Assembly (NCBI GenBank): GCA_003524145.1
Contig: DODZ01000035.1
Coordinates: 66,369 to 130,368, forward strand
Length of the DNA: 64,000 nt
Source of the DNA: Candidatus Apopatosoma intestinale
GTDB taxonomy: Bacteria > Bacillota > Clostridia > Oscillospirales > CAG-272
Direction: 5' to 3'
In this document: positions 1-64,000 of the stretch, piece by piece
Layout of the letters: each line of letters opens with the position of its first letter
Numbering within the stretch: position 1 is the first letter of the stretch
Made by a program: the position numbers and the translations under genes
The notes under the pieces: model-generated
The model's input: the letters and a program-made list of their open reading frames with translations, nothing else
The model's database searches: none
What the model was told of the DNA's origin: nothing

Positions 1-1700
1 AGCGCCGTTATCAGAATGTCGCGGTTTATCATGACCTCCGGCATGAGCGCGGGTGCCGCTCCCGCATAGTCGGCTTCAAATGAGCTGAGGCACGAGCGCA
101 CAGACGATATTGCCGACGAAACGGCGGCAGGTGAGCGCACAAAGGCGCCGCATTCGCTCATTATCCTGCCGTATTCCTTCCTGCGGGCGAAAATTTCCTC
201 CCGCGGCAGTCTTATTCTCGGGCGGGAAAGTATATCGAAAAACGATATCATATCGGCGATATCGCGTGAGATTTCGCTTTCATCGGGCTTTGTCACGGGC
301 GCACTCCCTGCAATCTTTTCCGCGGCACGCATGGAGCTGACCTGCGTTGCGTTGAGTGCCGTGCCGCCCGGGCGATATACTCCGAATGTTCCCGCACATT
401 CGCCTATCGGGAAAAATCCGGCAAGCGCAGTGCTTTCACTCCATATGTCCGCGTCAAGCCCACCGTTGTTATGCTGAGCGCAGACGGCTATCTCAAGCGG
501 CTCAAGCGTGATGTCTATGCCATGCTCGCGATAGAGTGAGACGGCGGGTTCGTTCATTTTACGCAGACGGTCGATGGGAAGCGGCAGAAGCGCCCCCGAT
601 TTTTCGAGATATTTGCGTGCATAGTCCGGTAGCAGGGAAAAATCAAGCGAGCCGCCATGTTCGGAAGCGGCGGGATTGCGGCGGAAGTCCATGAATACGC
701 GTCTGCCGCGGCGCTTTTCCGAGAAAACGGCGAGATCTATGAGCGAAGAGAGTCGCCTGCCGCCGCGAAATATTTTGCGCGGGTCAAAGGGCCACTCATA
801 GCCCTTTGAAAATATCGCGCCGAGCATTTCACCCGTGTCGGGGAAATAATCCGTGAGAAATTCATGCTCGTTTCCGCTTTCATCAATGGAGAAATACCGC
901 GGGATAACCTGCTGATATGTCCCCGAGAGGTTCCAGCGGAAGCCGAGAGAAGCTATGCCGTATTGCGATTCCGTCAGGTTGATGCCCGCGGCGCCCGCTT
1001 CAAAAGCCATGCCGTGCGCACAGGTCTGGCTCTCGGGATAGACGCTCTCGGAATATATGGCAGAGGGTCCGCCTGTCGCCCATATGACATTATCTGCAAG
1101 GAAAACTGCCATGCCGTAGCGGTTTTTCTCATTTATCAGCGCAGGGCAAAGCGCGACGATGCCGCAGGCTCTGCCGCCGCCGCGAAGTATTTTCACGGCG
1201 CGGTAGCCGTCGAAAATCGGGATGTTTTTGCTTTTCACGGCGCACTCAAGCGCCTCGGTCATATATTTTGAGGTGTAAGGACCGCAGGAGGTCGCGCGCA
1301 TGCGGGGATCGTGGTCGGTCTTGTAGCCGGCATATTCGCCGTATTCATTATGGGGAAAAGGCACGCCGAGAGAGACAAGCTCAAAAAAACACCGCGCCGA
1401 GCCCGCCGCCTGTGCGAGGGCGATATCTCCGTGCATGGCACCGCCCGAAAAGAGCGTTTCCGCCATATCGGAAACGGAATCGCCATCTCCGCCGGCAAGC
1501 GTCAGCTTGTAATATGTCTGCTTATCGGAGCCCGTATTCCGCGAGGTGCCCATTTTCTCGCCCTCGGTGATTATGGCTATGTCATGCACGCCAAGGTCAT
1601 AAAGCTTTCTTGCGGCATTGTAGCCCGCCGTTCCGCTCCCGACTATAACGGCGCGAAAAGAGCGGCAGGGAATTCCCGAATCGACAAGAGAAAAGTTCAT
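1..1700 (-). CDS. FAD-dependent oxidoreductase, succinate dehydrogenase/fumarate reductase flavoprotein-like (partial; C-terminus lies beyond the window start)
   Basis: Absent from the ORF track because it runs off the window edge. My reverse-strand translation from ATG at 1700-1698 stays open to base 1. It reads MNFSLVDSGIPCRSFRAVIVGSGTAGYNAARKL (GxGxxG fold) ... CAQHNNGGL ... FPIGECAGTFGVYRPGGTALNATQV (flavoprotein active-site region). Confidence 0.8.
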   Translation of the reverse strand, partial: MNFSLVDSGIPCRSFRAVIVGSGTAGYNAARKLYDLGVHDIAIITEGEKMGTSRNTGSDKQTYYKLTLAGGDGDSVSDMAETLFSGGAMHGDIALAQAAGSARCFFELVSLGVPFPHNEYGEYAGYKTDHDPRMRATSCGPYTSKYMTEALECAVKSKNIPIFDGYRAVKILRGGGRACGIVALCPALINEKNRYGMAVFLADNVIWATGGPSAIYSESVYPESQTCAHGMAFEAGAAGINLTESQYGIASLGFRWNLSGTYQQVIPRYFSIDESGNEHEFLTDYFPDTGEMLGAIFSKGYEWPFDPRKIFRGGRRLSSLIDLAVFSEKRRGRRVFMDFRRNPAASEHGGSLDFSLLPDYARKYLEKSGALLPLPIDRLRKMNEPAVSLYREHGIDITLEPLEIAVCAQHNNGGLDADIWSESTALAGFFPIGECAGTFGVYRPGGTALNATQVSSMRAAEKIAGSAPVTKPDESEISRDIADMISFFDILSRPRIRLPREEIFARRKEYGRIMSECGAFVRSPAAVSSAISSVRSCLSSFEADYAGAAPALMPEVMINRDILITA

Positions 1701-1712
1701 TTTACCCTCCGA

Positions 1713-2462
1713 TTACAGGCGGCGGATATGGAAGCCGCCGTCTATATTTATAACTTCGCCCGTGGAATAAGGAAGATAGCCCTTTGCCAGCGCGACGACG
1801 GCACGCCCGATATCCTCGGGATAACCCCAGCGCTTTATCGGGAGCAGCCCCTCGCCGATGAGTCTGTCGTATTTTTCGTTCACCGTCGCCGTCATATCTG
1901 TTTTGATTATGCCGGGACGCACCTCATAGACATTTATACCGTATTCGGCAAGGCGGTCGGCAAAGAGCGTTGTCACCATCGAGAGTCCCGCCTTTGAGAT
2001 GCAGTATTCACCGCGGCTCGTGCTCGAGGTATATGCCGACATGGAGGTGATATTGATGATAGCCTCTCCAAAGCCGAGCTCTGTCATTTTGTTTGCGCAG
2101 TATTGAGTTAAGAAAAATGTGCCTTTCAGATTGATATCAAGAAGCCTGTCCATGCTCTCGCGGCTCATATTGAGGATGTCCTCGCGCTCCTTCGGTGCTA
2201 CGCCCGCATTGTTTACGAGAATATCTATCTTGCCGAAGCGTTCGATTGCCGTATCTATGATGCGTGCTTCGTCATCTGCCTTTGATATATCGGCGCGTAT
2301 GCAGACAGACTCGGGCGAGAGTGCGCGGATAGCTTTCATATATTTCTCGTTTTCGCTCTGCTGAACGCAGACGAGCGTAAAGCCCTCGGCGGCAAGTGCT
2401 GTGGCAATACCGTTTCCGATGCCGCGCGATGCTCCCGTTACTATGACGATTTTTCTTTCCAT
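1713..2462 (-). CDS. SDR family oxidoreductase (3-oxoacyl-ACP reductase-like)
   Basis: 249 aa. Contains TGASRGIG cofactor motif, NNAG, and catalytic S...YxxxK (YCISK). RBS AGAGGG lies upstream. 12-nt gap to the downstream gene. Confidence 0.9.
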   Translation of the reverse strand: MERKIVIVTGASRGIGNGIATALAAEGFTLVCVQQSENEKYMKAIRALSPESVCIRADISKADDEARIIDTAIERFGKIDILVNNAGVAPKEREDILNMSRESMDRLLDINLKGTFFLTQYCANKMTELGFGEAIINITSMSAYTSSTSRGEYCISKAGLSMVTTLFADRLAEYGINVYEVRPGIIKTDMTATVNEKYDRLIGEGLLPIKRWGYPEDIGRAVVALAKGYLPYSTGEVINIDGGFHIRRL

Positions 2463-2478
2463 AAAAGCACCCTCTTTC

Positions 2479-3813
2479 TTATTTTTTCATGCAGAGCCTG
2501 CGATATATCGGCAGATAGATTTCCTGATCGCGCAGGGGACAACCCGTAGTGCCGCCCGCACGCATAATCTCCGTGCATTTACTGCAGGCAAGGCAGACCT
2601 TGCTTTTGTCTGTATTTCCCGAGATGAAATCGTCTGCAAAGCGGTCGTAGGCAAAAGCCATTCTGCCGAAGCCGACGAGAGTGGAATATCCTCTCTCAAG
2701 CGCACCTGCCGCGGCATACGGCGCAAATTCGCGCAGGTAGCTGTAGCCTGTGCCGACGACGGCGACGGAGGGATTTGCCTTCTGAATTGCCTCCGCTCCG
2801 TGGATGAGTCGGTCTACGCCGACGAGCGGATGCTCGGGCGGTATTCTCTCGCCCTTATTCTGCGGGCGGTTGATATACGGATTGAAGTACGGGCTTCCCA
2901 TGGTCATATCGATAAGCGAAACGCCGAGCGCCGAGAGCTTTCCGATAAGCTCGTTTGCCTCGGTGAAATCGGGCGTTTGCCCATCGTCCGACATGCCGAA
3001 GCCATAGGGCTTCGCTATCATATCGCATATGCCGAGGCGGGAAGCGAGGATAACGCTTTTGTCGGTGTTTTCGGCTATCAGCTTTGTTATATCGAGCATG
3101 AGACGGCTTCTGTTTTCAAAGCTTCCGCCGTATTTGCCCTCTCTCGTATATGCCGAAAGAAGCTCGCCGAGCAAATACTGGTGGCACGCCTTGATGTCTA
3201 CTCCGTCAAAGCCTGCCCATATCAGCAGTTTTGCCGCGGCAAGATATTTTTCCGGAAGGCTGTCGAGATATTCGTCGGTCAGGAGCGGTGTCCCATCGGG
3301 GAGAGGACGGTATTCCTCTATGGGTTTGCTGTGCGTGGCGATGAGCGGATAGGGAGTGGCACTGTTATGCGAAAATCTGCCCGAATGGGTGAGCTGGGCG
3401 ATGAGCGGAGCGCCTGTCACCTTTTTTACCTCGGCTATCATGGCGCGGAATTTCTCTTTATTTTCCTCGGTAATCATGAGCTGCCTGTCCGAGGTGCGTC
3501 CCTCGGGACAGACGGCTATCGCTTCCGACCAGATAAGTGCCGCACCTGAGTGCGCAAAGCGCAGATATCTGCGCTCGGTGAGAGCAGAGGGCGCACCTGT
3601 TTCGTCCGCGTCAAAGCCCTCCATCGGATGGACGGAGAGCGAATTTGAAAGCACGATATCGCCCGCACGCGTGTGCACCGCCGGCTTTACGGCAAGCGGC
3701 GAAAGGTCGCGCGAAAACGGGATGTGAAGCCCGCGCTTTCTCGCGTCGTAGTCTATCTCATCAAGTGTCTGATAATGGAATGTATTCGGTATTTTCAGTT
3801 CGAAAGGATGCAT
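2479..3813 (-). CDS. Old Yellow Enzyme-family NADH:flavin oxidoreductase with C-terminal 4Fe-4S motif
   Basis: OYE TIM-barrel motifs are present (AQLTHSGRF, GFDGVDIKACHQYLL). C-terminus carries CLACSKC-x11-C. I moved the start to ATG at 3813 (MHPFELK), which follows AGGAGG with an 8-nt spacer. The ORF-track start at 3843 lacks an RBS and overlaps the upstream gene. Confidence 0.85.
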   Translation of the reverse strand: MHPFELKIPNTFHYQTLDEIDYDARKRGLHIPFSRDLSPLAVKPAVHTRAGDIVLSNSLSVHPMEGFDADETGAPSALTERRYLRFAHSGAALIWSEAIAVCPEGRTSDRQLMITEENKEKFRAMIAEVKKVTGAPLIAQLTHSGRFSHNSATPYPLIATHSKPIEEYRPLPDGTPLLTDEYLDSLPEKYLAAAKLLIWAGFDGVDIKACHQYLLGELLSAYTREGKYGGSFENRSRLMLDITKLIAENTDKSVILASRLGICDMIAKPYGFGMSDDGQTPDFTEANELIGKLSALGVSLIDMTMGSPYFNPYINRPQNKGERIPPEHPLVGVDRLIHGAEAIQKANPSVAVVGTGYSYLREFAPYAAAGALERGYSTLVGFGRMAFAYDRFADDFISGNTDKSKVCLACSKCTEIMRAGGTTGCPLRDQEIYLPIYRRLCMKK

Positions 3814-3826
3814 GATTATAACCTCC

Positions 3827-4831
3827 TCATGCCATGGTTTCAAGCATTTTTGCCGTTACTTTGTATTTTGTGGGTTTGCCTTCGGAATAAGCTTTGTATT
3901 CCGCAAACATATATTCCGCCATGCGGCGCGGCTCGTTTCCGATACTGCCCGCTATATGCGGTGTGAGACGCACATTCGGAAGGCGATAAAGCTCGCTTTC
4001 TTCTGCGGGCGGCTCATCGGGATCGGTGACATCGAGCAGGGCAAGCCGCTCGGGGCAGGCTTTCATTGCCGCTATAAGGTCGGCGGTATTCACCTGCGCG
4101 CCCCTGCCTGTATTTATGAAAACAGCGGCTTTTCCCATCAGGTCAAAGCAGGAGCGGTCTATCATGCCCTTTGTCTGCTCATTGTTTGCAAGGTGATTCG
4201 AGATGACATTGCAGGAGGCGAAAACCTCATGCAGTCCCGTCTTTGTGACGCCCAGCTCCGCCGCTTTTTCATCGGGGAGAAACGGGTCAAAAACATATAT
4301 TTCAAGTTCATGGCGGCGCAGGTGGTTTATCACCATCGTGCCTATCATGCCGGCGCCCAGTATGCCTGCGCGCGTGCGGAAATTGCCGGGATAGAGCCGC
4401 TCGCGGTCGTCATTTTGCCAGTCCGTGCGGCATTTTACCTCGCGGCGGAAGAAGCCCTTATTGGCAAGCAGAATTTCCGAGGCGGCAACCTCTGCTACAG
4501 GCACGGCATTTGCCGCCCATGCGGAAAATATATCAACTCCGCATGAGATAAACGGGCGCGCAAACTGCTGAACGGTACCCGCAGCATAGAAAACAGCCTT
4601 CAGCCTCGGCAGATATCGCCGTATCTCCTCCTCGGAAAGCGCGGGCATTCCCCATGTGGAGAAGATATACTCTACCTTTTGCAACTCGCCCTCGAGCGCG
4701 GGAAAGTCATCCTTTGAGCAGATAAACGGCAGCATATCAAATTCTTCTGTGAGACGTGCGAGCATATCATCGCTGTATACCGCGGGAATATTGAATGGGC
4801 GGAATGTCATGATGCAGGCTTTGCTTTTCAT
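3827..4831 (-). CDS. D-isomer-specific 2-hydroxyacid dehydrogenase family, NAD-binding
   Basis: 334 aa. Contains GILGAGMIGTMV (GxGxxG), NTGRGAQV, and catalytic His in RLTPHIAGS. RBS GGAGG is present. ATGA overlap with the upstream gene. Confidence 0.85.
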   Translation of the reverse strand: MKSKACIMTFRPFNIPAVYSDDMLARLTEEFDMLPFICSKDDFPALEGELQKVEYIFSTWGMPALSEEEIRRYLPRLKAVFYAAGTVQQFARPFISCGVDIFSAWAANAVPVAEVAASEILLANKGFFRREVKCRTDWQNDDRERLYPGNFRTRAGILGAGMIGTMVINHLRRHELEIYVFDPFLPDEKAAELGVTKTGLHEVFASCNVISNHLANNEQTKGMIDRSCFDLMGKAAVFINTGRGAQVNTADLIAAMKACPERLALLDVTDPDEPPAEESELYRLPNVRLTPHIAGSIGNEPRRMAEYMFAEYKAYSEGKPTKYKVTAKMLETMA

Positions 4832-5226
4832 TTCTTTTCCTCCGTGATATCGGCTTTTTCAAGCTTCTTTTTTATATTTTCGGACATGGCTTGGCGTTCC
4901 TTTTGCATAATAAATGCCACCTCCATATCGAATGTGCTGTAATATCCTTTTTTCGTGCGCTTTTTGTAGACCTCGTACGTGTATTTTTTCGACATGATAA
5001 GGTGGAATATCGCCGCGCAGAGCAGGACGAAAACGCCGAACAAAGCAAAAAATATGCCGATGAGAACATTGCTTTCCTCGGAGCGCACGTTGAACGCCAT
5101 CAGAATAAGCCCCGCCGCGAGAGATACCGCGCCTATCGCGGTGAAGGCTATAGTCACGGCGCGGATTTCCTTTGCGGAAACTTTTTTAAAAAGCTCCCGC
5201 TCCGCTCTGTCGTCGCGGTCATCCAT
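4828..5226 (-). CDS. Hypothetical small membrane protein (2 predicted TM segments)
   Basis: 132 aa with two hydrophobic stretches (AVTIAFTAIGAVSLAAGLILMAF, LIGIFFALFGVFVLLCAAIFHLI) and charged termini. Overlaps both neighbours, which suggests translational coupling. Confidence 0.6.
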   Translation of the reverse strand: MDDRDDRAERELFKKVSAKEIRAVTIAFTAIGAVSLAAGLILMAFNVRSEESNVLIGIFFALFGVFVLLCAAIFHLIMSKKYTYEVYKKRTKKGYYSTFDMEVAFIMQKERQAMSENIKKKLEKADITEEKK

Positions 5227-6115
5227 TTTTCTTTTCCTCTCTTGCTTTTTTGTGTTCTTCGACTTCTTTTCGTGAAAAGTAATATTTCTTATCGCAGAAG
5301 TGACAGCAGACTTCTATTTCGGGCAGGTCGCCGAAGGTTTCGTCCAGCTCCTTTTCCGAGAAGCTGGATATTGCGCCGAGTATGCGCTCGCGCGAGCAGG
5401 AGCAACGGTATTCCGCCGTGAAATCATCGAAAATATCGTATTCTATGCCTGCCATGGCGCGGTCGATTATCGCTTCGTTTGTCATACCCGCGTCAAAGAG
5501 CAGGGAAATATTGGAGAGCAGCGGCACGTTCTTTTCTATTTTATCGACAGTCTCCTCATCGGCAAAGGGAAGAAGCTGTATCAGTATTCCGCCTGCCGCC
5601 TTGCAGGTTTTGTCCTTATCTACGAGCACGCCGAGAGAGCATACCGTCGGTATCTGTTCGCTCTTTGCAAAATATGCGCAGATATCCTCCGCTATCTCGC
5701 CGCTGACAATAGCCGTGGAGCCTACATGAGCCTCTCCCGTGCCGTCGTCGCGCACGACAGAGAGCGTGCCGTGCCCTATGCCGCCGCCGACATCGAGCTT
5801 GCCGTTCGGCTTGAGCGGCAGATCGACCTCGGGATGCATGATGTAGCCGCGGACATTGCCCTTGTAATCCGATACCGCAACGGCACTGCCGAGCGGTCCG
5901 TCACCCTTGAAGCGAAGAGTGAGGCTGTCCTCCTTTTCCTTCAGCATCGTTCCCATCAGCGAAGCTGCCGTGAGTATTCTGCCGAGAGCCGCCGTCGCTG
6001 TCGGCTCGGTATGGTGATATTCGATGGCACGGTTTACGATATCCCGTGAGTTTATCACGAGAATCCTCGCCGAGCCGTCACGCGTCATTGCGCGGGTAAC
6101 ATTGTATTTTTCCAT
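5219..6115 (-). CDS. hslO: Hsp33 family redox-regulated molecular chaperone
   Basis: 298 aa. The N-terminus is typical of Hsp33. The C-terminal zinc centre is CSCSRE...CHFCDKKYYF (CxC...CxxC). Confidence 0.9.
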   Translation of the reverse strand: MEKYNVTRAMTRDGSARILVINSRDIVNRAIEYHHTEPTATAALGRILTAASLMGTMLKEKEDSLTLRFKGDGPLGSAVAVSDYKGNVRGYIMHPEVDLPLKPNGKLDVGGGIGHGTLSVVRDDGTGEAHVGSTAIVSGEIAEDICAYFAKSEQIPTVCSLGVLVDKDKTCKAAGGILIQLLPFADEETVDKIEKNVPLLSNISLLFDAGMTNEAIIDRAMAGIEYDIFDDFTAEYRCSCSRERILGAISSFSEKELDETFGDLPEIEVCCHFCDKKYYFSRKEVEEHKKAREEKKNG

Positions 6116-6118
6116 AGA

Positions 6119-6874
6119 TTACACCTTCTTTTTGCAGATGAAAAACTCTCTCTCGCTTGTCGCCGTGACAGGCGAGAAATATATATCCGAAGCTTTTTCG
6201 AGCAGTTCAAAGCCGGATTTTTTCAGGAGAGAAATTATCGTTTTTTCGCTGTATTTGCGCTGGCACTGATATTCGTCCGTGCGCTCCCAGAGCCCGTTTT
6301 TGTGCCTTGTAAAGAAAGTCAGGTCGAAGTCGCATACTCCGCTTTTCTTATTATAGAAGCTCTCCCAAACAGTGAACAAATCCTCGTATTCGTAAACAAA
6401 GCTGTTGTCTGCGAGGATATTTTCATATTTGTAGGACGTTGAGATATCGAAGATGAAAAGTCCGCCGCCGCGCAGGTTTTCATATGCCGAGCAGAAGCAG
6501 GAATAGACTTCGCCCGTATCTGCAAGATAATTTATCCCGTCAAAGCAGCAGAGCGCCGCATCCGTATGCGTGCCGCTGTTAAAGCAGGTCATATTCTGCG
6601 AGAGCAGGAGAAGCTTTACTTTCGCTTCTTCGGCTTTTTTGTATGCGAGAGCGAGCATTTCTTCGCTCGTATCAAGCCCTGTCACGCTGTGCCCGCGCTT
6701 TGCCAGTTCTATGGAGATGCTTCCCGTGCCGCATCCGAGGTCGACTATCGCGGCAGGGGTATCCACGCCGTATTTCTCAAAGCAGGCTTCATAGAAATCG
6801 CACCATGCGGAATAATCCGTATCCTGCATCAGTCTGTCGTAGTGCGGCGCGAGCGCGCTGTATATTTCGCTCAT
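6119..6874 (-). CDS. Class I SAM-dependent methyltransferase
   Basis: 251 aa. Contains SAM-binding motif I, VDLGCGTGSISIELAK, and post-I DTSEEML. Confidence 0.85.
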   Translation of the reverse strand: MSEIYSALAPHYDRLMQDTDYSAWCDFYEACFEKYGVDTPAAIVDLGCGTGSISIELAKRGHSVTGLDTSEEMLALAYKKAEEAKVKLLLLSQNMTCFNSGTHTDAALCCFDGINYLADTGEVYSCFCSAYENLRGGGLFIFDISTSYKYENILADNSFVYEYEDLFTVWESFYNKKSGVCDFDLTFFTRHKNGLWERTDEYQCQRKYSEKTIISLLKKSGFELLEKASDIYFSPVTATSEREFFICKKKV

Positions 6875-7173
6875 TTGCCTTCCTCCGTATTTTTGAGTAT
6901 GCGGGAGAGGACGGTCATATAGCCTTCGCTTCCGTCGCGGAGAGAGCCGTTTACGCGGGTAATTGTCGCTGTGCTGAGTCCTGTTTCCTCAACTATCTCG
7001 GAATATTTCTTTCCCTCGAGTATGAGCTTTGCCGCCCAGAGGCGCTTGGTCATCTCGCGAAGCTCTGTTTTTGTGCAGAGATCACAGAAAAAATTTTCGC
7101 ATTCCTCGGGCGTCTTCAGCGAGAGCACCGCGGAAAAGAGCAGTGCTTTTCTTTCATCGGGCTGTTTTGTCAT
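6871..7173 (-). CDS. YerC/YecD family TrpR-like DNA-binding protein
   Basis: The ORF-track call 6871-7386 was trimmed to ATG at 7173 (MTKQPDERKALLFSAVLSLKTPEECENFF...STATITRVNGSL), which is preceded by AGGAGGA. The 100-aa length and STATITRV motif match the YerC family. The discarded 5' extension is Arg-rich with no RBS. Confidence 0.85.
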   Translation of the reverse strand: MTKQPDERKALLFSAVLSLKTPEECENFFCDLCTKTELREMTKRLWAAKLILEGKKYSEIVEETGLSTATITRVNGSLRDGSEGYMTVLSRILKNTEEGK

Positions 7174-7199
7174 TTTTATTTCCTCCTTGCGCCTTGCGC

Positions 7200-7874
7200 T
7201 TATCTGAAATATGTTTTCCTGTCGGCGAGATATACCGCAGTGCGGCAGATATCCGTATCGGCATCGGCGGGAATCTCCTCCAGCGCCTTTGATATACATT
7301 CTATCGGGAAGCGGGGATTTACAAATTCGTTTTCCGTAGAGGAGAGCAGGAGCCGAAGGCTTATTTTGTCTCCCTCGGCGCGGCACTCCGCAAGCTCGCA
7401 GAGCGGCGCTATGTCGACCGTTTTAATGCCTGCCTTGGAGTTTTTCTCTATCACCATAGGTGCTGCGAAAACCGCCTTTATCTTTTCTTCCGATGAAGTG
7501 TTTGCGCCGATCGCTTCGATGCTTATCTCATATTCCGACCAGCCGATATCCGAGAGCTTGGTCTGCGGTTCGTAGGCTTCGAGCGCGTGAAGTCCCTCGG
7601 GGAAGGAGGCATTCAGCGCGCGGCAGATTTCCTCATGCGAAACCTCTTCCGTTATCTTGAAATCCATGAAGCAGCAGAGGTCGGAGACGCCGACGGAAAG
7701 CGGCAGGGAAAATACCGTTTTCGGATGGGGATTGAAGCCCATCGTATACCAAATCGGCAATTTCGAGCGGAGAAAAGCCGCTTTCATCGTTCTGTTCATA
7801 TCGAGATGAGAGATGAATTTCAGCGCTCCCGTTTTGGAAAACATTACTCTTATTTTTTTGCTTTCGGGCACCAT
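7200..7874 (-). CDS. TIGR03936 (DUF2344) radical-SAM-associated protein
   Basis: 224 aa. Contains FSKTGALKFISHLDMNRTMKAAFLRS and PIWYTMGFNPHPK, typical of DUF2344. RBS GGAGG is present. The start overlaps the upstream radical-SAM gene by 25 nt. Confidence 0.85.
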   Translation of the reverse strand: MVPESKKIRVMFSKTGALKFISHLDMNRTMKAAFLRSKLPIWYTMGFNPHPKTVFSLPLSVGVSDLCCFMDFKITEEVSHEEICRALNASFPEGLHALEAYEPQTKLSDIGWSEYEISIEAIGANTSSEEKIKAVFAAPMVIEKNSKAGIKTVDIAPLCELAECRAEGDKISLRLLLSSTENEFVNPRFPIECISKALEEIPADADTDICRTAVYLADRKTYFR

Positions 7875-9697
7875 GCTGTTTTACCTCCGAGACTGTTTGC
7901 ACCGCAACCGCTGCAGGCATTGCGGCAATTTTCCGTGGTTTTTCCCTCATGGGCGCGGTGGCGCTCACGAAGCAGAAATTCCTTTGTTACACCTATATCT
8001 ATTATATCCCATGGGAGAACCTCGTCCTCACCGAACTCGCGGTTTGCGTAGAATGCGGGGTCTATGCCCACTGCCGCGAAAACATCGAGCCACTTCTCAT
8101 AGTCGAAATGCTCCTCCCAGCTGTCGAATACCATGCCGCGGCGGTGAGCCTCCTCCATTGCGGCGCAGAGCTTTCTGTCTCCGCGGGCAAAGACGGCTTC
8201 TATGCGGCTTACCTTTGCGTCGTGATAGTTGTATTTCACCTTTCTGTCCTTTATCACGCCGTCGAGATAACGCTGTTTTCTCTCAAGCTCCGCCATATCG
8301 CATTGCGGTTCCCACTGAAAAGGCGTGAACGGCTTCGGAATGAAGCAGGCGGCGGAGATTGTGACGAGCGGCGCCTTGCGCGGTCTGTCCGGCGTCTGAT
8401 AATATGTATCGATAACGCTCTCGGCAACCTCATAGATGCCGTCGAGATCGGCGTCCGTTTCCGTCGGCAGACCCTGCATGAAATAGAGCTTGACTTGGCT
8501 CTTGCCGCCCGAGAAAGCCACGCGGCAGGCGCGGAGCAGGTCCTCTTTTGCGAGATTTTTGTTTATGACATCGCGCAGGCGCTGTGTCCCCGCCTCGGGA
8601 GCAAACGTAAGTCCGCCTGCGCGCACGCTCGAAACCTTATCCATCAGCTCCTTTGTGAAGCTGTCGGCGCGCAGAGATGGAAGCGAGAGCGAGATTTTGC
8701 GCTCGTTTGTCCATTCGAGCAGGCGGTCGGTCAGCTCGTTTATATGAGAATAGTCGCTGATGCTCAGCGAAATGAGGGAGATATCGTCATAGCCGGTGCA
8801 GTCGGCGAGCGTTTTGCCCTCGCGGCAGAGCGTTTCCACGGATTTCTCGCGCACGGGGCGGTAAATCATACCCGCCTGACAGAAGCGGCATCCGCGAATA
8901 CATCCGCGGTATACCTCGAGCATGATGCGGTCATGCACCGTGTCGATAAAAGGCATCACTACCTTTTTCGGGAAGCGCACCGTATCCATATCTTTTATAA
9001 TACGCTTTTTTATCTTCGTCGGGATATCGTCGTATTTCGGCGTATATTTCTTTACCGTGCCGTCATCGTTGTATTCAACGGAATAGAAAGAGGGAACATA
9101 GAAGCCCTCCTGCTTTGCACATTCATGGAGGAAATCTTCCTTTACGAAGCCCTTTTTCTTATGCTTTGCATATATGGTCATCAGCTCGTCTATTTCCTCT
9201 TCGCCTTCGCCGATGAGGCATAGGTCGATGAAATCCGCCATCGGCTCGGCGTTATATGTGCAGGGGCCGCCGCAGACGACTATGGGCATACTCTCATCGC
9301 GGTCGGCGGAGCGTATCGGCACGCCCGAAAGCGACAGCATATTCAGCATATTGGTGTAGCAAAGCTCATACTGGAGCGTAAAGCCTATGAAATCAAATTC
9401 ACGGAGCGGGTCGCCGCTTTCGAGCGCGAAGAGCGGGATATCGTATTCGCGCATATATTTTTCCATATCCGTCCACGGAGCGTAGACTCGCTCACACCAT
9501 GTGTCTGCACGTGCATTGAGTACATCGTAGAGTATGCGTATGCCGAGATTGGACATTCCTATCTCGTATGTATCGGGAAAGCAGAAGGCAAAACGGATAT
9601 CGATATCCTTTTTGTCCTTTATCGTCTGTCCCCATTCGCCGCCCGTGTATCTGGCGGGCTTTTCAACTTTTTTAAGTATTTTCTCCGGTATAGCCAT
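7850..9697 (-). CDS. TIGR03960 family B12-binding-domain radical SAM protein
   Basis: 615 aa. The N-terminus KPARYTGGEWG is characteristic. The radical-SAM cluster is CIRGCRFCQAG. RBS AGGAGG is present. Confidence 0.9.
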   Translation of the reverse strand: MAIPEKILKKVEKPARYTGGEWGQTIKDKKDIDIRFAFCFPDTYEIGMSNLGIRILYDVLNARADTWCERVYAPWTDMEKYMREYDIPLFALESGDPLREFDFIGFTLQYELCYTNMLNMLSLSGVPIRSADRDESMPIVVCGGPCTYNAEPMADFIDLCLIGEGEEEIDELMTIYAKHKKKGFVKEDFLHECAKQEGFYVPSFYSVEYNDDGTVKKYTPKYDDIPTKIKKRIIKDMDTVRFPKKVVMPFIDTVHDRIMLEVYRGCIRGCRFCQAGMIYRPVREKSVETLCREGKTLADCTGYDDISLISLSISDYSHINELTDRLLEWTNERKISLSLPSLRADSFTKELMDKVSSVRAGGLTFAPEAGTQRLRDVINKNLAKEDLLRACRVAFSGGKSQVKLYFMQGLPTETDADLDGIYEVAESVIDTYYQTPDRPRKAPLVTISAACFIPKPFTPFQWEPQCDMAELERKQRYLDGVIKDRKVKYNYHDAKVSRIEAVFARGDRKLCAAMEEAHRRGMVFDSWEEHFDYEKWLDVFAAVGIDPAFYANREFGEDEVLPWDIIDIGVTKEFLLRERHRAHEGKTTENCRNACSGCGANSLGGKTAWCPKAKK

Positions 9698-9723
9698 GTG
9701 GCTTATCCTCCTTGGGTTTTCGC

Positions 9724-12700
9724 TTATTTTCTACGCGCACGGCTTTTTGAGGCGGCGCGACATATCGCTTTGTTTTTACAGTATTCACATGGGTCGGTGT
9801 CTCCATCCGAAACAGGCGCGGCGCAAGCTTCGCCAGAGCGCAGTTTTGCGGCAAATGCGAGCACGGTATTCCGTACATCACCGCGCAGGCTCTCAAATTC
9901 CCCGCGCGTGAGCAGACCCTTGCCCGAGGCGAGATTTTTCTCCGTTATCGGTATGAAATGCCCCTCGAGATTTCGCTCCATCTCGCGCAGAACCTTTTCG
10001 TCGTTTATGAGAATGCCGCTTTTCACGGGGGCGAAATCGGCTTCGACTTCTTCGCCGATGTGTCCGCTCTTCTGCGGCGGCTTTACGCCGATGTAGAGCA
10101 CACCTGCGGGAAGAGGCTTTTTGCCGTAGCGCCGCTCGCCGTTTTCGCAGACGGAAAAGAGATAGAGCAGCATCTGCAGGTCAAAGCCCTCGCGGATTTT
10201 ATTCATATCAAAGGTTTTTGTGCCTGTTTTGTAGTCGGCTATGCGCACATACAGGTTTCCGTCGTCACTCTCGAGTGTATCCACTCGATCGATGACTCCG
10301 CGCAGAGAAACCCTGCCGTTTTCATCCTCGAGCTTCATCGGCGGGATGCTTCCTTCGCCCGTACCTATGCCTGCTTCAAAATCGACCGCGCGGAAGCCGC
10401 TCTGGTCAAATTCGTGTACCATATCGGAGACAAAGGCGGCGGCACTGCGGCAGAGCTTATCCGAAATATGTCGGAGTCTGCCCGAGATAAAATCCTCTCC
10501 GCCGGCGGTTTTGCGCAGGTATTCCTCTGCCCGCGAACGGATATATGCGTCTGTTTTCGCCGCGTCGTGTTCGCCCGAATCGAGGACGAATTTTGCTGTT
10601 TCCTCAAGCAGCTTGTGCATGAAATTTCCTATATCGAGCGCACCGAATTTTATCCTTGTGCAGTCGGCTATTTTCAGCTCGTAATCGCAGAAATACGAAA
10701 AATTGCACCTTATGTATTTTTCCAGCCGCGAATAGCTGATATTCACTCTCTCGGGGAAAAGCTCTCCCGTGCATTCGGGAGTGAGACGGCACTCCTTTGC
10801 CGAGAGCGGCTCGCCCGCGTATTTCAGCCTCGGGGCATATTTTTCGTTTGAAAGGAAATATGCACGCAGCTTTTCTCCGAGAGCGCCGGAAAGAGAAGCG
10901 GCATATTCCATGGCAGGGAGCGGACGCTCGATAAGCTCCGCTGTCGGCACATCGTCGAAGCGCTCCTCGCGAAGCTTCGGAAACATTTCGAGCATGCGGC
11001 GGAGCGGGGTGCATTTTGACGCTTTCTCCCCGCTGATATATCGCGGATAAGTCACCGTCAGTGTATCTGAAGCCGAGCATACCGCGGAATAGAAGAAGAA
11101 AAGCTCGTCCGCAAGCTTGTTTTCCAGCCGCGTGCTTATATCTATGCCGATATCGGAGAGCAGCTTTTTCTCATGCTCGGAGAAGAAGCTTTCTTCTGTC
11201 ACCGCGGCGGGAAAAACGCCCTCTGCCGCACCGATAACATAGACGTGCTTCACATTTTCGGAGTTTGAGGCTCCCGCTTCCGTTATCAGCACCTCGTCTA
11301 CGGAGGTGGGTATATTGCCGACATCCTTATCCTGCGCCATCATTCGGAGCATGAAGGTAAAGCCCTCGCAGGTTACGTCGGTGTCGCCCGAGCATGCGAC
11401 GAGACTGTCCAGCATATCGCAGATCAGCCCATGCGCCTGTGAAAGCTCGGCGGCAATGCCCGCCTCCCCCGCATCCGTGAGCGCACGGCAGAGCTTTTCC
11501 GTCATTTCCGGTATGCGCATATACGATATGAAATCGAAAAGCACACGGCAATGCTCGCGCACGCTCTGCTTCTTTCCCGCCTCTGCACAGAACATATGAA
11601 GAGGAGCGATGACGGCATTTTTTACAGAATTTATCTCGACGAGCCTGCGCTCCGTTTCTTCATTTGCCACGGTGCCGTAGCCGTCGGGATTCATTGTCCA
11701 TGCCGCGCCGTCGGTGAAGCGCGCGCCGTGTATATTCCACCGGGTGATATATGTTTCAAAAAGACCGAGGGACTCATCGGGGATATCGAGAAGTCCTGTC
11801 TTGATATAAGCCGTGACATTTTCGAGAGTGAAGCCGCGGCGGCATATTTCGAGCGCCGCGAAAACGAAGCGTATCGGCGAGAGCCGCATGATATCCGAGC
11901 GCGACGAGAGAAAATACGGTATCTCATAGCTTCGGAGCATTGCGTCGATTATGCCCGCATAGTCGTCGCGCCTGCGCGAAATTATTGCGAAATCGCGATA
12001 TCTGGCGCCGAGCCGCACGCGTCTTGCTATATCGCAGGCGACGGCGCGCGCTTCTTCTGTCTTGTTTGCGGCACATATGACGCGCAGTGCGTTACACTTC
12101 GGCTCGTATTTCGGCTTGACATTCGGTTCATGCCAGAGATTCAGCGCGAGATATGAAAGCTCGGGTACCGAAAAGCGCGGAGCTTCACGCAGTACCGTAT
12201 CGGGGAGTGTTGTGCATCCGTTTTCACAGGCTGAGGCGCGGAGCCGCCTGCCCGTTTCGTTTATGTTATAGAAAGGAGCGAGCGCGGCATCCTCGGTCGG
12301 GTCATAGGCGAGCGTGATACAGACATTCTCCGCCTGACGGAAAATTTCGGAGATTATCTCATACTGCTCCTTTGTAAAGAAAGCGAACGAATCGACGAAA
12401 ACATCGCAACCGACGAAAAATCCGCCGGCGCGGAGCTTGTCCGCCGCTTCCGAGAGCGCGGAGTCGGGATCGTCATATTTCTCGGCGACAAGCGCATCGT
12501 ATTTGGAGGAGATGAGCGCAATATCGGAGAGCTTGCCGCAGAGGCGTGTATTTTCGGCGAGCTTTTCCGATGCCGCCATGAGCGCCTGCGGCGTAACCTT
12601 GCCGCGCATCATATCCGAGCGGAGCTTCACAAGCTCGTTTACGGCATTTGTATCGGAATCCGATATGCCGCCGTAAACGGAAAGTGCGGGCGAGAGGAAA

Positions 12701-12981
12701 GTGAGCGCACGGCGCATGAGAATCCTTTTTGCGCCGTTTTCTATGTATGTTTTGCAGATTCCGCCGTATCTGCGGAAAACAAAATCGCAGAGCCGAGTGA
12801 AGGTTATGATATCGAGATCTGCGCCGAGATTTCGCTTTGCCGCGGTGCGCTCGGCATTGACAGCCTCTCTGTCCGGCACGAGAAAATAGGCATGCCTGCC
12901 GCTTTGCGCCGATTTTTCGGCTATGTCAAAGAGAAGCTCGCTCTTTCCCGAGCCGCTTCTGCCGTATATGAAGCTGACCAT
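9724..12981 (-). CDS. addB: Helicase-exonuclease AddAB subunit AddB
   Basis: 1085 aa. Contains N-terminal P-loop GRSGSGKS, C-terminal RecB-type nuclease motif IADYKTG, and Fe-S cysteines (C...C near YIRCNFSYFC and CEYCKNKAIC). Confidence 0.9.
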   Translation of the reverse strand: MVSFIYGRSGSGKSELLFDIAEKSAQSGRHAYFLVPDREAVNAERTAAKRNLGADLDIITFTRLCDFVFRRYGGICKTYIENGAKRILMRRALTFLSPALSVYGGISDSDTNAVNELVKLRSDMMRGKVTPQALMAASEKLAENTRLCGKLSDIALISSKYDALVAEKYDDPDSALSEAADKLRAGGFFVGCDVFVDSFAFFTKEQYEIISEIFRQAENVCITLAYDPTEDAALAPFYNINETGRRLRASACENGCTTLPDTVLREAPRFSVPELSYLALNLWHEPNVKPKYEPKCNALRVICAANKTEEARAVACDIARRVRLGARYRDFAIISRRRDDYAGIIDAMLRSYEIPYFLSSRSDIMRLSPIRFVFAALEICRRGFTLENVTAYIKTGLLDIPDESLGLFETYITRWNIHGARFTDGAAWTMNPDGYGTVANEETERRLVEINSVKNAVIAPLHMFCAEAGKKQSVREHCRVLFDFISYMRIPEMTEKLCRALTDAGEAGIAAELSQAHGLICDMLDSLVACSGDTDVTCEGFTFMLRMMAQDKDVGNIPTSVDEVLITEAGASNSENVKHVYVIGAAEGVFPAAVTEESFFSEHEKKLLSDIGIDISTRLENKLADELFFFYSAVCSASDTLTVTYPRYISGEKASKCTPLRRMLEMFPKLREERFDDVPTAELIERPLPAMEYAASLSGALGEKLRAYFLSNEKYAPRLKYAGEPLSAKECRLTPECTGELFPERVNISYSRLEKYIRCNFSYFCDYELKIADCTRIKFGALDIGNFMHKLLEETAKFVLDSGEHDAAKTDAYIRSRAEEYLRKTAGGEDFISGRLRHISDKLCRSAAAFVSDMVHEFDQSGFRAVDFEAGIGTGEGSIPPMKLEDENGRVSLRGVIDRVDTLESDDGNLYVRIADYKTGTKTFDMNKIREGFDLQMLLYLFSVCENGERRYGKKPLPAGVLYIGVKPPQKSGHIGEEVEADFAPVKSGILINDEKVLREMERNLEGHFIPITEKNLASGKGLLTRGEFESLRGDVRNTVLAFAAKLRSGEACAAPVSDGDTDPCEYCKNKAICRAASKSRARRK

Positions 12982-13014
12982 ATGCCTTTTCCTCCTTATT
13001 GCAATCGTTTTTTA

Positions 13015-13698
13015 TCAGTATATCTGCGCCGCCGTTTCTATATCGTGAGAGCGCAGGAGCTTTTTCAGCATGAAATAGTAGCCAGAGTAGATATAATAGA
13101 TATTGTCGCAGGAGCGAGAATGCGAAACGCAGACATCCTTTACCGTGAAAAGCGAGTCGCTGACGACGAGTATCACGGCGTTTTCTCCGAGAGCCGTTGC
13201 CATATCGAGATAATATTTTTCGCTCCTGCCGCGGCGGATATGGAAGAAGAGATAAACTCTTTTGCCGCGAAGATATCCGCGGAAAAATGTATTCCATTTG
13301 CGTTGCAGGATAAGACCGACGAGAAAAGCCGAAAGCGTCATAAGTCCCAGCACGGGCAGGGTGACGGCGAGCACGCCTGCCGCCACGACGAGCGCGACGC
13401 TCCCGTGAACTATTGCGATGATATATTTTGCTATGAGGATGAGATTTGAAGCGAAAACATATTTGCGCAGGGTAAACATCGCCTTATCATATATTGCGTA
13501 TGCGGCGGTGCTCTTTATCCTGAGCAGATTGTATGCCCAGAAGCCCGAGGCGCTTTGCAGGCGCATTTTCTTGTGTATCTGCGCCTGAGCACCGCCCTGC
13601 TTTGCACCGGAAAGCATATCGATGCGATGGGTGAGATATTCGTTTTGCTTTCGCAGTTTTCTGTTTTCACGCTTTAATGCACGAAGCTCTTTGTTCAT
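13015..13698 (-). CDS. Hypothetical membrane protein with basic coiled-coil N-terminus
   Basis: 227 aa. The N-terminus is MNKELRALKRENRKLRKQNEYL, followed by 2-3 hydrophobic segments and a C-terminal globular part. RBS GGAGAG is present. I recognise no family. Confidence 0.6.
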   Translation of the reverse strand: MNKELRALKRENRKLRKQNEYLTHRIDMLSGAKQGGAQAQIHKKMRLQSASGFWAYNLLRIKSTAAYAIYDKAMFTLRKYVFASNLILIAKYIIAIVHGSVALVVAAGVLAVTLPVLGLMTLSAFLVGLILQRKWNTFFRGYLRGKRVYLFFHIRRGRSEKYYLDMATALGENAVILVVSDSLFTVKDVCVSHSRSCDNIYYIYSGYYFMLKKLLRSHDIETAAQIY

Positions 13699-13760
13699 GG
13701 GTCTCTCCGATTTGTAATAAGCCAGATATTATTGTAAATCATGCGTAAAATGAGGTGTTT

Positions 13761-14594
13761 CTATTCGTTTTTGCCGCTTTGCCCCTCGAAAAGCGCGAGA
13801 TTGCGCAGTATCGTTTTTCTGCCGCGCCAAGAAAAGGCTCGGGAGGCAAATTCTTCATCGCTCATCTCGTTTACTCTTTCAATTGTGAGCATTGATATCC
13901 TGTCGCGACAGAAAAACTCTATCGGCGTTTTCGTGCCGCGCTCTGTTACGCGGCGCACGAGCGGACAGCTCGTCTGGCATATGTCGCATCCCCATGCGCT
14001 GCCGTATTTCCGGATGTATGCCGCTTCTTCAGGCGTCAGTTCGCCTTTTTTCTGTGTTACGGCGGAAAGGCAGTCCATGCCGCTTTCCGTCATCGGGCAG
14101 GCGGCTTTGCATTTGCCGCAGTGCAGGCAGCCGCCTGTGACAGGCTCGCGCCCGTCGTAGCCCAGTTCCTCTGCCGGCACCTCGGAAAGAATTTCCCCGA
14201 TAAAGACAAAGGAGCCGTATTTTTCGTTTATGAGCAGGCGATTGTCGCCGATTATGCCCAGTCCCGCGCACGCCGCCGTGTATGTTTCCGAGAGAGGCGA
14301 TTTGTCGGCAAAGCCCCAAAAGTGCCTGCCGTAGCATTCCTCAAGCCTTGCGCATATGCGGGAAAAGAGCGAATCGCAGTAGCTATGGTAATCGAGGCTT
14401 CGCGCATAGAGCGATATATTGCCATCGCCGTCGTCGCCCGCGATATACGGTACAAGAAACATAACGGCGCTCTTTACCTCCGCAATGTCGATGCCCCTGC
14501 GGGAAATGAAATCGGGGCGCATGACCTCGCACTTATCAAAGGGAAGCGCGGCAAAAAACTCTATATTTTCATCGGAAAAAACCTTTTTTATCAT
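13761..14594 (-). CDS. Epoxyqueuosine reductase (QueG)-like 4Fe-4S double-cluster protein
   Basis: 277 aa with two ferredoxin-type motifs, CLHCGKCKAACP and CDICQTSCP. It is shorter than canonical QueG, so the function is tentative. Confidence 0.7.
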   Translation of the reverse strand: MIKKVFSDENIEFFAALPFDKCEVMRPDFISRRGIDIAEVKSAVMFLVPYIAGDDGDGNISLYARSLDYHSYCDSLFSRICARLEECYGRHFWGFADKSPLSETYTAACAGLGIIGDNRLLINEKYGSFVFIGEILSEVPAEELGYDGREPVTGGCLHCGKCKAACPMTESGMDCLSAVTQKKGELTPEEAAYIRKYGSAWGCDICQTSCPLVRRVTERGTKTPIEFFCRDRISMLTIERVNEMSDEEFASRAFSWRGRKTILRNLALFEGQSGKNE

Positions 14595-14624
14595 GATCTG
14601 CCCCCGAACTTTTGAAAAAACTTC

Positions 14625-14653
14625 TTGATATTTATAACAATATATGGTAGAAT
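14625..14653 (+). promoter_or_regulatory. Sigma-A-type promoter for the topoisomerase operon
   Basis: TTGATA (14625-14630), 17-nt spacer, TAGAAT (14648-14653), with TGg immediately upstream as an extended -10. Lies in the divergent intergenic region. Confidence 0.5.
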
Positions 14654-14759
14654 AAACTCAAGTACTATACTAATTATACTGATTTTTGTAAATAAATCAA
14701 TATTATATTGAAATTTCCCGCGGCGGAAAGAAAAAATACATGAGGAGTTTTCGTAAAAA

Positions 14760-16760
14760 ATGGCAAGCAAGAGCAAGGACTACGGCAATAACAGTATATC
14801 GTCTATAAAAGGAGCGGACAGAGTGCGCCTTCGCCCTGCCGTTATTTTCGGCTCGGACGGAATAGACGGATGCCGCCACAGCGTTTTTGAAATAGTGTCA
14901 AACGCTGTCGATGAGGCGGGTGCCGGCTACGGCAATCTGATAAATGTCACCGCATATAAAGACCTCAGCATATGCGTTGAGGACTTCGGTCGCGGCGTGC
15001 CGCTCGGCTATAATGAAGCAGAGGGAAGATACAACTGGGAGCTTGTCTACTGCGAGCTTTACGCGGGAGGCAAATACAATGTCGGCGGTGAGGATTCCTC
15101 ATATGAATTTTCTCTCGGACTCAACGGACTCGGCGCCGCATCCACGCAGTACGCCTCGGAATATATGCAGGTGCGCTCGTATCGCGACGGTGAAATGTAC
15201 GAGATGAATTTCAAAAAGGGCTGTCCGGTCGGCGAGCTGACGGCAACGCCGCTCACCAAAAAGGACAAAAAGACAGGCACCACGGTTTGCTGGAAGCCGG
15301 ATTCGGAGGTTTTCACCGATATCAATGTCGGCAAGGAATACTATACCACGATGCTGGACAGGCAGGCAATGGTAAATCCGGGGGTGAAATTTGTTTTCAG
15401 ATGGGAAAACGAGGACGGAACCTTCGAGGAGCATGAATATTACTACGAAAACGGCATTGCCGACTATATAGCCGCGGCGGCGGGCGAAACCTCGCTCACG
15501 GCTCCCGTGGTCTGGAATATGCAGGATAAGGGCAGAGACTGCGACAACAGAGACGAATACCGCCTGAAAGCGCAGATAGCTTTCTGCTTTTCCAATACGA
15601 CGCACCTGACTGAATATTACCACAATTCGAGCTATCTCGAATACGGCGGCTCACCCGACCGTGCCGTCCGCGCCGCATTCACATATGCCATAGACAAATA
15701 TCTGCGCCAGACCGGCAAATATACAAAGAGCGAGCAGAAGATAAGCTATGCCGACATAGCCGATTGCCTGATACTGATTATCAGCAGCTTTTCCACGCAG
15801 GCTTCATATGAAAACCAGACGAAAAAGAGCATAACGAATACCTTCATTCAGGAGTCGCTGACAAACTTCATGAAGGAAAATCTCGAGCTTTATTTTCGCG
15901 AGAAGCCGCTGGAGGCGGAAAAAATAGCTTCTCAGGTGCTGATAAACAAGCGCAGCCGCGAGGAAGCGGAAAATACACGCGTCAGCGCCAAGAAGAAGAT
16001 GACGACGGCAAACGACGTGACAAACCGCATAAACAAATTCGTTTCCTGTCGCTCCAAGGACCCGACGAGAAGAGAACTCTATATAGTTGAGGGCGATTCG
16101 GCACTCACCTCGGTAAAGCTCGGCAGAGATGCGGAATTTCAGGCGATAATCCCCGTTCGCGGAAAGACGCTCAACTGCCTGAAGAGCACATACAAGAAGA
16201 TTCTCGAGAGCGATATCATAATGGACCTCGTGAATGCCGTCGGTTGCGGAATGGAGCTGGAGAGCGGGCACAAGGAAAATAAAAAATCGCCGATGGCTTT
16301 TGACCGTTCGGCACTGCGCTGGAGCAAGATAATCATCTGTACCGATGCCGATGAGGACGGCTATCAGATAAGAACGCTCCTGCTCACGCTTTTCTACAGG
16401 CTTCTTCCGAAGCTCGTGGATGAGGGGCTTGTTTTCATAGCGGAATCACCGCTCTATGAGATAACCTGCAAGGACGAGACATACTTTGCCTATGACGAAA
16501 AGGAAAAGGCGGAGATAACGGAAAAGCTGAAAGGCGCGAAATATACCGTTCAGCGCTCAAAGGGTCTCGGCGAAAACGAACCCGATATGATGTGGAAAAC
16601 GACGATGAACCCCGCGACGCGCAGACTCATCCAGATCTGTCCCGACGACAGGGAAGCGACGGACTATATTTTCGATACGCTTCTCGGCGACAATCTGAAA
16701 GAGAGAAAAGCCTTCATCGCCAAAAACGGCAAGTTCTACTTCGGTCAGGCTGATGTTTAA
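14760..16760 (+). CDS. Type IIA DNA topoisomerase subunit B (divergent ParE/GyrB-like paralog)
   Basis: 666 aa. Contains GHKL ATPase motifs (EIVSNAVDEA, GLNGLGA), TOPRIM EGDSA and PVRGK, and DADEDG. Confidence 0.9.
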   Translation: MASKSKDYGNNSISSIKGADRVRLRPAVIFGSDGIDGCRHSVFEIVSNAVDEAGAGYGNLINVTAYKDLSICVEDFGRGVPLGYNEAEGRYNWELVYCELYAGGKYNVGGEDSSYEFSLGLNGLGAASTQYASEYMQVRSYRDGEMYEMNFKKGCPVGELTATPLTKKDKKTGTTVCWKPDSEVFTDINVGKEYYTTMLDRQAMVNPGVKFVFRWENEDGTFEEHEYYYENGIADYIAAAAGETSLTAPVVWNMQDKGRDCDNRDEYRLKAQIAFCFSNTTHLTEYYHNSSYLEYGGSPDRAVRAAFTYAIDKYLRQTGKYTKSEQKISYADIADCLILIISSFSTQASYENQTKKSITNTFIQESLTNFMKENLELYFREKPLEAEKIASQVLINKRSREEAENTRVSAKKKMTTANDVTNRINKFVSCRSKDPTRRELYIVEGDSALTSVKLGRDAEFQAIIPVRGKTLNCLKSTYKKILESDIIMDLVNAVGCGMELESGHKENKKSPMAFDRSALRWSKIIICTDADEDGYQIRTLLLTLFYRLLPKLVDEGLVFIAESPLYEITCKDETYFAYDEKEKAEITEKLKGAKYTVQRSKGLGENEPDMMWKTTMNPATRRLIQICPDDREATDYIFDTLLGDNLKERKAFIAKNGKFYFGQADV

Positions 16761-16781
16761 TCGCGCGGAAAGGAGAAAGCA

Positions 16782-18974
16782 ATGGCAAAATCAAGAAAAA
16801 AGCAGATGATCGAAGAGCCGCAGGAAATTGCGGAGGTCAAGCTGCAGCCTATAACGGAAACAATAGAAAAAAACTATATGCCGTATGTCATGACGAGCAT
16901 AATATCACGCGCTATCCCCGCAATAGACGGCTTCAAGCCCTCGCACAGGAAGCTGCTCTATACCATGTATAAGATGGGACTGCTGACGGGTCAAAGGACA
17001 AAAAGTGCGAATGTTGTGGGTCAGACGATGCGCCTCAATCCGCATGGAGATATGGCGATATACGAGACAATGGTGCGTCTGACTCGCGGTAACGAAACAC
17101 TGCTTCATCCCTTTGTCGATTCCAAAGGGAGCTTCGGCAAGCAGTACAGCACGATGGCTTTCGCCGCCTCACGTTATACCGAGGTAAAGCTTGATAAATT
17201 CTGCGCCGAGATATTTTCGGGCATAGATAAAAACGCCGTCGATTTCATCGATAACTATGACAGCACCATGCGCGAGCCGACGATACTGCCGACGACTTTT
17301 CCGAATATACTCGTTTCGCCCAATTCGGGCGTTGCCGTCGGCATCGCCTGTGAAATAGCGTCCTTCAATCTTGCCGAGATATGCGACGGCACCATAGCGG
17401 CACTGCGCAATCCCGAGATAACGAGCGAGGAGCTCTCGGAGCTGATAAAGGCGCCGGATTTTGCGAGCGGTGCGTCCATTCTTTATAATAAAGAGGATAT
17501 TATCTCTATATATGAGACAGGCAGAGGCTCTGTCAATATGCGCTCGCGCTATGTCTATGACAAGGAGTCAAACTGCATTGATGTGCTGGAGATTCCTTTC
17601 GGCGTGACGATAGAGCAGATTATCGCAAAAATTACCGACCTCATCAAGCGCGGCGAGCTCAAAGAGGTGACGGATGTACGCGATGAGATAGACCTGCACG
17701 GCTTCAAGCTGACGCTCGACCTGCGCCGCGGCGCCGACCCCGAAAAGGTGATGGCGAAGCTTTTCAAAAAGACGCCGCTTGAGAGTAGCTATGCCTGCAA
17801 TTTCAATGTTATTGTTGATAACGAGGCGCGCCAGCTCGGCGTGCGGGAGATGCTGCTCGAATGGATAAAATTCCGCATGAGCTGTTATCGCCGCGAGCTT
17901 ATCTTCGAGAGGGACAAAAAGAGCGAAAAGCTTCATCTGCTTGTAGGTCTGGGAACGATACTTCTCGACCTTGACAAGGCAATAAAGATAGTCCGCGAGA
18001 CTGCGCGTGACAAGGATGTTATACCGAATCTGATGGCGGGCTTCAAGATAGACGAGGTACAGGCGGAATATATTGCCGAGATAAAGCTGCGCAATTTCAA
18101 CCGCGAATACATCATCGAACGTATAAAAGAAATAGAATCTCTGAAAAAAGAGATAGCGGAGCTTTCCGCCGTCATCGATTCCGATGCGAAGCTCAAGCGC
18201 AGAATAATAAAGCAGCTTGAGGAAATAAAAGAGAAGTACGGCATTCCCAGAAAGACGATGATAGTCTATGAGGACACGCTCCCGAAATACGATGCCGAGA
18301 GCTTTATAGAGAACTACAATGTAAAGCTTGTGCTCACAGAGGAGAGCTATTTCAAGAAGATAACGCTCCAGTCGCTGCGCGGAAACGACGAGCAGAAGCT
18401 CAAGGAGGGTGACAGCGTGCTTGAAACGCTCGACGCCGAAAATGTTTCACAGCTTATGTGCATAGGCACGCTCGGAAATATGTACCGCGCCAAGGTCAGC
18501 GATTTCTCAAACTGCAAGGCGAGCGAATTCGGCGATTATCTGCCCGCAAAGCTGAAATGCGACGGCGATGAGAAGATAAAGCTGATCCGTACGGACGTGG
18601 ATTATGAGAGCGGGGACAATCTTGTCTTTGTATTTGAAAACGGAAAGGCTGTGCGCATACCGATATCTGCCTATGCGACCAAGGCTCCGAGAAAGAAGCT
18701 GGTAAAGGCTTTCAATACAAATTCGCCGCTTGTCGGTGCCTTTTATGAGGAGGCGGGAAAGAGCTTTGATATTTTCATGAAGAGCGGGAGCAAGGGCATA
18801 ACGGTAAGCTCCAAGCTCATCCCGCAGAAAACCTCGAGAACCTCTGCGGGCGTGCAGATATTTACGCTCAAGGGCGGGCAGAAGCTCGAACTTGCCACGG
18901 TAAATCTCGAAAAATATCCGGAGTCCGCCTCGTGCAGAAAGATAAAGGTGCCTGCCACGGGCGTGACACTCTGA
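16782..18974 (+). CDS. Type IIA DNA topoisomerase subunit A (ParC/GyrA-like paralog)
   Basis: 730 aa. Contains AIPAIDGFKPSHRKLLY and HPHGD-like NPHGD. The active-site Tyr lies in AASRYTEVKL. It is shorter than typical GyrA and I saw no GyrA-box. Confidence 0.9.
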   Translation: MAKSRKKQMIEEPQEIAEVKLQPITETIEKNYMPYVMTSIISRAIPAIDGFKPSHRKLLYTMYKMGLLTGQRTKSANVVGQTMRLNPHGDMAIYETMVRLTRGNETLLHPFVDSKGSFGKQYSTMAFAASRYTEVKLDKFCAEIFSGIDKNAVDFIDNYDSTMREPTILPTTFPNILVSPNSGVAVGIACEIASFNLAEICDGTIAALRNPEITSEELSELIKAPDFASGASILYNKEDIISIYETGRGSVNMRSRYVYDKESNCIDVLEIPFGVTIEQIIAKITDLIKRGELKEVTDVRDEIDLHGFKLTLDLRRGADPEKVMAKLFKKTPLESSYACNFNVIVDNEARQLGVREMLLEWIKFRMSCYRRELIFERDKKSEKLHLLVGLGTILLDLDKAIKIVRETARDKDVIPNLMAGFKIDEVQAEYIAEIKLRNFNREYIIERIKEIESLKKEIAELSAVIDSDAKLKRRIIKQLEEIKEKYGIPRKTMIVYEDTLPKYDAESFIENYNVKLVLTEESYFKKITLQSLRGNDEQKLKEGDSVLETLDAENVSQLMCIGTLGNMYRAKVSDFSNCKASEFGDYLPAKLKCDGDEKIKLIRTDVDYESGDNLVFVFENGKAVRIPISAYATKAPRKKLVKAFNTNSPLVGAFYEEAGKSFDIFMKSGSKGITVSSKLIPQKTSRTSAGVQIFTLKGGQKLELATVNLEKYPESASCRKIKVPATGVTL

Positions 18975-18999
18975 AATTAAAGAAACGGAGGGCTTTTTT

Positions 19000-19623
19000 A
19001 TGAGAATACTGATAGCATCTGATGACAGGATCTATGCGAGAATGCTTTATCTTTCTCTTGCGGAGAAGGGCGCTGAGGCAGCGATAAAATCGCCCGCCGA
19101 GCTCTCCGCCGCGGAGGAATACGATATGATGCTTCTCGATGCGGGCGGTTTTTCGCCGGATTTGAGGCTTCCGGATATACCGGTCGTGCTCTACGGTACC
19201 GATGCACAGCTTCGGGGAATAGACGACGGCGAGCTTTCCCGCTTCTTTATTCTGCCGAGACCCTTTCGGATGAGCGAGCTTTACGGTGTCATATTCTCCG
19301 GCAGGAGCGAAAAGACGGAAAACGATATCTCCGAGAGAAAGCTCGGCATAGTTCTTGACGGGACAAAGCGATGCGTTTATATAAAAGGAGAAAAGGTTTT
19401 CCTGTCGCGCAGGGAATTCAATCTTTTCGCTCTGCTGATGGAAAAGAGGGGCACACCTGTTTCGAGAGAAGAAGCGGGCACTGTTTTTCTCGGCGAGGAC
19501 GGCGAGATGAAGAGCAATGTCGTAGATGTCTATATCAAATATCTGCGCGAAAAAATAGACGAAAGATTTGATATCAAGCTGATAAAGACAGTCCGCGGAG
19601 CGGGCTATATGATAGGCATGTAA
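19000..19623 (+). CDS. Orphan OmpR/PhoB-type winged-helix regulator with shortened, atypical receiver domain
   Basis: 207 aa. The receiver has SDD and LLD acidic residues, but the conserved Lys-Pro reads RPF and the domain is only about 100 aa. The C-terminal Trans_reg_C region is LSRREFNLFALLMEKRG...VRGAGYMIG. Confidence 0.8.
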   Translation: MRILIASDDRIYARMLYLSLAEKGAEAAIKSPAELSAAEEYDMMLLDAGGFSPDLRLPDIPVVLYGTDAQLRGIDDGELSRFFILPRPFRMSELYGVIFSGRSEKTENDISERKLGIVLDGTKRCVYIKGEKVFLSRREFNLFALLMEKRGTPVSREEAGTVFLGEDGEMKSNVVDVYIKYLREKIDERFDIKLIKTVRGAGYMIGM

Positions 19624-19655
19624 GTGATTTTTGCAGATTTCGGGAGGAGGAAGGC

Positions 19656-22600
19656 ATGGCTGAAATAAAATGGACTGCGGCGCAGAGAGATGCTATTGAA
19701 GCGAGCGGCAGGAATATATATGTCGCGGCGGCGGCAGGCAGCGGAAAAACAGCCGTGCTGACGCGCAGAATAATAGAACGCATCTGCTCTCCCGGGATAC
19801 ACGCCGATATCTCGCGTATGCTGATAGTGACCTTCACGCGGGCTGCGGCGGACGAGCTGAGGGGAAGAATAGGCGCAGCAATAGAAGAGGAGAAGCTGAA
19901 AAGCCCCGACGACAGGCATCTGCGCAGGCAGGCTCTGCTTTTGCCATGTGCCAAGATAAGCACGGTGCACAGCTTCTGTCTTGACCTGATACGCGCAAAT
20001 TTCCGCGAGCTGGGCTTGCCGTCGGATTTTCATGCTGCGGATGAAACCGTGGAAAACCGCTTATTTTCCGATACGGCGGAGGAGCTTATCTCCGATTACT
20101 ACGATGGAAAAATAAGCGGGGAATACGCGATAGAGGATTTCCGCCTTTTTGTAAACACCTTCGGCAGTGCCACGGATGACGAGGCTCTGCAAAAAACCGT
20201 CGGTGCGCTTTACAGAAGTCTTTGCGATACGCCGGACGGGATAGAGTCGCTTTCTCATTATACGGAGCTTTATATGAGCGCCGCAAAGGCGGACTTCATG
20301 GCGACCCCTTGGGGCGAGCCGATAAAGCGATATCTATGCTCGGCTTTTAAATACTATGAGGAGATTTTCTCCCGCGCTCTGGCATATATCGGGGAAAATC
20401 CGGAGTATGCTCCCTATGAGGAGACGCTCTCGGGCGAGCTTGCGCTTCTGCGTTCGCTTGATGCCGGAAATATGGGCTATGACGAGCTTTGCGATAAGAT
20501 AAACGGCTATACGCCCGCGAAAATAGGCACACTCAGGCGCGGCACGGAAAAATCGCCCGAAATACTGTTTTTTGTCGCGCAGAGGGACGCTTTCAAGGCG
20601 GAAATGAAGAGCCTGCGCTCGGAATATTTCTGTTTTTCGGCGGCGGATATCGCGGCTTCATTTGAATTTACCGCGCGGGCGGCGGCAGACCTGAGGAGAT
20701 TTCTCCTGCTTTTTGACGCGCGTTTTTCGGAGGAGAAGCGGCGAAAGAAGCTGATAACTTTTGCCGATATGGAGCGCTATGCGCTCACTTTGCTCTGGGA
20801 CAGGAAAAACGATGCGAAGACCGATATCGCGTGTGCTGTTACGGAGCAGTTTGACGAGATATATGTTGATGAATATCAGGATATAAATGCTGTCCAGAAT
20901 AAAATATTTTCGCTTGTTTCGCGTGGCGACAATTTCTTTGCCGTCGGCGATATCAAGCAGAGTATATACGGCTTCCGCGGCGGCAGACCCGATATTTTCA
21001 AGGGGATGACCGACCGTGCAAAAAAGTACCGCGCCGATATGGGAGAGGGGGAGGCAAAGGTCTTTCTGTCCGAAAATTTCCGCTCCTGCTCCGAGGTTCT
21101 CGGTTATGCAAACAGGGTTTTCTCCAAGCTGATGAATGTCGAGGGGGCAAGCGGCTACGGTGAGGACGAGCGCCTTGTCTGCGGGAGGCGCGAGGGAAGT
21201 GCCCCTGCCGAAATCTGCGTGGTGGAGAAGGAAACGACAGCCGCCGACGATATTTCAAGCGAGGCTGATTATGTGGCGGCGAAAATCCGCTCGCTCATAG
21301 GTCAGCCGAAGCGTGACGGCGAGCTTATAAAGCCGGGCGATATTGCCATTCTTCTGCGCAGTGCCGAGCGGAAAGCACCGCAGTATGAGCGTGCGCTGAA
21401 AAAATACGGAATACCCTGCGAGAGCATGGGAACAGGGGATTTCTTTGAAAATCCCGAGGTTTTGCTCGCTTTTTCGCTTCTTAATACCGTAGACAATCCG
21501 TCGAAAGACGTTTACCTTGCGGCAACGCTGAAAAGCCCGCTTTACGGTGTTTCGCTCGACGAGCTGATATATATAAGAAGAAGCCACGGCGGCGGCTCAC
21601 TCTACGAGGCGCTGAAAAGCTTCACCGAGAGCACGGGCTTTGCAAAGGGGGAGCGTTTTCTCTCGGATAACGCGAAATACCGCGCGCTTGCATCCGCACT
21701 CCCTGCGGACAAGCTGATATGGCAGATTTATACCGAGACTGGGCTTCTTTGCCTGCCGAACGACACCGATACTGCCGGCAGGGAGATAGCAAGGGCAAAT
21801 CTCATGCAGCTTTACCGCTGGTCGATGGACTATGGCGGCGGAAATATATGCGGGCTTCATTCATTTCTCGGCTTTATAGAGGATGCCATCGAGAGCGGTA
21901 AAAAGATAACTCAGGAGGGCGCGGAGGAGCGCACAGACTGCGTAAAAATAACAACTATACATTCGAGCAAGGGGCTGGAATATCCGATTTGCTTCCTTTG
22001 CGACTGTGCCGCCGCCATATCGGATAAGGACGCGGCAAAAGGCGTGCTTTTCAGTCCGGAGCTCGGCATAGCACCGAAAATCCCTTCGGAAAACGGATTT
22101 TATCTGCTCGATACACCGCTCCGCCGCTCGCTTATATGCGCAAGGAGAACGGAAATATCTTTTGAGGAATCGCGCCTGCTCTATGTTGCCCTGACGAGAG
22201 CGCGTGAGCGTCTTTTCATAACGGCGCAGGTGCCCGCAAAAGCGAACGCCGCGACAGAGGATATATACGATACGGCACGCTCACCAGAATTTTCGATAAA
22301 GCATGATGCCTATTCTCTCTATCTGCTCGCCACGGCTCCGAACTATCTGAACATGCTGCTCTGTGCCTGCCCGTATGCTCCCGAAATGAAGCTGAAAACC
22401 GTCCGTGCGGAATTAAGCGGTGAGACGGCAGAGCATATCGCGGCGGTAACGCAGACAAATGACAATATCCTGCCGTATCAGGCGGAGGTCGCCGTACGCA
22501 GGCTTGATTTTGAATATGCATACGGAGATATGACAAAAATCCCATCGAAGCTTTCCGTATCAAAGCTTTATCCGACGATTTTCGACGAGGATGACGGTAG

Positions 22601-23237
22601 TGCTTCATATGAAAAGGCGACAACCGAAGAAGTCTCATCCGAGATAAAAATCCCGAAATTTCTCATGGACGAGCCGGATGAGGAAGCCACTGCGGCACAG
22701 CGCGGCACTGCGATGCATACCTTTATGCAGTTTGCCGATTTCGACAATGTCTACCGCAGCGGCATAGAGGCGGAAAGAGACCGCCTTGCAGAGCAGGGAT
22801 ATCTTTTTGCCTCGGACAGGGAAAAGCTCGATCTCGGGAGGCTTGCGGCATTTTTCTCGGGAGAAACGGCAAAGATGATACGAGAGGCGAAGCATGTATA
22901 TCGGGAGAAGCGTTTTCTCCTTAATTATCCCGCGTCGCTTTTCACCGAGGATGAGAAAAAGAAAAAGCTGTATGCAGGCGAAGAAGTGCTTGTTCAGGGA
23001 GTCATCGACTGCGTGATTTTCGATAAAAACGGCGAAGCGGTGCTCATAGATTATAAGACCGACAGCTTTCGCCGCGGCACTGACGCGGAGTATATAAGGG
23101 AAACGCTTCGCCGCCGTCACCGTCTGCAGCTCGGCTACTACAAATATGCCTGCGAGAAAATGTTCGGGAAACCCGTTTCCCACGTATTTATCTATTCGTT
23201 TGCCCTCGGCGATGCCGTGGAAATATATGATTTATAA
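19656..23237 (+). CDS. addA: Helicase-exonuclease AddAB subunit AddA
   Basis: 1193 aa. Contains UvrD/Rep helicase motifs (AAAGSGKT, VDEYQD, TIHSSKGLE) and the C-terminal RecB nuclease motif GVIDCV...LIDYKTD. Confidence 0.92.
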   Translation: MAEIKWTAAQRDAIEASGRNIYVAAAAGSGKTAVLTRRIIERICSPGIHADISRMLIVTFTRAAADELRGRIGAAIEEEKLKSPDDRHLRRQALLLPCAKISTVHSFCLDLIRANFRELGLPSDFHAADETVENRLFSDTAEELISDYYDGKISGEYAIEDFRLFVNTFGSATDDEALQKTVGALYRSLCDTPDGIESLSHYTELYMSAAKADFMATPWGEPIKRYLCSAFKYYEEIFSRALAYIGENPEYAPYEETLSGELALLRSLDAGNMGYDELCDKINGYTPAKIGTLRRGTEKSPEILFFVAQRDAFKAEMKSLRSEYFCFSAADIAASFEFTARAAADLRRFLLLFDARFSEEKRRKKLITFADMERYALTLLWDRKNDAKTDIACAVTEQFDEIYVDEYQDINAVQNKIFSLVSRGDNFFAVGDIKQSIYGFRGGRPDIFKGMTDRAKKYRADMGEGEAKVFLSENFRSCSEVLGYANRVFSKLMNVEGASGYGEDERLVCGRREGSAPAEICVVEKETTAADDISSEADYVAAKIRSLIGQPKRDGELIKPGDIAILLRSAERKAPQYERALKKYGIPCESMGTGDFFENPEVLLAFSLLNTVDNPSKDVYLAATLKSPLYGVSLDELIYIRRSHGGGSLYEALKSFTESTGFAKGERFLSDNAKYRALASALPADKLIWQIYTETGLLCLPNDTDTAGREIARANLMQLYRWSMDYGGGNICGLHSFLGFIEDAIESGKKITQEGAEERTDCVKITTIHSSKGLEYPICFLCDCAAAISDKDAAKGVLFSPELGIAPKIPSENGFYLLDTPLRRSLICARRTEISFEESRLLYVALTRARERLFITAQVPAKANAATEDIYDTARSPEFSIKHDAYSLYLLATAPNYLNMLLCACPYAPEMKLKTVRAELSGETAEHIAAVTQTNDNILPYQAEVAVRRLDFEYAYGDMTKIPSKLSVSKLYPTIFDEDDGSASYEKATTEEVSSEIKIPKFLMDEPDEEATAAQRGTAMHTFMQFADFDNVYRSGIEAERDRLAEQGYLFASDREKLDLGRLAAFFSGETAKMIREAKHVYREKRFLLNYPASLFTEDEKKKKLYAGEEVLVQGVIDCVIFDKNGEAVLIDYKTDSFRRGTDAEYIRETLRRRHRLQLGYYKYACEKMFGKPVSHVFIYSFALGDAVEIYDL

Positions 23238-23262
23238 AGCAAAGAAAGGAATTTAGCGAAAA

Positions 23263-23769
23263 ATGAAAAAACTGCTCAGAAACCCTATGGTGATACTCAT
23301 GGCACTTTTACCGATAGCTGCTTCGGCAGTCTACATTCTCATACTCGGCACAGCCATAAAGGATGTATATCTCCGGGGAATACCGATAGTGCGCCCGCTT
23401 GAAAAAATATCCGTGCTCGGCATAGCCATGCTTGCAGGTACACTCGTATGCTGGGGCTTTGTCGGCGCTTTCTTTGCGCGAAAGAGGGCAACTATGCTGC
23501 AGGGAATACTCATAGCACATATAGTCCCGCTCATTACTTCGCTGATGTATACGGTGCTTTGCGCCATAGGAACGCTTGCAGACAAGGTTTCCGTAAAGGA
23601 AGCGGGAGAGCTCATCGGTGTGCTCGGAATGGGATTTTTCAATACCGTTGGCACATATGTATTTCTCATAACGCCTGTGAAATTTATTGAAATATATATT
23701 GATTTGATTGCAATGGTCGGAATTTTTGCCATAGGATATGCAATAAAGACGGCTAAAAAGAAAAAATGA
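23263..23769 (+). CDS. Hypothetical polytopic membrane protein
   Basis: 168 aa with 4-5 hydrophobic segments and a Lys-rich C-terminal tail. Starts 26 nt downstream of addA. Confidence 0.65.
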   Translation: MKKLLRNPMVILMALLPIAASAVYILILGTAIKDVYLRGIPIVRPLEKISVLGIAMLAGTLVCWGFVGAFFARKRATMLQGILIAHIVPLITSLMYTVLCAIGTLADKVSVKEAGELIGVLGMGFFNTVGTYVFLITPVKFIEIYIDLIAMVGIFAIGYAIKTAKKKK

Positions 23770-23890
23770 AAATAAACGGCTTTTTTAGCGAAGTCTGTAA
23801 AATTAACACAAAATATCTTCCCTCATAATATATATCAGGTAGGCAAAACTTGCCGCTAATAGCCGCATATGCGGCGGAGGGAGGATATAT

Positions 23891-23980
23891 ATGAACTGTC
23901 TTTGCAATCTTTTCGATAACAACAACTGCATCTGGATTCTCGTTATTGCCTGCATTCTTATTTGCTGCTGCAACGGCTGA
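23891..23980 (+). CDS. Unannotated Cys-rich tiny membrane peptide (29 aa), possibly a YjcZ-like sporulation micro-protein
   Basis: Not in the ORF track because it is too short. ATG at 23891 is preceded by GGAGGGAGG. It translates to MNCLCNLFDNNNCIWILVIACILICCCNG. A rho-independent terminator follows at 24078-24105. Confidence 0.45.
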   Translation: MNCLCNLFDNNNCIWILVIACILICCCNG

Positions 23981-24077
23981 TGTATCCGAATTTTACGGGA
24001 TGGTAGCTCCCATGAAAAAGCCTTGATGGCAAAAATGTCTGCCGGAAGTTTATCCGGAATATCGGAAAAATCAAACG

Positions 24078-24105
24078 AAAAAAGGCGGCTTTTGCCGCCT
24101 TTTTT
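24078..24105 (+). terminator. Rho-independent terminator
   Basis: AAAAAAGGCGGC-tttt-GCCGCCTTTTTT forms a perfect stem followed by a T-run. Confidence 0.65.
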
Positions 24106-24174
24106 CGATTACTCCGCAGGTAAATTTTATTTTTTGTATACTTGCGTTTGCTTATTTTGCATAAATATGTATAC

Positions 24175-24203
24175 TTGACAAAAATCATTTTCGGGTATAT
24201 ACT
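24175..24203 (+). promoter_or_regulatory. Sigma-A-type promoter for the lipoprotein gene
   Basis: TTGACA (24175-24180), 17-nt spacer, TATACT (24198-24203). Confidence 0.5.
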
Positions 24204-24255
24204 ATATATAATAAAGTCGGCTTTATACCGATAAATAAACCACAGGAGAAGAAAT

Positions 24256-25086
24256 ATGAAAAGAATTATCGCACTTGCTCTCACACTCGCAATGGCTTTC
24301 TCGCTTGTATTTGCTTTCTCATCATGCGGAAAGCAGGAAGAGAAGGAAAAGACGGCATATGAGGTTTACACTGAGGCACTGAAGAAAAACAACGAGCTTG
24401 ACTCATACGCGCTTGCCCTTGATATGAAAATATCCGTCTCGGCAGACGGTGTATCCACAGATGTCCCCATGACATATGATATCAAAGCTTCCGGCATAAA
24501 ATCCGGTTCGCCCGTATACAGCGCGGAGATGAAGATGTCAATGGCAGGCATGACTCTGACTATACCAATGTATTCCGACGGAAAATATGTTTACATGGAA
24601 ATGTTCGGGCAGAAGATAAAATCATCTGCCGATGACAGCGATGTTGATATGAAGAGCTTTACCGATCTTGTAGCCAAAATTCAGTCGGAAGAAAGCTTTG
24701 CCGGTGTTACCGTAACGGAAAACGAGGATGGCTCAAAGAGCATGGAGATAGCGTTAAAGAGCGCCGATTTCAATGAAGCCTACGGTGATCTTCTTGATGC
24801 TCTGCTCGGCAGTCTCGGCGAGGAACTGAACGGCGTCGGCGTTTCCATGACCGCCAATGACGCAAAGCTTGCCGTCACCATAAACAAGAGCGGATATATC
24901 GAAAAGGTCGGACTCAAGAGCGATGTCAAGGTAACCATGACAATTGAGGGTGAGAACAGCGAGATGAACGTTTCTCTCGACATAAGCGGTGAATACAAGA
25001 ATATAGGTGAGACTGTAGTCGTTACACCGCCCGCAGACCTTGATTCTTACAAAGAAAAAGAAGCAGACGACAGCGATATTTTCTGA
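24256..25086 (+). CDS. Putative lipoprotein
   Basis: 276 aa. The signal peptide ends in lipobox FSSC (MKRIIALALTLAMAFSLVFAFSSCGK). The remainder is a hydrophilic Ser/Asp/Lys-rich mature domain. Confidence 0.8.
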   Translation: MKRIIALALTLAMAFSLVFAFSSCGKQEEKEKTAYEVYTEALKKNNELDSYALALDMKISVSADGVSTDVPMTYDIKASGIKSGSPVYSAEMKMSMAGMTLTIPMYSDGKYVYMEMFGQKIKSSADDSDVDMKSFTDLVAKIQSEESFAGVTVTENEDGSKSMEIALKSADFNEAYGDLLDALLGSLGEELNGVGVSMTANDAKLAVTINKSGYIEKVGLKSDVKVTMTIEGENSEMNVSLDISGEYKNIGETVVVTPPADLDSYKEKEADDSDIF

Positions 25087-25104
25087 TAATGTGACTGATT
25101 TGAT

Positions 25105-25130
25105 AAAAGGCGGCGCTTGCCGCTTTTTAT
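25105..25130 (+). terminator. Rho-independent terminator after the lipoprotein gene
   Basis: AAAAGGCGGC-gctt-GCCGCTTTTT. Confidence 0.5.
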
Positions 25131-25152
25131 TTTGCATATTTAACTGATATAA

Positions 25153-25186
25153 GAAAGCCTCCCGCAAAAAACAGCGGGAGGCTTTC
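25153..25186 (-). terminator. Hairpin terminator downstream of the anti-sigma gene
   Basis: GAAAGCCTCCCGC-aaaaaaca-GCGGGAGGCTTTC gives a 13-bp stem. On the minus strand it is followed by TTAT. Confidence 0.55.
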
Positions 25187-25208
25187 TCGTGCAGAAAAGA
25201 AACAGGAT

Positions 25209-25523
25209 TTATTTCTTCATCTCATCATATATATTTTTGAGTATAGAAGCGGCAAGCAGAGTGCCGACGGCACAAGCCATGATGGCACGCTTTATGCGAA
25301 TTCTGCGCATGAGAGCATTATACTGCCCGATAGTATTTGCCGCCTGCTCGCAGACCTCGGAAACCCTATCCTGCTTTGCCTTGCTTGTGCGGATGCTCTT
25401 TAAGTATTTTCTGCATTCGGGGCATTCCTTGAGATGCTCCGCCACAAATTTCATTCCCGCGTCCGAGAGAGATTTCTCATCATAGAGCAGGATAAGGTCG
25501 TGCATTACTTCACATGGTATCAT
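25209..25523 (-). CDS. Zinc-finger (zf-HC2) anti-sigma factor
   Basis: 104 aa. The N-terminus carries CEVMHDLILLY...H-x3-C-x2-C (HLKECPEC). There is a single C-terminal TM segment. It overlaps the sigma gene by 14 nt. Confidence 0.8.
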   Translation of the reverse strand: MIPCEVMHDLILLYDEKSLSDAGMKFVAEHLKECPECRKYLKSIRTSKAKQDRVSEVCEQAANTIGQYNALMRRIRIKRAIMACAVGTLLAASILKNIYDEMKK

Positions 25524-26007
25524 TTTTGATAGCCTCCTTTAAAATTTTTTTGGCTCTGTAAAATATTACTTTTGCCGAATTTTCGGATATGCCGAGGTTT
25601 GCGGCGATTTCCGAGAAGGGCAGGTCTGCATATATTCGCAGAAAAACAACATCCTTGTAGTTTTTCGGCAGTTCTTTTATAAAACGGTTTACCTTTTCGG
25701 CGGCGAGTTTCTTTTCCAAAACTTCATACGGCTGCGCGGAGGAATCGTCATCGCTTGTCACAAGCAGGTCGATATCGACTGTTTCCACCTTGCTTTTACG
25801 CAGGTATTTGAAATATACATTTTTCGCTATCGCGGCAAGGTAGGTGAAAATACTGCTGTTCCCCCTGAATTTATGAAAGGAAAGATATGCCTGAAAGAAA
25901 GTTTCCTGCGTCATTTCCTCGCAGAGGTCATGATTACGGCAGATTTTATAGAGGAAAGAGTAAACGCGCGGATAATATTCTTTATAAAGCTTTTCAAAAT
26001 CGTTCAT
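25510..26007 (-). CDS. ECF-type RNA polymerase sigma-70 family factor
   Basis: Start trimmed to ATG at 26007 (MNDFEKLYKEYYPRVYSFLYKI), which is preceded by AAGGAGAG. Regions 2 and 4 are recognisable (EEMTQETFFQAY; DLPFSEIAANLGISENSAKVIFYRAKKIL). Confidence 0.9.
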   Translation of the reverse strand: MNDFEKLYKEYYPRVYSFLYKICRNHDLCEEMTQETFFQAYLSFHKFRGNSSIFTYLAAIAKNVYFKYLRKSKVETVDIDLLVTSDDDSSAQPYEVLEKKLAAEKVNRFIKELPKNYKDVVFLRIYADLPFSEIAANLGISENSAKVIFYRAKKILKEAIKNDTM

Positions 26008-26078
26008 GCGCCGCTCTCCTTTCTCTTTTTTCTTCATTATAAGCCGCAAATATAACTGTGTCGTGTCCGCTTTGTAAA

Positions 26079-26915
26079 TTATTCTCCCGTGTAGAGACTT
26101 TTTAAAAGCGAAATTTCGGCGGCATAGCCGTCAAGCTCATTCGGTGTTTCGAGTATAAAAGGAAGTCCCTGCAGGGCGGGATGATTGATTATTCTTGCCA
26201 GCGCTTCCGTGCCTATCTTGCCCTCGCCTATCTTGGCATGCCTGTCTTTATGCGAAAGGAAGCCGTACATGCTGTCATTGAGATGGACGGCTTTGAGGCG
26301 CGAGAGTCCTATCACGCGGTCAAACTCCGCGAGCACGCCGTCGGGATTGCCTAAGATATCGTAGCCGCCGTCATAGATATGGCAGGTATCGAGGCAAACG
26401 CCGAGCTTGCAGCTTTTTTCCACGCGGTCGATTATCTCGCGCAGCTCCTCGAAACGCCCGCCGACCTCCGAGCCTTTTCCCGCCATTGTTTCGAGCAGGA
26501 CGGTAGTTGTCTGGGTATCGGTAAGAATCTTATTCAGCATATCGGAAATCTGCGCTATACCGGTTTCCGTCCCTTGTCCCGTATGGGCGCCGGGATGGAA
26601 ATTATAGTAGTTTCCGGGGGTGTATTCCATTCTCCTCAGGTCGTCGCGCATCGTATTTTCGGCGAAAACACGTGTTGCTTCCGCGGAAGAGCATGGGTTG
26701 AGCGTATAAGGCGCATGGGCGACGAGATTTTTTATATCGTGCTCCTCTGCAAAGGCGAGGAAAGCCGCGATATCGCCCTCGTCTATAGCCTTCGCCGCGC
26801 CTCCTCTCGGATTTCGCGTGAAGAAGGCAAATGTGCCTGCGCCTATTTTCGCGGCGGTTTTTCCCATTTCGAGATAGCCCGCCGAGGAGGAAAGATGGCA
26901 TCCTATTCTAAGCAT
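26079..26915 (-). CDS. nfo: Deoxyribonuclease IV (endonuclease IV)
   Basis: 278 aa. Contains [35 protein letters not shown] and [13 protein letters not shown], the hallmark Nfo motifs. Confidence 0.9.
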
Positions 26916-26926
26916 AATTTTTCCTT

Positions 26927-29161
26927 TCAGCTCATTTTGGACATCTGGCGCTGAGCCATTACGAGATTATAATATATGCCCTTCTTTTCGAGCAGTTCGT
27001 TATGTGTGCCGATTTCGGCAATCTTGCCCTTGTCCAGCACAACAAGCTTTGTCGCATTTCGCAGGGTAGAGAGCCTGTGCGCTATGGCGATGGTGGTGCG
27101 GCGCTCCGTGAGCTTCTGCAGGGCATCCTGAATATTCTTTTCGGTTTCCGTGTCGAGAGAGGCTGTAGCCTCGTCGAGAATGAGAATTTTCGGATTGTGA
27201 AGCATCGCGCGGGCGATGGAAATGCGTTGCTTTTCGCCGCCGGAGAGCGTCTGTCCGCGCTCGCCGATATATGTATTATATCCGTCGGGAAGCTTCATTA
27301 TAAACTGATGTGCGCCCGAAACCTTTGACGCCGCGATGACCTCCTCGTGGGTAGCATCGGGCTTGGCATATGTGATATTGTCAAAGACGGTACCGTGGAA
27401 AAGATAATTTTCCTGAAGCACAACGCCGATATTGCGCCGCAGCATCTCCTGCGACATATCGCGTATATCCGTGCCGTCTATTTTTATCACACCGTCATCG
27501 ACATCGTAGAGACGCATGAGCAGGTTTATCAGAGTGGATTTGCCCGCGCCGCTCTTGCCGACGATGCCTATCATATCGCCCTTATGTATCTCGAGGTTGA
27601 TATTTCGCAGGACATCCGCGGAATCCTCATAGCCGAATGAAACATTCTCAAATGAGATATTGCCCTCTATCTCACCTATTCCGTTCTTTTCTCCGTCGGT
27701 GATATCGCTTGTCTCATCGAGAAGCTCAAACACCTTGGAAATCGAAGTTATAAACGAGACGAGACGGCGCGGTATATTCGTAAACCAGCGCATACGGGCA
27801 TAGATTATTGTGATATATGACGAAAACTGCATCATTGTACCGAGTGTCATCTCGCCCGAGAGAATTTTATTTCCCGCATAGTAGAGCAGGAAAAATTCAC
27901 CTATACCCATGGCAAAGTTGAGCACCGGCGAGATTATCGAGAAGAAAACATCGTTTTTTATCGAGATTTTGCGGAGCTCGTCCGCACTTGCATCATAGCG
28001 CTTAGCCTCGCTTCTCTCCATGCCGAAGCTCTTTACCACGCGGATACCGTTGAAAATATCGTGCAGTATGGTGCTTGTATTAGATGCCTTTGTCCACTGC
28101 TTGTGATAATTTCTGCGGGTGAAATTCCAGAAGGAATAGAACCCGACGAAAACGAACGGGAAGGGCAGGAATATGAGAAGTCCGAGCTTCCAGTCAAAAC
28201 GGAAGATTATCACGGAGACCCATATCATTATCGTCAGCTGATAGATAAGCTCGGGTATCATGCCGGTCAGCTGATTCTGAATTTCGCGCGTGTCGCTGTT
28301 GACGCGTTCCATCAGCTCGCCCGTCTGCTTCTTTGAAATTTTGCCGTAGGAGAGCGAGGTAATCTTGTCGAAAACGAGGGTACGCAGTCGCTTTGATATA
28401 TTGGTGCCCGCATAGGCGTTTGTGACGCCGCGAGCCATGCGGCAGAGTCTTGCCACCTGATTTGCAAGGAAAAGCCCGAGCACGACAAGCGCAAATGATT
28501 GCCATGTTATAGCTGTGGGATTCGGCGATTTGATGTAATCATCGACCATTACGGCATTGAGCCGCGGGATGAGAACATTGAGTCCCGCTGTAGCCAGTAT
28601 CATGAGGGTGGAGAGCAGGATCTTGTATTTTTCCGATGCCGCCACCTTTAAAAGGCGTCTGATATTTCCCCTTGTATCGGTGCAGTGCGAGCATATTTTT
28701 GAGCGGTTTGTATATGGACGCCCGCATTTCGGGCAGACGCTCTCGATATCCTTTTCATCACGCAAGGATATCTCTTTGCCGCCTATGTGGCGATTCATCT
28801 GCTTTGCGATGACGGAGAGCTCATGCAGCTTTGCCATGGTACTGCGGGCAAGAATCCTGTCGTGCCCCTTGTATACGCACTCAAATGTGACACAGCCGAA
28901 GTCGGCGGAATATTTGAATTCCGATATATCGGAGAGAGGAAGCTCCTCTTTGCCGCTTTCGTTATATATGGCAAGTATGTCTTCATACATTACGACAAAG
29001 CCCTGCTTAAGCTCGGAATCAAAGGTCAGGTCCGTTGCCATTATCAGCTTTATCTTATCCCCGTCGATATCGGGATCGCGCTTGCGGAGCTGTGAAATAA
29101 GGCGCTTATTTCTTTTTTCTATATTGCCGGATCCCGCATTAGGCGGCTGACCGGCAGGCAT
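26927..29161 (-). CDS. ABC exporter, fused permease/ATPase, with an N-terminal cytoplasmic domain of about 170 aa plus a zinc ribbon
   Basis: Start moved to ATG at 29161 (MPAGQPP), which follows GGAGG with an 8-nt spacer. The ORF-track start is a TTG inside the RBS. The N-domain contains PLSDIS and [18 protein letters not shown]. Six TM segments follow, then Walker [18 protein letters not shown] and [12 protein letters not shown]. Confidence 0.9.
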
Positions 29162-29207
29162 TTTATTATCCTCCAAGGAAAATCATCTCCTTTCCGTGTG
29201 AGGCTTT

Positions 29208-29747
29208 TTACAGATAGATACTGATTATGCGGCGGCTCTTTTTATCGAGCGCATCGACATCCTTTATCTCATATCTGTTTGCGTTTGAATCGGTGAGGAA
29301 GATGTGCGTGGGCGAGAGGCGTACTATACTGCGGTATGTATCGCGGAAGGTTATTTCCAGCGAGCCCGCGTCGCTCTCTATCTTCCAGTAGGAGAAGCCG
29401 AAGCGTTCCTTTATCGAATGAATTTTTGTTATCTGCGGAATGAAATATTTCTTTGCAAGCTCCGCGCGGAAAATGTCCTGCGTTGCTTCGTCAAAATCCG
29501 ATATTTTCTCTATGATTCCTATTTCCTTATTGTCGCGGTCGAGCACGGAAATATATGAAAAAGGCTCGTCATAAGGGAAGGCTCTGTGCAGGAAAACTCT
29601 GTCGTATTCCGCTTTTTCGCCGTTTTTATCGAGAGCGAGCGAAAGTATGCCGCCGCTTTCCGTAAAGTGCGAGTTATCCTTATTCAGATAGAAAAGCTCG
29701 GCTACATTTTCGAGCGAAAGCTCGTTTGTTTTTGTTTCTGTCGGCAT
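29208..29747 (-). CDS. DUF1854 domain-containing protein
   Basis: 179 aa. Contains VFLHRAFPYDEPFSYISVLD...EIGIIEKISDF...RYEIKDVDALDKKSRRII, which I recognise as the ABC-associated DUF1854 family. RBS AGGAGGG is present. Confidence 0.8.
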   Translation of the reverse strand: MPTETKTNELSLENVAELFYLNKDNSHFTESGGILSLALDKNGEKAEYDRVFLHRAFPYDEPFSYISVLDRDNKEIGIIEKISDFDEATQDIFRAELAKKYFIPQITKIHSIKERFGFSYWKIESDAGSLEITFRDTYRSIVRLSPTHIFLTDSNANRYEIKDVDALDKKSRRIISIYL

Positions 29748-29764
29748 TTTTATCCCTCCTTTTG

Positions 29765-32056
29765 TCAGCTGTCGACGCCGATATTCTTCAGCGCTTCAAG
29801 CTGGAGTCTGTAAAGCTTGTTGTAGATGCCGTCCTTCTTGGCGAGAAGCTCGTTGTGCGTTCCGGATTCGGGCATTTTGCCGTCCTCTATCACTATCAGC
29901 TTATCCGCGCCGCGCAGGGTAGAGAGCCTGTGCGCGATGATGACGGTGGTTTTATCCTTTGTGAGCGCGTCGAGCGAATTCTGGATAAGGCGCTCTGTCT
30001 GCGTGTCCATCGCCGCTGTGGCTTCATCAAGGATAAGAATCTTCGGGTCCTGAAGTATGGCGCGCGCTATGGAAACTCTCTGGCGCTCGCCGCCCGAGAG
30101 ATTTTTCTCTCCCTCACCTATCACGGTGCTGTATGCTTCGGGCAATTTCATTATGAAATCATGCGCGCCCGACATTTTTGCCGCGCGGATGACCTCCTCA
30201 TGAGTTGCATCGGGCTTAGCATATTTGATATTATCGTATATTGTGCCGATGAAAAGATAGGTCTCCTGCGAAACTATGGCGATATTTTTGCGCAGGTCGG
30301 AAAAGGCGATATCCTTTATATTTATGCCGTCTATAGTGACTTCACCGTCCTCGGGATCATAGAGACGCACGAGCAGATTTGCAAGCGTGGATTTGCCCGC
30401 GCCTGTGTGCCCGACAATGCCGAGCGTCTTGCCTGCCGGAATATCGAAAGAAACACCGTCGATTATTCTGCGGTTTTTCTCATATGAGAAAACGACATTT
30501 CTGAAGGCAACATCTCCGCGCAGATTTTCGAGATGCACGGGGTTTTCGCTCTCGCGAACCTCCGGCTCCGCATCCATTATTTCAAAAAGACGAGAAGCGG
30601 CGTTTGTAAATTCCGAGGTGAAGCCTATGACATCCACCATTCCGTCGAGCGGATTGTGCACCATGCCCGTGTATGAAATGAAAAGGGCAAGGGTACCGTA
30701 TGTCATTTTTCCCTGTATTACCATCCAGCCGCCGACGCCCCATACGAGGTATGTGCATATTGTCAGCAGGGAATAGACGCAGGGATAGACTATTGTGCCG
30801 TAGATATTTGCTTTGCGGGTATTTTCCGCGAGGCGCTTGTTTCTTGAATCAAAGCGCTTTATCTCATCCTTTTCCTTTGAGAATGCCTTCACAAGGCGGA
30901 AGCCGGTGATAACATCCGATAGCAGTGAGCTGAGACTTTTCGAGCTGGAATAGCGCTTGTTGTAGAGCTTTTCGTCCGTATCGAAGATGCGCTTTAAACA
31001 TACGATGAATACGGGAATGAGAAACAGCGCGCAGACTGAAAGGGATGCATTGGTCATAAACATTATCGCAATGATGGCGATAATCTGGATACCGTTTACG
31101 AGCACCCACGGCAACCCGTCCGTGAAGAACCAGTTCATCGAGTTTGCATCGCTGTTTACCTGCGTCATGAGCCCGCCTGTCTGCCTGTTTGTGAAGAACG
31201 AGAGAGAGAGGCGTTTTATTGCTCCGAAGATGGTTTTTCGCAGGTCATAAACTATATCTGCGCCGACTATGGACATGATAGCCTGATTTCCGATATCGAA
31301 AAGCACGGAAACTATGCGCGATATCACAATCAGTGAGATGACAAGCCCTACCTTACCGTAATACGAGCTGCCGGCGGATTTGTCGAGTACATTATCGTAG
31401 AAAAACGCTGATCCTATGTATGTGGAAGCGACGCCGAGCACCGCCATCAGTGCCATAAGAAGCACGACGACGGTTATTTTCCATTTATATCGCTTGAAGA
31501 AAATTCCCATGCGGAAGATAAGCTTGCGCTTCTCCATGCATTTCGGGCAGATTTTCCTGTTCGGATCGGGATATATCGTACCGCATTTCGGACAGCAGTT
31601 GTCCTTTTCCTTTACCTTGAAGCCTTCAAGATTGCCATGTTCCTTCAGCTCCTCTACAGCCTTTTTCATATCATAGACACTGTCCTTCGATATGTTAGAG
31701 GAGACTATCAGAGTGGCGTTTCCTCCGCCTGCCGTTCTTGCCGAGAGGCGGACGCCCGAGATGAAGGTATCGACATTCAGCCCGGAGATATCCGAGAGAG
31801 GGAATACCTCATAGCGCGTCTCACGGAAATCCGAGGCGAGAGCGCGGTGACCTTTTGCCGCAGGGTTTGCGGGAATTATAGCTGTGATTCCCTCAAGAAT
31901 TTCGAGTCTGTCCTCAAAGAGGAATGCAAATGCCTCGCGGGGCATACCGTCGCATGAGCGGTCTGTCCCGAGGGCAACGAGTATGGCATCGGTATCAACG
32001 CCCTTTTCGCGCAGAAAACCGATGGCGTTCTGTGAAAATTTATTGAGTGAAAGCAA
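29765..32056 (-). CDS. ABC exporter, fused permease/ATPase, with an N-terminal cytoplasmic domain of about 200 aa plus a zinc ribbon
   Basis: Start moved to TTG at 32056, preceded by GGAGGTG with a 5-nt spacer. The ORF-track ATG at 32116 has no RBS. The N-domain contains PLSDIS and CPKCGTIYPDPNRKICPKC. TM domain follows, then GHTGAGKST, LSGGERQR and [12 protein letters not shown]. Confidence 0.88.
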   Translation of the reverse strand: MLSLNKFSQNAIGFLREKGVDTDAILVALGTDRSCDGMPREAFAFLFEDRLEILEGITAIIPANPAAKGHRALASDFRETRYEVFPLSDISGLNVDTFISGVRLSARTAGGGNATLIVSSNISKDSVYDMKKAVEELKEHGNLEGFKVKEKDNCCPKCGTIYPDPNRKICPKCMEKRKLIFRMGIFFKRYKWKITVVVLLMALMAVLGVASTYIGSAFFYDNVLDKSAGSSYYGKVGLVISLIVISRIVSVLFDIGNQAIMSIVGADIVYDLRKTIFGAIKRLSLSFFTNRQTGGLMTQVNSDANSMNWFFTDGLPWVLVNGIQIIAIIAIMFMTNASLSVCALFLIPVFIVCLKRIFDTDEKLYNKRYSSSKSLSSLLSDVITGFRLVKAFSKEKDEIKRFDSRNKRLAENTRKANIYGTIVYPCVYSLLTICTYLVWGVGGWMVIQGKMTYGTLALFISYTGMVHNPLDGMVDVIGFTSEFTNAASRLFEIMDAEPEVRESENPVHLENLRGDVAFRNVVFSYEKNRRIIDGVSFDIPAGKTLGIVGHTGAGKSTLANLLVRLYDPEDGEVTIDGINIKDIAFSDLRKNIAIVSQETYLFIGTIYDNIKYAKPDATHEEVIRAAKMSGAHDFIMKLPEAYSTVIGEGEKNLSGGERQRVSIARAILQDPKILILDEATAAMDTQTERLIQNSLDALTKDKTTVIIAHRLSTLRGADKLIVIEDGKMPESGTHNELLAKKDGIYNKLYRLQLEALKNIGVDS

Positions 32057-32201
32057 TTTTTCACCTCCGTTTTTATCGTGCCGTGCCGCATTATACGATT
32101 GCGGTGCAAGGCACACTCAGATGTGAACGGATGAGCTGAAACGGCGCTCACCCTTTGCGTATGAAAGTCGAGTGTATTTTGAGAGACGAGGCACAGCCCG
32201 C

Positions 32202-33296
32202 TTATACATTGAAGCGGATGACGACTATATCTCCGTCCTTGAAAACATAGTCCTTTCCTTCGCTTCGGATAAGACCCTTTTCCTTGGCGGCGTTCATTGA
32301 GCCGCAAGCCATGAGGTCATCATATGAGACAACCTCGGCGCGGATGAAACCGCGCTCCATATCGGAATGAATCTTTCCGGCGGCGGCAGGAGCCTTTGTG
32401 CCGTTTTTGATAGTCCATGCGCGAACCTCCTTCGGTCCCGCCGTGAGAAAGCTTATCAGACCGAGAAGCTTGTAGCTTGCCTTGATGAGACTGTCAAGAC
32501 CGCTCTCTTTGATTCCGAGATCCTCGAGAAATGCCTTTTTGTCTTCGCCGTCAAGCTCCGCAAGCTCGCTTTCTATTTCGGCGCAGATTGTGATAAATTC
32601 TGCGCCCTCGCTGTCCGCATGGGCTTTTATCTGCTTGTATGCGTCTGTTTCCTTAAAGGAATCACCTATCTGATCTTCGCTTATGTTTCCGACATAAATG
32701 ACAGGCTTCATCGAGAGCAGCTCGACATCCGAGAGGAGCGCCAGTTCTTCGTCCGTATACTCGAGTGCACGCGCGGAAATTCCGTTTTCGAGCGCTTCCT
32801 TCACGCGCTTCAGAACAGCTATTTCAGCCGCTGCCGATTTGTCGCCCTTGAGCGCTTTTTCCGCGCGGGCAAGGCGTCTTTCGATGATTTCGATATCGGA
32901 GAAGATAAGCTCCAGGTTTATCGTTTCGATATCGCGCATGGGGTTTACATTTCCGTCGACATGGATGATATTCGGGTCGTCAAAGCAACGCACGAGATGC
33001 ACAATGGCATCGACCTCGCGGATATGAGAGAGAAATTTATTTCCCAGTCCCTCGCCCTTTGAGGCACCGCGTACAAGACCTGCGATATCCACAAATTCGA
33101 TAACGGCGGGAGTATATTTCTCCGGCTTGTACATTTTCGCAAGCTCGTCCAGACGATAATCCGGAACCGACACTACGCCGACATTCGGCTCTATCGTGCA
33201 GAACGGATAGTTTGCAGACTGTGCGCCCGCATTTGTTATTGCGTTAAAAAGGGTACTTTTCCCGACATTGGGAAGCCCGACTATTCCAAGTTTCAT
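32202..33296 (-). CDS. ychF: Redox-regulated ATPase YchF
   Basis: 364 aa. Contains MKLGIVGLPNVGKSTLFNA, DIAGLV and NVNPMRDIE, plus the C-terminal TGS-like region RAWTI..G..A...AG.IHSD...GFIRAEV. Confidence 0.95.
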   Translation of the reverse strand: MKLGIVGLPNVGKSTLFNAITNAGAQSANYPFCTIEPNVGVVSVPDYRLDELAKMYKPEKYTPAVIEFVDIAGLVRGASKGEGLGNKFLSHIREVDAIVHLVRCFDDPNIIHVDGNVNPMRDIETINLELIFSDIEIIERRLARAEKALKGDKSAAAEIAVLKRVKEALENGISARALEYTDEELALLSDVELLSMKPVIYVGNISEDQIGDSFKETDAYKQIKAHADSEGAEFITICAEIESELAELDGEDKKAFLEDLGIKESGLDSLIKASYKLLGLISFLTAGPKEVRAWTIKNGTKAPAAAGKIHSDMERGFIRAEVVSYDDLMACGSMNAAKEKGLIRSEGKDYVFKDGDIVVIRFNV

Positions 33297-33572
33297 ATTG
33301 CTTAGTCCTTTCAGTTACATATATTCGCATACGGAACTATTATATAATAATATCTTATTAAAGTCAATCGAAATCAACCGAAATTTGATGAAAAAATTTA
33401 CTGCCGCGATTTTTTTGCCGTGTTTCCCCCGCTTTTTTTTACAAAGAGTATAAATTTTCGTGAATGGAGAGTGAATAAAATGCAAAATGCCTTTACTTTT
33501 TCGCCACGTCGTGATAAAATAAAAATAAATAAAATCAAAATTCATCAGGCATAAAGAAAGGACGGAATAAAT

Positions 33573-34268
33573 ATGGCTAATTTAGGTGCAAAAATTCTCG
33601 TGATAGACGACGACCCCAATATCTGCGAGGCTGTAAGAGTTTATCTCGCAAACGAAGGCTACGAGGTCATCACGGCAAACGACGGATACGAGGGCGTGGC
33701 GTCTTTCAAGGCGTATAATCCCGACCTCGTGCTTCTTGATATAATGATGCCGAAAAAGGACGGCTGGCAGGTCTGCCGCGAAATACGCGAAGTTTCCTCC
33801 AAGCCGATAATCATGGTCACGGCAAAGGGAGAGGTCTTTGACAAGGTGCTCGGGCTGGAGCTGGGCGCGGACGATTTCATGGTGAAGCCCATAGATATGA
33901 AGGAACTCTCCGTCCGCATAAAGGCGGTACTTCGCCGCTGTCAGAGCACTGCCGATAAGGACGATGAGGAGTGCGTAAAATATGAAAATCTCGAGGTTTC
34001 GCGTCAGAAATACGAGCTGAAAATCAACGGTAAGCCCGTTGACACGCCTCCGAAGGAGCTGGAGCTGCTCTATTTTCTCGCTTCACATCCCAACCATGTT
34101 TTTACAAGAAATCAGCTTCTCGACAAGGTATGGGATTTTGATTATCTCGGCGACTCGCGCACGGTGGACGTCCATATCAAGCGTCTGCGCGAAAAGCTGG
34201 ACGGCGTCAGCGACAAATGGACGATACGAACGGTACACGGAATCGGATACAAATTTGAAGTGCTTTGA
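33573..34268 (+). CDS. OmpR-family response regulator
   Basis: 231 aa. The receiver is canonical (DDD, LLDIMMP, T at VTAKG, KP). The winged-helix output domain is also present. Confidence 0.92.
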   Translation: MANLGAKILVIDDDPNICEAVRVYLANEGYEVITANDGYEGVASFKAYNPDLVLLDIMMPKKDGWQVCREIREVSSKPIIMVTAKGEVFDKVLGLELGADDFMVKPIDMKELSVRIKAVLRRCQSTADKDDEECVKYENLEVSRQKYELKINGKPVDTPPKELELLYFLASHPNHVFTRNQLLDKVWDFDYLGDSRTVDVHIKRLREKLDGVSDKWTIRTVHGIGYKFEVL

Positions 34269-34310
34269 TAATCACAGCGTGGCTGTGTGCAGTTTTGCTT
34301 TCCGCTTTTT

Positions 34311-34517
34311 CTTTTGAAGAAGCAGGCTCAAAAGAAAAAGCTTAGAAAAAGAAAACGCCGATATTAGATTTCGCGCTCTGCGGAGCGCTGCCCAGTCTCG
34401 GCGACGGCTCACGCCTGCCTTTTAAAAAAGGCAGGAGCGAAAACTTTCGGTTGGCATTACTACGAGCACAAAATTCTAAAAGTGTAATCGGCAGAATCAA
34501 GTGGATTCTGCCTTTTG
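34311..34517 (+). other. Structured spacer of four hairpins between the response regulator and histidine kinase genes (REP/MITE-like or attenuator)
   Basis: Four hairpins: CTTTTGA...TCAAAAG (34311-34334); GCGCTC-tgcg-GAGCGC (34373-34388); CCTGCCTTTT-aa-AAAAGGCAGG (about 34414-34435); GGCAGAATC-aagtg-GATTCTGCC followed by TTTTG (34490-34517). Confidence 0.4.
34490..34517 (+). terminator. Terminator-like hairpin inside the two-component operon
   Basis: 9-bp stem GGCAGAATC/GATTCTGCC, 5-nt loop, then TTTTG. It sits 26 nt upstream of the kinase start codon. Confidence 0.45.
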
Positions 34518-34542
34518 CGGTTAATAAGCAGGGAGAAAAATT

Positions 34543-35991
34543 TTGAAAAACAGTATTTTTACAAGGTATATTTCAGCTTTTCTCATAATTATTTTCATCA
34601 GCTTCACGATACTTGTAACCGTGGTCAGCTCGATGACTATACAGTCTGAAACAAACAGCAAGAAGCAGCTCGCCATGACGACCGCCGACTATGTGACGGA
34701 ATATATCCGCATGGGTATGAACGAGATACCGGCGCCGGTTTCTTTTGAAAGATATGTGGCATATAAATCCGCGGATATTTCAAAAACAGTCAATATTCTT
34801 TCGGGTAACACCGAAAAGATGACTGTATTCATTACTACGCTTGACGGCAATGTGCTCATCTCCACAGACGGCAGCTTCTCCGGCAGGATAACCGACGGAA
34901 AATCGCTTTCCGTAATTGCGGGAGGCGAGGATTCGCTTATCTACGGCAATATGGGCGGCGTTCTCTCAAAGACGAGCGGGATATATATAAAGCATATCAT
35001 CACGCCGAGAACGAGCGACGCGGCAGGTGCAGTTGTCGTCTGCTTTTCAACCGGAGAGGCGGAGGCGTTGACCTTCAAGGCAGTGCGTACCATAGTTCTT
35101 GTCAGTCTCTGGATAATGATAGTCAGTTTCACGGCAATCTATTTCATCACGGAGCGCACGGTATCTCCGCTGAAGCAGATGAGCCGTGCGACAAAACAGT
35201 TTGCAAACGGCAAATTTGACGTGTGTATACCGGTTCGGGGAAACGATGAGATAGCCGATCTTGCCATAGCCTTCAATACCATGGCGGAATCGCTCTCGAA
35301 GCAGGAATATATGCGAAGCACATTCCTTGCCAATGTATCGCATGATCTGCGCACGCCGATGACGACGATATCGGGATTTATCGACGGAATTCTCGACGGC
35401 GCGATACCGCCGGAGAAGCAGGATTATTATCTCGGGGTGATAGCGCAGGAGGTAAGGCGTCTTTCGCGGCTTGTTTCGTCACTTCTCGACATTTCGAGAA
35501 TACAGGCGGGCGACCGCAAGTTCACAAAGGCGGATTTCGATATATGCGAAATGGCGCGTCTGATACTGATTTCCTTTGAGGCGAAAATAGACGAAAAGAA
35601 GCTCGATATAGATTTCGATGCGCCGGATGCGCTCATGGCTTATTCCGACAAGGATGCGGTTTATCAGGTGCTCTACAATATCTGCGATAACGGCATGAAA
35701 TTCTCGCGCGAGGGCGGCAAATTCCGCATAGCGATAAAAGATGACAGCGAAAATGTAGCTGTTTCCGTATATAACGAAGGAGTCGGTATATCCGAGGCGG
35801 ATTTGCCTTACGTATTCGACAGGTTCTATAAGAGCGATAAGAGCCGCGGACTGGACAAGACAGGAGTCGGGCTCGGGCTCTATATCTGCAAGACGATAAT
35901 AGACAGTCTCGGCGGCAAAATATTCGTAAAGAGCGAATACGGAAAATACTGCGAATTTACGATAATACTCGAAAAGGGCGGCAGGAGCTGA
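34543..35991 (+). CDS. Sensor histidine kinase (2 TM, HAMP, HisKA, HATPase_c)
   Basis: 482 aa. TTG start is preceded by GGGAG. Contains H-box FLANVSHDLRTP, N-box NICDNGMKFS, G1 YNEGVGI and G2 GVGLGLYI. Confidence 0.9.
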   Translation: MKNSIFTRYISAFLIIIFISFTILVTVVSSMTIQSETNSKKQLAMTTADYVTEYIRMGMNEIPAPVSFERYVAYKSADISKTVNILSGNTEKMTVFITTLDGNVLISTDGSFSGRITDGKSLSVIAGGEDSLIYGNMGGVLSKTSGIYIKHIITPRTSDAAGAVVVCFSTGEAEALTFKAVRTIVLVSLWIMIVSFTAIYFITERTVSPLKQMSRATKQFANGKFDVCIPVRGNDEIADLAIAFNTMAESLSKQEYMRSTFLANVSHDLRTPMTTISGFIDGILDGAIPPEKQDYYLGVIAQEVRRLSRLVSSLLDISRIQAGDRKFTKADFDICEMARLILISFEAKIDEKKLDIDFDAPDALMAYSDKDAVYQVLYNICDNGMKFSREGGKFRIAIKDDSENVAVSVYNEGVGISEADLPYVFDRFYKSDKSRGLDKTGVGLGLYICKTIIDSLGGKIFVKSEYGKYCEFTIILEKGGRS

Positions 35992-36008
35992 TGCGTCAAA
36001 ACAGCCTA

Positions 36009-36037
36009 TTGACAAATTTACATTTTTGTATTATAAT
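36009..36037 (+). promoter_or_regulatory. Consensus sigma-A promoter, 305 nt upstream of rpe
   Basis: TTGACA (36009-36014), exactly 17 nt, TATAAT (36032-36037). Confidence 0.55.
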
Positions 36038-36342
36038 AACGCAGGAAAACAAAAAGAGTGCATATGCCGAAGCGACATATGCACGGAAAAGTGCTTATAT
36101 ATAAAGTTGTCCGTGTGCGTCATGCATAATCACATCATTTGCTTTGATATCCTCGGCGCACCGTGGCAACGGGTTTTCTACTATAATGATATGGCGCTTT
36201 TTCGACAGTGACAATACGGCAGAATATGTGTTTTTCCGACTTTTGCGGAAAATGGCGGATTTTGCCGCAAGAGCGGCGTTTTTGCACCTGCGCGGCAGGA
36301 AAAAATATTTTTGCCGCTTGTGTGAAAGGAAGATGAAATCTT

Positions 36343-37017
36343 ATGATAAAAATTTCTCCTTCGGTTCTTGCCTGTGATTTTTCAAGGCTGGGAGATGAGG
36401 CAAAAAGAGCAGAGGCGGCAGGCGCGGAATGGCTCCACCTCGATGTGATGGACGGTATATTCGTGCCGAATATATCATTCGGTCCCTGCGTCATCAAATC
36501 CATACGCGGTTCAACGGGCGCATTCTTTGATACGCACCTGATGATAGCAGATCCGATACGCTATGTCGGTGCCTTTGCCTCGGCAGGAGCAGACCTGATA
36601 ACCATACATTACGAAAGCTGTGAAAACCAGCAGGAAACACTTGAAAAGATACGCTCGCTCGGCAAAAAGGCGGGCATTTCCATCAAGCCCGCAACGCCTG
36701 CGTTCGTGCTTGAGCCGCTCCTTCCTTATGCAGACCTTGTGCTCGTCATGACGGTAGAGCCTGGCTTTGGCGGGCAGAGTTTCATGGAGGAAACTATGGA
36801 GAGCGTCCGCACGGTACGCGCCATGGTCGATGCCGCAGGGCTCGATACGGATATCGAGGTGGACGGCGGCATCAACGCAAAGACTGCGGCTGTAGCCGCA
36901 GAAGCGGGGGCAAATGTTTTTGTCGCGGGTTCCTCCGTTTTCGGAGCGGATAATGCGGCAGAGGCTGTCGCAGCCATAAGAAGTGCGGCGGAAGGCGCTT
37001 TCGGCGCAAAGAAATAA
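36343..37017 (+). CDS. rpe: Ribulose-phosphate 3-epimerase
   Basis: 224 aa. Contains MIKISPSVLACDF, HLDVMDGIFVPN, MTVEPGFGGQ and VDGGIN. Confidence 0.93.
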   Translation: MIKISPSVLACDFSRLGDEAKRAEAAGAEWLHLDVMDGIFVPNISFGPCVIKSIRGSTGAFFDTHLMIADPIRYVGAFASAGADLITIHYESCENQQETLEKIRSLGKKAGISIKPATPAFVLEPLLPYADLVLVMTVEPGFGGQSFMEETMESVRTVRAMVDAAGLDTDIEVDGGINAKTAAVAAEAGANVFVAGSSVFGADNAAEAVAAIRSAAEGAFGAKK

Positions 37018-37037
37018 AGCATGATATAATACAGAAA

Positions 37038-37080
37038 CGGGACAGATTCCCCTATCGGGAGTTTGTCCCGATTTTTTCTT
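37038..37080 (+). terminator. Rho-independent terminator after rpe
   Basis: CGGGACA...TGTCCCG outer stem with an inner TCCC/GGGA pairing, followed by ATTTTTTCTT. Confidence 0.6.
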
Positions 37081-37085
37081 TTGCG

Positions 37086-37114
37086 GAATAAAAGCGCGGA
37101 CAAGTTCATATATT
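37086..37114 (+). promoter_or_regulatory. Possible mother-cell (sigma-E-like) promoter of the spoIIIA operon
   Basis: GAATAAA ... CATATATT (37107-37114) resembles the Bacillus sigma-E -10 CATAcA-T. Weak match, assessed by eye only. Confidence 0.3.
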
Positions 37115-37139
37115 TTAGCAGACAAGGGAGGTGTGACAT

Positions 37140-38081
37140 ATGAGCGGCACGGTAAAGTCGGGGCTTGACACGGCAGGCAGTGTGCCGACGCTTGCGAAAA
37201 TACTGCGATATCTGCCGGAAAAATTTTCCTCTCCGATAGTAAAATATATCTCGGCAAACCCTGCGGCGGCATCGTTTATCTCTGAAATAAGACTGCGTCT
37301 CGGTGCGCTTTTTTCGATAACGGCGGCGGGGAAAAACATCTCGATTTTCGGTGGTGAGCGCATATATTGCACACCCGATGATATGTCTCAGACGCTCGGA
37401 CTTCTCTGCGAGGACTCGATACATACCTACGGCGACACGATGCGCGAGGGATATATCCTGCTTGACGGAGGCTACCGGATCGGCATCTGCGGTCATGCGA
37501 GATGCGAGGGAAATGCGCTCTCGGGCGTTTACGGTATCACGGCGATATCCGTGCGCATACCGCACGGGGTCTACGGCGTTTGCGATGAGATTCTGCCGCT
37601 CATACATGACGGCGGTAGAATAAACAGCACACTGATATATTCGCCTCCGGGTGTGGGCAAGACAACGCTGCTGCGCGATATCGCCGTGAAGCTGCGTGGC
37701 AGGCGCATTTCGCTTATCGATACGCGCGGCGAGCTTTTTACGGAGGAAAGCATGGCAAATACGCTCATAGATGTGCTCTACGGTTATCCGCGCGCCAAGG
37801 GGATAGAGATAGCCACGCGCACGATGTCGGCTGAGGTGATAATCTGCGATGAAATAGGCTCGGCGGAGGAAGCGGGAGCCATCCTCTCGGCGCAGAACAG
37901 CGGCGTGCCGCTCATCGCCTCCGCACATGCGGACAGCCTCTCTTCACTTTTCATGCGCCCGAATATAAGACTGCTGCGCGAACACGGGATTTTCCGTTAT
38001 TATATCGGGCTTTCCCGTGCGGCGGCGGACAGTAATTTCCGCTTTGAAATATACGATGCGGCGGGCGGCGAGCCATGCTGA
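37140..38081 (+). CDS. spoIIIAA: Stage III sporulation protein AA (ATPase)
   Basis: 313 aa. Walker A is SPPGVGKTTLLRDIA and Walker B-like is VIICDEIG. It is the first gene of an eight-gene spoIIIA-order cluster. Confidence 0.9.
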   Translation: MSGTVKSGLDTAGSVPTLAKILRYLPEKFSSPIVKYISANPAAASFISEIRLRLGALFSITAAGKNISIFGGERIYCTPDDMSQTLGLLCEDSIHTYGDTMREGYILLDGGYRIGICGHARCEGNALSGVYGITAISVRIPHGVYGVCDEILPLIHDGGRINSTLIYSPPGVGKTTLLRDIAVKLRGRRISLIDTRGELFTEESMANTLIDVLYGYPRAKGIEIATRTMSAEVIICDEIGSAEEAGAILSAQNSGVPLIASAHADSLSSLFMRPNIRLLREHGIFRYYIGLSRAAADSNFRFEIYDAAGGEPC

Positions 38082-38578
38082 AATATATCGGTGTGCTTGT
38101 TGTTTTCGTTTCATGCACGCTCTCGGGGCTGACGCTCTGCGAGAGGGAAAAGCTGAAGCTGCGCCAATGCGAGGCTTTTCTTTCGCTTTTCGAATATGTG
38201 AAAAATCAGATACATTATTTCCTCGCGCCGACGAAGCAGATTTACCGCGGATTTGAAGACCCCGTGCTCGCGAAAGCAGGCTTTCTTGCAAAGTTATGTG
38301 AGGAAAGCGGCGGAGTTTACAGAAACAACTGGATAGATGCCTTTGAGGCATGCGGCGAGAGTTTTTGTCTTTCTCCCTCGCAGGCGGAAATAGTGAAAGC
38401 TTTCGGTTCGCATATAGGCAAGAGCAATGAGCCGATGCAGATGAGAAATTTTGAATACTGCATCAAATCCATGGAGGCGGAGACGGCAAAGCAGAGGGCG
38501 CTCTGCGAGAAGAATACCAAGCTTTACCGCACGCTCGGCTTCACTCTCGGCGCCATGGCGGCGCTTCTGCTCATATGA
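38075..38578 (+). CDS. spoIIIAB: Stage III sporulation protein AB
   Basis: 167 aa. Has an N-terminal TM segment and overlaps spoIIIAA by 7 nt. Position and size fit SpoIIIAB. Confidence 0.85.
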   Translation: MLKYIGVLVVFVSCTLSGLTLCEREKLKLRQCEAFLSLFEYVKNQIHYFLAPTKQIYRGFEDPVLAKAGFLAKLCEESGGVYRNNWIDAFEACGESFCLSPSQAEIVKAFGSHIGKSNEPMQMRNFEYCIKSMEAETAKQRALCEKNTKLYRTLGFTLGAMAALLLI

Positions 38579-38601
38579 GCGAAAACAGGTGGTGATTTTA
38601 T

Positions 38602-38796
38602 TTGAATACGGAGCTTATTCTGAAAGTGGCAGGTGTCGGTCTGCTCGTGACGGTGGCGCATCAGATACTTTCCAAATCGGGCAGGGACGAGCAGGCACTT
38701 TTTGTCACTATAGCCGGCATAGTGATAGTTCTCCTGATGCTTGTCGGCGAGATAGGCGGGCTTTTTGACATGATAAAGGGGATATTCGGCTTATGA
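38602..38796 (+). CDS. spoIIIAC: Stage III sporulation protein AC
   Basis: 64 aa with two TM segments (KVAGVGLLVTVAHQIL...). TTG start is preceded by AGGTGG. Confidence 0.88.
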   Translation: MNTELILKVAGVGLLVTVAHQILSKSGRDEQALFVTIAGIVIVLLMLVGEIGGLFDMIKGIFGL

Positions 38797-39176
38797 CGGT
38801 GATAAAGCTTTGCGGCATAGCCGTTATCGGCGTCTGCGCCGCGCTCATAATGCGTGCGGCAAAAAGCGAGCTTGCCATTCCTGTCGGCGTGATAACCTGT
38901 GTAATTATCCTTGCCTCCGCCATATCATCCATGTATCCGATAGTCGCTTTTGCCGAGGGTTTGTCGCGGGAAAATTCTTATTCGCTTTATTTCTCCGCGG
39001 TTCTGAAGGCTCTCGGCATAGGAATAACCGCGCAGACCGCTGCAGATATATGCAGAGACAGCGGAGAGGGGGCTGTGGCGTCAAAGCTGGAGTTTGCCGC
39101 CAAGGTGGGCATACTTTTGCTCGGGCTACCTGTGGTACGCGAAATTTTGTCTCTGACGCAAAAAATACTTGAATGA
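38793..39176 (+). CDS. spoIIIAD: Stage III sporulation protein AD
   Basis: 127 aa polytopic membrane protein with ATGA overlap to spoIIIAC. Confidence 0.88.
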   Translation: MTVIKLCGIAVIGVCAALIMRAAKSELAIPVGVITCVIILASAISSMYPIVAFAEGLSRENSYSLYFSAVLKALGIGITAQTAADICRDSGEGAVASKLEFAAKVGILLLGLPVVREILSLTQKILE

Positions 39177-40288
39177 AAATGAAAAGAATAATAATTATTT
39201 TATGTATACTAATTGCAATATTATCTACTACCGTATATGCCGATGGCACGGACGAAAGCGAGACGGATTTCGGACAAGGCTCGGTATACGAGGGGCTTCC
39301 CGAGGAGATGCGTGAATACATACCGTCCGATTTTTTTACCGGCGGCGTATCGGGACTTTCGGAAAAGCTGAGCATCGGATTTTTCCTGCGGGCGGCAGGA
39401 AAGATGCTCTCGTCCTCTTTCCCGCGTGCGGTGAAAAGCTTTTCTTTTCTGCTCGGGATACTCGTCATTTCCTCTGTGCTCGGCGCGCTCGGCGACAGCA
39501 TCGCAAGCCCGTCGGTGAAGAGCGTATTTTCGTATATATCGTCGGTCTGCATCTGCGCCGCCGTCTATGAGGCGACAGGCTCGCTTTTCTCGCTGACGAA
39601 GGATTTTATCCTCGGGCTATCGGGCTTTGTCACGAAGCTGATGCCCGTGATGACGGCGCTCCTCTATGCGAGCGGCAAGGTCAGCACGGCGGCTGTTTCG
39701 GGCGGGATAATAACGGCGGCACTGGCTATACTCGAAAATATATGTGCGGGCGTGCTTTTTCCGCTCATACAGATGTGCTTTGCCATTTCGGCGGGCGGCG
39801 CCATGTGCGGAAACGCCGGACTCTCAGGGATAACGGCAACTGTGAAAAAGACGGTGACATATCTGCTTTCTTTTATCATGCTTCTGCTTTCGCTCACGCT
39901 CGCTTTTCAGAGCGTCATAACGAAAAGCGCGGATTCGCTGGCACTCAAGGGTGTGAAATTTGCCGTCGGCAGCTTCATTCCGATAGTCGGCGGCGCGATA
40001 AACGAGGCGCTCACCGCCATAACGGGAAGCATCGGCACGATTCGTTCGGCTGTAGGAATCGCTGGCGCGGCGGCGGTGCTTTTCATGACCGTGTCGCCTA
40101 TTATATACATACTCTTAAACAAGGCACTGCTTGAGCTTTCGGCTTCTTTTGCCGTGATGCTCGGGCTGGAGAGGGAAAGCCGATTTCTCTCGGATACTGC
40201 GGGAATAGCGGGCTTTTTCGTTTCGCTTTCCGCTGTAACCGGCGTATTTTTTATCTTTTCGCTTTCGGTGCTCGCCGGCATTTCATAG
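39173..40288 (+). CDS. spoIIIAE: Stage III sporulation protein AE
   Basis: 371 aa with a signal peptide and multiple TM segments. Overlaps spoIIIAD by 4 nt. Confidence 0.88.
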   Translation: MKMKRIIIILCILIAILSTTVYADGTDESETDFGQGSVYEGLPEEMREYIPSDFFTGGVSGLSEKLSIGFFLRAAGKMLSSSFPRAVKSFSFLLGILVISSVLGALGDSIASPSVKSVFSYISSVCICAAVYEATGSLFSLTKDFILGLSGFVTKLMPVMTALLYASGKVSTAAVSGGIITAALAILENICAGVLFPLIQMCFAISAGGAMCGNAGLSGITATVKKTVTYLLSFIMLLLSLTLAFQSVITKSADSLALKGVKFAVGSFIPIVGGAINEALTAITGSIGTIRSAVGIAGAAAVLFMTVSPIIYILLNKALLELSASFAVMLGLERESRFLSDTAGIAGFFVSLSAVTGVFFIFSLSVLAGIS

Positions 40289-40297
40289 GGTGATATC

Positions 40298-40783
40298 ATG
40301 GAAGAAATAAAAAACTATGTCTATATGCTCGTCTGTGTGCTTGCGGTAAGCGGACTGGCGATAAATCTTTCTCCCGAGGGAGAAATGAAAAAATATATAA
40401 GATATATCTGCCTGCTTTGCACGGCGGCGGCAATCTGCATTCCGACAGTACAGGTGATAGGAGGTATTTCCGGTTATATTTCCGATATCGGCGACGACGC
40501 CGCATATGAAACGGGCGAAAATCACGATGCGGAGGGGATACTCATAGAGCGGACGCGCAAAAACATTGCCGCATCTGTGCGGAATTACATCTGTGAAAAG
40601 TACGGCATTGAAAGGGAGAGCGTCAGCGTCGGCGTGACGCTCGACGGGAGCGACACATCATCGGTTGAGATAAAGAAGCTGACGTTGACTCTTCCGAAGA
40701 GCGCACCTGCGGAAAAGATAAAAGCGGAGCTTGATGAAATGTTTCTTCACAAAACAGAAATAGAAATTATCTATGGGAGGTGA
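40298..40783 (+). CDS. spoIIIAF: Stage III sporulation protein AF
   Basis: 161 aa with two N-terminal TM segments. Operon position fits SpoIIIAF. Confidence 0.8.
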   Translation: MEEIKNYVYMLVCVLAVSGLAINLSPEGEMKKYIRYICLLCTAAAICIPTVQVIGGISGYISDIGDDAAYETGENHDAEGILIERTRKNIAASVRNYICEKYGIERESVSVGVTLDGSDTSSVEIKKLTLTLPKSAPAEKIKAELDEMFLHKTEIEIIYGR

Positions 40784-40788
40784 CGGAA

Positions 40789-41295
40789 ATGAAAACAAAG
40801 CTTAAGGACATGCCGCCGAAGCTGAAGCTCGTCATACTTGCCGCGCTCGGTATTTTCGGCGTTTTGCTTGTGATAATAGGCTCATCGGGCGGCAAAAAGG
40901 CGGCGGCGCAAAAAAATACCGCAGAAAATACGGAAGATAACGCAACTTTGGCATATATAGAGAGCCTCGAGAATAAAATTAGAACCATAACGAGGCAAAT
41001 AACAGGTTCGGACAATTCGAGCGTTATCGTAACAGTCAGCGACGGGGTGCAGTATGTTTATGTGTCTGACGAAAAATCGGACGAAGGCGGCACGGACAGG
41101 GAATACATAACCGTGCGCAAGGAAAACGGTGCGGGCACACTCATACTGCAAAAGGAAATATATCCTCCCGTTGAAGGCGTTTCCGTTGCGTGCCGCGGCG
41201 GCGATGACCCGGGTATTCAATCAAAGCTTATCGCGGTCATATCGACAGCGCTGGGACTTCCGAGCAACAGAATCTGTATTGTCGGGGTAAAATAA
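40789..41295 (+). CDS. spoIIIAG: Stage III sporulation protein AG
   Basis: Start set to ATG at 40789, preceded by GGGAGG with an 8-nt spacer. The ORF-track GTG at 40780 lies inside the RBS. Has an N-terminal TM segment. The C-terminus reads PPVEGVSVACRGGDDP...IVG, as in the SpoIIIAG ring-forming domain. Confidence 0.85.
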   Translation: MKTKLKDMPPKLKLVILAALGIFGVLLVIIGSSGGKKAAAQKNTAENTEDNATLAYIESLENKIRTITRQITGSDNSSVIVTVSDGVQYVYVSDEKSDEGGTDREYITVRKENGAGTLILQKEIYPPVEGVSVACRGGDDPGIQSKLIAVISTALGLPSNRICIVGVK

Positions 41296-41320
41296 ATTTT
41301 TATATTTAAGGAGATTTATT

Positions 41321-41974
41321 ATGAGAAACGAAGAGAGAGCCGCTATCAGAGCCGGCATGGCAAATCAGACAGAAGGAGAGGAAACCGTACTCAGCCTTCC
41401 GGAGGCAAAGGAGCACAACTTCAAATTCGGCAGTATTTTCACCGGTGACAGCGTGAAAAAGGGCATCAGGAAATTCGGCGTGCGCAATCTTGTGATAGTG
41501 CTTTCGGTTCTGCTTATCGGTGCCGCAGTATATGTAAACTGGGCTATCTTCGGCAAGACCGAAAAGCCCGATTCGGGTAAGGACCAGCCCTCCGGTAATG
41601 TCAATGTAGATGACAAGACGAATACGGAATCAAATTATTTTGCCGCATCGCAGATAGAGAGACAGCGCGCAAGAGATGAGGCTATGGAGGTTCTTCAGGG
41701 TGTTGTCGACGATGCAAAAAGTCTTGACGCGGCAAAAGAACAGGCACTTGCCGATATAACGGCAATAGCGGCAACCATCGAAAAGGAATCCAATATCGAG
41801 ACTCTCATAAAAGCAAAGGGCTTTGAAGAATGCGTGGCAGTCATAAACGGCGACAAGGCAAACATTATCGTAAAGAGTGAGGGGCTCAAGCCCAATCAGC
41901 TCTCGCAGATACTCGAAATCGTATATAAACAGGCAAATATTCTTCCCGCAAATGTGACGATAGCAGAGAAATAA
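41321..41974 (+). CDS. spoIIIAH: Stage III sporulation protein AH (SpoIIIAH-like)
   Basis: 217 aa with an N-terminal TM segment. The C-terminal YscJ/FliF-like region is IETLIKAKGFEECVAVINGDKANIIV. RBS AAGGAG is present. Confidence 0.85.
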   Translation: MRNEERAAIRAGMANQTEGEETVLSLPEAKEHNFKFGSIFTGDSVKKGIRKFGVRNLVIVLSVLLIGAAVYVNWAIFGKTEKPDSGKDQPSGNVNVDDKTNTESNYFAASQIERQRARDEAMEVLQGVVDDAKSLDAAKEQALADITAIAATIEKESNIETLIKAKGFEECVAVINGDKANIIVKSEGLKPNQLSQILEIVYKQANILPANVTIAEK

Positions 41975-41981
41975 AAAATGA

Positions 41982-42011
41982 GGAGCTGCGGCAAAATTGC
42001 CGCAGCTCCTT
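41982..42011. terminator. Bidirectional terminator between spoIIIAH and glyQS
   Basis: AGGAGCTGCGGCA-aaa-TTGCCGCAGCTCCT gives a stem of about 13 bp, flanked by A-run and T-run. Confidence 0.7.
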
Positions 42012-42020
42012 TGGTTATAT

Positions 42021-43424
42021 TCAGAATTCCAGCTTTTCTTCGATATAGGAAACGAGGTCGTCTGTCTTTATGCGAACCTGCTCCATGGTATCGCGGTCGC
42101 GGACGGTTACACAGCCGTCGTTTTCGGAATCGAAATCATACGTGATGCAGAAAGGAGTGCCTATCTCATCCTCGCGGCGATAGCGCTTGCCTATGGAGCC
42201 TGTCTCATCATAATCAACAGGGAAGTGCTTTGCGAGATTATTGTGAATCTCCATAGCCTTATCGCCGAGCTTCTTTGAAAGGGGCAGGACAGCCGCCTTG
42301 AAGGGAGCGAGTGCGGGGTGGAAATGAAGCACCGTGCGTACATCGCCGCCCTCGAGAGTTTCCTCATCGTAAGCCTCCGTGAGGAATGCGAGGAACGAAC
42401 GCTCAACTCCGAGACTGGGCTCCACAACATAGGGAATATAGCGTGTATTCTTGTCGGGATCAAAGTATGTGAGATCCTTGCCCGATGTATTCTGATGCTG
42501 GGTGAGGTCATAATCCGTGCGGTCGGCAACACCCCAGAGCTCGCCCCAACCGAACGGGAACATGAATTCAAAGTCTGTTGTCGCCTTGGAATAGAAGCAG
42601 AGCTCCTCGGGGTCATGGTCGCGCAGGCGGAGGTTTTCTTCCTTCATGCCGAGGCTGAGAAGCCAGTTTTTGCAGAAAGAACGCCAGTATGAGAACCACT
42701 CAAGGTCGGTATCCGGCTCGCAGAAAAATTCAAGCTCCATCTGCTCAAATTCGCGGACACGGAAAATGAAGTTTCCCGGGGTTATCTCATTGCGGAAGGA
42801 CTTGCCTATCTGACCGATACCGAAAGGCAGCTTCTTGCGAGTGGTGCGCTGAACATTGACGAAGTTTACAAAGATACCCTGTGCCGTTTCGGGGCGGAGA
42901 TAAACCGTATTTTTTGCATCCTCGGTGACGCCCTGAAATGTCTTGAACATCAGATTGAACTGACGGATATCCGTGAAATTATGCTTGCCGCAGGAGGGGC
43001 AGGGGATATTGTTTTCCTCGATAAAATTTTTCATTTCTTCCTGCGAAAAAGCGTCGATGGGCTTTTCGAGAGCTTTGCCTGTCTTTTCGCAGTAATCCTC
43101 GATAAGCTTGTCTGCGCGGAAGCGCTCCTTACATTCGCGGCAGTCCATGAGCGGGTCGGAAAAGCCGCCGAGGTGACCCGAAGCAACCCATGTCTGCGGA
43201 TTCATGAGAATGGCCGCATCAAGACCTACATTGTAGGGACTTTCGGTGACGAATTTCTTCCACCATGCTTTCTTGATATTGTTTTTCAGCTCTACGCCGA
43301 GAGGACCGTAATCCCATGTATTTGCAAGACCGCCGTAAATTTCGGAGCCGGCAAAAACAAAGCCGCGGTTTTTACAGAGTGCAACGAGCTTATCCATTGT
43401 TTTTTCTGTGTTTTTCATCGTCAT
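42021..43424 (-). CDS. glyQS: Glycine--tRNA ligase (homodimeric GlyQS type)
   Basis: 467 aa. Contains [35 protein letters not shown] and [25 protein letters not shown], the class II motifs. Confidence 0.95.
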
Positions 43425-43867
43425 TTATCCTTCATTTCATTAGATTTTTTATTTTTTATCATGTCCATATAATCCTGCAGGATTATCTGAGCCGCGAGCG
43501 AATCGACCGTGGCACGGTGATTTTTTGTTTTGATGCCGGATTCGCGCAGATACATATGCGCCATAACGGTGGTACAGCGCTCGTCATACAGCGTGACCGG
43601 AATATCGCAGAGCCCTCCTATCATATCGGCAAAAGCCATCGCGCTCTGCGCCTTTTCGCCGAGAGAACCGTCCATGTTCACCGGCTTACCTACGACGATA
43701 AGGCTGACCGAAAGCTCACTTGCCTTTGCCGCGATTTCAGCCGCGGCTTTTTCGGCATTGTAGCTCTTGATATTTCCTATGCCGTGTGCATACATTCCGA
43801 GGTCATCGGAAACGGCAAGACCTGTTCTTGCTGCGCCGAAATCGACGCCGAGTATTTTTTCTGCCAT
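43421..43867 (-). CDS. ruvX: Holliday junction resolvase-like RuvX (YqgF)
   Basis: 148 aa. Contains [17 protein letters not shown] and DERCTT. ATGA overlap with glyQS. Confidence 0.9.
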
Positions 43868-43879
43868 CTTGCCTCCCGC

Positions 43880-44941
43880 TCAGAAGCTGTTTCTGTTGAG
43901 GTCGATCTTGTTTTCAGCCATGTACTTTTCTATATCGGCTTTGCTCGGGATATATTCGAGATTGCCGTTTGCCGCGCGGGCGAGGAGCGTCACTATCTGC
44001 GCATATCTTGCGGCACGCACGGGATGACGGCTCTTGAAAAATTCATATGCGTAAGCGCCGATATATATGGGAGAGAAAAATTCCTTTCCCTCGGAGGCGG
44101 TTTTCAGCGCATGCGGCGCCTCCGCATATTCGTAGGTATTTCCGTCATAGACAAACGAAGTGCCATTTCTGTTTATCACATAGAATTTTGCCTTTATCTT
44201 TGCGGAGAGCGAAATTATCGCGCGAACAGCCTTATCCGCCGTATCGGGGAAGAAGCCTGTGAGCGCATATATCTCATCCTCGGAGATAATGAGTGTTTTG
44301 ACATTTTTGAGACTCTCCAGCGGGAGCTTTGCCGTATGCGAATTGTATTCGAGAATCAGATCAAGACCCTGCTCGGCGGCGCGGTTCAGCGCATATACCG
44401 CGAGATCCTCATATTCAGTGCGCTTTACTATATGCACGCGCTTTTCTTCGGAATCGTCCTTTTCCTCCGAGAGATCGTCCTCGATGGAGATTTCCTCTTC
44501 AACCTCGTGAGCCACGAGCAGAGGCTCCTGCGGAACTATGAGCGCATCGGGATATGAGGCGAGTGCATTATCGATATCCTCTCTTGAAATAAGCTCGCCG
44601 ACTCCGCGGGAAACATAATTTGTATGACCGCCGAGATCGTCATAGAGAGTGACGCTCATGCCTGTCTGATAACCCTGAACGGTCTCTGCATTGTCGGTGA
44701 TGATACCGCACTTTTCGTAGTAACGCATGAGGCGTTCACCGTTTGTATCGGCGCCGAGCTTTGTGCAGAAGGCGCAAGAGCCGCCAAGCTTGGCTATGGA
44801 GATTGCCGTGGAAACACTTTTCCCGAAGGCGTGAAAACGATAAGCTCCGCTTTCAACGGTATTTCCTTCTTTTTTCTTCGGATTTATCTTCATGCGCAGG
44901 TTCATGTAGCTGTTTCCTATTACGAGAATTTTCTTATCCAT
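43880..44941 (-). CDS. PfkB/ribokinase-fold protein with acidic insertion and degenerate catalytic motifs
   Basis: 353 aa. The N-terminal ribokinase-like beta-strands are present (KILVIGNSYMNL, CTKLGADTNGERL). An acidic insert follows (EVEEEISIEDDLSEEKDDSEEK). I could not find a DTxGAGD-type motif. Confidence 0.75.
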   Translation of the reverse strand: MDKKILVIGNSYMNLRMKINPKKKEGNTVESGAYRFHAFGKSVSTAISIAKLGGSCAFCTKLGADTNGERLMRYYEKCGIITDNAETVQGYQTGMSVTLYDDLGGHTNYVSRGVGELISREDIDNALASYPDALIVPQEPLLVAHEVEEEISIEDDLSEEKDDSEEKRVHIVKRTEYEDLAVYALNRAAEQGLDLILEYNSHTAKLPLESLKNVKTLIISEDEIYALTGFFPDTADKAVRAIISLSAKIKAKFYVINRNGTSFVYDGNTYEYAEAPHALKTASEGKEFFSPIYIGAYAYEFFKSRHPVRAARYAQIVTLLARAANGNLEYIPSKADIEKYMAENKIDLNRNSF

Positions 44942-45048
44942 AATAATAGCCGTCCTTATTGATTTATAAAATATATTTTATCATAATAAATCGGTCTTGT
45001 AAATAGATATTTGATTAAAAAAGCCGATAAATTCGGAAAAAACAAGCT

Positions 45049-45663
45049 TCAGTCGCGGAAAAGTCTGCGCGAGAGCGGCAGAAGCACGGAGCCGACCATA
45101 TTTCCGGCTGTTATCACGGCGAGGCGGAGCATGGTTTCGCCGGTTATCATGCGAGCGGCGGCAAAATAAAACATATCCGCTACGCAATGCTCAAATCCGC
45201 AGAGGATGAAAAGTGAAATCGAAAGGAAAAGTACTATGTATTTTCCGACATCGTGCTTTATATTCTTATATCCGTCCACGCCGAAAAACATAAGCAGATT
45301 GCAGAATATGCCGAGCACAAAAAGGCTGAGAAGGCTGTCATCAAGGCGCGCAGCCGTAAATGCGGCGGCTGTCTGTGAGACAGACATACGGGTGAGGTTC
45401 GTGAGCGCGGCGACAAGCCATGTTCCCGCGAAATTGCCTATCCATGTTATGAGCAGAATGAGCAGATAAGAAGGCGGGTTTTCGAAGATGTAGCCGTCTT
45501 TTCCCGTAAAAAGAAAAAATCCGCAGGTGACTACCATGAAGAGTGCAAAGGTAAAAAGAACGGCACCGAGATTTTTGTCGCTGATGCGGCAGTACATAAA
45601 TCCAGCGATGCCGACGCAGATTCCGGCGAAAACGGCTTTAATAAATGCAGATAAGTATTTCAT
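45049..45663 (-). CDS. Formate/nitrite transporter (FNT) family protein, short form
   Basis: ORF-track call trimmed to ATG at 45663 (MKYLSAFIKAVFAG), preceded by GGAGGA. Contains the FNT signature GFEHCVADMFY. 204 aa with about 6 TM segments. Confidence 0.8.
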   Translation of the reverse strand: MKYLSAFIKAVFAGICVGIAGFMYCRISDKNLGAVLFTFALFMVVTCGFFLFTGKDGYIFENPPSYLLILLITWIGNFAGTWLVAALTNLTRMSVSQTAAAFTAARLDDSLLSLFVLGIFCNLLMFFGVDGYKNIKHDVGKYIVLFLSISLFILCGFEHCVADMFYFAAARMITGETMLRLAVITAGNMVGSVLLPLSRRLFRD

Positions 45664-45758
45664 TTTTCCTCCAGAGATTTTATATGTATAAAATATTCTA
45701 TCATGTCGTGCGGGTTTTGTCAATATATGAGGAAAAATGAAAAAGAGCAATTTTATAC

Positions 45759-45787
45759 TTGCAAAAATATAAAATGTGTGATATTAT
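45759..45787 (+). promoter_or_regulatory. Possible sigma-A promoter for the kinase gene
   Basis: TTGCAA (45759-45764), 17 nt, TATTAT (45782-45787). Confidence 0.35.
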
Positions 45788-45821
45788 AGAAAAGAACAAA
45801 AAAATTTTCATCGGAGGCAGC

Positions 45822-46904
45822 ATGAAATTTACTATATTTATAAGCGAAAAGTTTGATATAAACGGAACACCGATTGATAGCACCCCTATAACCGAAGGAC
45901 TTATAAACAGTACATATAAGATATCGACAGACAGCGGGAAGGATTATATTCTGCAGAAAATAAACACAAATGTTTTCAAAAATCCCGATGAATTGATGCA
46001 GAATATAGAAAATGTCTGCAAATACATCTCCGCAAGAGTGGACGACCCCGAGAGAGAGGCGATGACTGTTATCAGGACAAAGGACGGCAAGCTCTGGTAC
46101 AGAGCAGAGGACGGCGGCTGCTGGCGCGTATACAAATTTATAGAGGGCGCGAAATCCATTCAGGCGGCGGAAAACGAAATGTCGCTTTACTATGCGGCAA
46201 AGGCTTTCGGCAAATTCCAGCGCCTGCTCGGCGATTATGATGCATCTACCCTTTTTGAAACGATACCGAATTTTCACAATACGGTGAGCCGCTTTGCCGA
46301 CTTCAAGGCGGCTGTGGAGCATGCTTCTCCAGAGAGAAGAGCGGAATGCGAAAAGGAAATAGAGCAGATTTATGCGCTTGAGCCATATGCGCACATGATA
46401 GTGGACGGACTCGCAAACGGTAAACTGCCGCTGCGCGTTACGCACAACGATACAAAGCTCAACAATGTCATGCTTGACAATGTAACGGGCGAGGGCGTCT
46501 GCGTTATCGACCTCGATACGGTAATGCCCGGCTCGCTTCTCTACGATTTCGGCGACGGTGTGCGCTTTGCCGCCTGCAACAGCGCCGAGGACGAGCGCGA
46601 CCTCTCAAAGGTTTATCACAGACTCGACCTTTTCGAGCAGTATACGCACGGCTTCCTTGACGGTATCGGCGCGAATATAACCGAAAACGAGCGCGATATG
46701 CTTCCTGTTTCCGTGGTGATACTCACATATGAGCTTGTGCTCCGTTTTCTCGGGGACTATCTGAACGGCGATATATATTTCAGAGTAGCCGAGGACAGAC
46801 CGAAGCACAACCTCGAGCGCGGCAGAGCGCAGCTCAAGCTCACGCTCGATACGATATCCAAGCTTGACGAGATGAAGAAAATCGTGGATAAATATTCTAA
46901 ATAA
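45822..46904 (+). CDS. Aminoglycoside-phosphotransferase-fold kinase, N-acetylhexosamine 1-kinase (NahK)-like
   Basis: Start set to ATG at 45822, preceded by GGAGG. Contains YILQKINTNVFKNPDELMQNIENV, which resembles the NahK N-lobe. The Brenner motif is HNDTKLNNVML and the DFG-like region is VIDLDT. Confidence 0.75.
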   Translation: MKFTIFISEKFDINGTPIDSTPITEGLINSTYKISTDSGKDYILQKINTNVFKNPDELMQNIENVCKYISARVDDPEREAMTVIRTKDGKLWYRAEDGGCWRVYKFIEGAKSIQAAENEMSLYYAAKAFGKFQRLLGDYDASTLFETIPNFHNTVSRFADFKAAVEHASPERRAECEKEIEQIYALEPYAHMIVDGLANGKLPLRVTHNDTKLNNVMLDNVTGEGVCVIDLDTVMPGSLLYDFGDGVRFAACNSAEDERDLSKVYHRLDLFEQYTHGFLDGIGANITENERDMLPVSVVILTYELVLRFLGDYLNGDIYFRVAEDRPKHNLERGRAQLKLTLDTISKLDEMKKIVDKYSK

Positions 46905-46914
46905 GAGAATAAGC

Positions 46915-46947
46915 AAAAAAAGGTTGCGGCGATGCCGCAACCTTTTT
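46915..46947. terminator. Bidirectional rho-independent terminator
   Basis: AAAAAAAGGTTGCGGC-gat-GCCGCAACCTTTTT sits between convergent genes. Confidence 0.75.
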
Positions 46948-46959
46948 GTATGCTGTATT

Positions 46960-48336
46960 TTATCCGTTTATCTCATCCGCAATTCTGCGCGCAACGAAAA
47001 CACCGCTTGCAGAGGCATGGGAGAGAGAATGCGTGATGCCGGAGCCGTCGCCTATGATATAGAGTCCCTTGTACTCCGTTTCGAGATACTCGTTTGTATC
47101 GACTTCCATATTGTAGAATTTGACTTCCACGCCATAGAGCAGGGTATCATCGTTTGCTGTTCCGGGGGCAATCTTATCGAGGGCATAAATCATCTCCATT
47201 ATGCCGTCAAGTATACGCTTCGGAAGCACGAGACTGAGGTCACCGGGAGTTGCCGCGAGGGTAGGCGTGACGAATGATTCTTCTATGCGCTTCTGATTGC
47301 TGCGTCTGCCGCGTACAAGGTCGCCGAAGCGCTGGACTATAACGCCGCCGCCGAGCATATTCGAGAGGCGGGCGATGCTTTCGCCATAGCCGTTGCTGTC
47401 CTCAAAAGGCTCGGAAAAATGCTTTGAAACAAGCAGAGCGAAGTTTGTGTTCTCCGTCTGCATTTTCGGGTCCTCATAGCTGTGACCGTTTACCGTGACG
47501 ATGCCGTTTGTATTTTCGTTTACGACGATGCCGTGCGGATTCATGCAGAATGTGCGGACATTATCCTCGAATTTTTCTGTTCTGTATACTATTTTGCTCT
47601 CGTAAAGCTCGTCCGTGAGATGAGAGAAAACAACTGCGGGAAGCTCCACGCGCACACCGAGGTCGACGCGGTTGGATTTTGTATGTATGCCCATCTTCTT
47701 GCATATTTCTTCCATCCATTTGCTTCCGCTTCTGCCGACGGAAACTATACAGTCGCGACATTCAAAGTCGCCCTTATCCGTAGATATCGCAAAGCCCTCA
47801 TCTGTCTTGCAGATGTCATGCACGGGCGTATCGAAACAGAAATCCATGCGTGTGCGCAGATATTCGTAAAGATTTGTCAGCACGACATAGTTTACATCCG
47901 TTCCGAGGTGGCGGACGGAAGCTTCAAGCAGATTGAGCTTATTCTGAATGCATATCTTCTTGAATTTTGAGCCTGCGGTGGTATATAGCTTTGTACCGCT
48001 CCCGCCGTATTCCATATTTATTTCATCGACATATTTCATCAGGTCGAGTGCCTGCTTTTTTCCTATATGCTCGTAAAGCGTGCCGCCGAAATCATTTGTT
48101 ATATTATATTTTCCGTCGGAAAAAGCGCCTGCGCCGCCAAAGCCGCTCATGATAGAGCAGGTTTTACAGCCGATGCAGGTTTTAATTTTGTCGCCGTCGA
48201 TGGGACAGCGGCGCTTGGCAAGAGGATGCCCTGACTCAAAAACCGCGATTTTCAGCTCGGGTGATTTCTTTGTCAGCTCGTATGCGGAGAATATGCCGCC
48301 GGGACCCGCGCCTATGATAATTACGTCGTATTTCAT
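46960..48336 (-). CDS. NAD(P)/FAD-dependent oxidoreductase (COG2509-like)
   Basis: Start set to ATG at 48336 (MKYDVIIIGAGPGG), preceded by GGAG with an 8-nt spacer. The ORF-track start is a GTG three codons upstream. A C-terminal IIGDGSGITHSL-type motif is present. Confidence 0.85.
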   Translation of the reverse strand: MKYDVIIIGAGPGGIFSAYELTKKSPELKIAVFESGHPLAKRRCPIDGDKIKTCIGCKTCSIMSGFGGAGAFSDGKYNITNDFGGTLYEHIGKKQALDLMKYVDEINMEYGGSGTKLYTTAGSKFKKICIQNKLNLLEASVRHLGTDVNYVVLTNLYEYLRTRMDFCFDTPVHDICKTDEGFAISTDKGDFECRDCIVSVGRSGSKWMEEICKKMGIHTKSNRVDLGVRVELPAVVFSHLTDELYESKIVYRTEKFEDNVRTFCMNPHGIVVNENTNGIVTVNGHSYEDPKMQTENTNFALLVSKHFSEPFEDSNGYGESIARLSNMLGGGVIVQRFGDLVRGRRSNQKRIEESFVTPTLAATPGDLSLVLPKRILDGIMEMIYALDKIAPGTANDDTLLYGVEVKFYNMEVDTNEYLETEYKGLYIIGDGSGITHSLSHASASGVFVARRIADEING

Positions 48337-48396
48337 TTTATCCACTCCGTTTGCCGCCTTCGCGGCGTGATTTCAGGTCAACAAGACCAGCAATTT

Positions 48397-48425
48397 ATTA
48401 TACATGAAGCGCGGCAATAAGTCAA
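48397..48425 (-). promoter_or_regulatory. Sigma-A-type promoter (minus strand) for the FAD oxidoreductase gene
   Basis: On the minus strand: TTGACT (48425-48420), 17 nt, TATAAT (48402-48397), with TG just upstream of the -10. Confidence 0.5.
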
Positions 48426-48461
48426 GCGGAAAAATGTAAATAAATGCACGTGCTGCCGTTA

Positions 48462-48505
48462 AAATCGCGGTGAAAAATCCATTCTCGGATTTTTCACCGC
48501 GATTT
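48462..48505 (-). terminator. Very stable hairpin (perfect 19-bp stem) downstream of the small ORF
   Basis: AAATCGCGGTGAAAAATCC-attctc-GGATTTTTCACCGCGATTT. The U-tract is weak in both directions, so this may be a terminator or an RNA-stabilising element. Confidence 0.55.
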
Positions 48506-48512
48506 CGGCTTG

Positions 48513-48740
48513 CTATCTTGCTTTTTTGTGCTTTGACGAGTGGTCGAGAGCCGTTACGGGGACATCGTAAATATCCGTATATGCCGCCGCCTCCGTGCCG
48601 TTTTCGGGAATATGCTGTGTTATGCCCGTACATTCGTTTGCACTGGCAACGGGATTTGTGAGGAAAGCATCCTTTGTGCGGCTGTGCGGGTCGGTCATCG
48701 CCTCGCGGCGTTTTGCCTTTGCTTCTTTTCCTGTAATCAT
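48513..48740 (-). CDS. Hypothetical small hydrophilic protein (75 aa)
   Basis: RBS GGAG lies 10 nt upstream of the ATG. The sequence is charged and non-repetitive (MITGKEAKAKRREAMTDPHSRTKD...). Preferred over the overlapping Arg-rich 127-aa frame. I recognise no family. Confidence 0.45.
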   Translation of the reverse strand: MITGKEAKAKRREAMTDPHSRTKDAFLTNPVASANECTGITQHIPENGTEAAAYTDIYDVPVTALDHSSKHKKAR

Positions 48741-48802
48741 TTTTTATCATCTCCATTCGGGATTATTCTTTGCAATTTCTTCGCTTTTATGCCAAAAGCA
48801 TC

Positions 48803-48831
48803 TTGAATTTATCGCAATTATAATGTATAAT
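48803..48831 (+). promoter_or_regulatory. Sigma-A-type promoter for prfA
   Basis: TTGAAT (48803-48808), 17 nt, TATAAT (48826-48831), with TG upstream of the -10. Confidence 0.5.
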
Positions 48832-48874
48832 ATACTATGATTATTTATGGTTGACCGGGAGAAGGAGCGGCTTT

Positions 48875-49969
48875 ATGCTTGAAAAGTTAAAGGAAATAGA
48901 AGAAAAGTTTATCGGTATAGAGTCGGAGCTTGCAAAGCCGGAGGTTGTCTCGGACAAGGAAAAATTCCGCGCTCTCATGAAGGAGCACAAGACACTCCTG
49001 CCGATAGTGGAAAAATACAGGGAATACTGCGCCGAGAAAAAGAACGAGGAAGAGGCGGAGGAAATAATCGCCGAGACTCACGATGCGGAGCTTAAGAAAA
49101 TGGCACAGGAGGAGAGAGCGGCATCAAAGGATAAATGCAAGGGCTTCCTTGACGAACTGCAGCTTCTTTTGCTCCCGCACGACCCAAATGACGACAAGAA
49201 TGTTATAATAGAGATACGCGGCGGAGCGGGCGGCGATGAAGCGGCGCTTTTTGCCTACAATCTTTACCGCATGTATACGATGTATGCGGCCTCTGTAGGT
49301 TGGAAAACGGAGATAATAGAGCTGAATGAAACGGAACTGGGCGGCTTCAAAGAGGTTTCGTTCCTCGTAGAGGGCGAGGGCGCATATTCAAAGTTGAAAT
49401 TTGAGAGCGGCGTGCATCGCGTTCAGCGCGTACCCGAAACAGAGGCGAGCGGCAGAATCCACACCTCGACTGTCACCGTGGCGGTGCTCCCCGAGGCGGA
49501 GGATATAGAGATAGAGATAAATCCCGCCGATATCAAGCTGGAATCCTGCAAGAGCAGCGGCGCGGGCGGTCAGCATGTCAATAAAACCGAGAGCGCAGTA
49601 CGCCTCACGCATAAGCCGACAGGCATTGTTATCGAATGTCAGGAGGAGCGCAGTCAGTTCAAGAACAGGGACAAGGCGATGAAACTCCTGCGCACGAAGC
49701 TCTATGATATGGAGCGTACAAAGCGCGACAGCGAGCTTGCCTCGGCAAGAAAAAGCCAGGTCGGAACGGGCGACAGAAGCGAGAGGATACGCACCTACAA
49801 TTATCCGCAGGGACGCATCACCGACCACAGAATAGGGCTTACGGTATATAATTTCGAGAATTTTCTCGCGGGAGATATAGGCGGCATGATAAATGCGCTG
49901 ATAGCGGCAGACACCGCCGAAAAGCTGAAAGGCGAAAATAATGAGAACAGAGACAGTAAAAATAAATAA
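48875..49969 (+). CDS. prfA: Peptide chain release factor 1
   Basis: Start set to ATG at 48875 (MLEKLKEIEEKF), preceded by AAGGAG with a 7-nt spacer. Contains the PET tripeptide (RVPETEASGRIHTS) and the GGQ motif (SGAGGQHVNKTESA). Confidence 0.95.
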   Translation: MLEKLKEIEEKFIGIESELAKPEVVSDKEKFRALMKEHKTLLPIVEKYREYCAEKKNEEEAEEIIAETHDAELKKMAQEERAASKDKCKGFLDELQLLLLPHDPNDDKNVIIEIRGGAGGDEAALFAYNLYRMYTMYAASVGWKTEIIELNETELGGFKEVSFLVEGEGAYSKLKFESGVHRVQRVPETEASGRIHTSTVTVAVLPEAEDIEIEINPADIKLESCKSSGAGGQHVNKTESAVRLTHKPTGIVIECQEERSQFKNRDKAMKLLRTKLYDMERTKRDSELASARKSQVGTGDRSERIRTYNYPQGRITDHRIGLTVYNFENFLAGDIGGMINALIAADTAEKLKGENNENRDSKNK

Positions 49970-50993
49970 AGAGCTGCCGCTTGAGCCGCAGCTTTGCCGC
50001 GCTGCAGAGGTGATACGAGGCGGAGGGCTTGTCGCCTTTCCGACGGAGACGGTATACGGGCTGGGCGCAAACGGGCTCGATGAAAAAGCTGCCGCGGCTA
50101 TCTATGCGGCAAAGGGCAGACCGAGCGACAATCCGCTCATTCTCCATATAGACGAGCCGACAAAAGCGGAGAAGTATGCGTATACCTGCGAAGCCTACTA
50201 CGCGCTTGCGAGAAAATTCATGCCGGGACCGCTCACCGTGATAATGCCGAAGCGCGATATAGTGCCTATGGCGACGACGGGCGGGCTTGAGACTGTGGCG
50301 CTCCGTTGCCCCGAAAACAGGATAGCGAGGGAGCTTATCCGCCTCTGCGACCTGCCGATAGCGGCACCGAGCGCGAATATCTCGGGCAAGCCGAGCCCGA
50401 CCTGCGCCGCTCATGTGCTCCATGATATGGACGGGCGCATAGATATGGTGATAGACGGCGGAGAATGTGATATCGGCGTGGAATCAACAATAGTTGAGCT
50501 TGCCGGCGGGAAAGCAACACTGCTTCGCCCCGGCGCGATAACGCTCGACATGCTCCGCGAGGTGCTCGGCGAGGTTTCGGAAGACCCGACGATAACACAT
50601 ATTCCGGAGGTCGGTATGAGACCGAAAGCCCCCGGTATGAAATATCGGCATTATGCACCGAGTGCGCCGACTGTACTGATATGTGACGACGGCACGGCGG
50701 ATTTTGATATGCGTGCGATAAAATTTCTCTCGGCAAAAAAAGCCGAGGATAAAAAGACAGGCATACTCTGCTTTGAGGAATATATTCCCGAGCTTGCGGG
50801 GAAATATACCGTCAGCCTCGGCGAAAAGAGCGATGAGAGCGAGCACGCGCGGCGGCTTTTTGCGGCTCTGCGGCATTTTGACGATCTCGGCGCCGACAGG
50901 ATATATGCTACCGTTTCAAGCACTGGCGATGCGGGGCTCGCTTTTTACAACAGGATGCTCAAGGCTTCCGGATACAATATAGAAAAGGTTTGA
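49941..50993 (+). CDS. tsaC: L-threonylcarbamoyladenylate synthase, long Sua5/YwlC type
   Basis: 350 aa. The YrdC domain is present (VAFPTETVYGLGANG, KGRPSDNPLILHI, SANISGKPSPT), followed by a C-terminal Sua5 domain. Overlaps prfA by 29 nt. Confidence 0.9.
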   Translation: MRTETVKINKELPLEPQLCRAAEVIRGGGLVAFPTETVYGLGANGLDEKAAAAIYAAKGRPSDNPLILHIDEPTKAEKYAYTCEAYYALARKFMPGPLTVIMPKRDIVPMATTGGLETVALRCPENRIARELIRLCDLPIAAPSANISGKPSPTCAAHVLHDMDGRIDMVIDGGECDIGVESTIVELAGGKATLLRPGAITLDMLREVLGEVSEDPTITHIPEVGMRPKAPGMKYRHYAPSAPTVLICDDGTADFDMRAIKFLSAKKAEDKKTGILCFEEYIPELAGKYTVSLGEKSDESEHARRLFAALRHFDDLGADRIYATVSSTGDAGLAFYNRMLKASGYNIEKV

Positions 50994-51000
50994 TAGTGTT

Positions 51001-51576
51001 ATGATTATCGGAATTACAGGCGGAAGCGGAAGCGGAAAAAGTGCGCTCTCGGCGCTCTTTGCCGCTGACGGCTTTTTTGTGATTGACTGCGACGCGCTCG
51101 TACACAGGCTTTACGGCGAGAGCAAATACATAAATGCCGTATGCGCCGCCTTTCCGGAGGTGCGCGCTGAATACGGTATAGACAGAAAAAAGCTCGCCGC
51201 AATTGTATTTTCTTGTCCGACAGAGCTGGAAAGGCTGAACAAAACCGTTTTGCCGCTCATTTCAGATGCTGTGATGGCAGAGGCGGAAAACGGACGCGGA
51301 CATCGCGGCATTATACTTGACGCGCCGACGCTTTTTGAAGCGGGGCTTGATAAGAAATGCGACATTGTTATCGGAGTTATAGCCGACGAAGATATACGAA
51401 TAGCGAGAATAGCGGCGCGCGACGGTATCTCCGAGGTGCAGGCGCACGCCCGCATATCATCGCAGAAAAGCGATGAGTTTTACCGCACGCATTGCGATTT
51501 CACCGTCTGCAACAACGGTGCACGCGAGCTCTGCGAGGTTTACTCGGAGCTGAGAAAAAAGATAGGAGTCCGTTGA
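51001..51576 (+). CDS. coaE: Dephospho-CoA kinase
   Basis: 191 aa. Contains MIIGITGGSGSGKS (P-loop), DCDALVHRLY and LDAPTLFEAG. Confidence 0.92.
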   Translation: MIIGITGGSGSGKSALSALFAADGFFVIDCDALVHRLYGESKYINAVCAAFPEVRAEYGIDRKKLAAIVFSCPTELERLNKTVLPLISDAVMAEAENGRGHRGIILDAPTLFEAGLDKKCDIVIGVIADEDIRIARIAARDGISEVQAHARISSQKSDEFYRTHCDFTVCNNGARELCEVYSELRKKIGVR

Positions 51577-52667
51577 TGGCAAAAAGAAGCCCTTTCCTGA
51601 TTTATATCAGAATAATTTTGCTTGTCATATTCATTCTTGCCTCTGTACTGCTTACCTTTTCGGAGGCGAAGCGCAGGGAGAGAATGGTTGATTTTGCGGA
51701 AGTTTATCCGATAGTACATAAATATTCGGAGGAATACGGCGTAGAGGAAAACATGATACTTGCCATGATACGCACGGCAAGTAATTTCAATGCCAATGCA
51801 GTCTCTTCCTCGGGCGCGATAGGACTGATGCAGATATCGCCCGCCACATATACCGGAGATATCAAGCCCCGCCTCGGCTCAAACGAGAGCGAGGGCAGGC
51901 TTTATGATCCGGATTTCAATGTTATGTGCGGAGTGTTTTACTTTCGTGTATGGCTTGACTATTTCAATTCGCCCGAGCTTGCCCTTGCCGCCTACAATGC
52001 CGGAGCAGGCAATGTACGGAAGTGGATTTCAAATTCCGAATATGCCGAGGGCGGTGTGCTCAAGCAGGATAAAATCCCCTCTGCCGCCACGGCGGAATAT
52101 ATGAAAACCGTCATGCGCCACTATAATGAATACAACAAGACCTACGGCGAGGCAAAGATAAAGCGAGAGGTGAATATGGATGGAAAGCGCTATATTTCAC
52201 GCGAGCTATGCTTTGAATTTGCGAAAAAGTATGCGAAAATGTATGATGTCAGTCCGTATCTCGTGATAGCGATAGCAGAGGTGGAAAGCGGCTTCGATGC
52301 CAACGCGCTTTCAACCTCGAATGCCATGGGGCTTACGCAGATAAAGCCCGATACATATAAGGTTGATATCGCGGCAAACCTCTGCATAGACGACCCGCCC
52401 GAGCGGCTCTATGACCCCGAATTTTCGATAAAATGTTGCGCATACTATGTTTCGTGGATTCAGACGAGATTGCGCAGGGTAGGCACAGGCTCGGATATGC
52501 AGGTGGCTGCGGCATACCACGGCGGCATAAACAAGGTTCGCTCATGGCTCGCGGACGGCGAATACAGCAACGAAGGCGAGCTTCTCTATGATAAGCTTCC
52601 CGATGCCGCGACAAAACGCTATGTCGAAAAGGTCATGGCGGCATACGATAACTGGAAAAATAAATAA
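51576..52667 (+). CDS. Lytic transglycosylase with two SLT domains, N-terminal membrane anchor
   Basis: Start set to ATG at 51576 (MAKRSPFLIYIRIILLV), which shares its A with the coaE TGA stop (TGATG). Two SLT cores are present: ENMILAMIRTASNFNANAVSSSGAIGLMQI and YLVIAIAEVESGFDANALSTSNAMGLTQI. Confidence 0.85.
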   Translation: MAKRSPFLIYIRIILLVIFILASVLLTFSEAKRRERMVDFAEVYPIVHKYSEEYGVEENMILAMIRTASNFNANAVSSSGAIGLMQISPATYTGDIKPRLGSNESEGRLYDPDFNVMCGVFYFRVWLDYFNSPELALAAYNAGAGNVRKWISNSEYAEGGVLKQDKIPSAATAEYMKTVMRHYNEYNKTYGEAKIKREVNMDGKRYISRELCFEFAKKYAKMYDVSPYLVIAIAEVESGFDANALSTSNAMGLTQIKPDTYKVDIAANLCIDDPPERLYDPEFSIKCCAYYVSWIQTRLRRVGTGSDMQVAAAYHGGINKVRSWLADGEYSNEGELLYDKLPDAATKRYVEKVMAAYDNWKNK

Positions 52668-52691
52668 TTTACATAAAGAAAGGAAAAAATC

Positions 52692-54110
52692 ATGGAAGAG
52701 ACAAATGTAAAAAAGGATGAAAAATCCGTAGCCGACACGCTGAAGGAAGAGCTTTTCTTCAAGGGCAAAAATGCTTTTGAAGAGATGAATGAAGAGGAAA
52801 CAGAGAAGTGCTTTGAATATGCAAAGGGCTATGTAAAATTCCTCGATAACGGCAAGACGGAGCGCGAATGTGTAAAGACAGCTGTCGCTTTGCTTGAGGA
52901 AAAGGGATTTATACCCTTTGAATTCGGCATGCAGGTGAACGCGGGCGAAAAGTATTATTACAATAACCGCGGAAAGAGCCTTGCCGCATTCATTGTCGGC
53001 AGTGAAAGCCTCGAGAGCGGCGTTTATATGTCTGCCGCACATATCGACTCACCGAGAATAGACCTGAAGCAGCATCCGCTCTATGAAGCGGACGGCTTCG
53101 GCTTCTTCAAGACGCATTACTACGGCGGCATCAAGAAATATCAGTGGACAACCATACCGCTTGCCATTCACGGCGTTGTTGCCAAGAAGGACGGAAGCGT
53201 GGTCGAGGTTGTTGTCGGCGAAGACGATAATGACCCTGTTTTCTATATCACAGACCTGCTCCCGCATCTCGCAGGCGGTCAGATGGCAAAGACAGGCGGT
53301 AATATCATCGCGGGTGAACAGCTCAATATTCTCATCGGTTCGCGCCCCTACAGCGTAAAGACAGGCGACGCGGTAAAGCTCAATATCATGAAGATTCTCA
53401 ATGATAAATACGGCATCACAGAGGGCGATTTCATGAGTGCGGAGCTTGAAATGGTTCCCGCAAATAAGGCAAGAGATATCGGTTTCGATCGCAGTCTTAT
53501 CGGTGCTTACGGTCATGACGACAGAGTTTGCGCTTATCCTACGCTGACTGCTCTCATGGAAACCGAAAACCCGAAGCACACGGTAATGGCTATTCTTGCC
53601 GACAAGGAAGAGATAGGCAGCGAAGGTAACAGCGGCATGAAGAGCGCCGTTTATTTCGATATCATCGCCGATATGGCAAATACGCTCGGCGTTTCCGATG
53701 CGGTTGTCAGAAGAAGCTCCAAGTGCCTCTCATCCGATGTAAATGCGGCTTATGACCCGAATTTTGCCGAGGTTCACGAGAGACGCAACAGCTGCTTTGC
53801 AAACGGCGGCGTTGTTATCACCAAATTTACGGGTTCGCGCGGCAAATCCGGCTCAAACGATGCTTCGGCTGAATTTATGGGCTTTGTACGCAGTGTGCTC
53901 GATGATGCGGGCGTAGTATGGCAGACCTCCGAGCTTGGCAAGGTTGATGCGGGCGGCGGCGGTACTGTTGCCATGTATATCGCACAGAAGAATGTCGATG
54001 TGGTAGACCTCGGCGTTCCGGTGCTTTCCATGCACGCACCCTATGAAGTTGTGGCAAAGACAGATGTTTATATGACACATAAGGCTATCGCGGCTTTCTT
54101 TGCGAAATAA
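52692..54110 (+). CDS. apeA: M18 family aminopeptidase
   Basis: 472 aa. Contains SAAHIDSPRIDLK, HYYGGIKKYQW, GAYGHDDRVC, ADKEEIGSEG and LSMHAPYE. Confidence 0.88.
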   Translation: MEETNVKKDEKSVADTLKEELFFKGKNAFEEMNEEETEKCFEYAKGYVKFLDNGKTERECVKTAVALLEEKGFIPFEFGMQVNAGEKYYYNNRGKSLAAFIVGSESLESGVYMSAAHIDSPRIDLKQHPLYEADGFGFFKTHYYGGIKKYQWTTIPLAIHGVVAKKDGSVVEVVVGEDDNDPVFYITDLLPHLAGGQMAKTGGNIIAGEQLNILIGSRPYSVKTGDAVKLNIMKILNDKYGITEGDFMSAELEMVPANKARDIGFDRSLIGAYGHDDRVCAYPTLTALMETENPKHTVMAILADKEEIGSEGNSGMKSAVYFDIIADMANTLGVSDAVVRRSSKCLSSDVNAAYDPNFAEVHERRNSCFANGGVVITKFTGSRGKSGSNDASAEFMGFVRSVLDDAGVVWQTSELGKVDAGGGGTVAMYIAQKNVDVVDLGVPVLSMHAPYEVVAKTDVYMTHKAIAAFFAK

Positions 54111-54137
54111 GATAGAAATAATTTGGAAGATAATGAT

Positions 54138-54173
54138 AAAACTCCCGTCTGCACCATGCAGGCGGGAGTTTTT
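54138..54173. terminator. Bidirectional terminator between convergent genes
   Basis: AAAACTCCCGTCTGCA-cc-TGCAGGCGGGAGTTTT forms a long hairpin with one mismatch, followed by a T-run. Confidence 0.65.
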
Positions 54174-54204
54174 GTATGTATGCTGATTAGTCGAATTCTT
54201 CGGT

Positions 54205-55263
54205 TTATTTCAGAAATTCTTTTACTTTTTCGCCTATGGCTTTTGCCATATAGAAGTAGCCCATGCCGTTCGGATGGCAATTATCGGCGGTGCATTCCTC
54301 GCGTATATCCGGCGGGAATATCGCCGCGCCGTCCACGAGACGGATGTTTTTATCGCCCTCGGCAAGCGCACGGCTGTAATTATCAAAAATCAGTCGGCGC
54401 CGCGGCTCGTTGCCCGCGACATCGGGCCTGTAATCAACCTTTGTGGCAAAAATTATCGGCAGGTCGGGTTGTGCCTCGCGTATGCGCTTATAGCCTGCAT
54501 AATGCGTCTTTTCGAGATGCTCGAAAGTCGGCGCATTGTGGTCATAGTCATAGACAAGCACGCTCATATCAAGCCCCGCGATATAATTTATCATGGCGTC
54601 CTCGCCTCTTGCCGCGCCGGCGAACCCGAGGCTGACAAAATCGCAATCGAGCATTCTCGACACCACGGCGGGATATGCACCGCTTGCAAGCGTTGCGCCC
54701 ACACCGTGCACTATGGAAGAACCATAGAAAACGACGGGCTTCTTGTATTTATAATCATCGGGAGGGAGGATTTCCGAGCCCTCGCGCAGAGCGATATAAA
54801 GCCTGTCTATCTTTGCAAAAAGAGGAAGATAGAGCGTTATTTCTTTCATGCCCGGCTTGAGGCGCACGCGCCCCTCGGCAAAACCCGTGCAGTCGCCGCC
54901 CTGATATGTGAAGAAAATTCCGCCGAATTTCTGAACGCCGCCTTCCTTCACATAGAAATTGAAGCCGTGCTTTGCAAGCATGGAAGACTGCGGCTGACCG
55001 AATGTATCGGCGGCTGTGATATTTGCCTGCACGATGATATAGTCCGAATCTGTTTTGAAGCGGATTCTTCCGCCTGCCGTCATGGCGCCGAGATTTTCGA
55101 GATCACGGCTCGTATTTTTAGCCACATCTTCCGGTACGCGCCTGTACGGCTCGCACAGTCCGTGCATAGAAAACGGTGCTTTCGCCGCATCGAGATACAC
55201 GGGATTGCCGACGGTCATAGTCTGTCTTTCCGGCTTGAGACCGATATTTTTTGTTACAATCAT
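54205..55263 (-). CDS. SGNH/GDSL hydrolase family esterase with N-terminal beta-sandwich domain
   Basis: 352 aa. The nucleophile block is FYGSSIVHG and the C-terminal D-x-x-H is DNCHPNGMGY. RBS GAGGA lies inside the end of the upstream gene. Confidence 0.8.
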   Translation of the reverse strand: MIVTKNIGLKPERQTMTVGNPVYLDAAKAPFSMHGLCEPYRRVPEDVAKNTSRDLENLGAMTAGGRIRFKTDSDYIIVQANITAADTFGQPQSSMLAKHGFNFYVKEGGVQKFGGIFFTYQGGDCTGFAEGRVRLKPGMKEITLYLPLFAKIDRLYIALREGSEILPPDDYKYKKPVVFYGSSIVHGVGATLASGAYPAVVSRMLDCDFVSLGFAGAARGEDAMINYIAGLDMSVLVYDYDHNAPTFEHLEKTHYAGYKRIREAQPDLPIIFATKVDYRPDVAGNEPRRRLIFDNYSRALAEGDKNIRLVDGAAIFPPDIREECTADNCHPNGMGYFYMAKAIGEKVKEFLK

Positions 55264-55266
55264 TTT

Positions 55267-56622
55267 TTATTCCTCAAAAATTCGTATGCTCTTTATCAAC
55301 GGAACATCGCGTGAGCCTGTGATATAAATTCGTATGCTGTCCGTTTCTTTGCCGATGCGGCATATCTTCTTGTGACCTATTGTCGTATCATCGGCAAAAC
55401 GGAAGAAAACATTTTTGATATTCTTTGCGGAGAGAGAGAAGCTTGAGATGCGCTGACCGTATGCAATATCCTCGCAAAGCTCGATATATGAGATTTTCTT
55501 CACGCCGTCAAAGGTTATATCATAATATTTCTGTGTCTCGGAGGTCGGAACCTCCTTGACATCGGCTTTCGGAAAGAGATCTTTTTCATCGGAAAATGTT
55601 GTTTTTATCCAGTTTCCGAATTCGAGCAGGCGCGCGACATCGTTTTCGTCAAATTTACCGTTCGGCATCGGCGGAATATTCAGATTCAGGCAGGTATTAT
55701 TGCCGACGGAATTGAGATAAACCTGCTTCAGATGTTCAAGAGAATGAGCACACTCCAATGGATGATAGAACCAGCCCGGACGGATTGAGGTATCGACCTC
55801 GGCGGGCGCAAAAACGGGCTTGCGCGAATAAATCATGGATTCGAAATCGCCTATCGTGCCGTAGGTATTGAAAATATACTGCATTGTCCCGGGTACGGGA
55901 GAAGCTGTCTGCGGTGCCGCCTGAAGCCTGTGGCAAAGTTCATAGGGAACAACCGCCCATTCCGCATGGCGGCGGGAACCGCTTTCGTTTCCTATCCATC
56001 GCACATCGGGGCTGTGATCGTTGTATATGACGGCGTTCGGCTGATATTTGCGGATAAGCTCGAAATATCCGTCGAAATCGTACTCCTGACGCTTGCCGGT
56101 CGCTGTTTCGCCGTTTGCCTCGTCAAACCAGACCTCGAAAACCTCGCCGTAGCCTGTCAGTAGCTCTGTCAGCTGTGCCTTGAAGAAATCATTGTATTTA
56201 TCCGTGCCGTAGTACTCTGAATTTCTGTCCCACGGCGAGAGGTAAAAGCCGAATTTTATTCCGACCTTGCGGCAGGCATCGGAAAGCTCACGCACAATAT
56301 CGCCCTTGCCGTTTTTGTAAGGGGAATTTTTTATGGAATGCTCGGTGGTTTTTGTCTGCCAGAGGCAGAAACCGTCGTGATGCTTGGCGGTGATGATGGC
56401 ACCTTTGAGTCCTGCCGCCTTGATGGCGCGTGCCCAACCCTCGCAGTCAAGCTCCGTGGGATTGAATATGGCGGGGTCTTCCGTGCCGTCGCCCCATTCT
56501 TTTCCCGTGTATGTATTCGGGCTGAAATGGATGAATGCGTACATTTCCATATCAAACCAGCGCAGTTGGTTTTCATTCGGGCGTACATTACCCAGCTGTT
56601 TCATGTATTCCTTGATTTCCAT
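55267..56622 (-). CDS. Alpha-L-fucosidase (GH29)
   Basis: Start set to ATG at 56622 (MEIKEYMKQ), preceded by GGAGGA. The ORF-track start is a TTG nine codons upstream. Contains GAIITAKHHDGFCLWQTKTT, FGFYLSPWDR and VWFDEANG, with a C-terminal F5/8-like domain. Confidence 0.9.
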   Translation of the reverse strand: MEIKEYMKQLGNVRPNENQLRWFDMEMYAFIHFSPNTYTGKEWGDGTEDPAIFNPTELDCEGWARAIKAAGLKGAIITAKHHDGFCLWQTKTTEHSIKNSPYKNGKGDIVRELSDACRKVGIKFGFYLSPWDRNSEYYGTDKYNDFFKAQLTELLTGYGEVFEVWFDEANGETATGKRQEYDFDGYFELIRKYQPNAVIYNDHSPDVRWIGNESGSRRHAEWAVVPYELCHRLQAAPQTASPVPGTMQYIFNTYGTIGDFESMIYSRKPVFAPAEVDTSIRPGWFYHPLECAHSLEHLKQVYLNSVGNNTCLNLNIPPMPNGKFDENDVARLLEFGNWIKTTFSDEKDLFPKADVKEVPTSETQKYYDITFDGVKKISYIELCEDIAYGQRISSFSLSAKNIKNVFFRFADDTTIGHKKICRIGKETDSIRIYITGSRDVPLIKSIRIFEE

Positions 56623-56766
56623 TTGTTCCTCCGAGAGAGAATTTTGCAAAACATGCGAGATAAATATACCATAAAAAAGGGCTATTTGTCAATAGCTATT
56701 GTCATATTGCTGTATAAATCTGTTATCATTCCGCGGCGAAAAAATTGCCGTATCGGAAAAAGGCTA

Positions 56767-56795
56767 TTGTCAAAGCAAAATCACTGTGGTATAAT
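56767..56795 (+). promoter_or_regulatory. Sigma-A promoter with extended -10
   Basis: TTGTCA (56767-56772), 17 nt, TGgTATAAT (TATAAT at 56790-56795). Confidence 0.5.
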
Positions 56796-56837
56796 AAAAA
56801 TGATAACTATTGTTGCTCTGACGGGAGGGAGGCAGAT

Positions 56838-56990
56838 ATGGAATTTTTTGCCGAATTTTTACTGGAAATATATATGCAGCTGATGTTTCTCGTCGTACCG
56901 AAGAAAAAGAGAGGCAACAAAAAATATAGAGTAATCGCAACGCTTATTGCAATTGCGGTTTTGCTTGGCGTAATGGCGCTTGCACTATGA
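56838..56990 (+). CDS. Hypothetical 50-aa membrane peptide
   Basis: ATG at 56838 is preceded by GGGAGGGAGG. The sequence is MEFFAEFLLEIYMQLMFLVVPKKKRGNKKYRVIATLIAIAVLLGVMALAL, giving two hydrophobic segments with a basic loop. The ORF-track version starts earlier without an RBS. Confidence 0.5.
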   Translation: MEFFAEFLLEIYMQLMFLVVPKKKRGNKKYRVIATLIAIAVLLGVMALAL

Positions 56991-57135
56991 GGCGCTATAC
57001 TCATTTCGAAATATAAAAATCCCCTCGGCATCATTCCCATCGCGGTAGCGGCTGTTATTTCTCTCTCAGATTCTTGCCGGATTTGTATTGTACGATAAAA
57101 ACCATTGATAAAAACGGCATATCAAAGAATTACAG

Positions 57136-57176
57136 AATCCCTCTTTTCGTGTGCACAGCACCCGAAAAGAGGGATT
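57136..57176. terminator. Bidirectional terminator (14-bp stem)
   Basis: AATCCCTCTTTTCG-13 nt loop-CGAAAAGAGGGATT followed by TATTTG. Lies between convergent genes. Confidence 0.7.
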
Positions 57177-57196
57177 TATTTGTATCGGTATTTCCG

Positions 57197-58081
57197 TTAT
57201 TTGAATTCATCCTCGTGCGAGCGGAAAAAGTCGCGGTAGACACGGACATTCGGAAGCTCTGTCCAACGCTTATCGCAAACGGGATGGGCGTCAAGGTCGT
57301 ATATTTTCGCGCCTTTCATCGAGAGGATGAAAGGGCTGTGCGTCGCGATGATGAACTGACAGCCGTAAAACCGCGCAGAATCCTCGAGAAACCGCGCAAG
57401 CTCAAGCTGATATTCGGCAGAAAGGCTGTTTTCCGGCTCGTCGAGAAGATAGAGCGCATCTTCCTTTATCTCGCTTGTAAAATAGCGGAATGCGCTTTCC
57501 CCGTTGGATTTTTCGGTCACATTCTGCGGCAGGCGGCGCTTGGCATACTTGTTTTTCGTCGTGTGACGCGCTTCGTTGTGGCGGCGAAGCTCATCGTATT
57601 CCGATAAATCGCGCATGAGAAAGGGCGGCTCATTCGGGTCGTTCAGCTTTTCGTATTCGCTGAAAATCTCCTCGCGGCGCCTGTCCACGCCGTCGTTTAT
57701 CGCGCGCATGTCGAGCAGAAAATCGAAAACCTCGTCGCTTGTTATGATGCGGCTTTCGCTCGGCAGGTAGCTGCGCGTCAGCCCATATCTGCAGTATGAG
57801 AGATACTCCTCAAAATAAGGCGTGCGGTTGAATGGCGCCTTGCGGATAAGTCCCAGTTTTTCCGCCACGATATTGAGAAATGTCGATTTTCCCGAGCCGT
57901 TTCCGCCGTAAAAAACGGTTATCGGCGCAAATTCCGCATGGGAGAAATATTTTTCGGGGAAAATCTTGAAAGGGTAAACGCTTTCGGCAAAGCAGGTCAT
58001 TTCCACCTTATAATTAAAGGAAAGCACATATTCCGCTTCGTCGCGCTCGGAGGCGGGGTCGAAATATTCGAGATATGTCAT
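57197..58081 (-). CDS. Orphan ABC/SMC-type P-loop ATPase (AAA_21/COG3910-like), no TM or effector domain
   Basis: Start set to ATG at 58081 (MTYLEYF), which overlaps the repressor stop (ATGA). Walker A is FYGGNGSGKST, Walker B/D-loop is LYLLDEPENSLS and H-loop is IATHSPF. A charged insertion separates the two halves. Confidence 0.85.
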   Translation of the reverse strand: MTYLEYFDPASERDEAEYVLSFNYKVEMTCFAESVYPFKIFPEKYFSHAEFAPITVFYGGNGSGKSTFLNIVAEKLGLIRKAPFNRTPYFEEYLSYCRYGLTRSYLPSESRIITSDEVFDFLLDMRAINDGVDRRREEIFSEYEKLNDPNEPPFLMRDLSEYDELRRHNEARHTTKNKYAKRRLPQNVTEKSNGESAFRYFTSEIKEDALYLLDEPENSLSAEYQLELARFLEDSARFYGCQFIIATHSPFILSMKGAKIYDLDAHPVCDKRWTELPNVRVYRDFFRSHEDEFK

Positions 58082-58827
58082 CTTTTCAGCTTGCCGATGA
58101 CCTTGCCGAAGCATGTGACGCTCACGGCAGTGTCGAGCGGAATGTCGCTGTAGTCGGGATTGAGTGAGATGAGCCTGTTCCCGCCGTACTGCTTGAAGTA
58201 GCTTTCGCCGTCCACGGCGAAAATTCCGAGCTCGCCTATTTCGATATTCTTTCGGTCGGAAACGAGGAGGATATCTCCGTCGCTGTATTTGGGCATCATG
58301 CTGTTTCCGCGAACCTTAATCGCGAAATCCGCCATGTCTGTTGTCGGGCTGCTGTATACGGAAATATTAGTATAGTCGCTGTCGGCAAGGTAGGAGCCGG
58401 TGCCGGCGGAGGCGGCTGTGGAATAGAGGCGGAGAGTACGTATTTTTCGCGCCGCCTTGATGATGTCGTCTTTCTGCGGCTCGGAATCGCGCTTCGCCGA
58501 GGCTTCCTTTGCCTTTTGCAGGCGGCTGTATTCCTTATTTATAATATAGTCGGCGGTCTCCTTGCCGCTCGCGTCAAGCTCGGAATATTTGCGCATGATG
58601 TCCGGCAGGGAAGCGCCGCCGCTGTATGAAGAGGTGCCGAGAAGCTCGTCCAGCGTGCAGGAGAAGGCACCCGAAAGCGCTGTCAGTGTAGAGAGCTTGG
58701 GATCGTTCGTTGCGCCCGAAAGCAACTTGTTGAGAGTGCCGAGAGATATTCCCGAGAGCTCAGAGAGACTTTCATTCGTGAGTTTTCTTTCCTTTTTTAT
58801 TTTCTTTATGCTCTCAAGCCATTCCAT
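58078..58827 (-). CDS. XRE-family HTH repressor fused to S24 LexA/CI-type self-cleaving peptidase domain
   Basis: Start set to ATG at 58827 (MEWLESIKKIKK), preceded by GGAGG with an 8-nt spacer. The HTH is LTNESLSELSGISLGTLNKLLSG. The linker contains Ala-Gly (AASAGTG). The S24 core is VRGNSMMPKYSDGDILLV...FKQY. Confidence 0.85.
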   Translation of the reverse strand: MEWLESIKKIKKERKLTNESLSELSGISLGTLNKLLSGATNDPKLSTLTALSGAFSCTLDELLGTSSYSGGASLPDIMRKYSELDASGKETADYIINKEYSRLQKAKEASAKRDSEPQKDDIIKAARKIRTLRLYSTAASAGTGSYLADSDYTNISVYSSPTTDMADFAIKVRGNSMMPKYSDGDILLVSDRKNIEIGELGIFAVDGESYFKQYGGNRLISLNPDYSDIPLDTAVSVTCFGKVIGKLKR

Positions 58828-58992
58828 ATCAAAAACCTCCGATTTTATTATAAATAGAAATATTCCGCTTGTCTGCTTCATAATTATATTATTGCAAATG
58901 TATTCTATCACAAAATTTCGGTTTTGTAAAGAGGTTTTTGAAAATAATTTATATTCAGCGGTAAAAATTTTGAAGAAAATTATAAAAAACTA

Positions 58993-59021
58993 TTGACAAA
59001 ACGCGAAATGAGTAGTATAAT
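58993..59021 (+). promoter_or_regulatory. Consensus sigma-A promoter for the divergent 103-aa ORF
   Basis: TTGACA (58993-58998), exactly 17 nt, TATAAT (59016-59021). Confidence 0.55.
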
Positions 59022-59082
59022 CAAATTACAAATTATATTTGACGGTAATTTTTATACATAAATATAAACTCGGAGGGCAAAA

Positions 59083-59394
59083 ATGATTACTGAAAGCGGA
59101 TTTGAAATAATTGGCGGTTGCAAGGTGTACGAATATGAGGTTGCCTGCCCGAATTATACGCGGGCAAAAAAAGCAGGCGGCTTTTTTGCCGCAGTGCTCG
59201 CGCTCTTTTCCGCGTTTTTTGCTTTTCTCGGAAATGTGCTTTGCACATTCGCCGCAGGCGCGGCGGGCGGTAAAAAGACGCGATCCGCCGCAGGTAAGAA
59301 GAAGCTTGCGCATGTATTTGCGGGATTCGGAATCTTCGTTCTGTGCGCCGCCTGCACTCTTGCCGGAGTCGGTCTTGCCGCTCTGCTGATGTGA
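59083..59394 (+). CDS. Hypothetical small membrane protein (103 aa, two TM segments, Lys-rich loop; holin-like topology)
   Basis: RBS GGAGGG lies 6 nt upstream of the ATG. Hydrophobic segments are FFAAVLALFSAFFAFLGNVLCTFAA and VFAGFGIFVLCAACTLAGVGLAALL, separated by GGKKTRSAAGKKK. Other frames here are also open because of GC bias. This frame was chosen for its RBS, promoter and hydrophobicity. Confidence 0.6.
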   Translation: MITESGFEIIGGCKVYEYEVACPNYTRAKKAGGFFAAVLALFSAFFAFLGNVLCTFAAGAAGGKKTRSAAGKKKLAHVFAGFGIFVLCAACTLAGVGLAALLM

Positions 59395-59522
59395 CTGAAG
59401 CTTCGGTATGCCCGAAGCGGAAAATAAAATCCAAGTCAAAAATGAGGACTTTGCTTTAAATCGCAGATTGATACTTCATATATAATATCATCTGACGAAA
59501 TAATCTCCCCCCTGATGTAAAT

Positions 59523-59550
59523 CCCCTGCCGAAGCAGTTATCGGCAGGGG
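59523..59550 (-). terminator. Hairpin downstream of the NUDIX-glycosylase gene
   Basis: CCCCTGCCGA-8 nt-TCGGCAGGGG gives a 10-bp stem. On the minus strand it is followed by ATTTAC, a weak U-tract. Confidence 0.45.
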
Positions 59551-59591
59551 ACGTGGCAGGCAACGAAAAAAATGCAATAGGATATGATAAT

Positions 59592-60491
59592 CTATTTCAG
59601 GATAATCTTCCATTCCGCAGTCAGCTTCTCGAGCGAAGCCGAGGCGTTTGCGGGGCTTGTAGACGGGAGCTTCACGGCTCGTATGCCCGTTTTTTGCAGG
59701 AGAAGTTTGTCATAGAGGCGCGAGGCGGTGCCGCCGTTTGCAAAAATGTGCGTGATTTTGCTTTTCGCCAGTATTTCCGAGAGGTCATTAGGTGCGGCGT
59801 GCTTTATCGAGCTGTCGGAGGAGCCACTTATTTCGCACGAGGCTATGACATCCCAGAGAGCAATTCCGTGGCGCAGGAGCATAGCGCGCTTTTCGTCGAT
59901 GCTTTCGGGGATATTTTCACAGAGTATCGCGGCAAGCACGCGCCAGAATCGGTTTTGCGGATGCGCATAGTAAAATCCCGCTTCGCGCGATTTTACCGAT
60001 GGAAAGCTGCCGAGAATAAGAACGCGCGAATTTTTATCCCATACGGGCGCGATATTATGCACGAAATGTTCGCTTGCCGGACAGACGGCACCGCTTGCGA
60101 TAAGACGCGCGTAGTTTACCATGAGATAGATATTGCCTGCGCCCGCAAAGCGGGAAGTATCCGAGAAATCCGAATCCGCAGGAATCCATTCGAGCCTGTT
60201 TTCTTTCCCGAAAACGGGCTTTTCGTTTTTCAGCGTGCCGCTCCAGAATTCAAGGAGCAGATCTTCTTCGCAATATGTGAGGTCGATGAGATGGGAGATG
60301 CTTATATCTTCGCGGCTTACGGCGGTTTCCTCAAAAAGCTCGCGATATGCCGCCGCTTCGCTTTCTTCACCTTCTTCAATGCTGCCGCCGACGAAATTAA
60401 GCTTGCCCTTATGCGGTGCTTTTTTTCGCAGGCACATGAGTATTTTGCTTCTGTCGGGTGAAAAGACGAGTATCAGATTGTATTTTTTCAT
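59592..60491 (-). CDS. Fusion protein: N-terminal NUDIX hydrolase + C-terminal hypoxanthine/deoxyinosine DNA glycosylase (UDG superfamily)
   Basis: 299 aa. The Nudix box is GGSIEEGEESEAAAYRELFEETAV. The C-terminal half reads VLILGSFPSVKSREAGFYYAHPQNRFWRVL...LPSTSPANA, typical of the TIGR04274-type glycosylase. Confidence 0.8.
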   Translation of the reverse strand: MKKYNLILVFSPDRSKILMCLRKKAPHKGKLNFVGGSIEEGEESEAAAYRELFEETAVSREDISISHLIDLTYCEEDLLLEFWSGTLKNEKPVFGKENRLEWIPADSDFSDTSRFAGAGNIYLMVNYARLIASGAVCPASEHFVHNIAPVWDKNSRVLILGSFPSVKSREAGFYYAHPQNRFWRVLAAILCENIPESIDEKRAMLLRHGIALWDVIASCEISGSSDSSIKHAAPNDLSEILAKSKITHIFANGGTASRLYDKLLLQKTGIRAVKLPSTSPANASASLEKLTAEWKIILK

Positions 60492-60497
60492 ATGCGC

Positions 60498-61280
60498 TCA
60501 CTTCCCGTGTCTTCTGTATTCGCCTGTGGTGATGCCTGCGATTTTACGGAATTGGCGGCAAAAATATGCGCAATCGTAGAAGCCGAGCAGACTCGAAATA
60601 TGTTCTATCGTATAGTCCGAGGTATCAAGCAGTAGCTTTGCCTTGCTTATTTTCGCTTTCATCAGATACTCGGAAAACGAGATTCCGACGGTGGCAGAGA
60701 AGAGCCTGCCGAAATAATCGGCACTGTAACCGTAGATTTTTGCCGTTTGCGAGAGCGAACCTATGCTCTCCGGCGCGAAATCCATCTGTTCCGTAAGCTT
60801 TTTTATCATGGCGTCATGTGGGGCTTCGATTATCGGTGCGGGCGTTTTCGGCGAGCCGCCGAAAAACTCTGTCAGAGCGCAGTGAAGAAATTCCGCCGCA
60901 CTTTCGTTTTCGCCTTTATTGTAATAAAAGATGACGCGACGTAGCAGGCGTGAATAAAATTCTGTATCGGGGATAGTTTTGCAGACGGTTTTCTTCGGGA
61001 AAACCGCCATGTTTCTCGGCGAAAAATGAACATTCAGCGCGAGCAGACGGTCGTTTACATCGTGCGAGGCATTGTACTGCGTATTCGGGCAGAGCAGAAA
61101 GCTCTTTCCCGCGGTTATCTCCATCGGTTCGCCGCCGCAGATTATTGTGCCCTTGCCGCGGAGCACTGTCCACAGGTCATAATCGGGAAAACCCACCGTA
61201 TTCCAGCTCCAGTCCGCAGGGCAATCCGATATGCCGCAGGAATTTATTCTGATATCAAGTTCATGAAGTGCTTCTTCCAT
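60498..61280 (-). CDS. AraC family transcriptional regulator (cupin sensor + HTH)
   Basis: Start preferred at ATG 61280 (MEEALHEL), preceded by GGAGGA. The ORF-track ATG at 61334 has no RBS. The C-terminal AraC HTH is SLSQTAKIYGYSADYFGRLF...IEHISSLLGFYDCAYFCRQFRK. Confidence 0.85.
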   Translation of the reverse strand: MEEALHELDIRINSCGISDCPADWSWNTVGFPDYDLWTVLRGKGTIICGGEPMEITAGKSFLLCPNTQYNASHDVNDRLLALNVHFSPRNMAVFPKKTVCKTIPDTEFYSRLLRRVIFYYNKGENESAAEFLHCALTEFFGGSPKTPAPIIEAPHDAMIKKLTEQMDFAPESIGSLSQTAKIYGYSADYFGRLFSATVGISFSEYLMKAKISKAKLLLDTSDYTIEHISSLLGFYDCAYFCRQFRKIAGITTGEYRRHGK

Positions 61281-61449
61281 AGCATCCTCCGAAAAAAGTT
61301 TCTCATGTCGTAATAATACAATGATTTTTTGCATAAGTCAATAGACAAATCGGCTTTTTTATGATAAAATAAATATCACAGAGATTTTTTTGAAAAATTG
61401 CAAATCTGCCGTCGCACCGTGCGACTATATATAAAAACGGGAGGTAGAT

Positions 61450-62004
61450 ATGAATGTTTTTTGGTTTGTTGCCGCGGCTGTCGCGCTCGGCGTGATGATT
61501 TTTTACGGGAGAATTTTATTTAAGCGGGTTTTGTTTTCGGCTCGGCTGAAAAAAGCCTGCCGTGCAGGGAAATACGGCTTTTTGCCGACCCATGCATTCT
61601 GGCTTCTCGGGTGGACGCGGGGCAAAAAATGCGATTTTTACATCGAAAAGCCGGAGGGCATCTATGCCGTGAAACTCATCGGCGCATTGTCGCGCACAGC
61701 GCTTTTCAATTACATCAACGAGTGGCATTATGCCGTGCGCGATCTGACTTTTCATACGCGCTATGTTTCCATGGGCATACCGTATAAGGCAAAAAGCAAA
61801 AGCAGATACGATTTTATCGGCGCTTTGCCGGAGGCTATGCGGGGAAAAGAAATAATTCACGCGATAGTGATGGTTCCCGTTTCGTGCTTTGTCACCTGCT
61901 CGCACGACGGCGAAATGAAGCCGATTTCCGACGGGGATAAGATAGCCGAGGGGACTTTTTATACAGGCTCGGGCTTTATAAATGATGTTCTCCTTAAAAA
62001 ATGA
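61450..62004 (+). CDS. Hypothetical membrane-anchored protein, possible NERD/PD-(D/E)xK-like core
   Basis: 184 aa. RBS GGGAGG is present. Has an N-terminal TM segment. The motif CDFYIEKPEGIYAVKLIG resembles the NERD D...E-x-K block. The family assignment is weak. Confidence 0.55.
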   Translation: MNVFWFVAAAVALGVMIFYGRILFKRVLFSARLKKACRAGKYGFLPTHAFWLLGWTRGKKCDFYIEKPEGIYAVKLIGALSRTALFNYINEWHYAVRDLTFHTRYVSMGIPYKAKSKSRYDFIGALPEAMRGKEIIHAIVMVPVSCFVTCSHDGEMKPISDGDKIAEGTFYTGSGFINDVLLKK

Positions 62005-62108
62005 TAAAAACCTGAATTTTTTCATGAAAACGCCAACCTTTTGATTTTTTTCGCCACTATAACAGCACAACTGATAATGTTTGCGGACAAACTGCCGCAG
62101 TAAAAAGA

Positions 62109-62143
62109 GAACAAGACCAGCGGTCCCCTCCGTCGGTCTTGTT
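62109..62143. terminator. Bidirectional terminator
   Basis: GAACAAGACC...GGTCTTGTT stem, followed by ATTTTAT on the plus strand and CTCTTTTT on the minus strand. Confidence 0.55.
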
Positions 62144-62155
62144 ATTTTATCTCGT

Positions 62156-62584
62156 TTATATTATATAATCGCAGTTTTCGGGAGCTTTTATGAGGTCGGC
62201 TATCGTGATACCGTCAAAAAACTCGTCCGTCATCTTCTTATATTCGCGCCACATGGGGAGCGTTCTGCAATATGAAGCGCGCGGACACGGCGCGGCACCG
62301 CAGGCAAGGCATGCGACAGGCGCCATGTCCCCCTCGGTCAGGCGCAGAATCTCACCAACGGTATAATCTTCGGGTTCGCGGCAGAGCTTATAGCCGCCGC
62401 CCTTGCCGTGGATTCCCTCGATAAGCGCACCTTTGGCAAGCAGAGGTGTGATTTTTTCTATATATTTGAGCGAAATTTCCTGACGCTCCGCAATTTCGCG
62501 AAGCGGTATATAGCCGCCCCTGTGTTCCGCCAGATCTATCACTACTCTTATGGCGTATCTTCCGCGTGTCGATATCATAGTCAT
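62156..62584 (-). CDS. Rrf2 family transcriptional regulator (CymR/IscR-like)
   Basis: ORF-track call trimmed to ATG at 62584 (MTMISTRGRYAIRVVIDLAEH...), 2 nt after the cysK stop. Contains the HTH and a C-x-x-C-x5-C-type cysteine cluster (ACLACGAAPC). Confidence 0.88.
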   Translation of the reverse strand: MTMISTRGRYAIRVVIDLAEHRGGYIPLREIAERQEISLKYIEKITPLLAKGALIEGIHGKGGGYKLCREPEDYTVGEILRLTEGDMAPVACLACGAAPCPRASYCRTLPMWREYKKMTDEFFDGITIADLIKAPENCDYII

Positions 62585-62586
62585 TC

Positions 62587-63519
62587 TCAGTCGGCAAAAA
62601 GAGGTGTGGAGAGATAGCGGTCGCCTGTATCGGGGAGGAGAACAACTATCGTTTTGCCCTCGTTTTCGGGCTTCTTTGCCAGTTCTATTGCCGCCCATAC
62701 AGCCGCACCCGAGGAGATGCCGACGAGCACGCCCTCGCTCTTGCCGATAAGCTTGCCTGTGGCAAAAGCGTCCTCATTTGCAACGGGAATAATCTCGTCA
62801 TAAATCTTTGTATCGAGAACATCGGGAACAAATCCCGCGCCGATGCCCTGAATTTTATGCGGACCGGCAACGCCTGTCGAAAGCACGGCGGAGGTCGCGG
62901 GCTCGACTGCGACAACCTTTACGGCGGGAAGTTTTGATTTCAGATATTTGCCGACGCCTGTTATAGTGCCGCCGGTGCCGACGCCGGCTACAAAATAGTC
63001 GATATTGCCGTCGGTATCCTCGTATATTTCGGGTCCCGTGGTATCAAAATGCGCCTGCGGATTTGCGGGGTTTACAAATTGACCGGGAATGAAGCTGTCC
63101 GGAATCTCGCGCGCCAGCTCCTCCGCCTTGGCGATGGCACCTTTCATGCCCTTTGCGCCATCGGAGAGGACGAGCTCGGCACCGTATGCCTTCATTATCT
63201 GACGGCGCTCGACAGACATTGTTTCGGGCATAACGATGATGATACGATAGCCTCGTGCCGCGGCAACGGAGGCAAGACCTATGCCTGTATTTCCCGAGGT
63301 CGGCTCGATGATTACGGAGCCTTTTTTGAGAAGTCCTTTCTTTTCCGCATCGTCAATCATAGCCTTTGCCACTCTGTCCTTGACGGAGCCTGCGGGATTG
63401 AAATATTCGAGCTTGGCTACGATTTTTGCCTTCAGCCCGAGCTTTTCTTCAATATGAGAAAGCTCAAGAAGCGGAGTTTTACCGATGAGCTCATCGGCGC
63501 TTTTATAGATTTTTGACAT
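62587..63519 (-). CDS. cysK: Cysteine synthase A (O-acetylserine sulfhydrylase)
   Basis: 310 aa. The PLP Lys lies in NPAGSVKDR. Also contains [10 protein letters not shown] and [21 protein letters not shown] is present. Confidence 0.95.
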
Positions 63520-63583
63520 GATAATCTCTCCTTTTTTGTGTATTTACTGCCTCTTTATTTACCTACCAACATAGTATGCAGGT

Positions 63584-63612
63584 ATTATAATACTGCCTTG
63601 ATGATTTGTCAA
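63584..63612 (-). promoter_or_regulatory. Consensus sigma-A promoter of the cysK-rrf2 operon with overlapping palindromes
   Basis: On the minus strand: TTGACA (63612-63607), 17 nt, TATAAT (63589-63584). Inverted repeat CCTTGA-n7-TCAAGG overlaps the -35. The 12-bp palindrome GTATTATAATAC covers the -10. Confidence 0.55.
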
Positions 63613-63746
63613 GGGGTTTACGAAAAAAATATGAAATTTCATGTAAAAATTCACTCCTGCGGCTCGGATTTGGCGTTTATCATTGATTTTTGCGTCGAAA
63701 TATGCTAATATAACAAAAAAGACATTTCTGCAAACAGAGGGAAAAC

Positions 63747-64000
63747 ATGAAAAATCTTATCTTTGTAAACGGGACTATGGGTGCGGGCAAAACGGCGACC
63801 TGCACGGCTCTTCGCGATATTATGAAGCCCGCTGTATTTCTCGATGGTGACTGGTGCTGGGATATGCGTCCGTTTACCGTCACGGAGGAGACGAAGCACA
63901 TGGTGCTCGATAATATATGTTATCTCCTCGGTAATTTTATCGCCTGTTCTGAATATAAAAACATAATCTTCTGCTGGGTGATGCACGAACAGAAGATTAT
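63747..64000 (+). CDS. P-loop NTPase / AAA-type kinase-like protein (partial; continues beyond window end)
   Basis: Absent from the ORF track because no stop falls in the window. ATG at 63747 is preceded by AGAGGG. It translates to MKNLIFVNGTMGAGKTATCTALRDIMKPAVFLDGDWCWDMRPF..., with a Walker A motif. Confidence 0.6.
   Translation, partial: MKNLIFVNGTMGAGKTATCTALRDIMKPAVFLDGDWCWDMRPFTVTEETKHMVLDNICYLLGNFIACSEYKNIIFCWVMHEQKI

What the first reader, a model, noticed from the sequence alone, without database searches (positions are those of the whole stretch)
26927..32056. ABC - DUF1854 - ABC exporter module whose two half-transporters share a cytoplasmic N-domain plus zinc ribbon
Seen in sequence: two paralogous fused permease/ATPase genes flank a 179-aa DUF1854 gene, with gaps of 17 and 46 nt. 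Both ABC proteins carry an extra soluble N-terminal region of 170-200 aa before TM1. The two regions share an (F/M)(F/Y)ED-L-I block and the identical motif PLSDIS. Each ends in a four-Cys ribbon (CPKCGTIYPDPNRKICPKC and [18 protein letters not shown]). Endonuclease IV follows 11 nt downstream, and an ECF sigma/anti-sigma pair 71 nt after that, all on the same strand. Established knowledge: heterodimeric type I ABC exporters are common. DUF1854 is an uncharacterised family repeatedly found beside ABC ATPases. Inference: the N-domains look like PH-like/beta-sandwich ligand or partner sensors, with DUF1854 as a soluble accessory or substrate-presenting subunit. This would be a regulated exporter of unknown cargo, and no function is established for the architecture.
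Basis: partly seen in the sequence, partly recalled or inferred. Interest (0 to 1): 0.6.

Follow-up and report, generated by a model that had tools for sequence, protein, structure and literature searches.

The report
Two-subunit ABC exporter with DUF1854 partner
This is a real three-gene membrane export pump, conserved in many gut Clostridia, whose two subunits each carry an extra PH-like domain and zinc ribbon inside the cell and work with a small partner protein (DUF1854); it is a two-subunit variant of a little-studied pump family that in soil bacteria is linked to cyanophycin-synthetase genes, and its cargo is still unknown.

Summary
On the minus strand lie ABC1 (29765-32056), DUF1854 (29208-29747) and ABC2 (26927-29161), with gaps of 17 and 46 nt. 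Both ABC proteins have about 180-190 soluble residues before TM1, ending in CxxC-N11/10-CxxC.

The N-regions are real, homologous domains (hhalign E 3e-29). AlphaFold models one confidently (pLDDT 88), and all top 50 Foldseek PDB hits are PH/PTB domains. The ribbon is kept in 75/75 ABC1-type and 69/70 ABC2-type orthologues.

The order ABC1-DUF1854-ABC2 holds in every complete locus among 80 Clostridia genomes. No other neighbour is conserved. nfo and the ECF sigma pair are linked only in the closest relatives.

The module is not unprecedented. A Ralstonia ABC + DUF1854 pair next to cphA/cphA' has the same N-domain and ribbon. It is the NCBIfam 'cyanophycin metabolism-associated' family. Price et al. 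proposed from mutant cofitness that DUF1854 is a subunit of that exporter. The window's proteins score below those family cut-offs, and no cphA lies nearby.

Natural ABC::DUF1854 fusions show that DUF1854 is a cytoplasmic subunit at the NBD end. Verdict: a new two-subunit variant of a known, uncharacterised exporter kind, with unknown cargo. Interest is moderate.

The parts
29765..32056 (-). ABC1: fused N-domain / permease / ATPase half-transporter. It is 763 aa from the TTG at 32056; the longest ORF starts at a GTG at 32116.
   Evidence: ORF listed. The Shine-Dalgarno sequence GGAGGTG lies before the TTG. Pfam ABC_membrane scores 125 bits and ABC_tran 120 bits. The ABC1-type orthologue lies upstream of DUF1854 in 78 of 80 loci.
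31622..32032 (-). ABC1 N-terminal PH-like domain (N1). It carries an insertion of about 23 residues relative to N2.
   Evidence: Profile-profile match to N2 has probability 99.8%, E 2.8e-29. The fold is inferred from the N2 model. There is no Pfam family for it.
31538..31594 (-). ABC1 four-Cys zinc ribbon, CPKCGTIYPDPNRKICPKC.
   Evidence: Coordinates checked. CxxC-N11-CxxC is present in 75 of 75 ABC1-type orthologues, always 19 residues long. Weak matches to Pfam zinc-ribbon families.
30650..31462 (-). ABC1 transmembrane domain (ABC exporter fold).
   Evidence: Pfam PF00664 covers residues 219-489 in 783-aa numbering. Hydrophobic segments appear only from about residue 190.
30014..30460 (-). 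ABC1 nucleotide-binding domain with all motifs canonical.
   Evidence: Pfam PF00005. Motifs are [24 protein letters not shown] and IAHR. DEAT and AHR are kept in all 78 orthologues, and the D-loop reads AAMD.
29208..29747 (-). DUF1854 protein, 179 aa and soluble. The predicted model has two beta-rich modules, each ending in a helix.
   Evidence: Pfam PF08909, 132 bits. NCBIfam NF052234 scores 93 bits, below the cut-off of 150. AF2 model has pLDDT 86.4. No hydrophobic segment. Fused to the ABC C-terminus in P0181, P0237, P0249 and P0260.
26927..29161 (-). ABC2: paralogous fused N-domain / permease / ATPase half-transporter. It is 744 aa from the ATG at 29161, with an alternative TTG at 29176.
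   Evidence: ORF listed. The Shine-Dalgarno sequence GGAGG lies before the ATG. Pfam ABC_membrane scores 139 bits and ABC_tran 122 bits. NCBIfam NF052233 scores 534 bits over residues 39-746, which includes the N-domain. The ABC2-type orthologue lies downstream of DUF1854 in 75 of 80 loci.
28784..29128 (-). ABC2 N-terminal PH-like domain (N2): an N-terminal helix, seven strands and a long C-terminal helix.
   Evidence: AF2 with a 40-sequence alignment gives pLDDT 88.1 and pTM 0.72. All top 50 Foldseek PDB hits are PH/PTB domains. Four of 40 family members hit Pfam bPH_3 weakly.
28682..28735 (-). ABC2 four-Cys zinc ribbon, [18 protein letters not shown]. The model places a helix after it that leads into TM1.
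   Evidence: Coordinates checked. Present in 69 of 70 ABC2-type orthologues. The four Cys are invariant in alignment A4. Model helix 163-177 follows the ribbon.
27797..28621 (-). ABC2 transmembrane domain.
   Evidence: Pfam PF00664 covers residues 186-460 in 749-aa numbering.
27161..27610 (-). ABC2 nucleotide-binding domain with all motifs canonical.
   Evidence: Pfam PF00005. Motifs are [24 protein letters not shown] and IAHR. They are conserved in 65 of 68 orthologues, and the D-loop reads ASLD.

Best explanation
The three genes encode one self-contained export machine.

What it is
- ABC1 and ABC2 are paralogous half-transporters of the MsbA/Sav1866-type exporter fold. They most likely pair as a heterodimer with two fully competent ATP sites.
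- Each subunit carries a cytoplasmic PH-like domain at its N-terminus. A four-Cys zinc ribbon and a short helix tie this domain directly to TM1.
- DUF1854 is a soluble cytoplasmic third subunit. It sits at the NBD end of the transporter, mainly with ABC1.

Shown
- The domain make-up and the PH-like fold.
- The conserved ribbon.
- The strict three-gene synteny.
- The natural ABC::DUF1854 fusions.
- Homology to the cphA-linked beta-proteobacterial system.

Inferred
- The PH-like domains and DUF1854 together form a cytoplasmic docking platform under the transporter.
- This platform recognises the cargo (or the enzyme that makes it) and hands it to the translocation pathway. ATP hydrolysis at both sites then drives export.
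- By homology with the cphA/cphA'-cofit system, and because PH/PTB folds typically bind peptides, the cargo is most likely a peptide-like or amino-acid-derived polymer or oligomer made in the cytoplasm.
- In these Clostridia no synthetase is linked, so the identity of the cargo is open.
For: Domain architecture
- Both ABC proteins match Pfam ABC_membrane and ABC_tran.
- Walker A, the signature motif, Walker B with the catalytic Glu, and the H-loop are canonical in both paralogues. This holds in essentially all orthologues.

N-domains
- N1 and N2 are homologous.
- The N2 model has pLDDT 88 and a PH/PTB fold.
- The ribbon is kept in 75/75 and 69/70 orthologues, and in 141 of 147 library hits.
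- In 386 representative proteins the domain is always at the N-terminus of ABC proteins about 730-990 aa long.

DUF1854 as a subunit
- It lies between the ABC1-type and ABC2-type genes in all 80 Clostridia loci.
- In Clostridium sp. Marseille-P299 it is fused to the C-terminus of ABC1 and followed by ABC2.
- Stand-alone single-gene fusions also exist.
- DUF1854 distances track the ABC1 core (partial r 0.42) more than the ABC2 core (0.17).

Self-contained module
- No neighbour is conserved in more than 17 of 80 loci.
- No flanking small ORF is conserved.

Link to polymer export
- In Ralstonia a single ABC carries the same N-domain and ribbon, pairs with DUF1854, and lies divergent from cphA/cphA'.
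- DUF1854, the ABC transporter and cphA/cphA' are cofit in Acidovorax and Cupriavidus (Price et al., 10.1101/072470).

Precedent
- PH-domain proteins are required for ABC export of a leaderless bacteriocin (PMC8657885).
Against: - No physical interaction, stoichiometry or transport direction was tested. No multimer prediction could be run.
- Heterodimer formation is inferred only from co-inheritance. Both NBDs are canonical, so two homodimers are not excluded.
- No cphA or other synthetase lies in the window or within +/-10 kb in any of the 80 loci. The window's proteins also fall below the NF052233/NF052234 cut-offs. Transferring the cargo from the beta-proteobacterial system is therefore weak.
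- The fold class of DUF1854 is unresolved. The best Foldseek PDB hit has E 0.013 and TM about 0.25.
- The N-domains evolve fast, with 29-36% mean identity against about 60% for the cores. That fits either a variable ligand or relaxed constraint.
Confidence: 0.55

Rival explanations
1. Regulatory reading. The PH-like/zinc-ribbon domains and DUF1854 do not touch the cargo. They gate the ATPase in response to a cytoplasmic signal or partner. This would resemble trans-inhibition by the C-terminal regulatory domains of MetN/MalK, or the FHA domains of Rv1747 (established knowledge). The cargo would then be recognised in the transmembrane domain.
For: The accessory modules sit next to the elbow helix/TM1 and at the NBD C-terminus, which are positions suited to controlling NBD closure. 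The N-domains diverge quickly while the cores are conserved. No cargo gene is linked.
Against: Nothing here separates this reading from cargo recognition. No ligand-binding motif was found. In beta-proteobacteria the system is cofit with polymer synthetases, which fits a dedicated cargo pathway at least as well.
Confidence: 0.25
2. Cyanophycin-system reading. The module is the Clostridial counterpart of the cphA-associated exporter and handles cyanophycin or a cyanophycin-like polyamide made by a cphA encoded elsewhere in the genome.
For: NF052233 and NF052234 are the best NCBIfam matches for both ABC proteins and for DUF1854. The N-domain + ribbon + DUF1854 architecture is shared with the Ralstonia cphA-linked locus. 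The genetic link is reported by Price et al..
Against: Scores are far below the equivalog cut-offs: 534 and 511 against 880, and 93 against 150. No cphA homologue lies in the 64-kb window or in any of the 80 loci. Single-ABC + DUF1854 pairs and single-gene fusions also occur without cphA nearby. ABC1, ABC2 and the Ralstonia ABC are equidistant at about 35% identity.
Confidence: 0.15
3. Two-pump reading. ABC1 and ABC2 each form a homodimer, giving two separate exporters that share an operon. DUF1854 would serve only ABC1.
For: Both NBDs are fully canonical, unlike many heterodimeric Firmicute exporters. Homodimeric single-gene relatives exist. DUF1854 co-varies mainly with ABC1.
Against: The two paralogues are co-inherited in a fixed order in every complete locus. 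ABC2 keeps its own N-domain and ribbon. The D-loops differ between the two types and each is conserved, AAMD in ABC1 and ASLD in ABC2. Where DUF1854 is fused to ABC1, ABC2 still follows directly.
Confidence: 0.12
4. Generic pump reading. This is a multidrug or lipid (MsbA-like) exporter, and the PH-like domains only anchor to membrane lipids.
For: After NF052233, the next-best NCBIfam matches are MsbA and related lipid or drug exporters. Many eukaryotic PH domains bind lipid head-groups (established knowledge).
Against: A dedicated soluble subunit, strictly conserved and sometimes fused, is not a feature of generic drug pumps. The beta-proteobacterial homologue has specific cofitness with synthetase genes.
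Confidence: 0.08

Closest known systems
NCBIfam NF052233 / NF052234: cyanophycin metabolism-associated ABC transporter + DUF1854 protein (beta-proteobacteria; Price et al., bioRxiv 10.1101/072470)
   Same: The architecture is the same: N-terminal PH-like region with a GWLVVTNRRLV-type strand, a CxxC...CxxC ribbon, ABC_membrane, ABC_tran, and an adjacent downstream DUF1854 gene. These are the best NCBIfam matches for all three window proteins, and for ABC2 the match runs through the N-domain.
   Different: That system has one ABC gene (a homodimer), whereas here two 35%-identical paralogues flank DUF1854. It is linked divergently to cphA/cphA'; here no cphA lies within 64 kb or in any of the 80 related loci. 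The window's proteins score well below the equivalog cut-offs. The host is gut Clostridia, not Burkholderiales.
Heterodimeric Firmicute/Thermotoga ABC exporters (TM287/288, BmrCD, LmrCD; established knowledge)
   Same: Two adjacent paralogous half-transporter genes with the same exporter fold.
   Different: Those have one degenerate ATP site and no accessory domains. Here both sites are canonical in essentially all orthologues. Both subunits carry a PH-like + zinc-ribbon N-domain, and a third subunit is present.
ABC exporters with N-terminal cargo-recruiting domains: PCAT peptidase C39 domain and the HlyB C39-like domain (established knowledge)
   Same: A cytoplasmic domain precedes TM1 of an exporter-fold half-transporter. 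This is a plausible functional analogue for cargo capture.
   Different: The fold is different. Matches to the HlyB and bacteriocin-ABC models start only after their N-terminal domains, at profile position about 136-160. There is no Peptidase_C39 match. The fold here is PH-like.
Wzt C-terminal carbohydrate-binding domain of O-antigen ABC transporters (established knowledge)
   Same: An extra beta-rich domain attached to the C-terminus of the NBD recognises a polymer before export. This parallels the DUF1854 position in the natural fusions.
   Different: Wzm/Wzt belongs to a different ABC transporter class, with the permease and ATPase on separate chains. No sequence or fold relationship was found. 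This is an analogy only.
PH-domain accessory proteins DdE/DdF of the enterocin DD14 leaderless-bacteriocin ABC export system (PMC8657885)
   Same: Bacterial PH-domain proteins are required for ABC-mediated export of cytoplasmic peptides.
   Different: DdE and DdF are separate proteins of other bPH families in a bacteriocin cluster. Here the PH-like domains are fused to the transporter, and no peptide gene is linked.

Membership tests
ABC exporter half-transporter (Pfam PF00664 + PF00005) | Six-helix ABC_membrane domain followed by an ABC_tran NBD in one chain | tested here: met
   Both proteins score well above the gathering cut-offs: 125 and 139 bits, and 120 and 122 bits.
ABC exporter half-transporter (Pfam PF00664 + PF00005) | Canonical Walker A, signature LSGGQ-like motif, Walker B with catalytic Glu, and H-loop His | tested here: met
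   The window proteins carry GxxGx[16 protein letters not shown] and IAHR. The motifs are conserved in 78/78 ABC1-type and 65/68 ABC2-type orthologues.
Pfam PF08909 DUF1854 | Score above the gathering cut-off of 26.8 bits | tested here: met
   132.4 bits, E 1.2e-38, covering profile positions 1-128 of 130.
NCBIfam NF052233 cyanophycin metabolism-associated ABC transporter (equivalog) | Whole-protein score of at least 880 bits | tested here: not met
   ABC2 scores 534 bits and ABC1 511 bits. The Ralstonia control scores 1460 bits.
NCBIfam NF052233 cyanophycin metabolism-associated ABC transporter (equivalog) | N-terminal soluble domain plus CxxC...CxxC ribbon before TM1 | tested here: met
   The Ralstonia member has CPTCKAPLPPSEDNCPQC after a PH-like region. 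The ABC2 match to the model covers profile positions 30-747.
NCBIfam NF052233 cyanophycin metabolism-associated ABC transporter (equivalog) | Genomic association with cyanophycin synthetase genes | tested here: not met
   tblastn with Ralstonia CphA and CphA' finds nothing in the window or in the 80 related loci. Whole genomes could not be examined.
NCBIfam NF052234 cyanophycin metabolism-associated DUF1854 protein (equivalog) | Score of at least 150 bits | tested here: not met
   93.3 bits. The Ralstonia control scores 234 bits.
Heterodimeric ABC exporters with one degenerate ATP site (TM287/288 / BmrCD type) | One NBD lacks the catalytic Glu and the partner signature motif is degenerate | tested here: not met
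   Both NBDs are canonical across the orthologues.
Heterodimeric ABC exporters (general) | The two chains physically pair | not testable with these tools
   Only co-inheritance in a fixed order is available. No multimer prediction or biochemistry was possible.
PH-like fold / bacterial PH domain (Pfam bPH_3, PF14470) | Seven-strand beta-sandwich capped by a C-terminal helix | tested here: met
   The AF2 model has seven strands across 39-107 followed by helix 109-126. All top 50 Foldseek PDB hits are PH/PTB domains, with probability 1.0 and best E 4.5e-4.
PH-like fold / bacterial PH domain (Pfam bPH_3, PF14470) | Sequence match above the Pfam gathering score | tested here: not met
   The window domains give no match. 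Only 4 of 40 family members match weakly, best E 0.004.
Zinc ribbon | Two CxxC knuckles that bind zinc | tested here: inconclusive
   The four Cys are invariant, and 33 of 40 members match Pfam zinc-ribbon families weakly. Metal binding itself cannot be tested here.
PCAT / T1SS ABC with N-terminal C39 or C39-like domain | Peptidase_C39-fold N-terminal domain | tested here: not met
   No C39 match was found. Alignments to the HlyB and bacteriocin-ABC models begin after their N-domains.

The most novel reading that the evidence does not exclude
The PH-like N-domains, their zinc ribbons and the two-module DUF1854 protein together form a previously undescribed kind of cytoplasmic cargo-receiving cage on an ABC exporter. 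In gut Clostridia this heterodimeric version would secrete a still-unknown peptide-like or polyamide product. Its synthesis genes are unlinked. That would make it a widespread, unrecognised secretion route in the gut microbiota, distinct from the cphA-linked system.
Probability: 0.2. Interest if true: 0.65.

Novelty: new variant of a known kind. Interest (0 to 1): 0.42.

Why it matters
Cytoplasmic accessory domains decide what ABC exporters carry, and few kinds are understood. This family pairs a PH-like + zinc-ribbon N-domain with DUF1854. It has database names and one genetic hint, but no biochemistry or structure.

The three-gene version is present in at least 326 species-level genomes. The 80 examined are all Clostridia, mostly gut or rumen MAGs. 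It is also encoded in a cultured isolate, Clostridium sp. Marseille-P299. Natural fusions fix where the subunits sit.

This gives a concrete, tractable target:
- Define the complex.
- Find the cargo.
- Test whether 'cyanophycin metabolism-associated' is too narrow a name for the wider family.

Tried and rejected
1. Word-indexed protein searches with the N2 domain alone and with a 62-sequence N2 profile returned only fragments. The exhaustive profile search was needed instead.
2. Homology between the N-domains and DUF1854, or between the two DUF1854 modules, was tested by hhalign. All probabilities were below 1%, so the idea that they are sequence-related repeats is rejected.
3. Foldseek of the DUF1854 model against the PDB found nothing significant. 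The best hits were HIN-200 and Rtt106 tandem barrels at E 0.013 and TM about 0.25. 'Tandem PH-like' therefore remains only a reading of the secondary-structure order.
5. Sequence search of solved structures gave nothing for DUF1854 or the N-domain.
7. Searches for linked genes found nothing:
   - No conserved neighbour.
   - No conserved flanking small ORF.
   - No cphA.
   - No Rfam element near the operon.
8. A functional link to nfo and the ECF sigma pair is rejected, because the adjacency is limited to L001-L005.
9. Metagenome scans to sample non-Clostridial contexts failed. The alignments were too diverse, and a single query found no relatives.
10. The mirror-tree and same-locus similarity tests gave only weak signals.
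11. The idea that the N-termini are annotation artefacts is rejected.

Full report
**Observation**

The region holds three co-oriented minus-strand genes.
- ABC1 runs 29765-32056. The longest ORF starts at a GTG at 32116, but the TTG at 32056 is preceded by GGAGGTG.
- DUF1854 runs 29208-29747.
- ABC2 runs 26927-29161. Its ATG is preceded by GGAGG, and there is an alternative TTG at 29176.

Pfam finds ABC_membrane + ABC_tran in both large proteins and PF08909 in the small one. Downstream lie endonuclease IV, an ECF sigma factor and a zf-HC2 anti-sigma factor. Upstream lies YchF.

The membrane domain starts near residue 199 of ABC1 and 181 of ABC2. No hydrophobic segment lies before that. Both four-Cys motifs and PLSDIS are present. 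The shared block is really [L/M][F/Y]ED.L.I.

**Are the N-terminal regions real?**

Yes, on four grounds.
- N1 and N2 match by BLASTP at E 2e-10. Profile against profile they match at probability 99.8%, E 2.8e-29.
- In 80 related loci the regions stay open and alignable. CxxC-N11-CxxC is present in 75 of 75 ABC1-type proteins, and a ribbon in 69 of 70 ABC2-type proteins.
- An exhaustive profile search of 1.84 billion representative proteins finds 386 relatives at E <= 1e-3. The domain is always at the N-terminus, and full-length members are ABC proteins of 728-990 aa. Of the 147 listed hits examined, 141 have the ribbon.
- AlphaFold2 with a 40-sequence alignment gives pLDDT 88.1 and pTM 0.72. 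The model has an N-terminal helix, seven strands (39-107), a long helix (109-126), the ribbon, and a helix (163-177) leading into TM1.

All 50 best Foldseek PDB matches are PH or PTB domains, including Rtt106, GRK2, TBC1D23 and CCM2, with best E 4.5e-4. Pfam has no family for the domain. Only weak zinc-ribbon hits appear, and bPH_3 is hit weakly in 4 of 40 members.

**Is the three-gene arrangement meaningful?**

A scan of one genome per GTDB species with a DUF1854 alignment found 326 loci. The best 80 are all Clostridia and all but two are labelled MAGs, many by sample name from gut, faecal or rumen material. Two near-identical hits are labelled uncultured Ruminococcus sp. and Acutalibacteraceae. 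The window therefore probably comes from such an organism.

- In every locus with complete flanks, an ABC1-type gene precedes DUF1854 and an ABC2-type gene follows it. Each ABC gene has its own type of N-domain. The duplication therefore predates the divergence of these lineages.
- Nothing else is conserved. The commonest neighbour is present in 17 of 80 loci. Neighbours include MoxR, RadA, SpoIVA and DD-carboxypeptidases.
- nfo, the sigma/anti-sigma pair and YchF accompany the module only in the five closest relatives.
- No flanking small ORF is conserved, and no Rfam element is present.

**Relation to what is known**

NCBIfam's best matches are NF052233 and NF052234, 'cyanophycin metabolism-associated' ABC transporter and DUF1854 protein. 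All three window proteins score far below the cut-offs: 534 and 511 against 880, and 93 against 150.

A true member was found on a Ralstonia wenshanensis megaplasmid. It is a single 768-aa ABC gene plus DUF1854, divergent from two cphA genes, and passes both cut-offs. Its N-terminus has the same layout: a PH-like stretch followed by CPTCKAPLPPSEDNCPQC. The N-domain + ribbon + DUF1854 combination is therefore family-wide, not special to this window.

The only paper in the library that mentions DUF1854 is Price et al. (10.1101/072470). It reports cofitness of DUF1854 with the ABC transporter and cphA/cphA' in Acidovorax and Cupriavidus. It proposes a subunit of an exporter for an amino-acid polymer, and notes occasional fusions.

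ABC1, ABC2 and the Ralstonia ABC are mutually about 35% identical. No cphA homologue lies in the window or in any of the 80 loci.

**What DUF1854 is**

- It has no hydrophobic segment.
- AlphaFold gives a confident model (pLDDT 86.4). It has two beta-rich modules (26-99 and 105-176), each ending in a helix, but with uncertain mutual orientation (pTM 0.55).
- Foldseek finds no significant PDB match. hhalign shows no relation to the N-domains or between the two halves. Its fold class stays open.
- Its place in the complex is clearer. Four library proteins are PH-ribbon-TMD-NBD-DUF1854 fusions.
- In Clostridium sp. Marseille-P299 the fusion is ABC1::DUF1854, followed directly by ABC2. Two other fusions stand alone. 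A further lineage has a single ABC + DUF1854 without cphA.
- DUF1854 is therefore a cytoplasmic subunit at the C-terminal (NBD) end, primarily of ABC1. A crude mirror-tree test agrees, with partial r 0.42 for ABC1 against 0.17 for ABC2.

**Mechanism**

Both NBDs keep every catalytic motif in essentially all orthologues. The D-loops differ between the two types and each is conserved, AAMD in ABC1 and ASLD in ABC2.

The best-supported picture is a heterodimeric exporter with two active ATP sites. Two membrane-proximal PH-like domains are held by zinc ribbons next to TM1. DUF1854 sits at the NBD end.

I infer that these modules form a docking platform for the cargo or its synthetase. Three points support this:
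- The homologous system is genetically tied to polymer synthetases.
- PH/PTB folds commonly bind peptides (established knowledge).
- Bacterial PH-domain proteins are needed for ABC export of a leaderless bacteriocin (PMC8657885).

A purely regulatory role for these modules is not excluded, nor is the formation of two homodimers. The cargo in Clostridia is unknown.

**Verdict**

The system is a two-subunit, cphA-unlinked Clostridial variant of a known but uncharacterised exporter family. Interest is moderate: it is a good structural and functional target, not a surprise.

Noticed in passing
window 25209-26915 (-): Endonuclease IV (nfo, 26079-26915), an ECF sigma factor (25510-26007) and a zf-HC2 anti-sigma factor (25209-25523) follow ABC2 on the same strand. 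The gap to nfo is only 11 nt. A terminator-like hairpin appears only after the anti-sigma gene (25110-25123). The adjacency is found only in the five closest relatives, L001-L005.
   Followed up: partly
L084 (ENA scaffold, 1305 bp) / protein P0002: From the ribbon onward the scaffold is 98% identical to window 28380-28739. Upstream it carries an unrelated N-domain-like sequence and a gene end that looks like PEP carboxykinase by eye (not scanned) in place of DUF1854. This is either a chimeric assembly or a real N-domain swap.
   Followed up: partly
L028 5970-7187 (Clostridiales bacterium DTU064): A 405-aa gene sits between DUF1854 and ABC2. ABC2 there starts in the middle of its PH-like domain. 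This looks like a disrupted copy of the module.
   Followed up: no
protein P0123 and 6 of 147 N-domain hits: A few family members have the PH-like N-domain but lack the four Cys, so the ribbon can be lost.
   Followed up: no
window 31538-32032 and 28682-29128; loci L001-L080: N1 and N2 from the same genome are slightly more alike than N1 and N2 from different genomes (0.150 against 0.136 identity in the PH part; 0 of 2000 permutations reached this). The identical PLSDIS in both paralogues is specific to this lineage. This may hint at concerted evolution or a shared partner, or it may reflect composition.
   Followed up: partly
window 30014-30460 and 27161-27610; orthologues: The D-loops differ consistently between the paralogues: AAMD or ASMD in ABC1-type and mostly ASLD in ABC2-type. 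This is a conserved asymmetry in otherwise canonical NBDs.
   Followed up: partly
window 9724-12981 (-) and 19656-23237 (+): AddB-like and AddA-like helicase-nuclease genes lie on opposite strands about 6.7 kb apart. GyrB/ParE-like (14760-16760) and GyrA/ParC-like (16782-18974) genes lie between them. AddAB genes more commonly form one operon.
   Followed up: no
window 24256-25086 (+): A DUF6612 protein whose N-terminus looks like a lipoprotein signal (reading by eye), convergent with the anti-sigma gene. A response regulator (by eye; not scanned) and a probable histidine kinase (33573-35991, +) lie divergent from ychF.
   Followed up: no
loci L044-L046, L071 and others: D-Ala-D-Ala carboxypeptidase genes (Peptidase_S11 or VanY) lie just upstream of the module in about 14 of 80 loci, and SpoIVA lies just downstream in 9. 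This is a weak hint of a cell-envelope or sporulation context, well short of conserved linkage.
   Followed up: partly

What the first reader, a model, noticed from the sequence alone, without database searches (positions are those of the whole stretch)
57136..59550. Insulated 2.4-kb module: LexA/CI-type XRE-S24 repressor coupled to an orphan ABC-type ATPase, facing a holin-like peptide under a consensus promoter
Seen in sequence: (1) 58827-58078 (-) encodes an XRE HTH, a linker with Ala-Gly (AASAGTG) and an S24 core (GNSM...K). (2) Its stop overlaps the ATG of the next gene (ATGA, 58078-58081). That gene is an ABC/SMC-like ATPase (GGNGSGKST; LYLLDEPENSLS; ATHSPF) with a charged insertion and no TM, nuclease or other effector domain. 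(3) A 103-aa ORF runs divergently. It has a GGAGGG RBS and a perfect TTGACA-17-TATAAT promoter, and encodes two hydrophobic helices separated by GGKKTRSAAGKKK, a class II holin-like topology. (4) The 255-bp control region is AT-rich and holds a near-direct repeat: TTTTGAAAATAATTTATA (58936-58953) and TTTTGAAGAAAATTATA (58968-58984), just upstream of the -35. (5) Strong hairpins bound the module at 57136-57176 and 59523-59550. Established knowledge: S24 repressors (LexA, lambda CI) self-cleave on a RecA*/damage signal. TM-less ABC-type ATPases act as sensor or motor subunits in several anti-phage systems (Septu PtuA, Gabija GajA, PARIS AriA), normally alongside a nuclease partner, which is missing here. 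Inference: this may be a damage- or infection-triggered switch that derepresses a membrane-active peptide, with the ATPase as sensor or modulator. That would make it a candidate abortive-infection or programmed-death module, or a minimal prophage-immunity remnant. I cannot match it to any named system.
Basis: partly seen in the sequence, partly recalled or inferred. Interest (0 to 1): 0.72.

Follow-up and report, generated by a model that had tools for sequence, protein, structure and literature searches.

The report
LexA-like repressor with small membrane-protein target
This is a chromosomal self-cleaving (LexA/CI-type) repressor paired with a small, uncharacterised membrane protein gene it most likely controls; the pair is conserved in a narrow group of gut Clostridia, and the neighbouring ATPase is a lineage-specific add-on, not part of an anti-phage system.

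Summary

Comparative data change the reading.
- The conserved unit is a pair: the repressor plus the divergent small protein. It occurs in 14 of 14 lineages examined, searched from either gene.
- The small ORF is under purifying selection (dN/dS 0.14-0.26). It belongs to a narrow, unannotated family whose defining feature is an N-terminal beta-hairpin motif.
- The intergenic region holds two conserved divergent promoters and conserved boxes (TTACCG-N4-CGGTAA, or TTACCG-N3-AATATAA). In the window these lie at 58949-58964 and 59033-59048.
- The ATPase follows the repressor in 3 of 14 lineages. Its many homologues in Clostridia are stand-alone genes with unrelated neighbours.
- There is no nuclease partner, prophage, PADLOC system or holin homology.

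Best model: a LexA-like switch of the IrvR/HdiR/UmuDAb or LexA-YneA/SosA kind that derepresses a small membrane-anchored protein. The ATPase is a co-transcribed passenger. The interest is modest.

The parts
57136..57176 (-). Strong hairpin 20 nt after the ATPase stop. Probable terminator of the repressor-ATPase transcript, with a weak U tract.
   Evidence: -29.8 kcal/mol, z -5.85, 0 of 200 shuffles fold as well. The consensus terminator scan did not call it because it lacks a T run.
57197..58081 (-). 294-aa ABC/OLD-type ATPase (AAA_21/AAA_15), translationally coupled to the repressor. A lineage-specific passenger in this operon.
   Evidence: for family and fold. Searches show homologues are stand-alone with variable neighbours. 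dN/dS 0.06-0.07.
58078..58827 (-). 249-aa LexA-like repressor: XRE HTH (residues 7-62), linker with Ala141-Gly142, S24 domain with Ser176 and Lys212.
   Evidence: Pfam; those residues are invariant in 28 homologues; phrog_4 transcriptional repressor, 9.5e-31; only 27-39% identity to phage CI-like repressors.
58902..58930 (-). Repressor promoter: TTTACA, 17-nt spacer, TG-extended TAGAAT.
   Evidence: TTTACAA and TG-T-A--AT are invariant or nearly so in 10 orthologous intergenic regions.
58949..58964 (-). Operator-like box O2, TTACCGCTGAATATAA, between the two -35 elements.
   Evidence: exact match, one of only two in 64 kb; same position in orthologous loci.
58993..59021 (+). Promoter of the small-protein gene: TTGACA, 17-nt spacer, TATAAT.
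   Evidence: 12/12. Both hexamers are conserved in the intergenic alignment.
59033..59048 (-). Operator-like box O1, TTACCGTCAAATATAA, in the small gene's leader about 12 nt after the -10 and 84 bp from O2.
   Evidence: The 84-bp O1-O2 spacing is identical in window, L081 and L083.
59083..59394 (+). 103-aa small protein: N-terminal beta-hairpin motif (FEIIGGCKVYEYEVACP), a basic stretch, and two hydrophobic helices ending at the C-terminus. The family is uncharacterised.
   Evidence: dN/dS 0.14-0.26. No Pfam, NCBIfam, PADLOC or PHROG hit. 33 representatives in 1.84 billion proteins.
59400..59418 (+). Short 7-bp hairpin directly after the small ORF's stop. A possible weak terminator.
   Evidence: the segment's z-score is only -1.7.
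59523..59550 (.). G+C-rich 11-12-bp hairpin between the small ORF and the convergent NUDIX-UDG gene. Probably a shared or bidirectional terminator.
   Evidence: z -3.1 on + and -3.6 on -. It lies about 40 nt past the stop of the 59592-60491(-) gene.

Best explanation
The functional unit is a two-gene switch. A chromosomal LexA-like repressor (XRE HTH plus S24 autoprotease) is transcribed divergently from a small protein gene.

Inferred mechanism:
- Repressor dimers bind TTACCG-N4-CGGTAA-type boxes. In this organism the boxes are half-degenerate (TTACCG-N3-AATATAA).
- One box lies in the leader of the small gene, just downstream of its consensus promoter (O1, 59033-59048).
- The other lies between the two -35 elements (O2, 58949-58964), 84 bp or eight helical turns away. 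This is compatible with cooperative binding that silences the very strong small-gene promoter and moderates the repressor's own promoter.
- A stress signal then triggers self-cleavage at Ala141-Gly142 by the Ser176/Lys212 dyad. The signal would be RecA* after DNA damage, or another stress as for IrvR and PrlP.
- Repression is lost and the 103-aa protein is made. It is anchored in the membrane by its two hydrophobic helices.
- Its conserved N-terminal beta-hairpin is the likely active part. Its action is unknown. The closest analogy is the small membrane proteins encoded divergently from lexA in Gram-positive bacteria (YneA, SosA, ChiZ), which halt division.

The ATPase is a member of a large, strongly conserved family of stand-alone ABC-type ATPases of Clostridia. 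In this genus-level clade only, it sits behind the repressor gene and is co-translated with it, so its expression follows the repressor promoter. It is not a required component of the switch.

Shown here: domain content, conserved catalytic and cleavage residues, conservation of the pair, conserved promoters and boxes, purifying selection on the small ORF, and non-conservation of the ATPase link.

Inferred only: that this repressor binds these boxes, what the inducing signal is, membrane insertion, and the effect of the small protein.
For: Pair conservation:
- Starting from repressor homologues (54-76% identity), every locus with upstream sequence has a divergent small ORF carrying the motif I-[IM]-E-G-C-x-V-[YHF]-x-[YF]-x-V. 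These are L081, L083, L084, L086, L087, L091, L165-L169 and L171/172.
- Starting from four small-protein homologues, an HTH_3+Peptidase_S24 gene is adjacent and divergent in 8 of 9 places. In the ninth (L176) the divergent neighbour is cut off by the contig end and has no Pfam annotation.
- Together the pair is present in 14 of 14 lineages.

Repressor competence:
- A141, G142, S176 and K212 are invariant in 28 sequences.

Cis elements:
- The alignment of 10 intergenic regions has invariant TGTCAA, TTTACAA and TG-extended -10 elements, plus boxes at fixed positions.
- Box density is 9.9 per kb in 13 intergenic regions against 0.097 per kb in 83 kb of flanks.
- In the window the two exact matches are the only ones in 64 kb.

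Small ORF is a real gene:
- dN/dS is 0.14 (L081 vs L083) and 0.20-0.26 (against the window).
- At least 62 homologous clusters were found, all 50-155 aa.

Chromosomal, not mobile:
- Most loci have Na_Ala_symp and groES/groEL flanks.
- The window carries gyrBA and other core genes. G+C is 0.485 for the module against 0.50 for the window.

ATPase independence:
- 80 genomic loci of homologues have 216 neighbour clusters among 242 neighbours. None has a clear XRE-S24 gene: one weak 23-bit hit lies 1.7 kb away.
- The nearest outgroup ATPase (64% identity) sits between a sigma factor gene and aspS/hisS.
- The 11 pair-bearing lineages outside the window clade have no ATPase.

Literature:
- Chromosomal LexA-like regulators with an adjacent primary target are described in PMC7101444, PMC12273997 and PMC7273328.
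- Small TM proteins encoded divergently from lexA act as division inhibitors (PMC6851548).
Against: - No experiment or expression data exist, and all related sequences come from uncultured MAGs or metagenomes.
- In the window clade, the box that sits inside the small-gene promoter spacer in six other lineages is degenerate, as is the box after the repressor's -10. O2 does not overlap either core promoter, so repression here would rest on O1 and on cooperativity.
- Basic residues flank both sides of helix 1, so the membrane topology is ambiguous.
- Some family members have one helix (the 60-aa group) or none (L167, P0302). The conserved function therefore resides in the N-terminal hairpin and need not be a membrane activity.
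- The 4-bp overlap and strong constraint on the ATPase (dN/dS 0.06-0.07) leave room for an acquired functional link in this clade.
- Whether these organisms also have a canonical LexA is unknown.
Confidence: 0.6

Rival explanations
1. One reading: a three-gene abortive-infection or programmed-death module. The ABC-type ATPase senses infection or damage, the repressor is inactivated, and a holin-like peptide kills the cell.
For: The ATPase matches AAA_21/AAA_15 and PADLOC PtuA, AriA and GajA models. ATGA coupling to the repressor is kept in L081, and the genes are adjacent in L083. The small protein has two hydrophobic helices.
Against: - The strongest PADLOC matches (PtuA, AriA) cover mainly the last 55-70 residues around Walker B and the H-loop. 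Only weaker generic AAA_21-type models (AbiLi, PDC-M01A) align along most of the protein.
- Foldseek gives only generic ABC, OLD and SMC hits with TM 0.3-0.4.
- There is no nuclease, Toprim or HNH partner in any locus.
- The ATPase is absent from 11 of 14 lineages with the pair.
- ATPase homologues are stand-alone among housekeeping genes.
- No holin family matches, there is no charged C-terminal tail, and there is no phage match.
- The pair sits at a conserved core-chromosome position, not in a defence island or mobile element.
Confidence: 0.06
2. The small protein is a feedback component of the switch rather than a downstream effector. It would be an anti-repressor, co-repressor or Cro-like antagonist whose N-terminal beta-hairpin binds the repressor, in the way DdrR works with UmuDAb or IrvA and Cro work with their CI-like partners.
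For: The only strongly conserved part of the family is the 22-residue N-terminal hairpin. The hydrophobic C-terminal part varies from two helices to none. Pairing with the repressor is strict in both directions. Small partners encoded divergently from S24 regulators are known (PMC7273328, PMC7101444).
Against: Most members, including this one, keep hydrophobic helices under purifying selection, which a soluble regulator does not need. No DNA-binding fold is predicted. No interaction data exist.
Confidence: 0.17
3. A decayed prophage immunity region: a CI-like repressor with a leftover lysis or membrane gene and an accessory ATPase moron, with no current cellular role.
For: The repressor's best PHROG is the phage transcriptional repressor family (phrog_4, 9.5e-31). 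It aligns to streptococcal and clostridial phage CI-like repressors. The divergent-promoter layout resembles CI/Cro.
Against: - Identity to phage repressors is only 27-39%.
- The small protein has no phage match.
- There are no integrase, att or phage structural genes within the 64-kb window or in any related locus.
- Synteny next to groESL is conserved across many lineages.
- All three genes are under purifying selection.
- G+C is normal.
- An ancient domestication, as proposed for IrvR/IrvA (PMC7101444), is compatible with the best explanation rather than with a functionless remnant.
Confidence: 0.07
4. In this clade the ATPase has acquired a real functional link to the switch. For example, it could be a stress-induced ATPase whose dosage must follow the repressor promoter, or a modulator of repressor stability. 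The local module would then be a three-part derivative of the two-gene switch.
For: A 4-bp start/stop overlap in the window, L084 and L081, with adjacency in L083 despite different outer flanks. The weak ATPase ribosome-binding site implies coupling. The ATPase is under strong constraint.
Against: - The trio clade is narrow.
- The slot after the repressor holds other unrelated genes elsewhere: a 185-aa gene with no Pfam match in L091, L177 and L178, and a 132-aa gene in L171. This suggests a permissive position.
- The ATPase shows no clade-specific change in the alignment and keeps every invariant residue of the stand-alone family.
- No shared regulatory motif was found upstream of the stand-alone homologues.
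Confidence: 0.12

Closest known systems
Chromosomal XRE-HTH/S24 'LexA-like' regulators: HdiR (Lactococcus, streptococci), IrvR/IrvA (S. mutans), PrlP (S. suis), PrtR (P. aeruginosa)
   Same: The domain order is the same (XRE HTH, Ala-Gly linker, S24 Ser/Lys dyad). They are core-genome genes rather than prophage genes, and they repress an adjacent or small set of targets relieved by autocleavage (PMC7101444, PMC12273997).
   Different: The target here is a small hydrophobic protein of an unannotated family, not a Cro-like regulator (IrvA) or umuC-type genes. The operator motif differs: TTACCG-N4-CGGTAA here, against CCTGAAWCT for PrlP. The inducing signal is unknown. The family is confined to a narrow group of uncultured Clostridia.
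lexA with a divergent small membrane division inhibitor (YneA in B. subtilis, SosA in S. aureus, ChiZ in M. tuberculosis, DivS in C. glutamicum)
   Same: A small, fast-evolving membrane protein gene is transcribed divergently from a self-cleaving S24 repressor gene, with operator boxes over its promoter. PMC6851548 describes this synteny as typical despite lack of sequence similarity among the inhibitors.
   Different: The repressor is not LexA: it has an XRE HTH instead of the LexA winged helix, and TIGR00498 scores 27.8 against a cutoff of 110.95. The boxes are not Cheo boxes. The small protein has an N-terminal soluble hairpin and two C-terminal helices with no extracellular or LysM domain, whereas those inhibitors have a single N-terminal TM and an extracellular C-terminus. 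Division inhibition is untested.
UmuDAb/DdrR of Acinetobacter
   Same: An S24-type self-cleaving repressor is encoded divergently from a small lineage-specific gene, with shared operators in the intergenic region (PMC7273328).
   Different: DdrR is a soluble co-repressor and UmuDAb is a UmuD homologue controlling error-prone polymerases. There is no sequence similarity to the small protein here.
ABC-type ATPases of defence systems (Septu PtuA, PARIS AriA, Gabija GajA, OLD nucleases)
   Same: The ATPase superfamily is the same (AAA_15/AAA_21), with Walker A, a signature-like SNGES, Walker B/D-loop and H-loop. These are the nearest solved structures by sequence and fold.
   Different: This ATPase is much shorter (294 aa against 450-650). 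It has no Toprim domain, no long coiled-coil insertion and no nuclease partner gene. The PDB sequence-profile matches are limited to about 55 residues, and Foldseek alignments are longer but weak (TM 0.3-0.4). Homologues are stand-alone genes in housekeeping contexts.
Phage lambda-type CI/Cro immunity switch
   Same: Back-to-back promoters with multiple repressor boxes and an autoregulated S24 repressor. The spacing of 84 bp, eight helical turns, is compatible with cooperative binding.
   Different: There is no prophage. The divergent gene is not a DNA-binding Cro. Identity to phage repressors is 27-39%.

Membership tests
LexA-like / Peptidase S24 self-cleaving repressors (CI, HdiR, IrvR type) | N-terminal DNA-binding domain plus C-terminal Peptidase_S24 domain | tested here: met
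   HTH_3 at residues 7-62 (E 1.2e-9, above cutoff). Peptidase_S24 at residues 135-244 (E 5.1e-19, 68.5 bits against cutoff 23.3).
LexA-like / Peptidase S24 self-cleaving repressors (CI, HdiR, IrvR type) | Ser/Lys catalytic dyad and Ala-Gly scissile bond in the linker | tested here: met
   S176 (GNSM), K212, and A141-G142 (SAGTG) are invariant in 28 homologues of 45-89% identity.
LexA-like / Peptidase S24 self-cleaving repressors (CI, HdiR, IrvR type) | Actual autocleavage, stimulated by RecA* or another signal | not testable with these tools
   Needs protein biochemistry or in vivo blots.
LexA-like / Peptidase S24 self-cleaving repressors (CI, HdiR, IrvR type) | Operators at its own and target promoters (autoregulation) | tested here: inconclusive
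   Conserved TTACCG-type boxes occur at fixed positions in 13 orthologous intergenic regions, about 100-fold enriched over flanks. Binding was not shown. In the window the box after the repressor's -10 is degenerate.
Canonical LexA (SOS master repressor) | LexA winged-helix DNA-binding domain and full-length LexA equivalog score | tested here: not met
   TIGR00498 scores 27.8 bits against a cutoff of 110.95 and matches the S24 part only. The N-terminus is an XRE HTH.
Canonical LexA (SOS master repressor) | Gram-positive LexA (Cheo) boxes GAAC-N4-GTTC at its own promoter | tested here: not met
   None occurs in the window's 255-bp control region. The boxes there are TTACCG-type.
Septu / PARIS / Gabija-type ATPase-nuclease defence systems | ABC-type ATPase of the AAA_15/AAA_21 class | tested here: met
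   AAA_21 at 2.2e-15 and AAA_15 at 1.3e-11. This is generic to the superfamily.
Septu / PARIS / Gabija-type ATPase-nuclease defence systems | Nuclease partner gene or fused Toprim/HNH domain | tested here: not met
   The protein is 294 aa with the ATPase core only. The operon ends at a terminator 20 nt after its stop. Neighbours are a small ORF, a fucosidase and a GDSL lipase. No recurrent partner appears in 80 homologous loci.
Septu / PARIS / Gabija-type ATPase-nuclease defence systems | Full-length similarity to the system's ATPase model | tested here: not met
   The PtuA, AriA and GajA PADLOC models align mainly over residues about 185-266 of 294. NCBIfam PtuA scores 26 bits against a cutoff of 500.
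Holins (class II) | Small protein with two transmembrane helices | tested here: inconclusive
   Two hydrophobic helices are predicted, but basic residues flank both sides of helix 1. Family members with one helix or none exist.
Holins (class II) | Hydrophilic, highly charged C-terminal tail; homology to a holin family; adjacent endolysin in a lysis cassette | tested here: not met
   The protein ends ...GVGLAALLM inside helix 2. No Pfam, PHROG or NCBIfam hit. No phage match. No endolysin nearby.
SOS-induced small membrane division inhibitors (YneA, SosA, ChiZ, DivS) | Gene divergently adjacent to the S24 repressor gene that controls it | tested here: met
   The arrangement is present in 14 of 14 lineages. 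Control by the repressor is inferred from the boxes.
SOS-induced small membrane division inhibitors (YneA, SosA, ChiZ, DivS) | Single N-terminal TM with an extracellular C-terminal part (LysM in YneA and ChiZ) | tested here: not met
   The protein has an N-terminal soluble beta-hairpin, two C-terminal helices, and no LysM or other domain.
SOS-induced small membrane division inhibitors (YneA, SosA, ChiZ, DivS) | Induced by DNA damage and blocks septation | not testable with these tools
   Needs expression and microscopy experiments.

The most novel reading that the evidence does not exclude
The repressor and small-protein pair would be an undescribed stress checkpoint of a lineage of uncultured gut Clostridia. 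A non-LexA, XRE-type self-cleaving repressor would release a new family of small membrane-anchored proteins. Their conserved cytoplasmic beta-hairpin would arrest growth or division, or permeabilise the membrane. This would be functionally analogous to YneA, SosA or TisB but unrelated in sequence and architecture. In one genus a conserved orphan ABC-type ATPase would have been recruited into the same stress-inducible operon.
Probability: 0.25. Interest if true: 0.55.

Novelty: new variant of a known kind. Interest (0 to 1): 0.35.

Why it matters
If the model holds, it adds an XRE-type LexA-like switch in anaerobic gut Clostridia, which are poorly studied. The switch comes with a defined candidate operator (TTACCG-N4-CGGTAA) and a new family of small effector proteins, which standard annotation misses or labels hypothetical.

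It is also a caution for defence-system prospecting. An orphan AAA_21 ATPase coupled to a repressor looked like a sensor-effector module. Comparative genomics shows the ATPase to be a lineage-specific passenger from a widespread stand-alone family.

That ATPase family is itself unexplained. It is about 295 aa, shows about 70% mean column identity in a 29-sequence alignment, and has thousands of members.

Tried and rejected
- PADLOC, NCBIfam, Pfam and PHROGs on all three proteins gave no named system and nothing at all for the small protein.
- PDB sequence search and Foldseek on the ATPase model gave only generic ABC, OLD, SMC, AriA, GajA and PtuA similarity with TM 0.3-0.4.
- I looked for a conserved partner of the ATPase in 80 genomic loci and found none: 216 clusters among 242 neighbours.
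- I tested whether stand-alone ATPase genes carry LexA (Cheo) boxes or the TTACCG box upstream. Cheo boxes occur in 2 of 80, and TTACCG or CGGTAA in 12 of 80, which is chance level.
- A k-mer search and scans for known motifs (CIRCE, CtsR, Rex, Fur/PerR, Spo0A) upstream of those genes found nothing.
- I searched the window for further TTACCG-type boxes as a possible regulon. Only matches with 1-2 mismatches turned up, near chance numbers.
- I searched the window for a second S24 or LexA protein and found none.
- Phage collection searches were uninformative or negative: the repressor is 27-39% identical to CI-like repressors, and the small protein has no match.
- The cluster look-up for organism names returned only 'Eubacteriales bacterium' MAG labels.
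- I did not run a fold search on the small-protein model, because pLDDT 68 on a helical hairpin would give meaningless matches.
- Literature searches found no description of this pair or of the ATPase family.

Full report
**1. The observation**

The sequence features are real.
- ORF 58078-58827(-) starts at an ATG preceded by GGAGG. It encodes 249 aa with HTH_3/HTH_26 at residues 7-64 and Peptidase_S24 at 135-244.
- Its TGA overlaps the ATG of a 294-aa ORF at 57197-58081(-), as ATGA at 58078-58081.
- That ORF is an AAA_21/AAA_15 ABC-type ATPase with Walker A (GGNGSGKST), Walker B/D-loop (LYLLDEPENSLS) and H-loop (ATHSPF).
- The divergent 103-aa ORF at 59083-59394(+) has a GGAGGG ribosome-binding site. 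Its promoter, TTGACA-17-TATAAT at 58993-59021, is the only perfect promoter match in the region.
- The 255-bp spacer is 24% G+C in a 50% G+C window.
- Both hairpins fold far better than shuffles: z -5.85 for 57136-57176 and z -3.1/-3.6 for 59523-59550.
- The second hairpin lies just past the stop of the convergent NUDIX-UDG gene, so it is not specifically a boundary of this module.

**2. What is conserved and what is not: the ATPase**

The ATPase has thousands of homologues. All 8000 scored candidates passed E 1e-3, and the top 120 below the closest relatives are 58-64% identical and about 295 aa. A 29-sequence alignment has 70% mean column identity.

I fetched 80 loci from species-representative genomes (Lachnospiraceae, Oscillospiraceae, Christensenellales, Peptococcaceae, Syntrophomonas, even Jeotgalibaca).
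- No clear XRE-S24 gene lies near the ATPase gene. One weak 23-bit hit lies 1.7 kb away.
- The 242 flanking genes fall into 216 clusters with no recurrent partner.
- The nearest outgroup ATPase (64% identity) sits between a sigma-factor gene and aspS/hisS.
- Only the closest relatives (80-99% identity: L081, L083, L084) keep the repressor upstream and a divergent 103-105-aa ORF. L081 and L083 have different outer flanks from the window.

**3. What is conserved and what is not: the pair**

The repressor and small ORF travel together everywhere I could look.
- Repressor orthologues of 54-65% identity came from a metagenome scan and from contig look-ups (L086, L087, L091, L165-L169, L171/172). 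All have a divergent small ORF upstream and no ATPase.
- The small ORFs share an N-terminal motif. The window has FEIIGGCKVYEYEVACP and the main clade has MKYYDARIIEGCCVFSYxVxxP. A K/R-rich stretch and hydrophobic helices follow.
- The reverse test started from four small-protein homologues. It found an adjacent, divergent HTH_3+Peptidase_S24 gene in 8 of 9 places. In the ninth (L176) the divergent neighbour is cut off by the contig end and has no Pfam annotation.
- Counting distinct lineages, the pair is present in 14 of 14 and the ATPase in 3 of 14.
- Most loci outside the window clade lie next to a Na+/alanine symporter gene and groES/groEL. That is a fixed core-chromosome position.
- In some lineages other unrelated genes occupy the slot behind the repressor: a 185-aa gene in L091 and L177, and a 132-aa gene in L171.

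**4. The small ORF is a gene**

- dN/dS is 0.14 between L081 and L083 and 0.20-0.26 against the window. The repressor gives 0.09-0.15 and the ATPase 0.06-0.07.
- A profile search of 5.8 billion proteins found 62 clusters.
- An exhaustive HMM search of 1.84 billion representatives found only 33, all short. The family is real but narrow.
- It has no Pfam, NCBIfam, PADLOC or PHROG match and no phage match.
- AF2 (pLDDT 68) predicts a beta-hairpin at residues 4-18 and two long helices at 31-62 and 72-102.
- Variants exist with one helix (the 60-aa group) or none (L167, P0302). The hairpin, not the membrane part, is therefore the family's constant.

**5. The control region**

Aligning ten orthologous intergenic regions shows two conserved back-to-back promoters.
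- The small-gene promoter has -35 TTGACA and its -10.
- The repressor promoter has TTTACAA and a TG-extended -10. In the window these lie at 58930-58925 and 58907-58902.
- Conserved boxes sit at fixed positions. They are perfect palindromes in some loci (TTACCGCTCGCGGTAA in L086, CTACCGTAAACGGTAA in L169) and half-degenerate elsewhere (TTACCG-N3-AATATAA).

Statistics on the boxes:
- Across 13 loci the boxes occur at 9.9 per kb in the intergenic regions against 0.097 per kb in 83 kb of flanks.
- In the window the two exact matches are the only ones in 64 kb: O2 at 58949-58964 and O1 at 59033-59048.
- O1 lies in the small gene's leader about 12 nt after the -10.
- O2 lies between the two -35 elements.
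- The O1-O2 spacing is 84 bp in the window, L081 and L083.

Differences in the window clade:
- Six other lineages have an additional box inside the small-gene promoter spacer, and six (a partly different set) have one just after the repressor's -10. Both are degenerate in the window.
A-tract flanks are loosely conserved, but they are not the conserved core.

**6. Repressor competence**

Ala141-Gly142 (SAGTG), Ser176 and Lys212 are invariant in 28 homologues. The protein is not canonical LexA: TIGR00498 scores 27.8 against a cutoff of 110.95. It is only 27-39% identical to phage CI-like repressors. The window is core chromosome (gyrB/gyrA, helicase-nuclease genes, a spoIIIA-like operon, glyS). 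It has no second S24 protein and no phage genes.

**7. Mechanism**

The best-supported reading is a two-gene LexA-like switch.
- The repressor binds the TTACCG boxes and silences the very strong small-gene promoter, probably also moderating its own promoter.
- Autocleavage at Ala141-Gly142 after a stress signal derepresses both.
- The small protein, membrane-anchored in this lineage, is then produced.

Chromosomal XRE/S24 regulators with an adjacent primary target are established: IrvR/IrvA, HdiR, PrtR (PMC7101444), PrlP (PMC12273997) and UmuDAb/DdrR (PMC7273328). Small, fast-evolving membrane proteins encoded divergently from lexA are the SOS division inhibitors of Gram-positives (PMC6851548).

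The signal (RecA-dependent or not) and the activity of the small protein are inferred only. I rate a checkpoint- or toxin-type effector as somewhat more likely than a feedback regulator. The TM-less variants keep the feedback option open.

The ATPase is best seen as a passenger. It belongs to a conserved stand-alone family of unknown function, and here it is expressed from the repressor promoter. An acquired functional link in this clade cannot be excluded.

**8. Comparison and novelty**

The regulatory logic is a known kind. The new elements are the small-protein family, the operator motif, and the clade-specific coupling of an orphan ABC-type ATPase. Nothing supports membership in Septu, PARIS, Gabija or Abi systems, or in the holins (see the membership table).

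**9. Verdict**

A repressor-controlled small membrane protein is plausible. The ATPase as sensor, the holin reading and the defence reading are not supported. Interest is modest at 0.35. The most novel reading still open is a new stress checkpoint effector family in gut Clostridia, at about 0.25 probability.

Noticed in passing
L171:2778-3000, L173:2736-3000, L177:2769-3000 (small-gene leader): In one subclade the position of box O1 in the small gene's leader is occupied by a sequence one mismatch from a Gram-positive LexA (Cheo) box: GCGAACATTTATTCG, GCGAACATTCATTCG and GTGAACATCCATTCG. This could mean dual control by a canonical LexA, and so a DNA-damage link. It could also reflect only shared ancestry of three related loci.
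   Followed up: partly
L167:2631-2816, L169:1126-1308; P0302, P0279, P0290, P0292, P0293, P0296: Some members of the small-protein family are only 60-61 aa. They keep the N-terminal beta-hairpin motif but have a single C-terminal helix or no hydrophobic helix at all. The membrane part is therefore dispensable in some lineages.
   Followed up: partly
L165-L169, L173, L177-L179, L085-L087, L091: Outside the window clade, the pair sits at a conserved chromosomal position: a convergent Na+/alanine symporter gene followed by groES-groEL on the repressor side. In several of these loci a Flavin_Reduct gene lies on the small-protein side. The window clade has lost this context.
   Followed up: partly
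L091:4789-5346, L177:1464-2021, L178:1464-2021, L171:4109-4507: The slot immediately downstream of the repressor, in the same orientation, holds different unannotated genes in other lineages: 185 aa with no Pfam match in three loci and 132 aa in one. The window has the ATPase in this slot.
   Followed up: no
window 56745-56990 (+): A small hydrophobic ORF lies between the ATPase terminator and the fucosidase gene. It is listed as 81 aa, and an internal ATG would give about 50 aa (MEFFAEFLLEIYMQLMFLVVPKKKRGNKKYRVIATLIAIAVLLGVMALAL). A near-consensus TG-extended promoter (TTGTCA-17-TATAAT, 56767-56795) lies within the listed frame. The same position in L084 was called as a 90-aa gene with no Pfam match.
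   Followed up: no
window 59592-60491 (-): A 299-aa fusion of a NUDIX hydrolase domain and a uracil-DNA glycosylase-superfamily domain (PF00293 + PF03167 in the identical gene of L084). It is convergent with the small ORF and shares the 59523-59550 hairpin.
   Followed up: no
L001-L080 and P0001-P0120: The ATPase family itself is unexplained. It is about 295 aa, with a conserved N-terminal extension (YPFKIFP) and 72 invariant positions among the 29 aligned sequences. Its members are stand-alone genes with unrelated neighbours, and no shared upstream motif was found.
   Followed up: partly
window 57083-57098 (-): A weak match, with 2 mismatches, to the operator pattern (TTATCGTACAATACAA) just beyond the ATPase terminator. 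It is probably chance.
   Followed up: no
window 38000-42000 and 14760-18974: The window carries a spoIIIA-like operon of small membrane proteins and gyrB-gyrA. The organism is therefore a spore-forming Firmicute, and this region is core chromosome.
   Followed up: no
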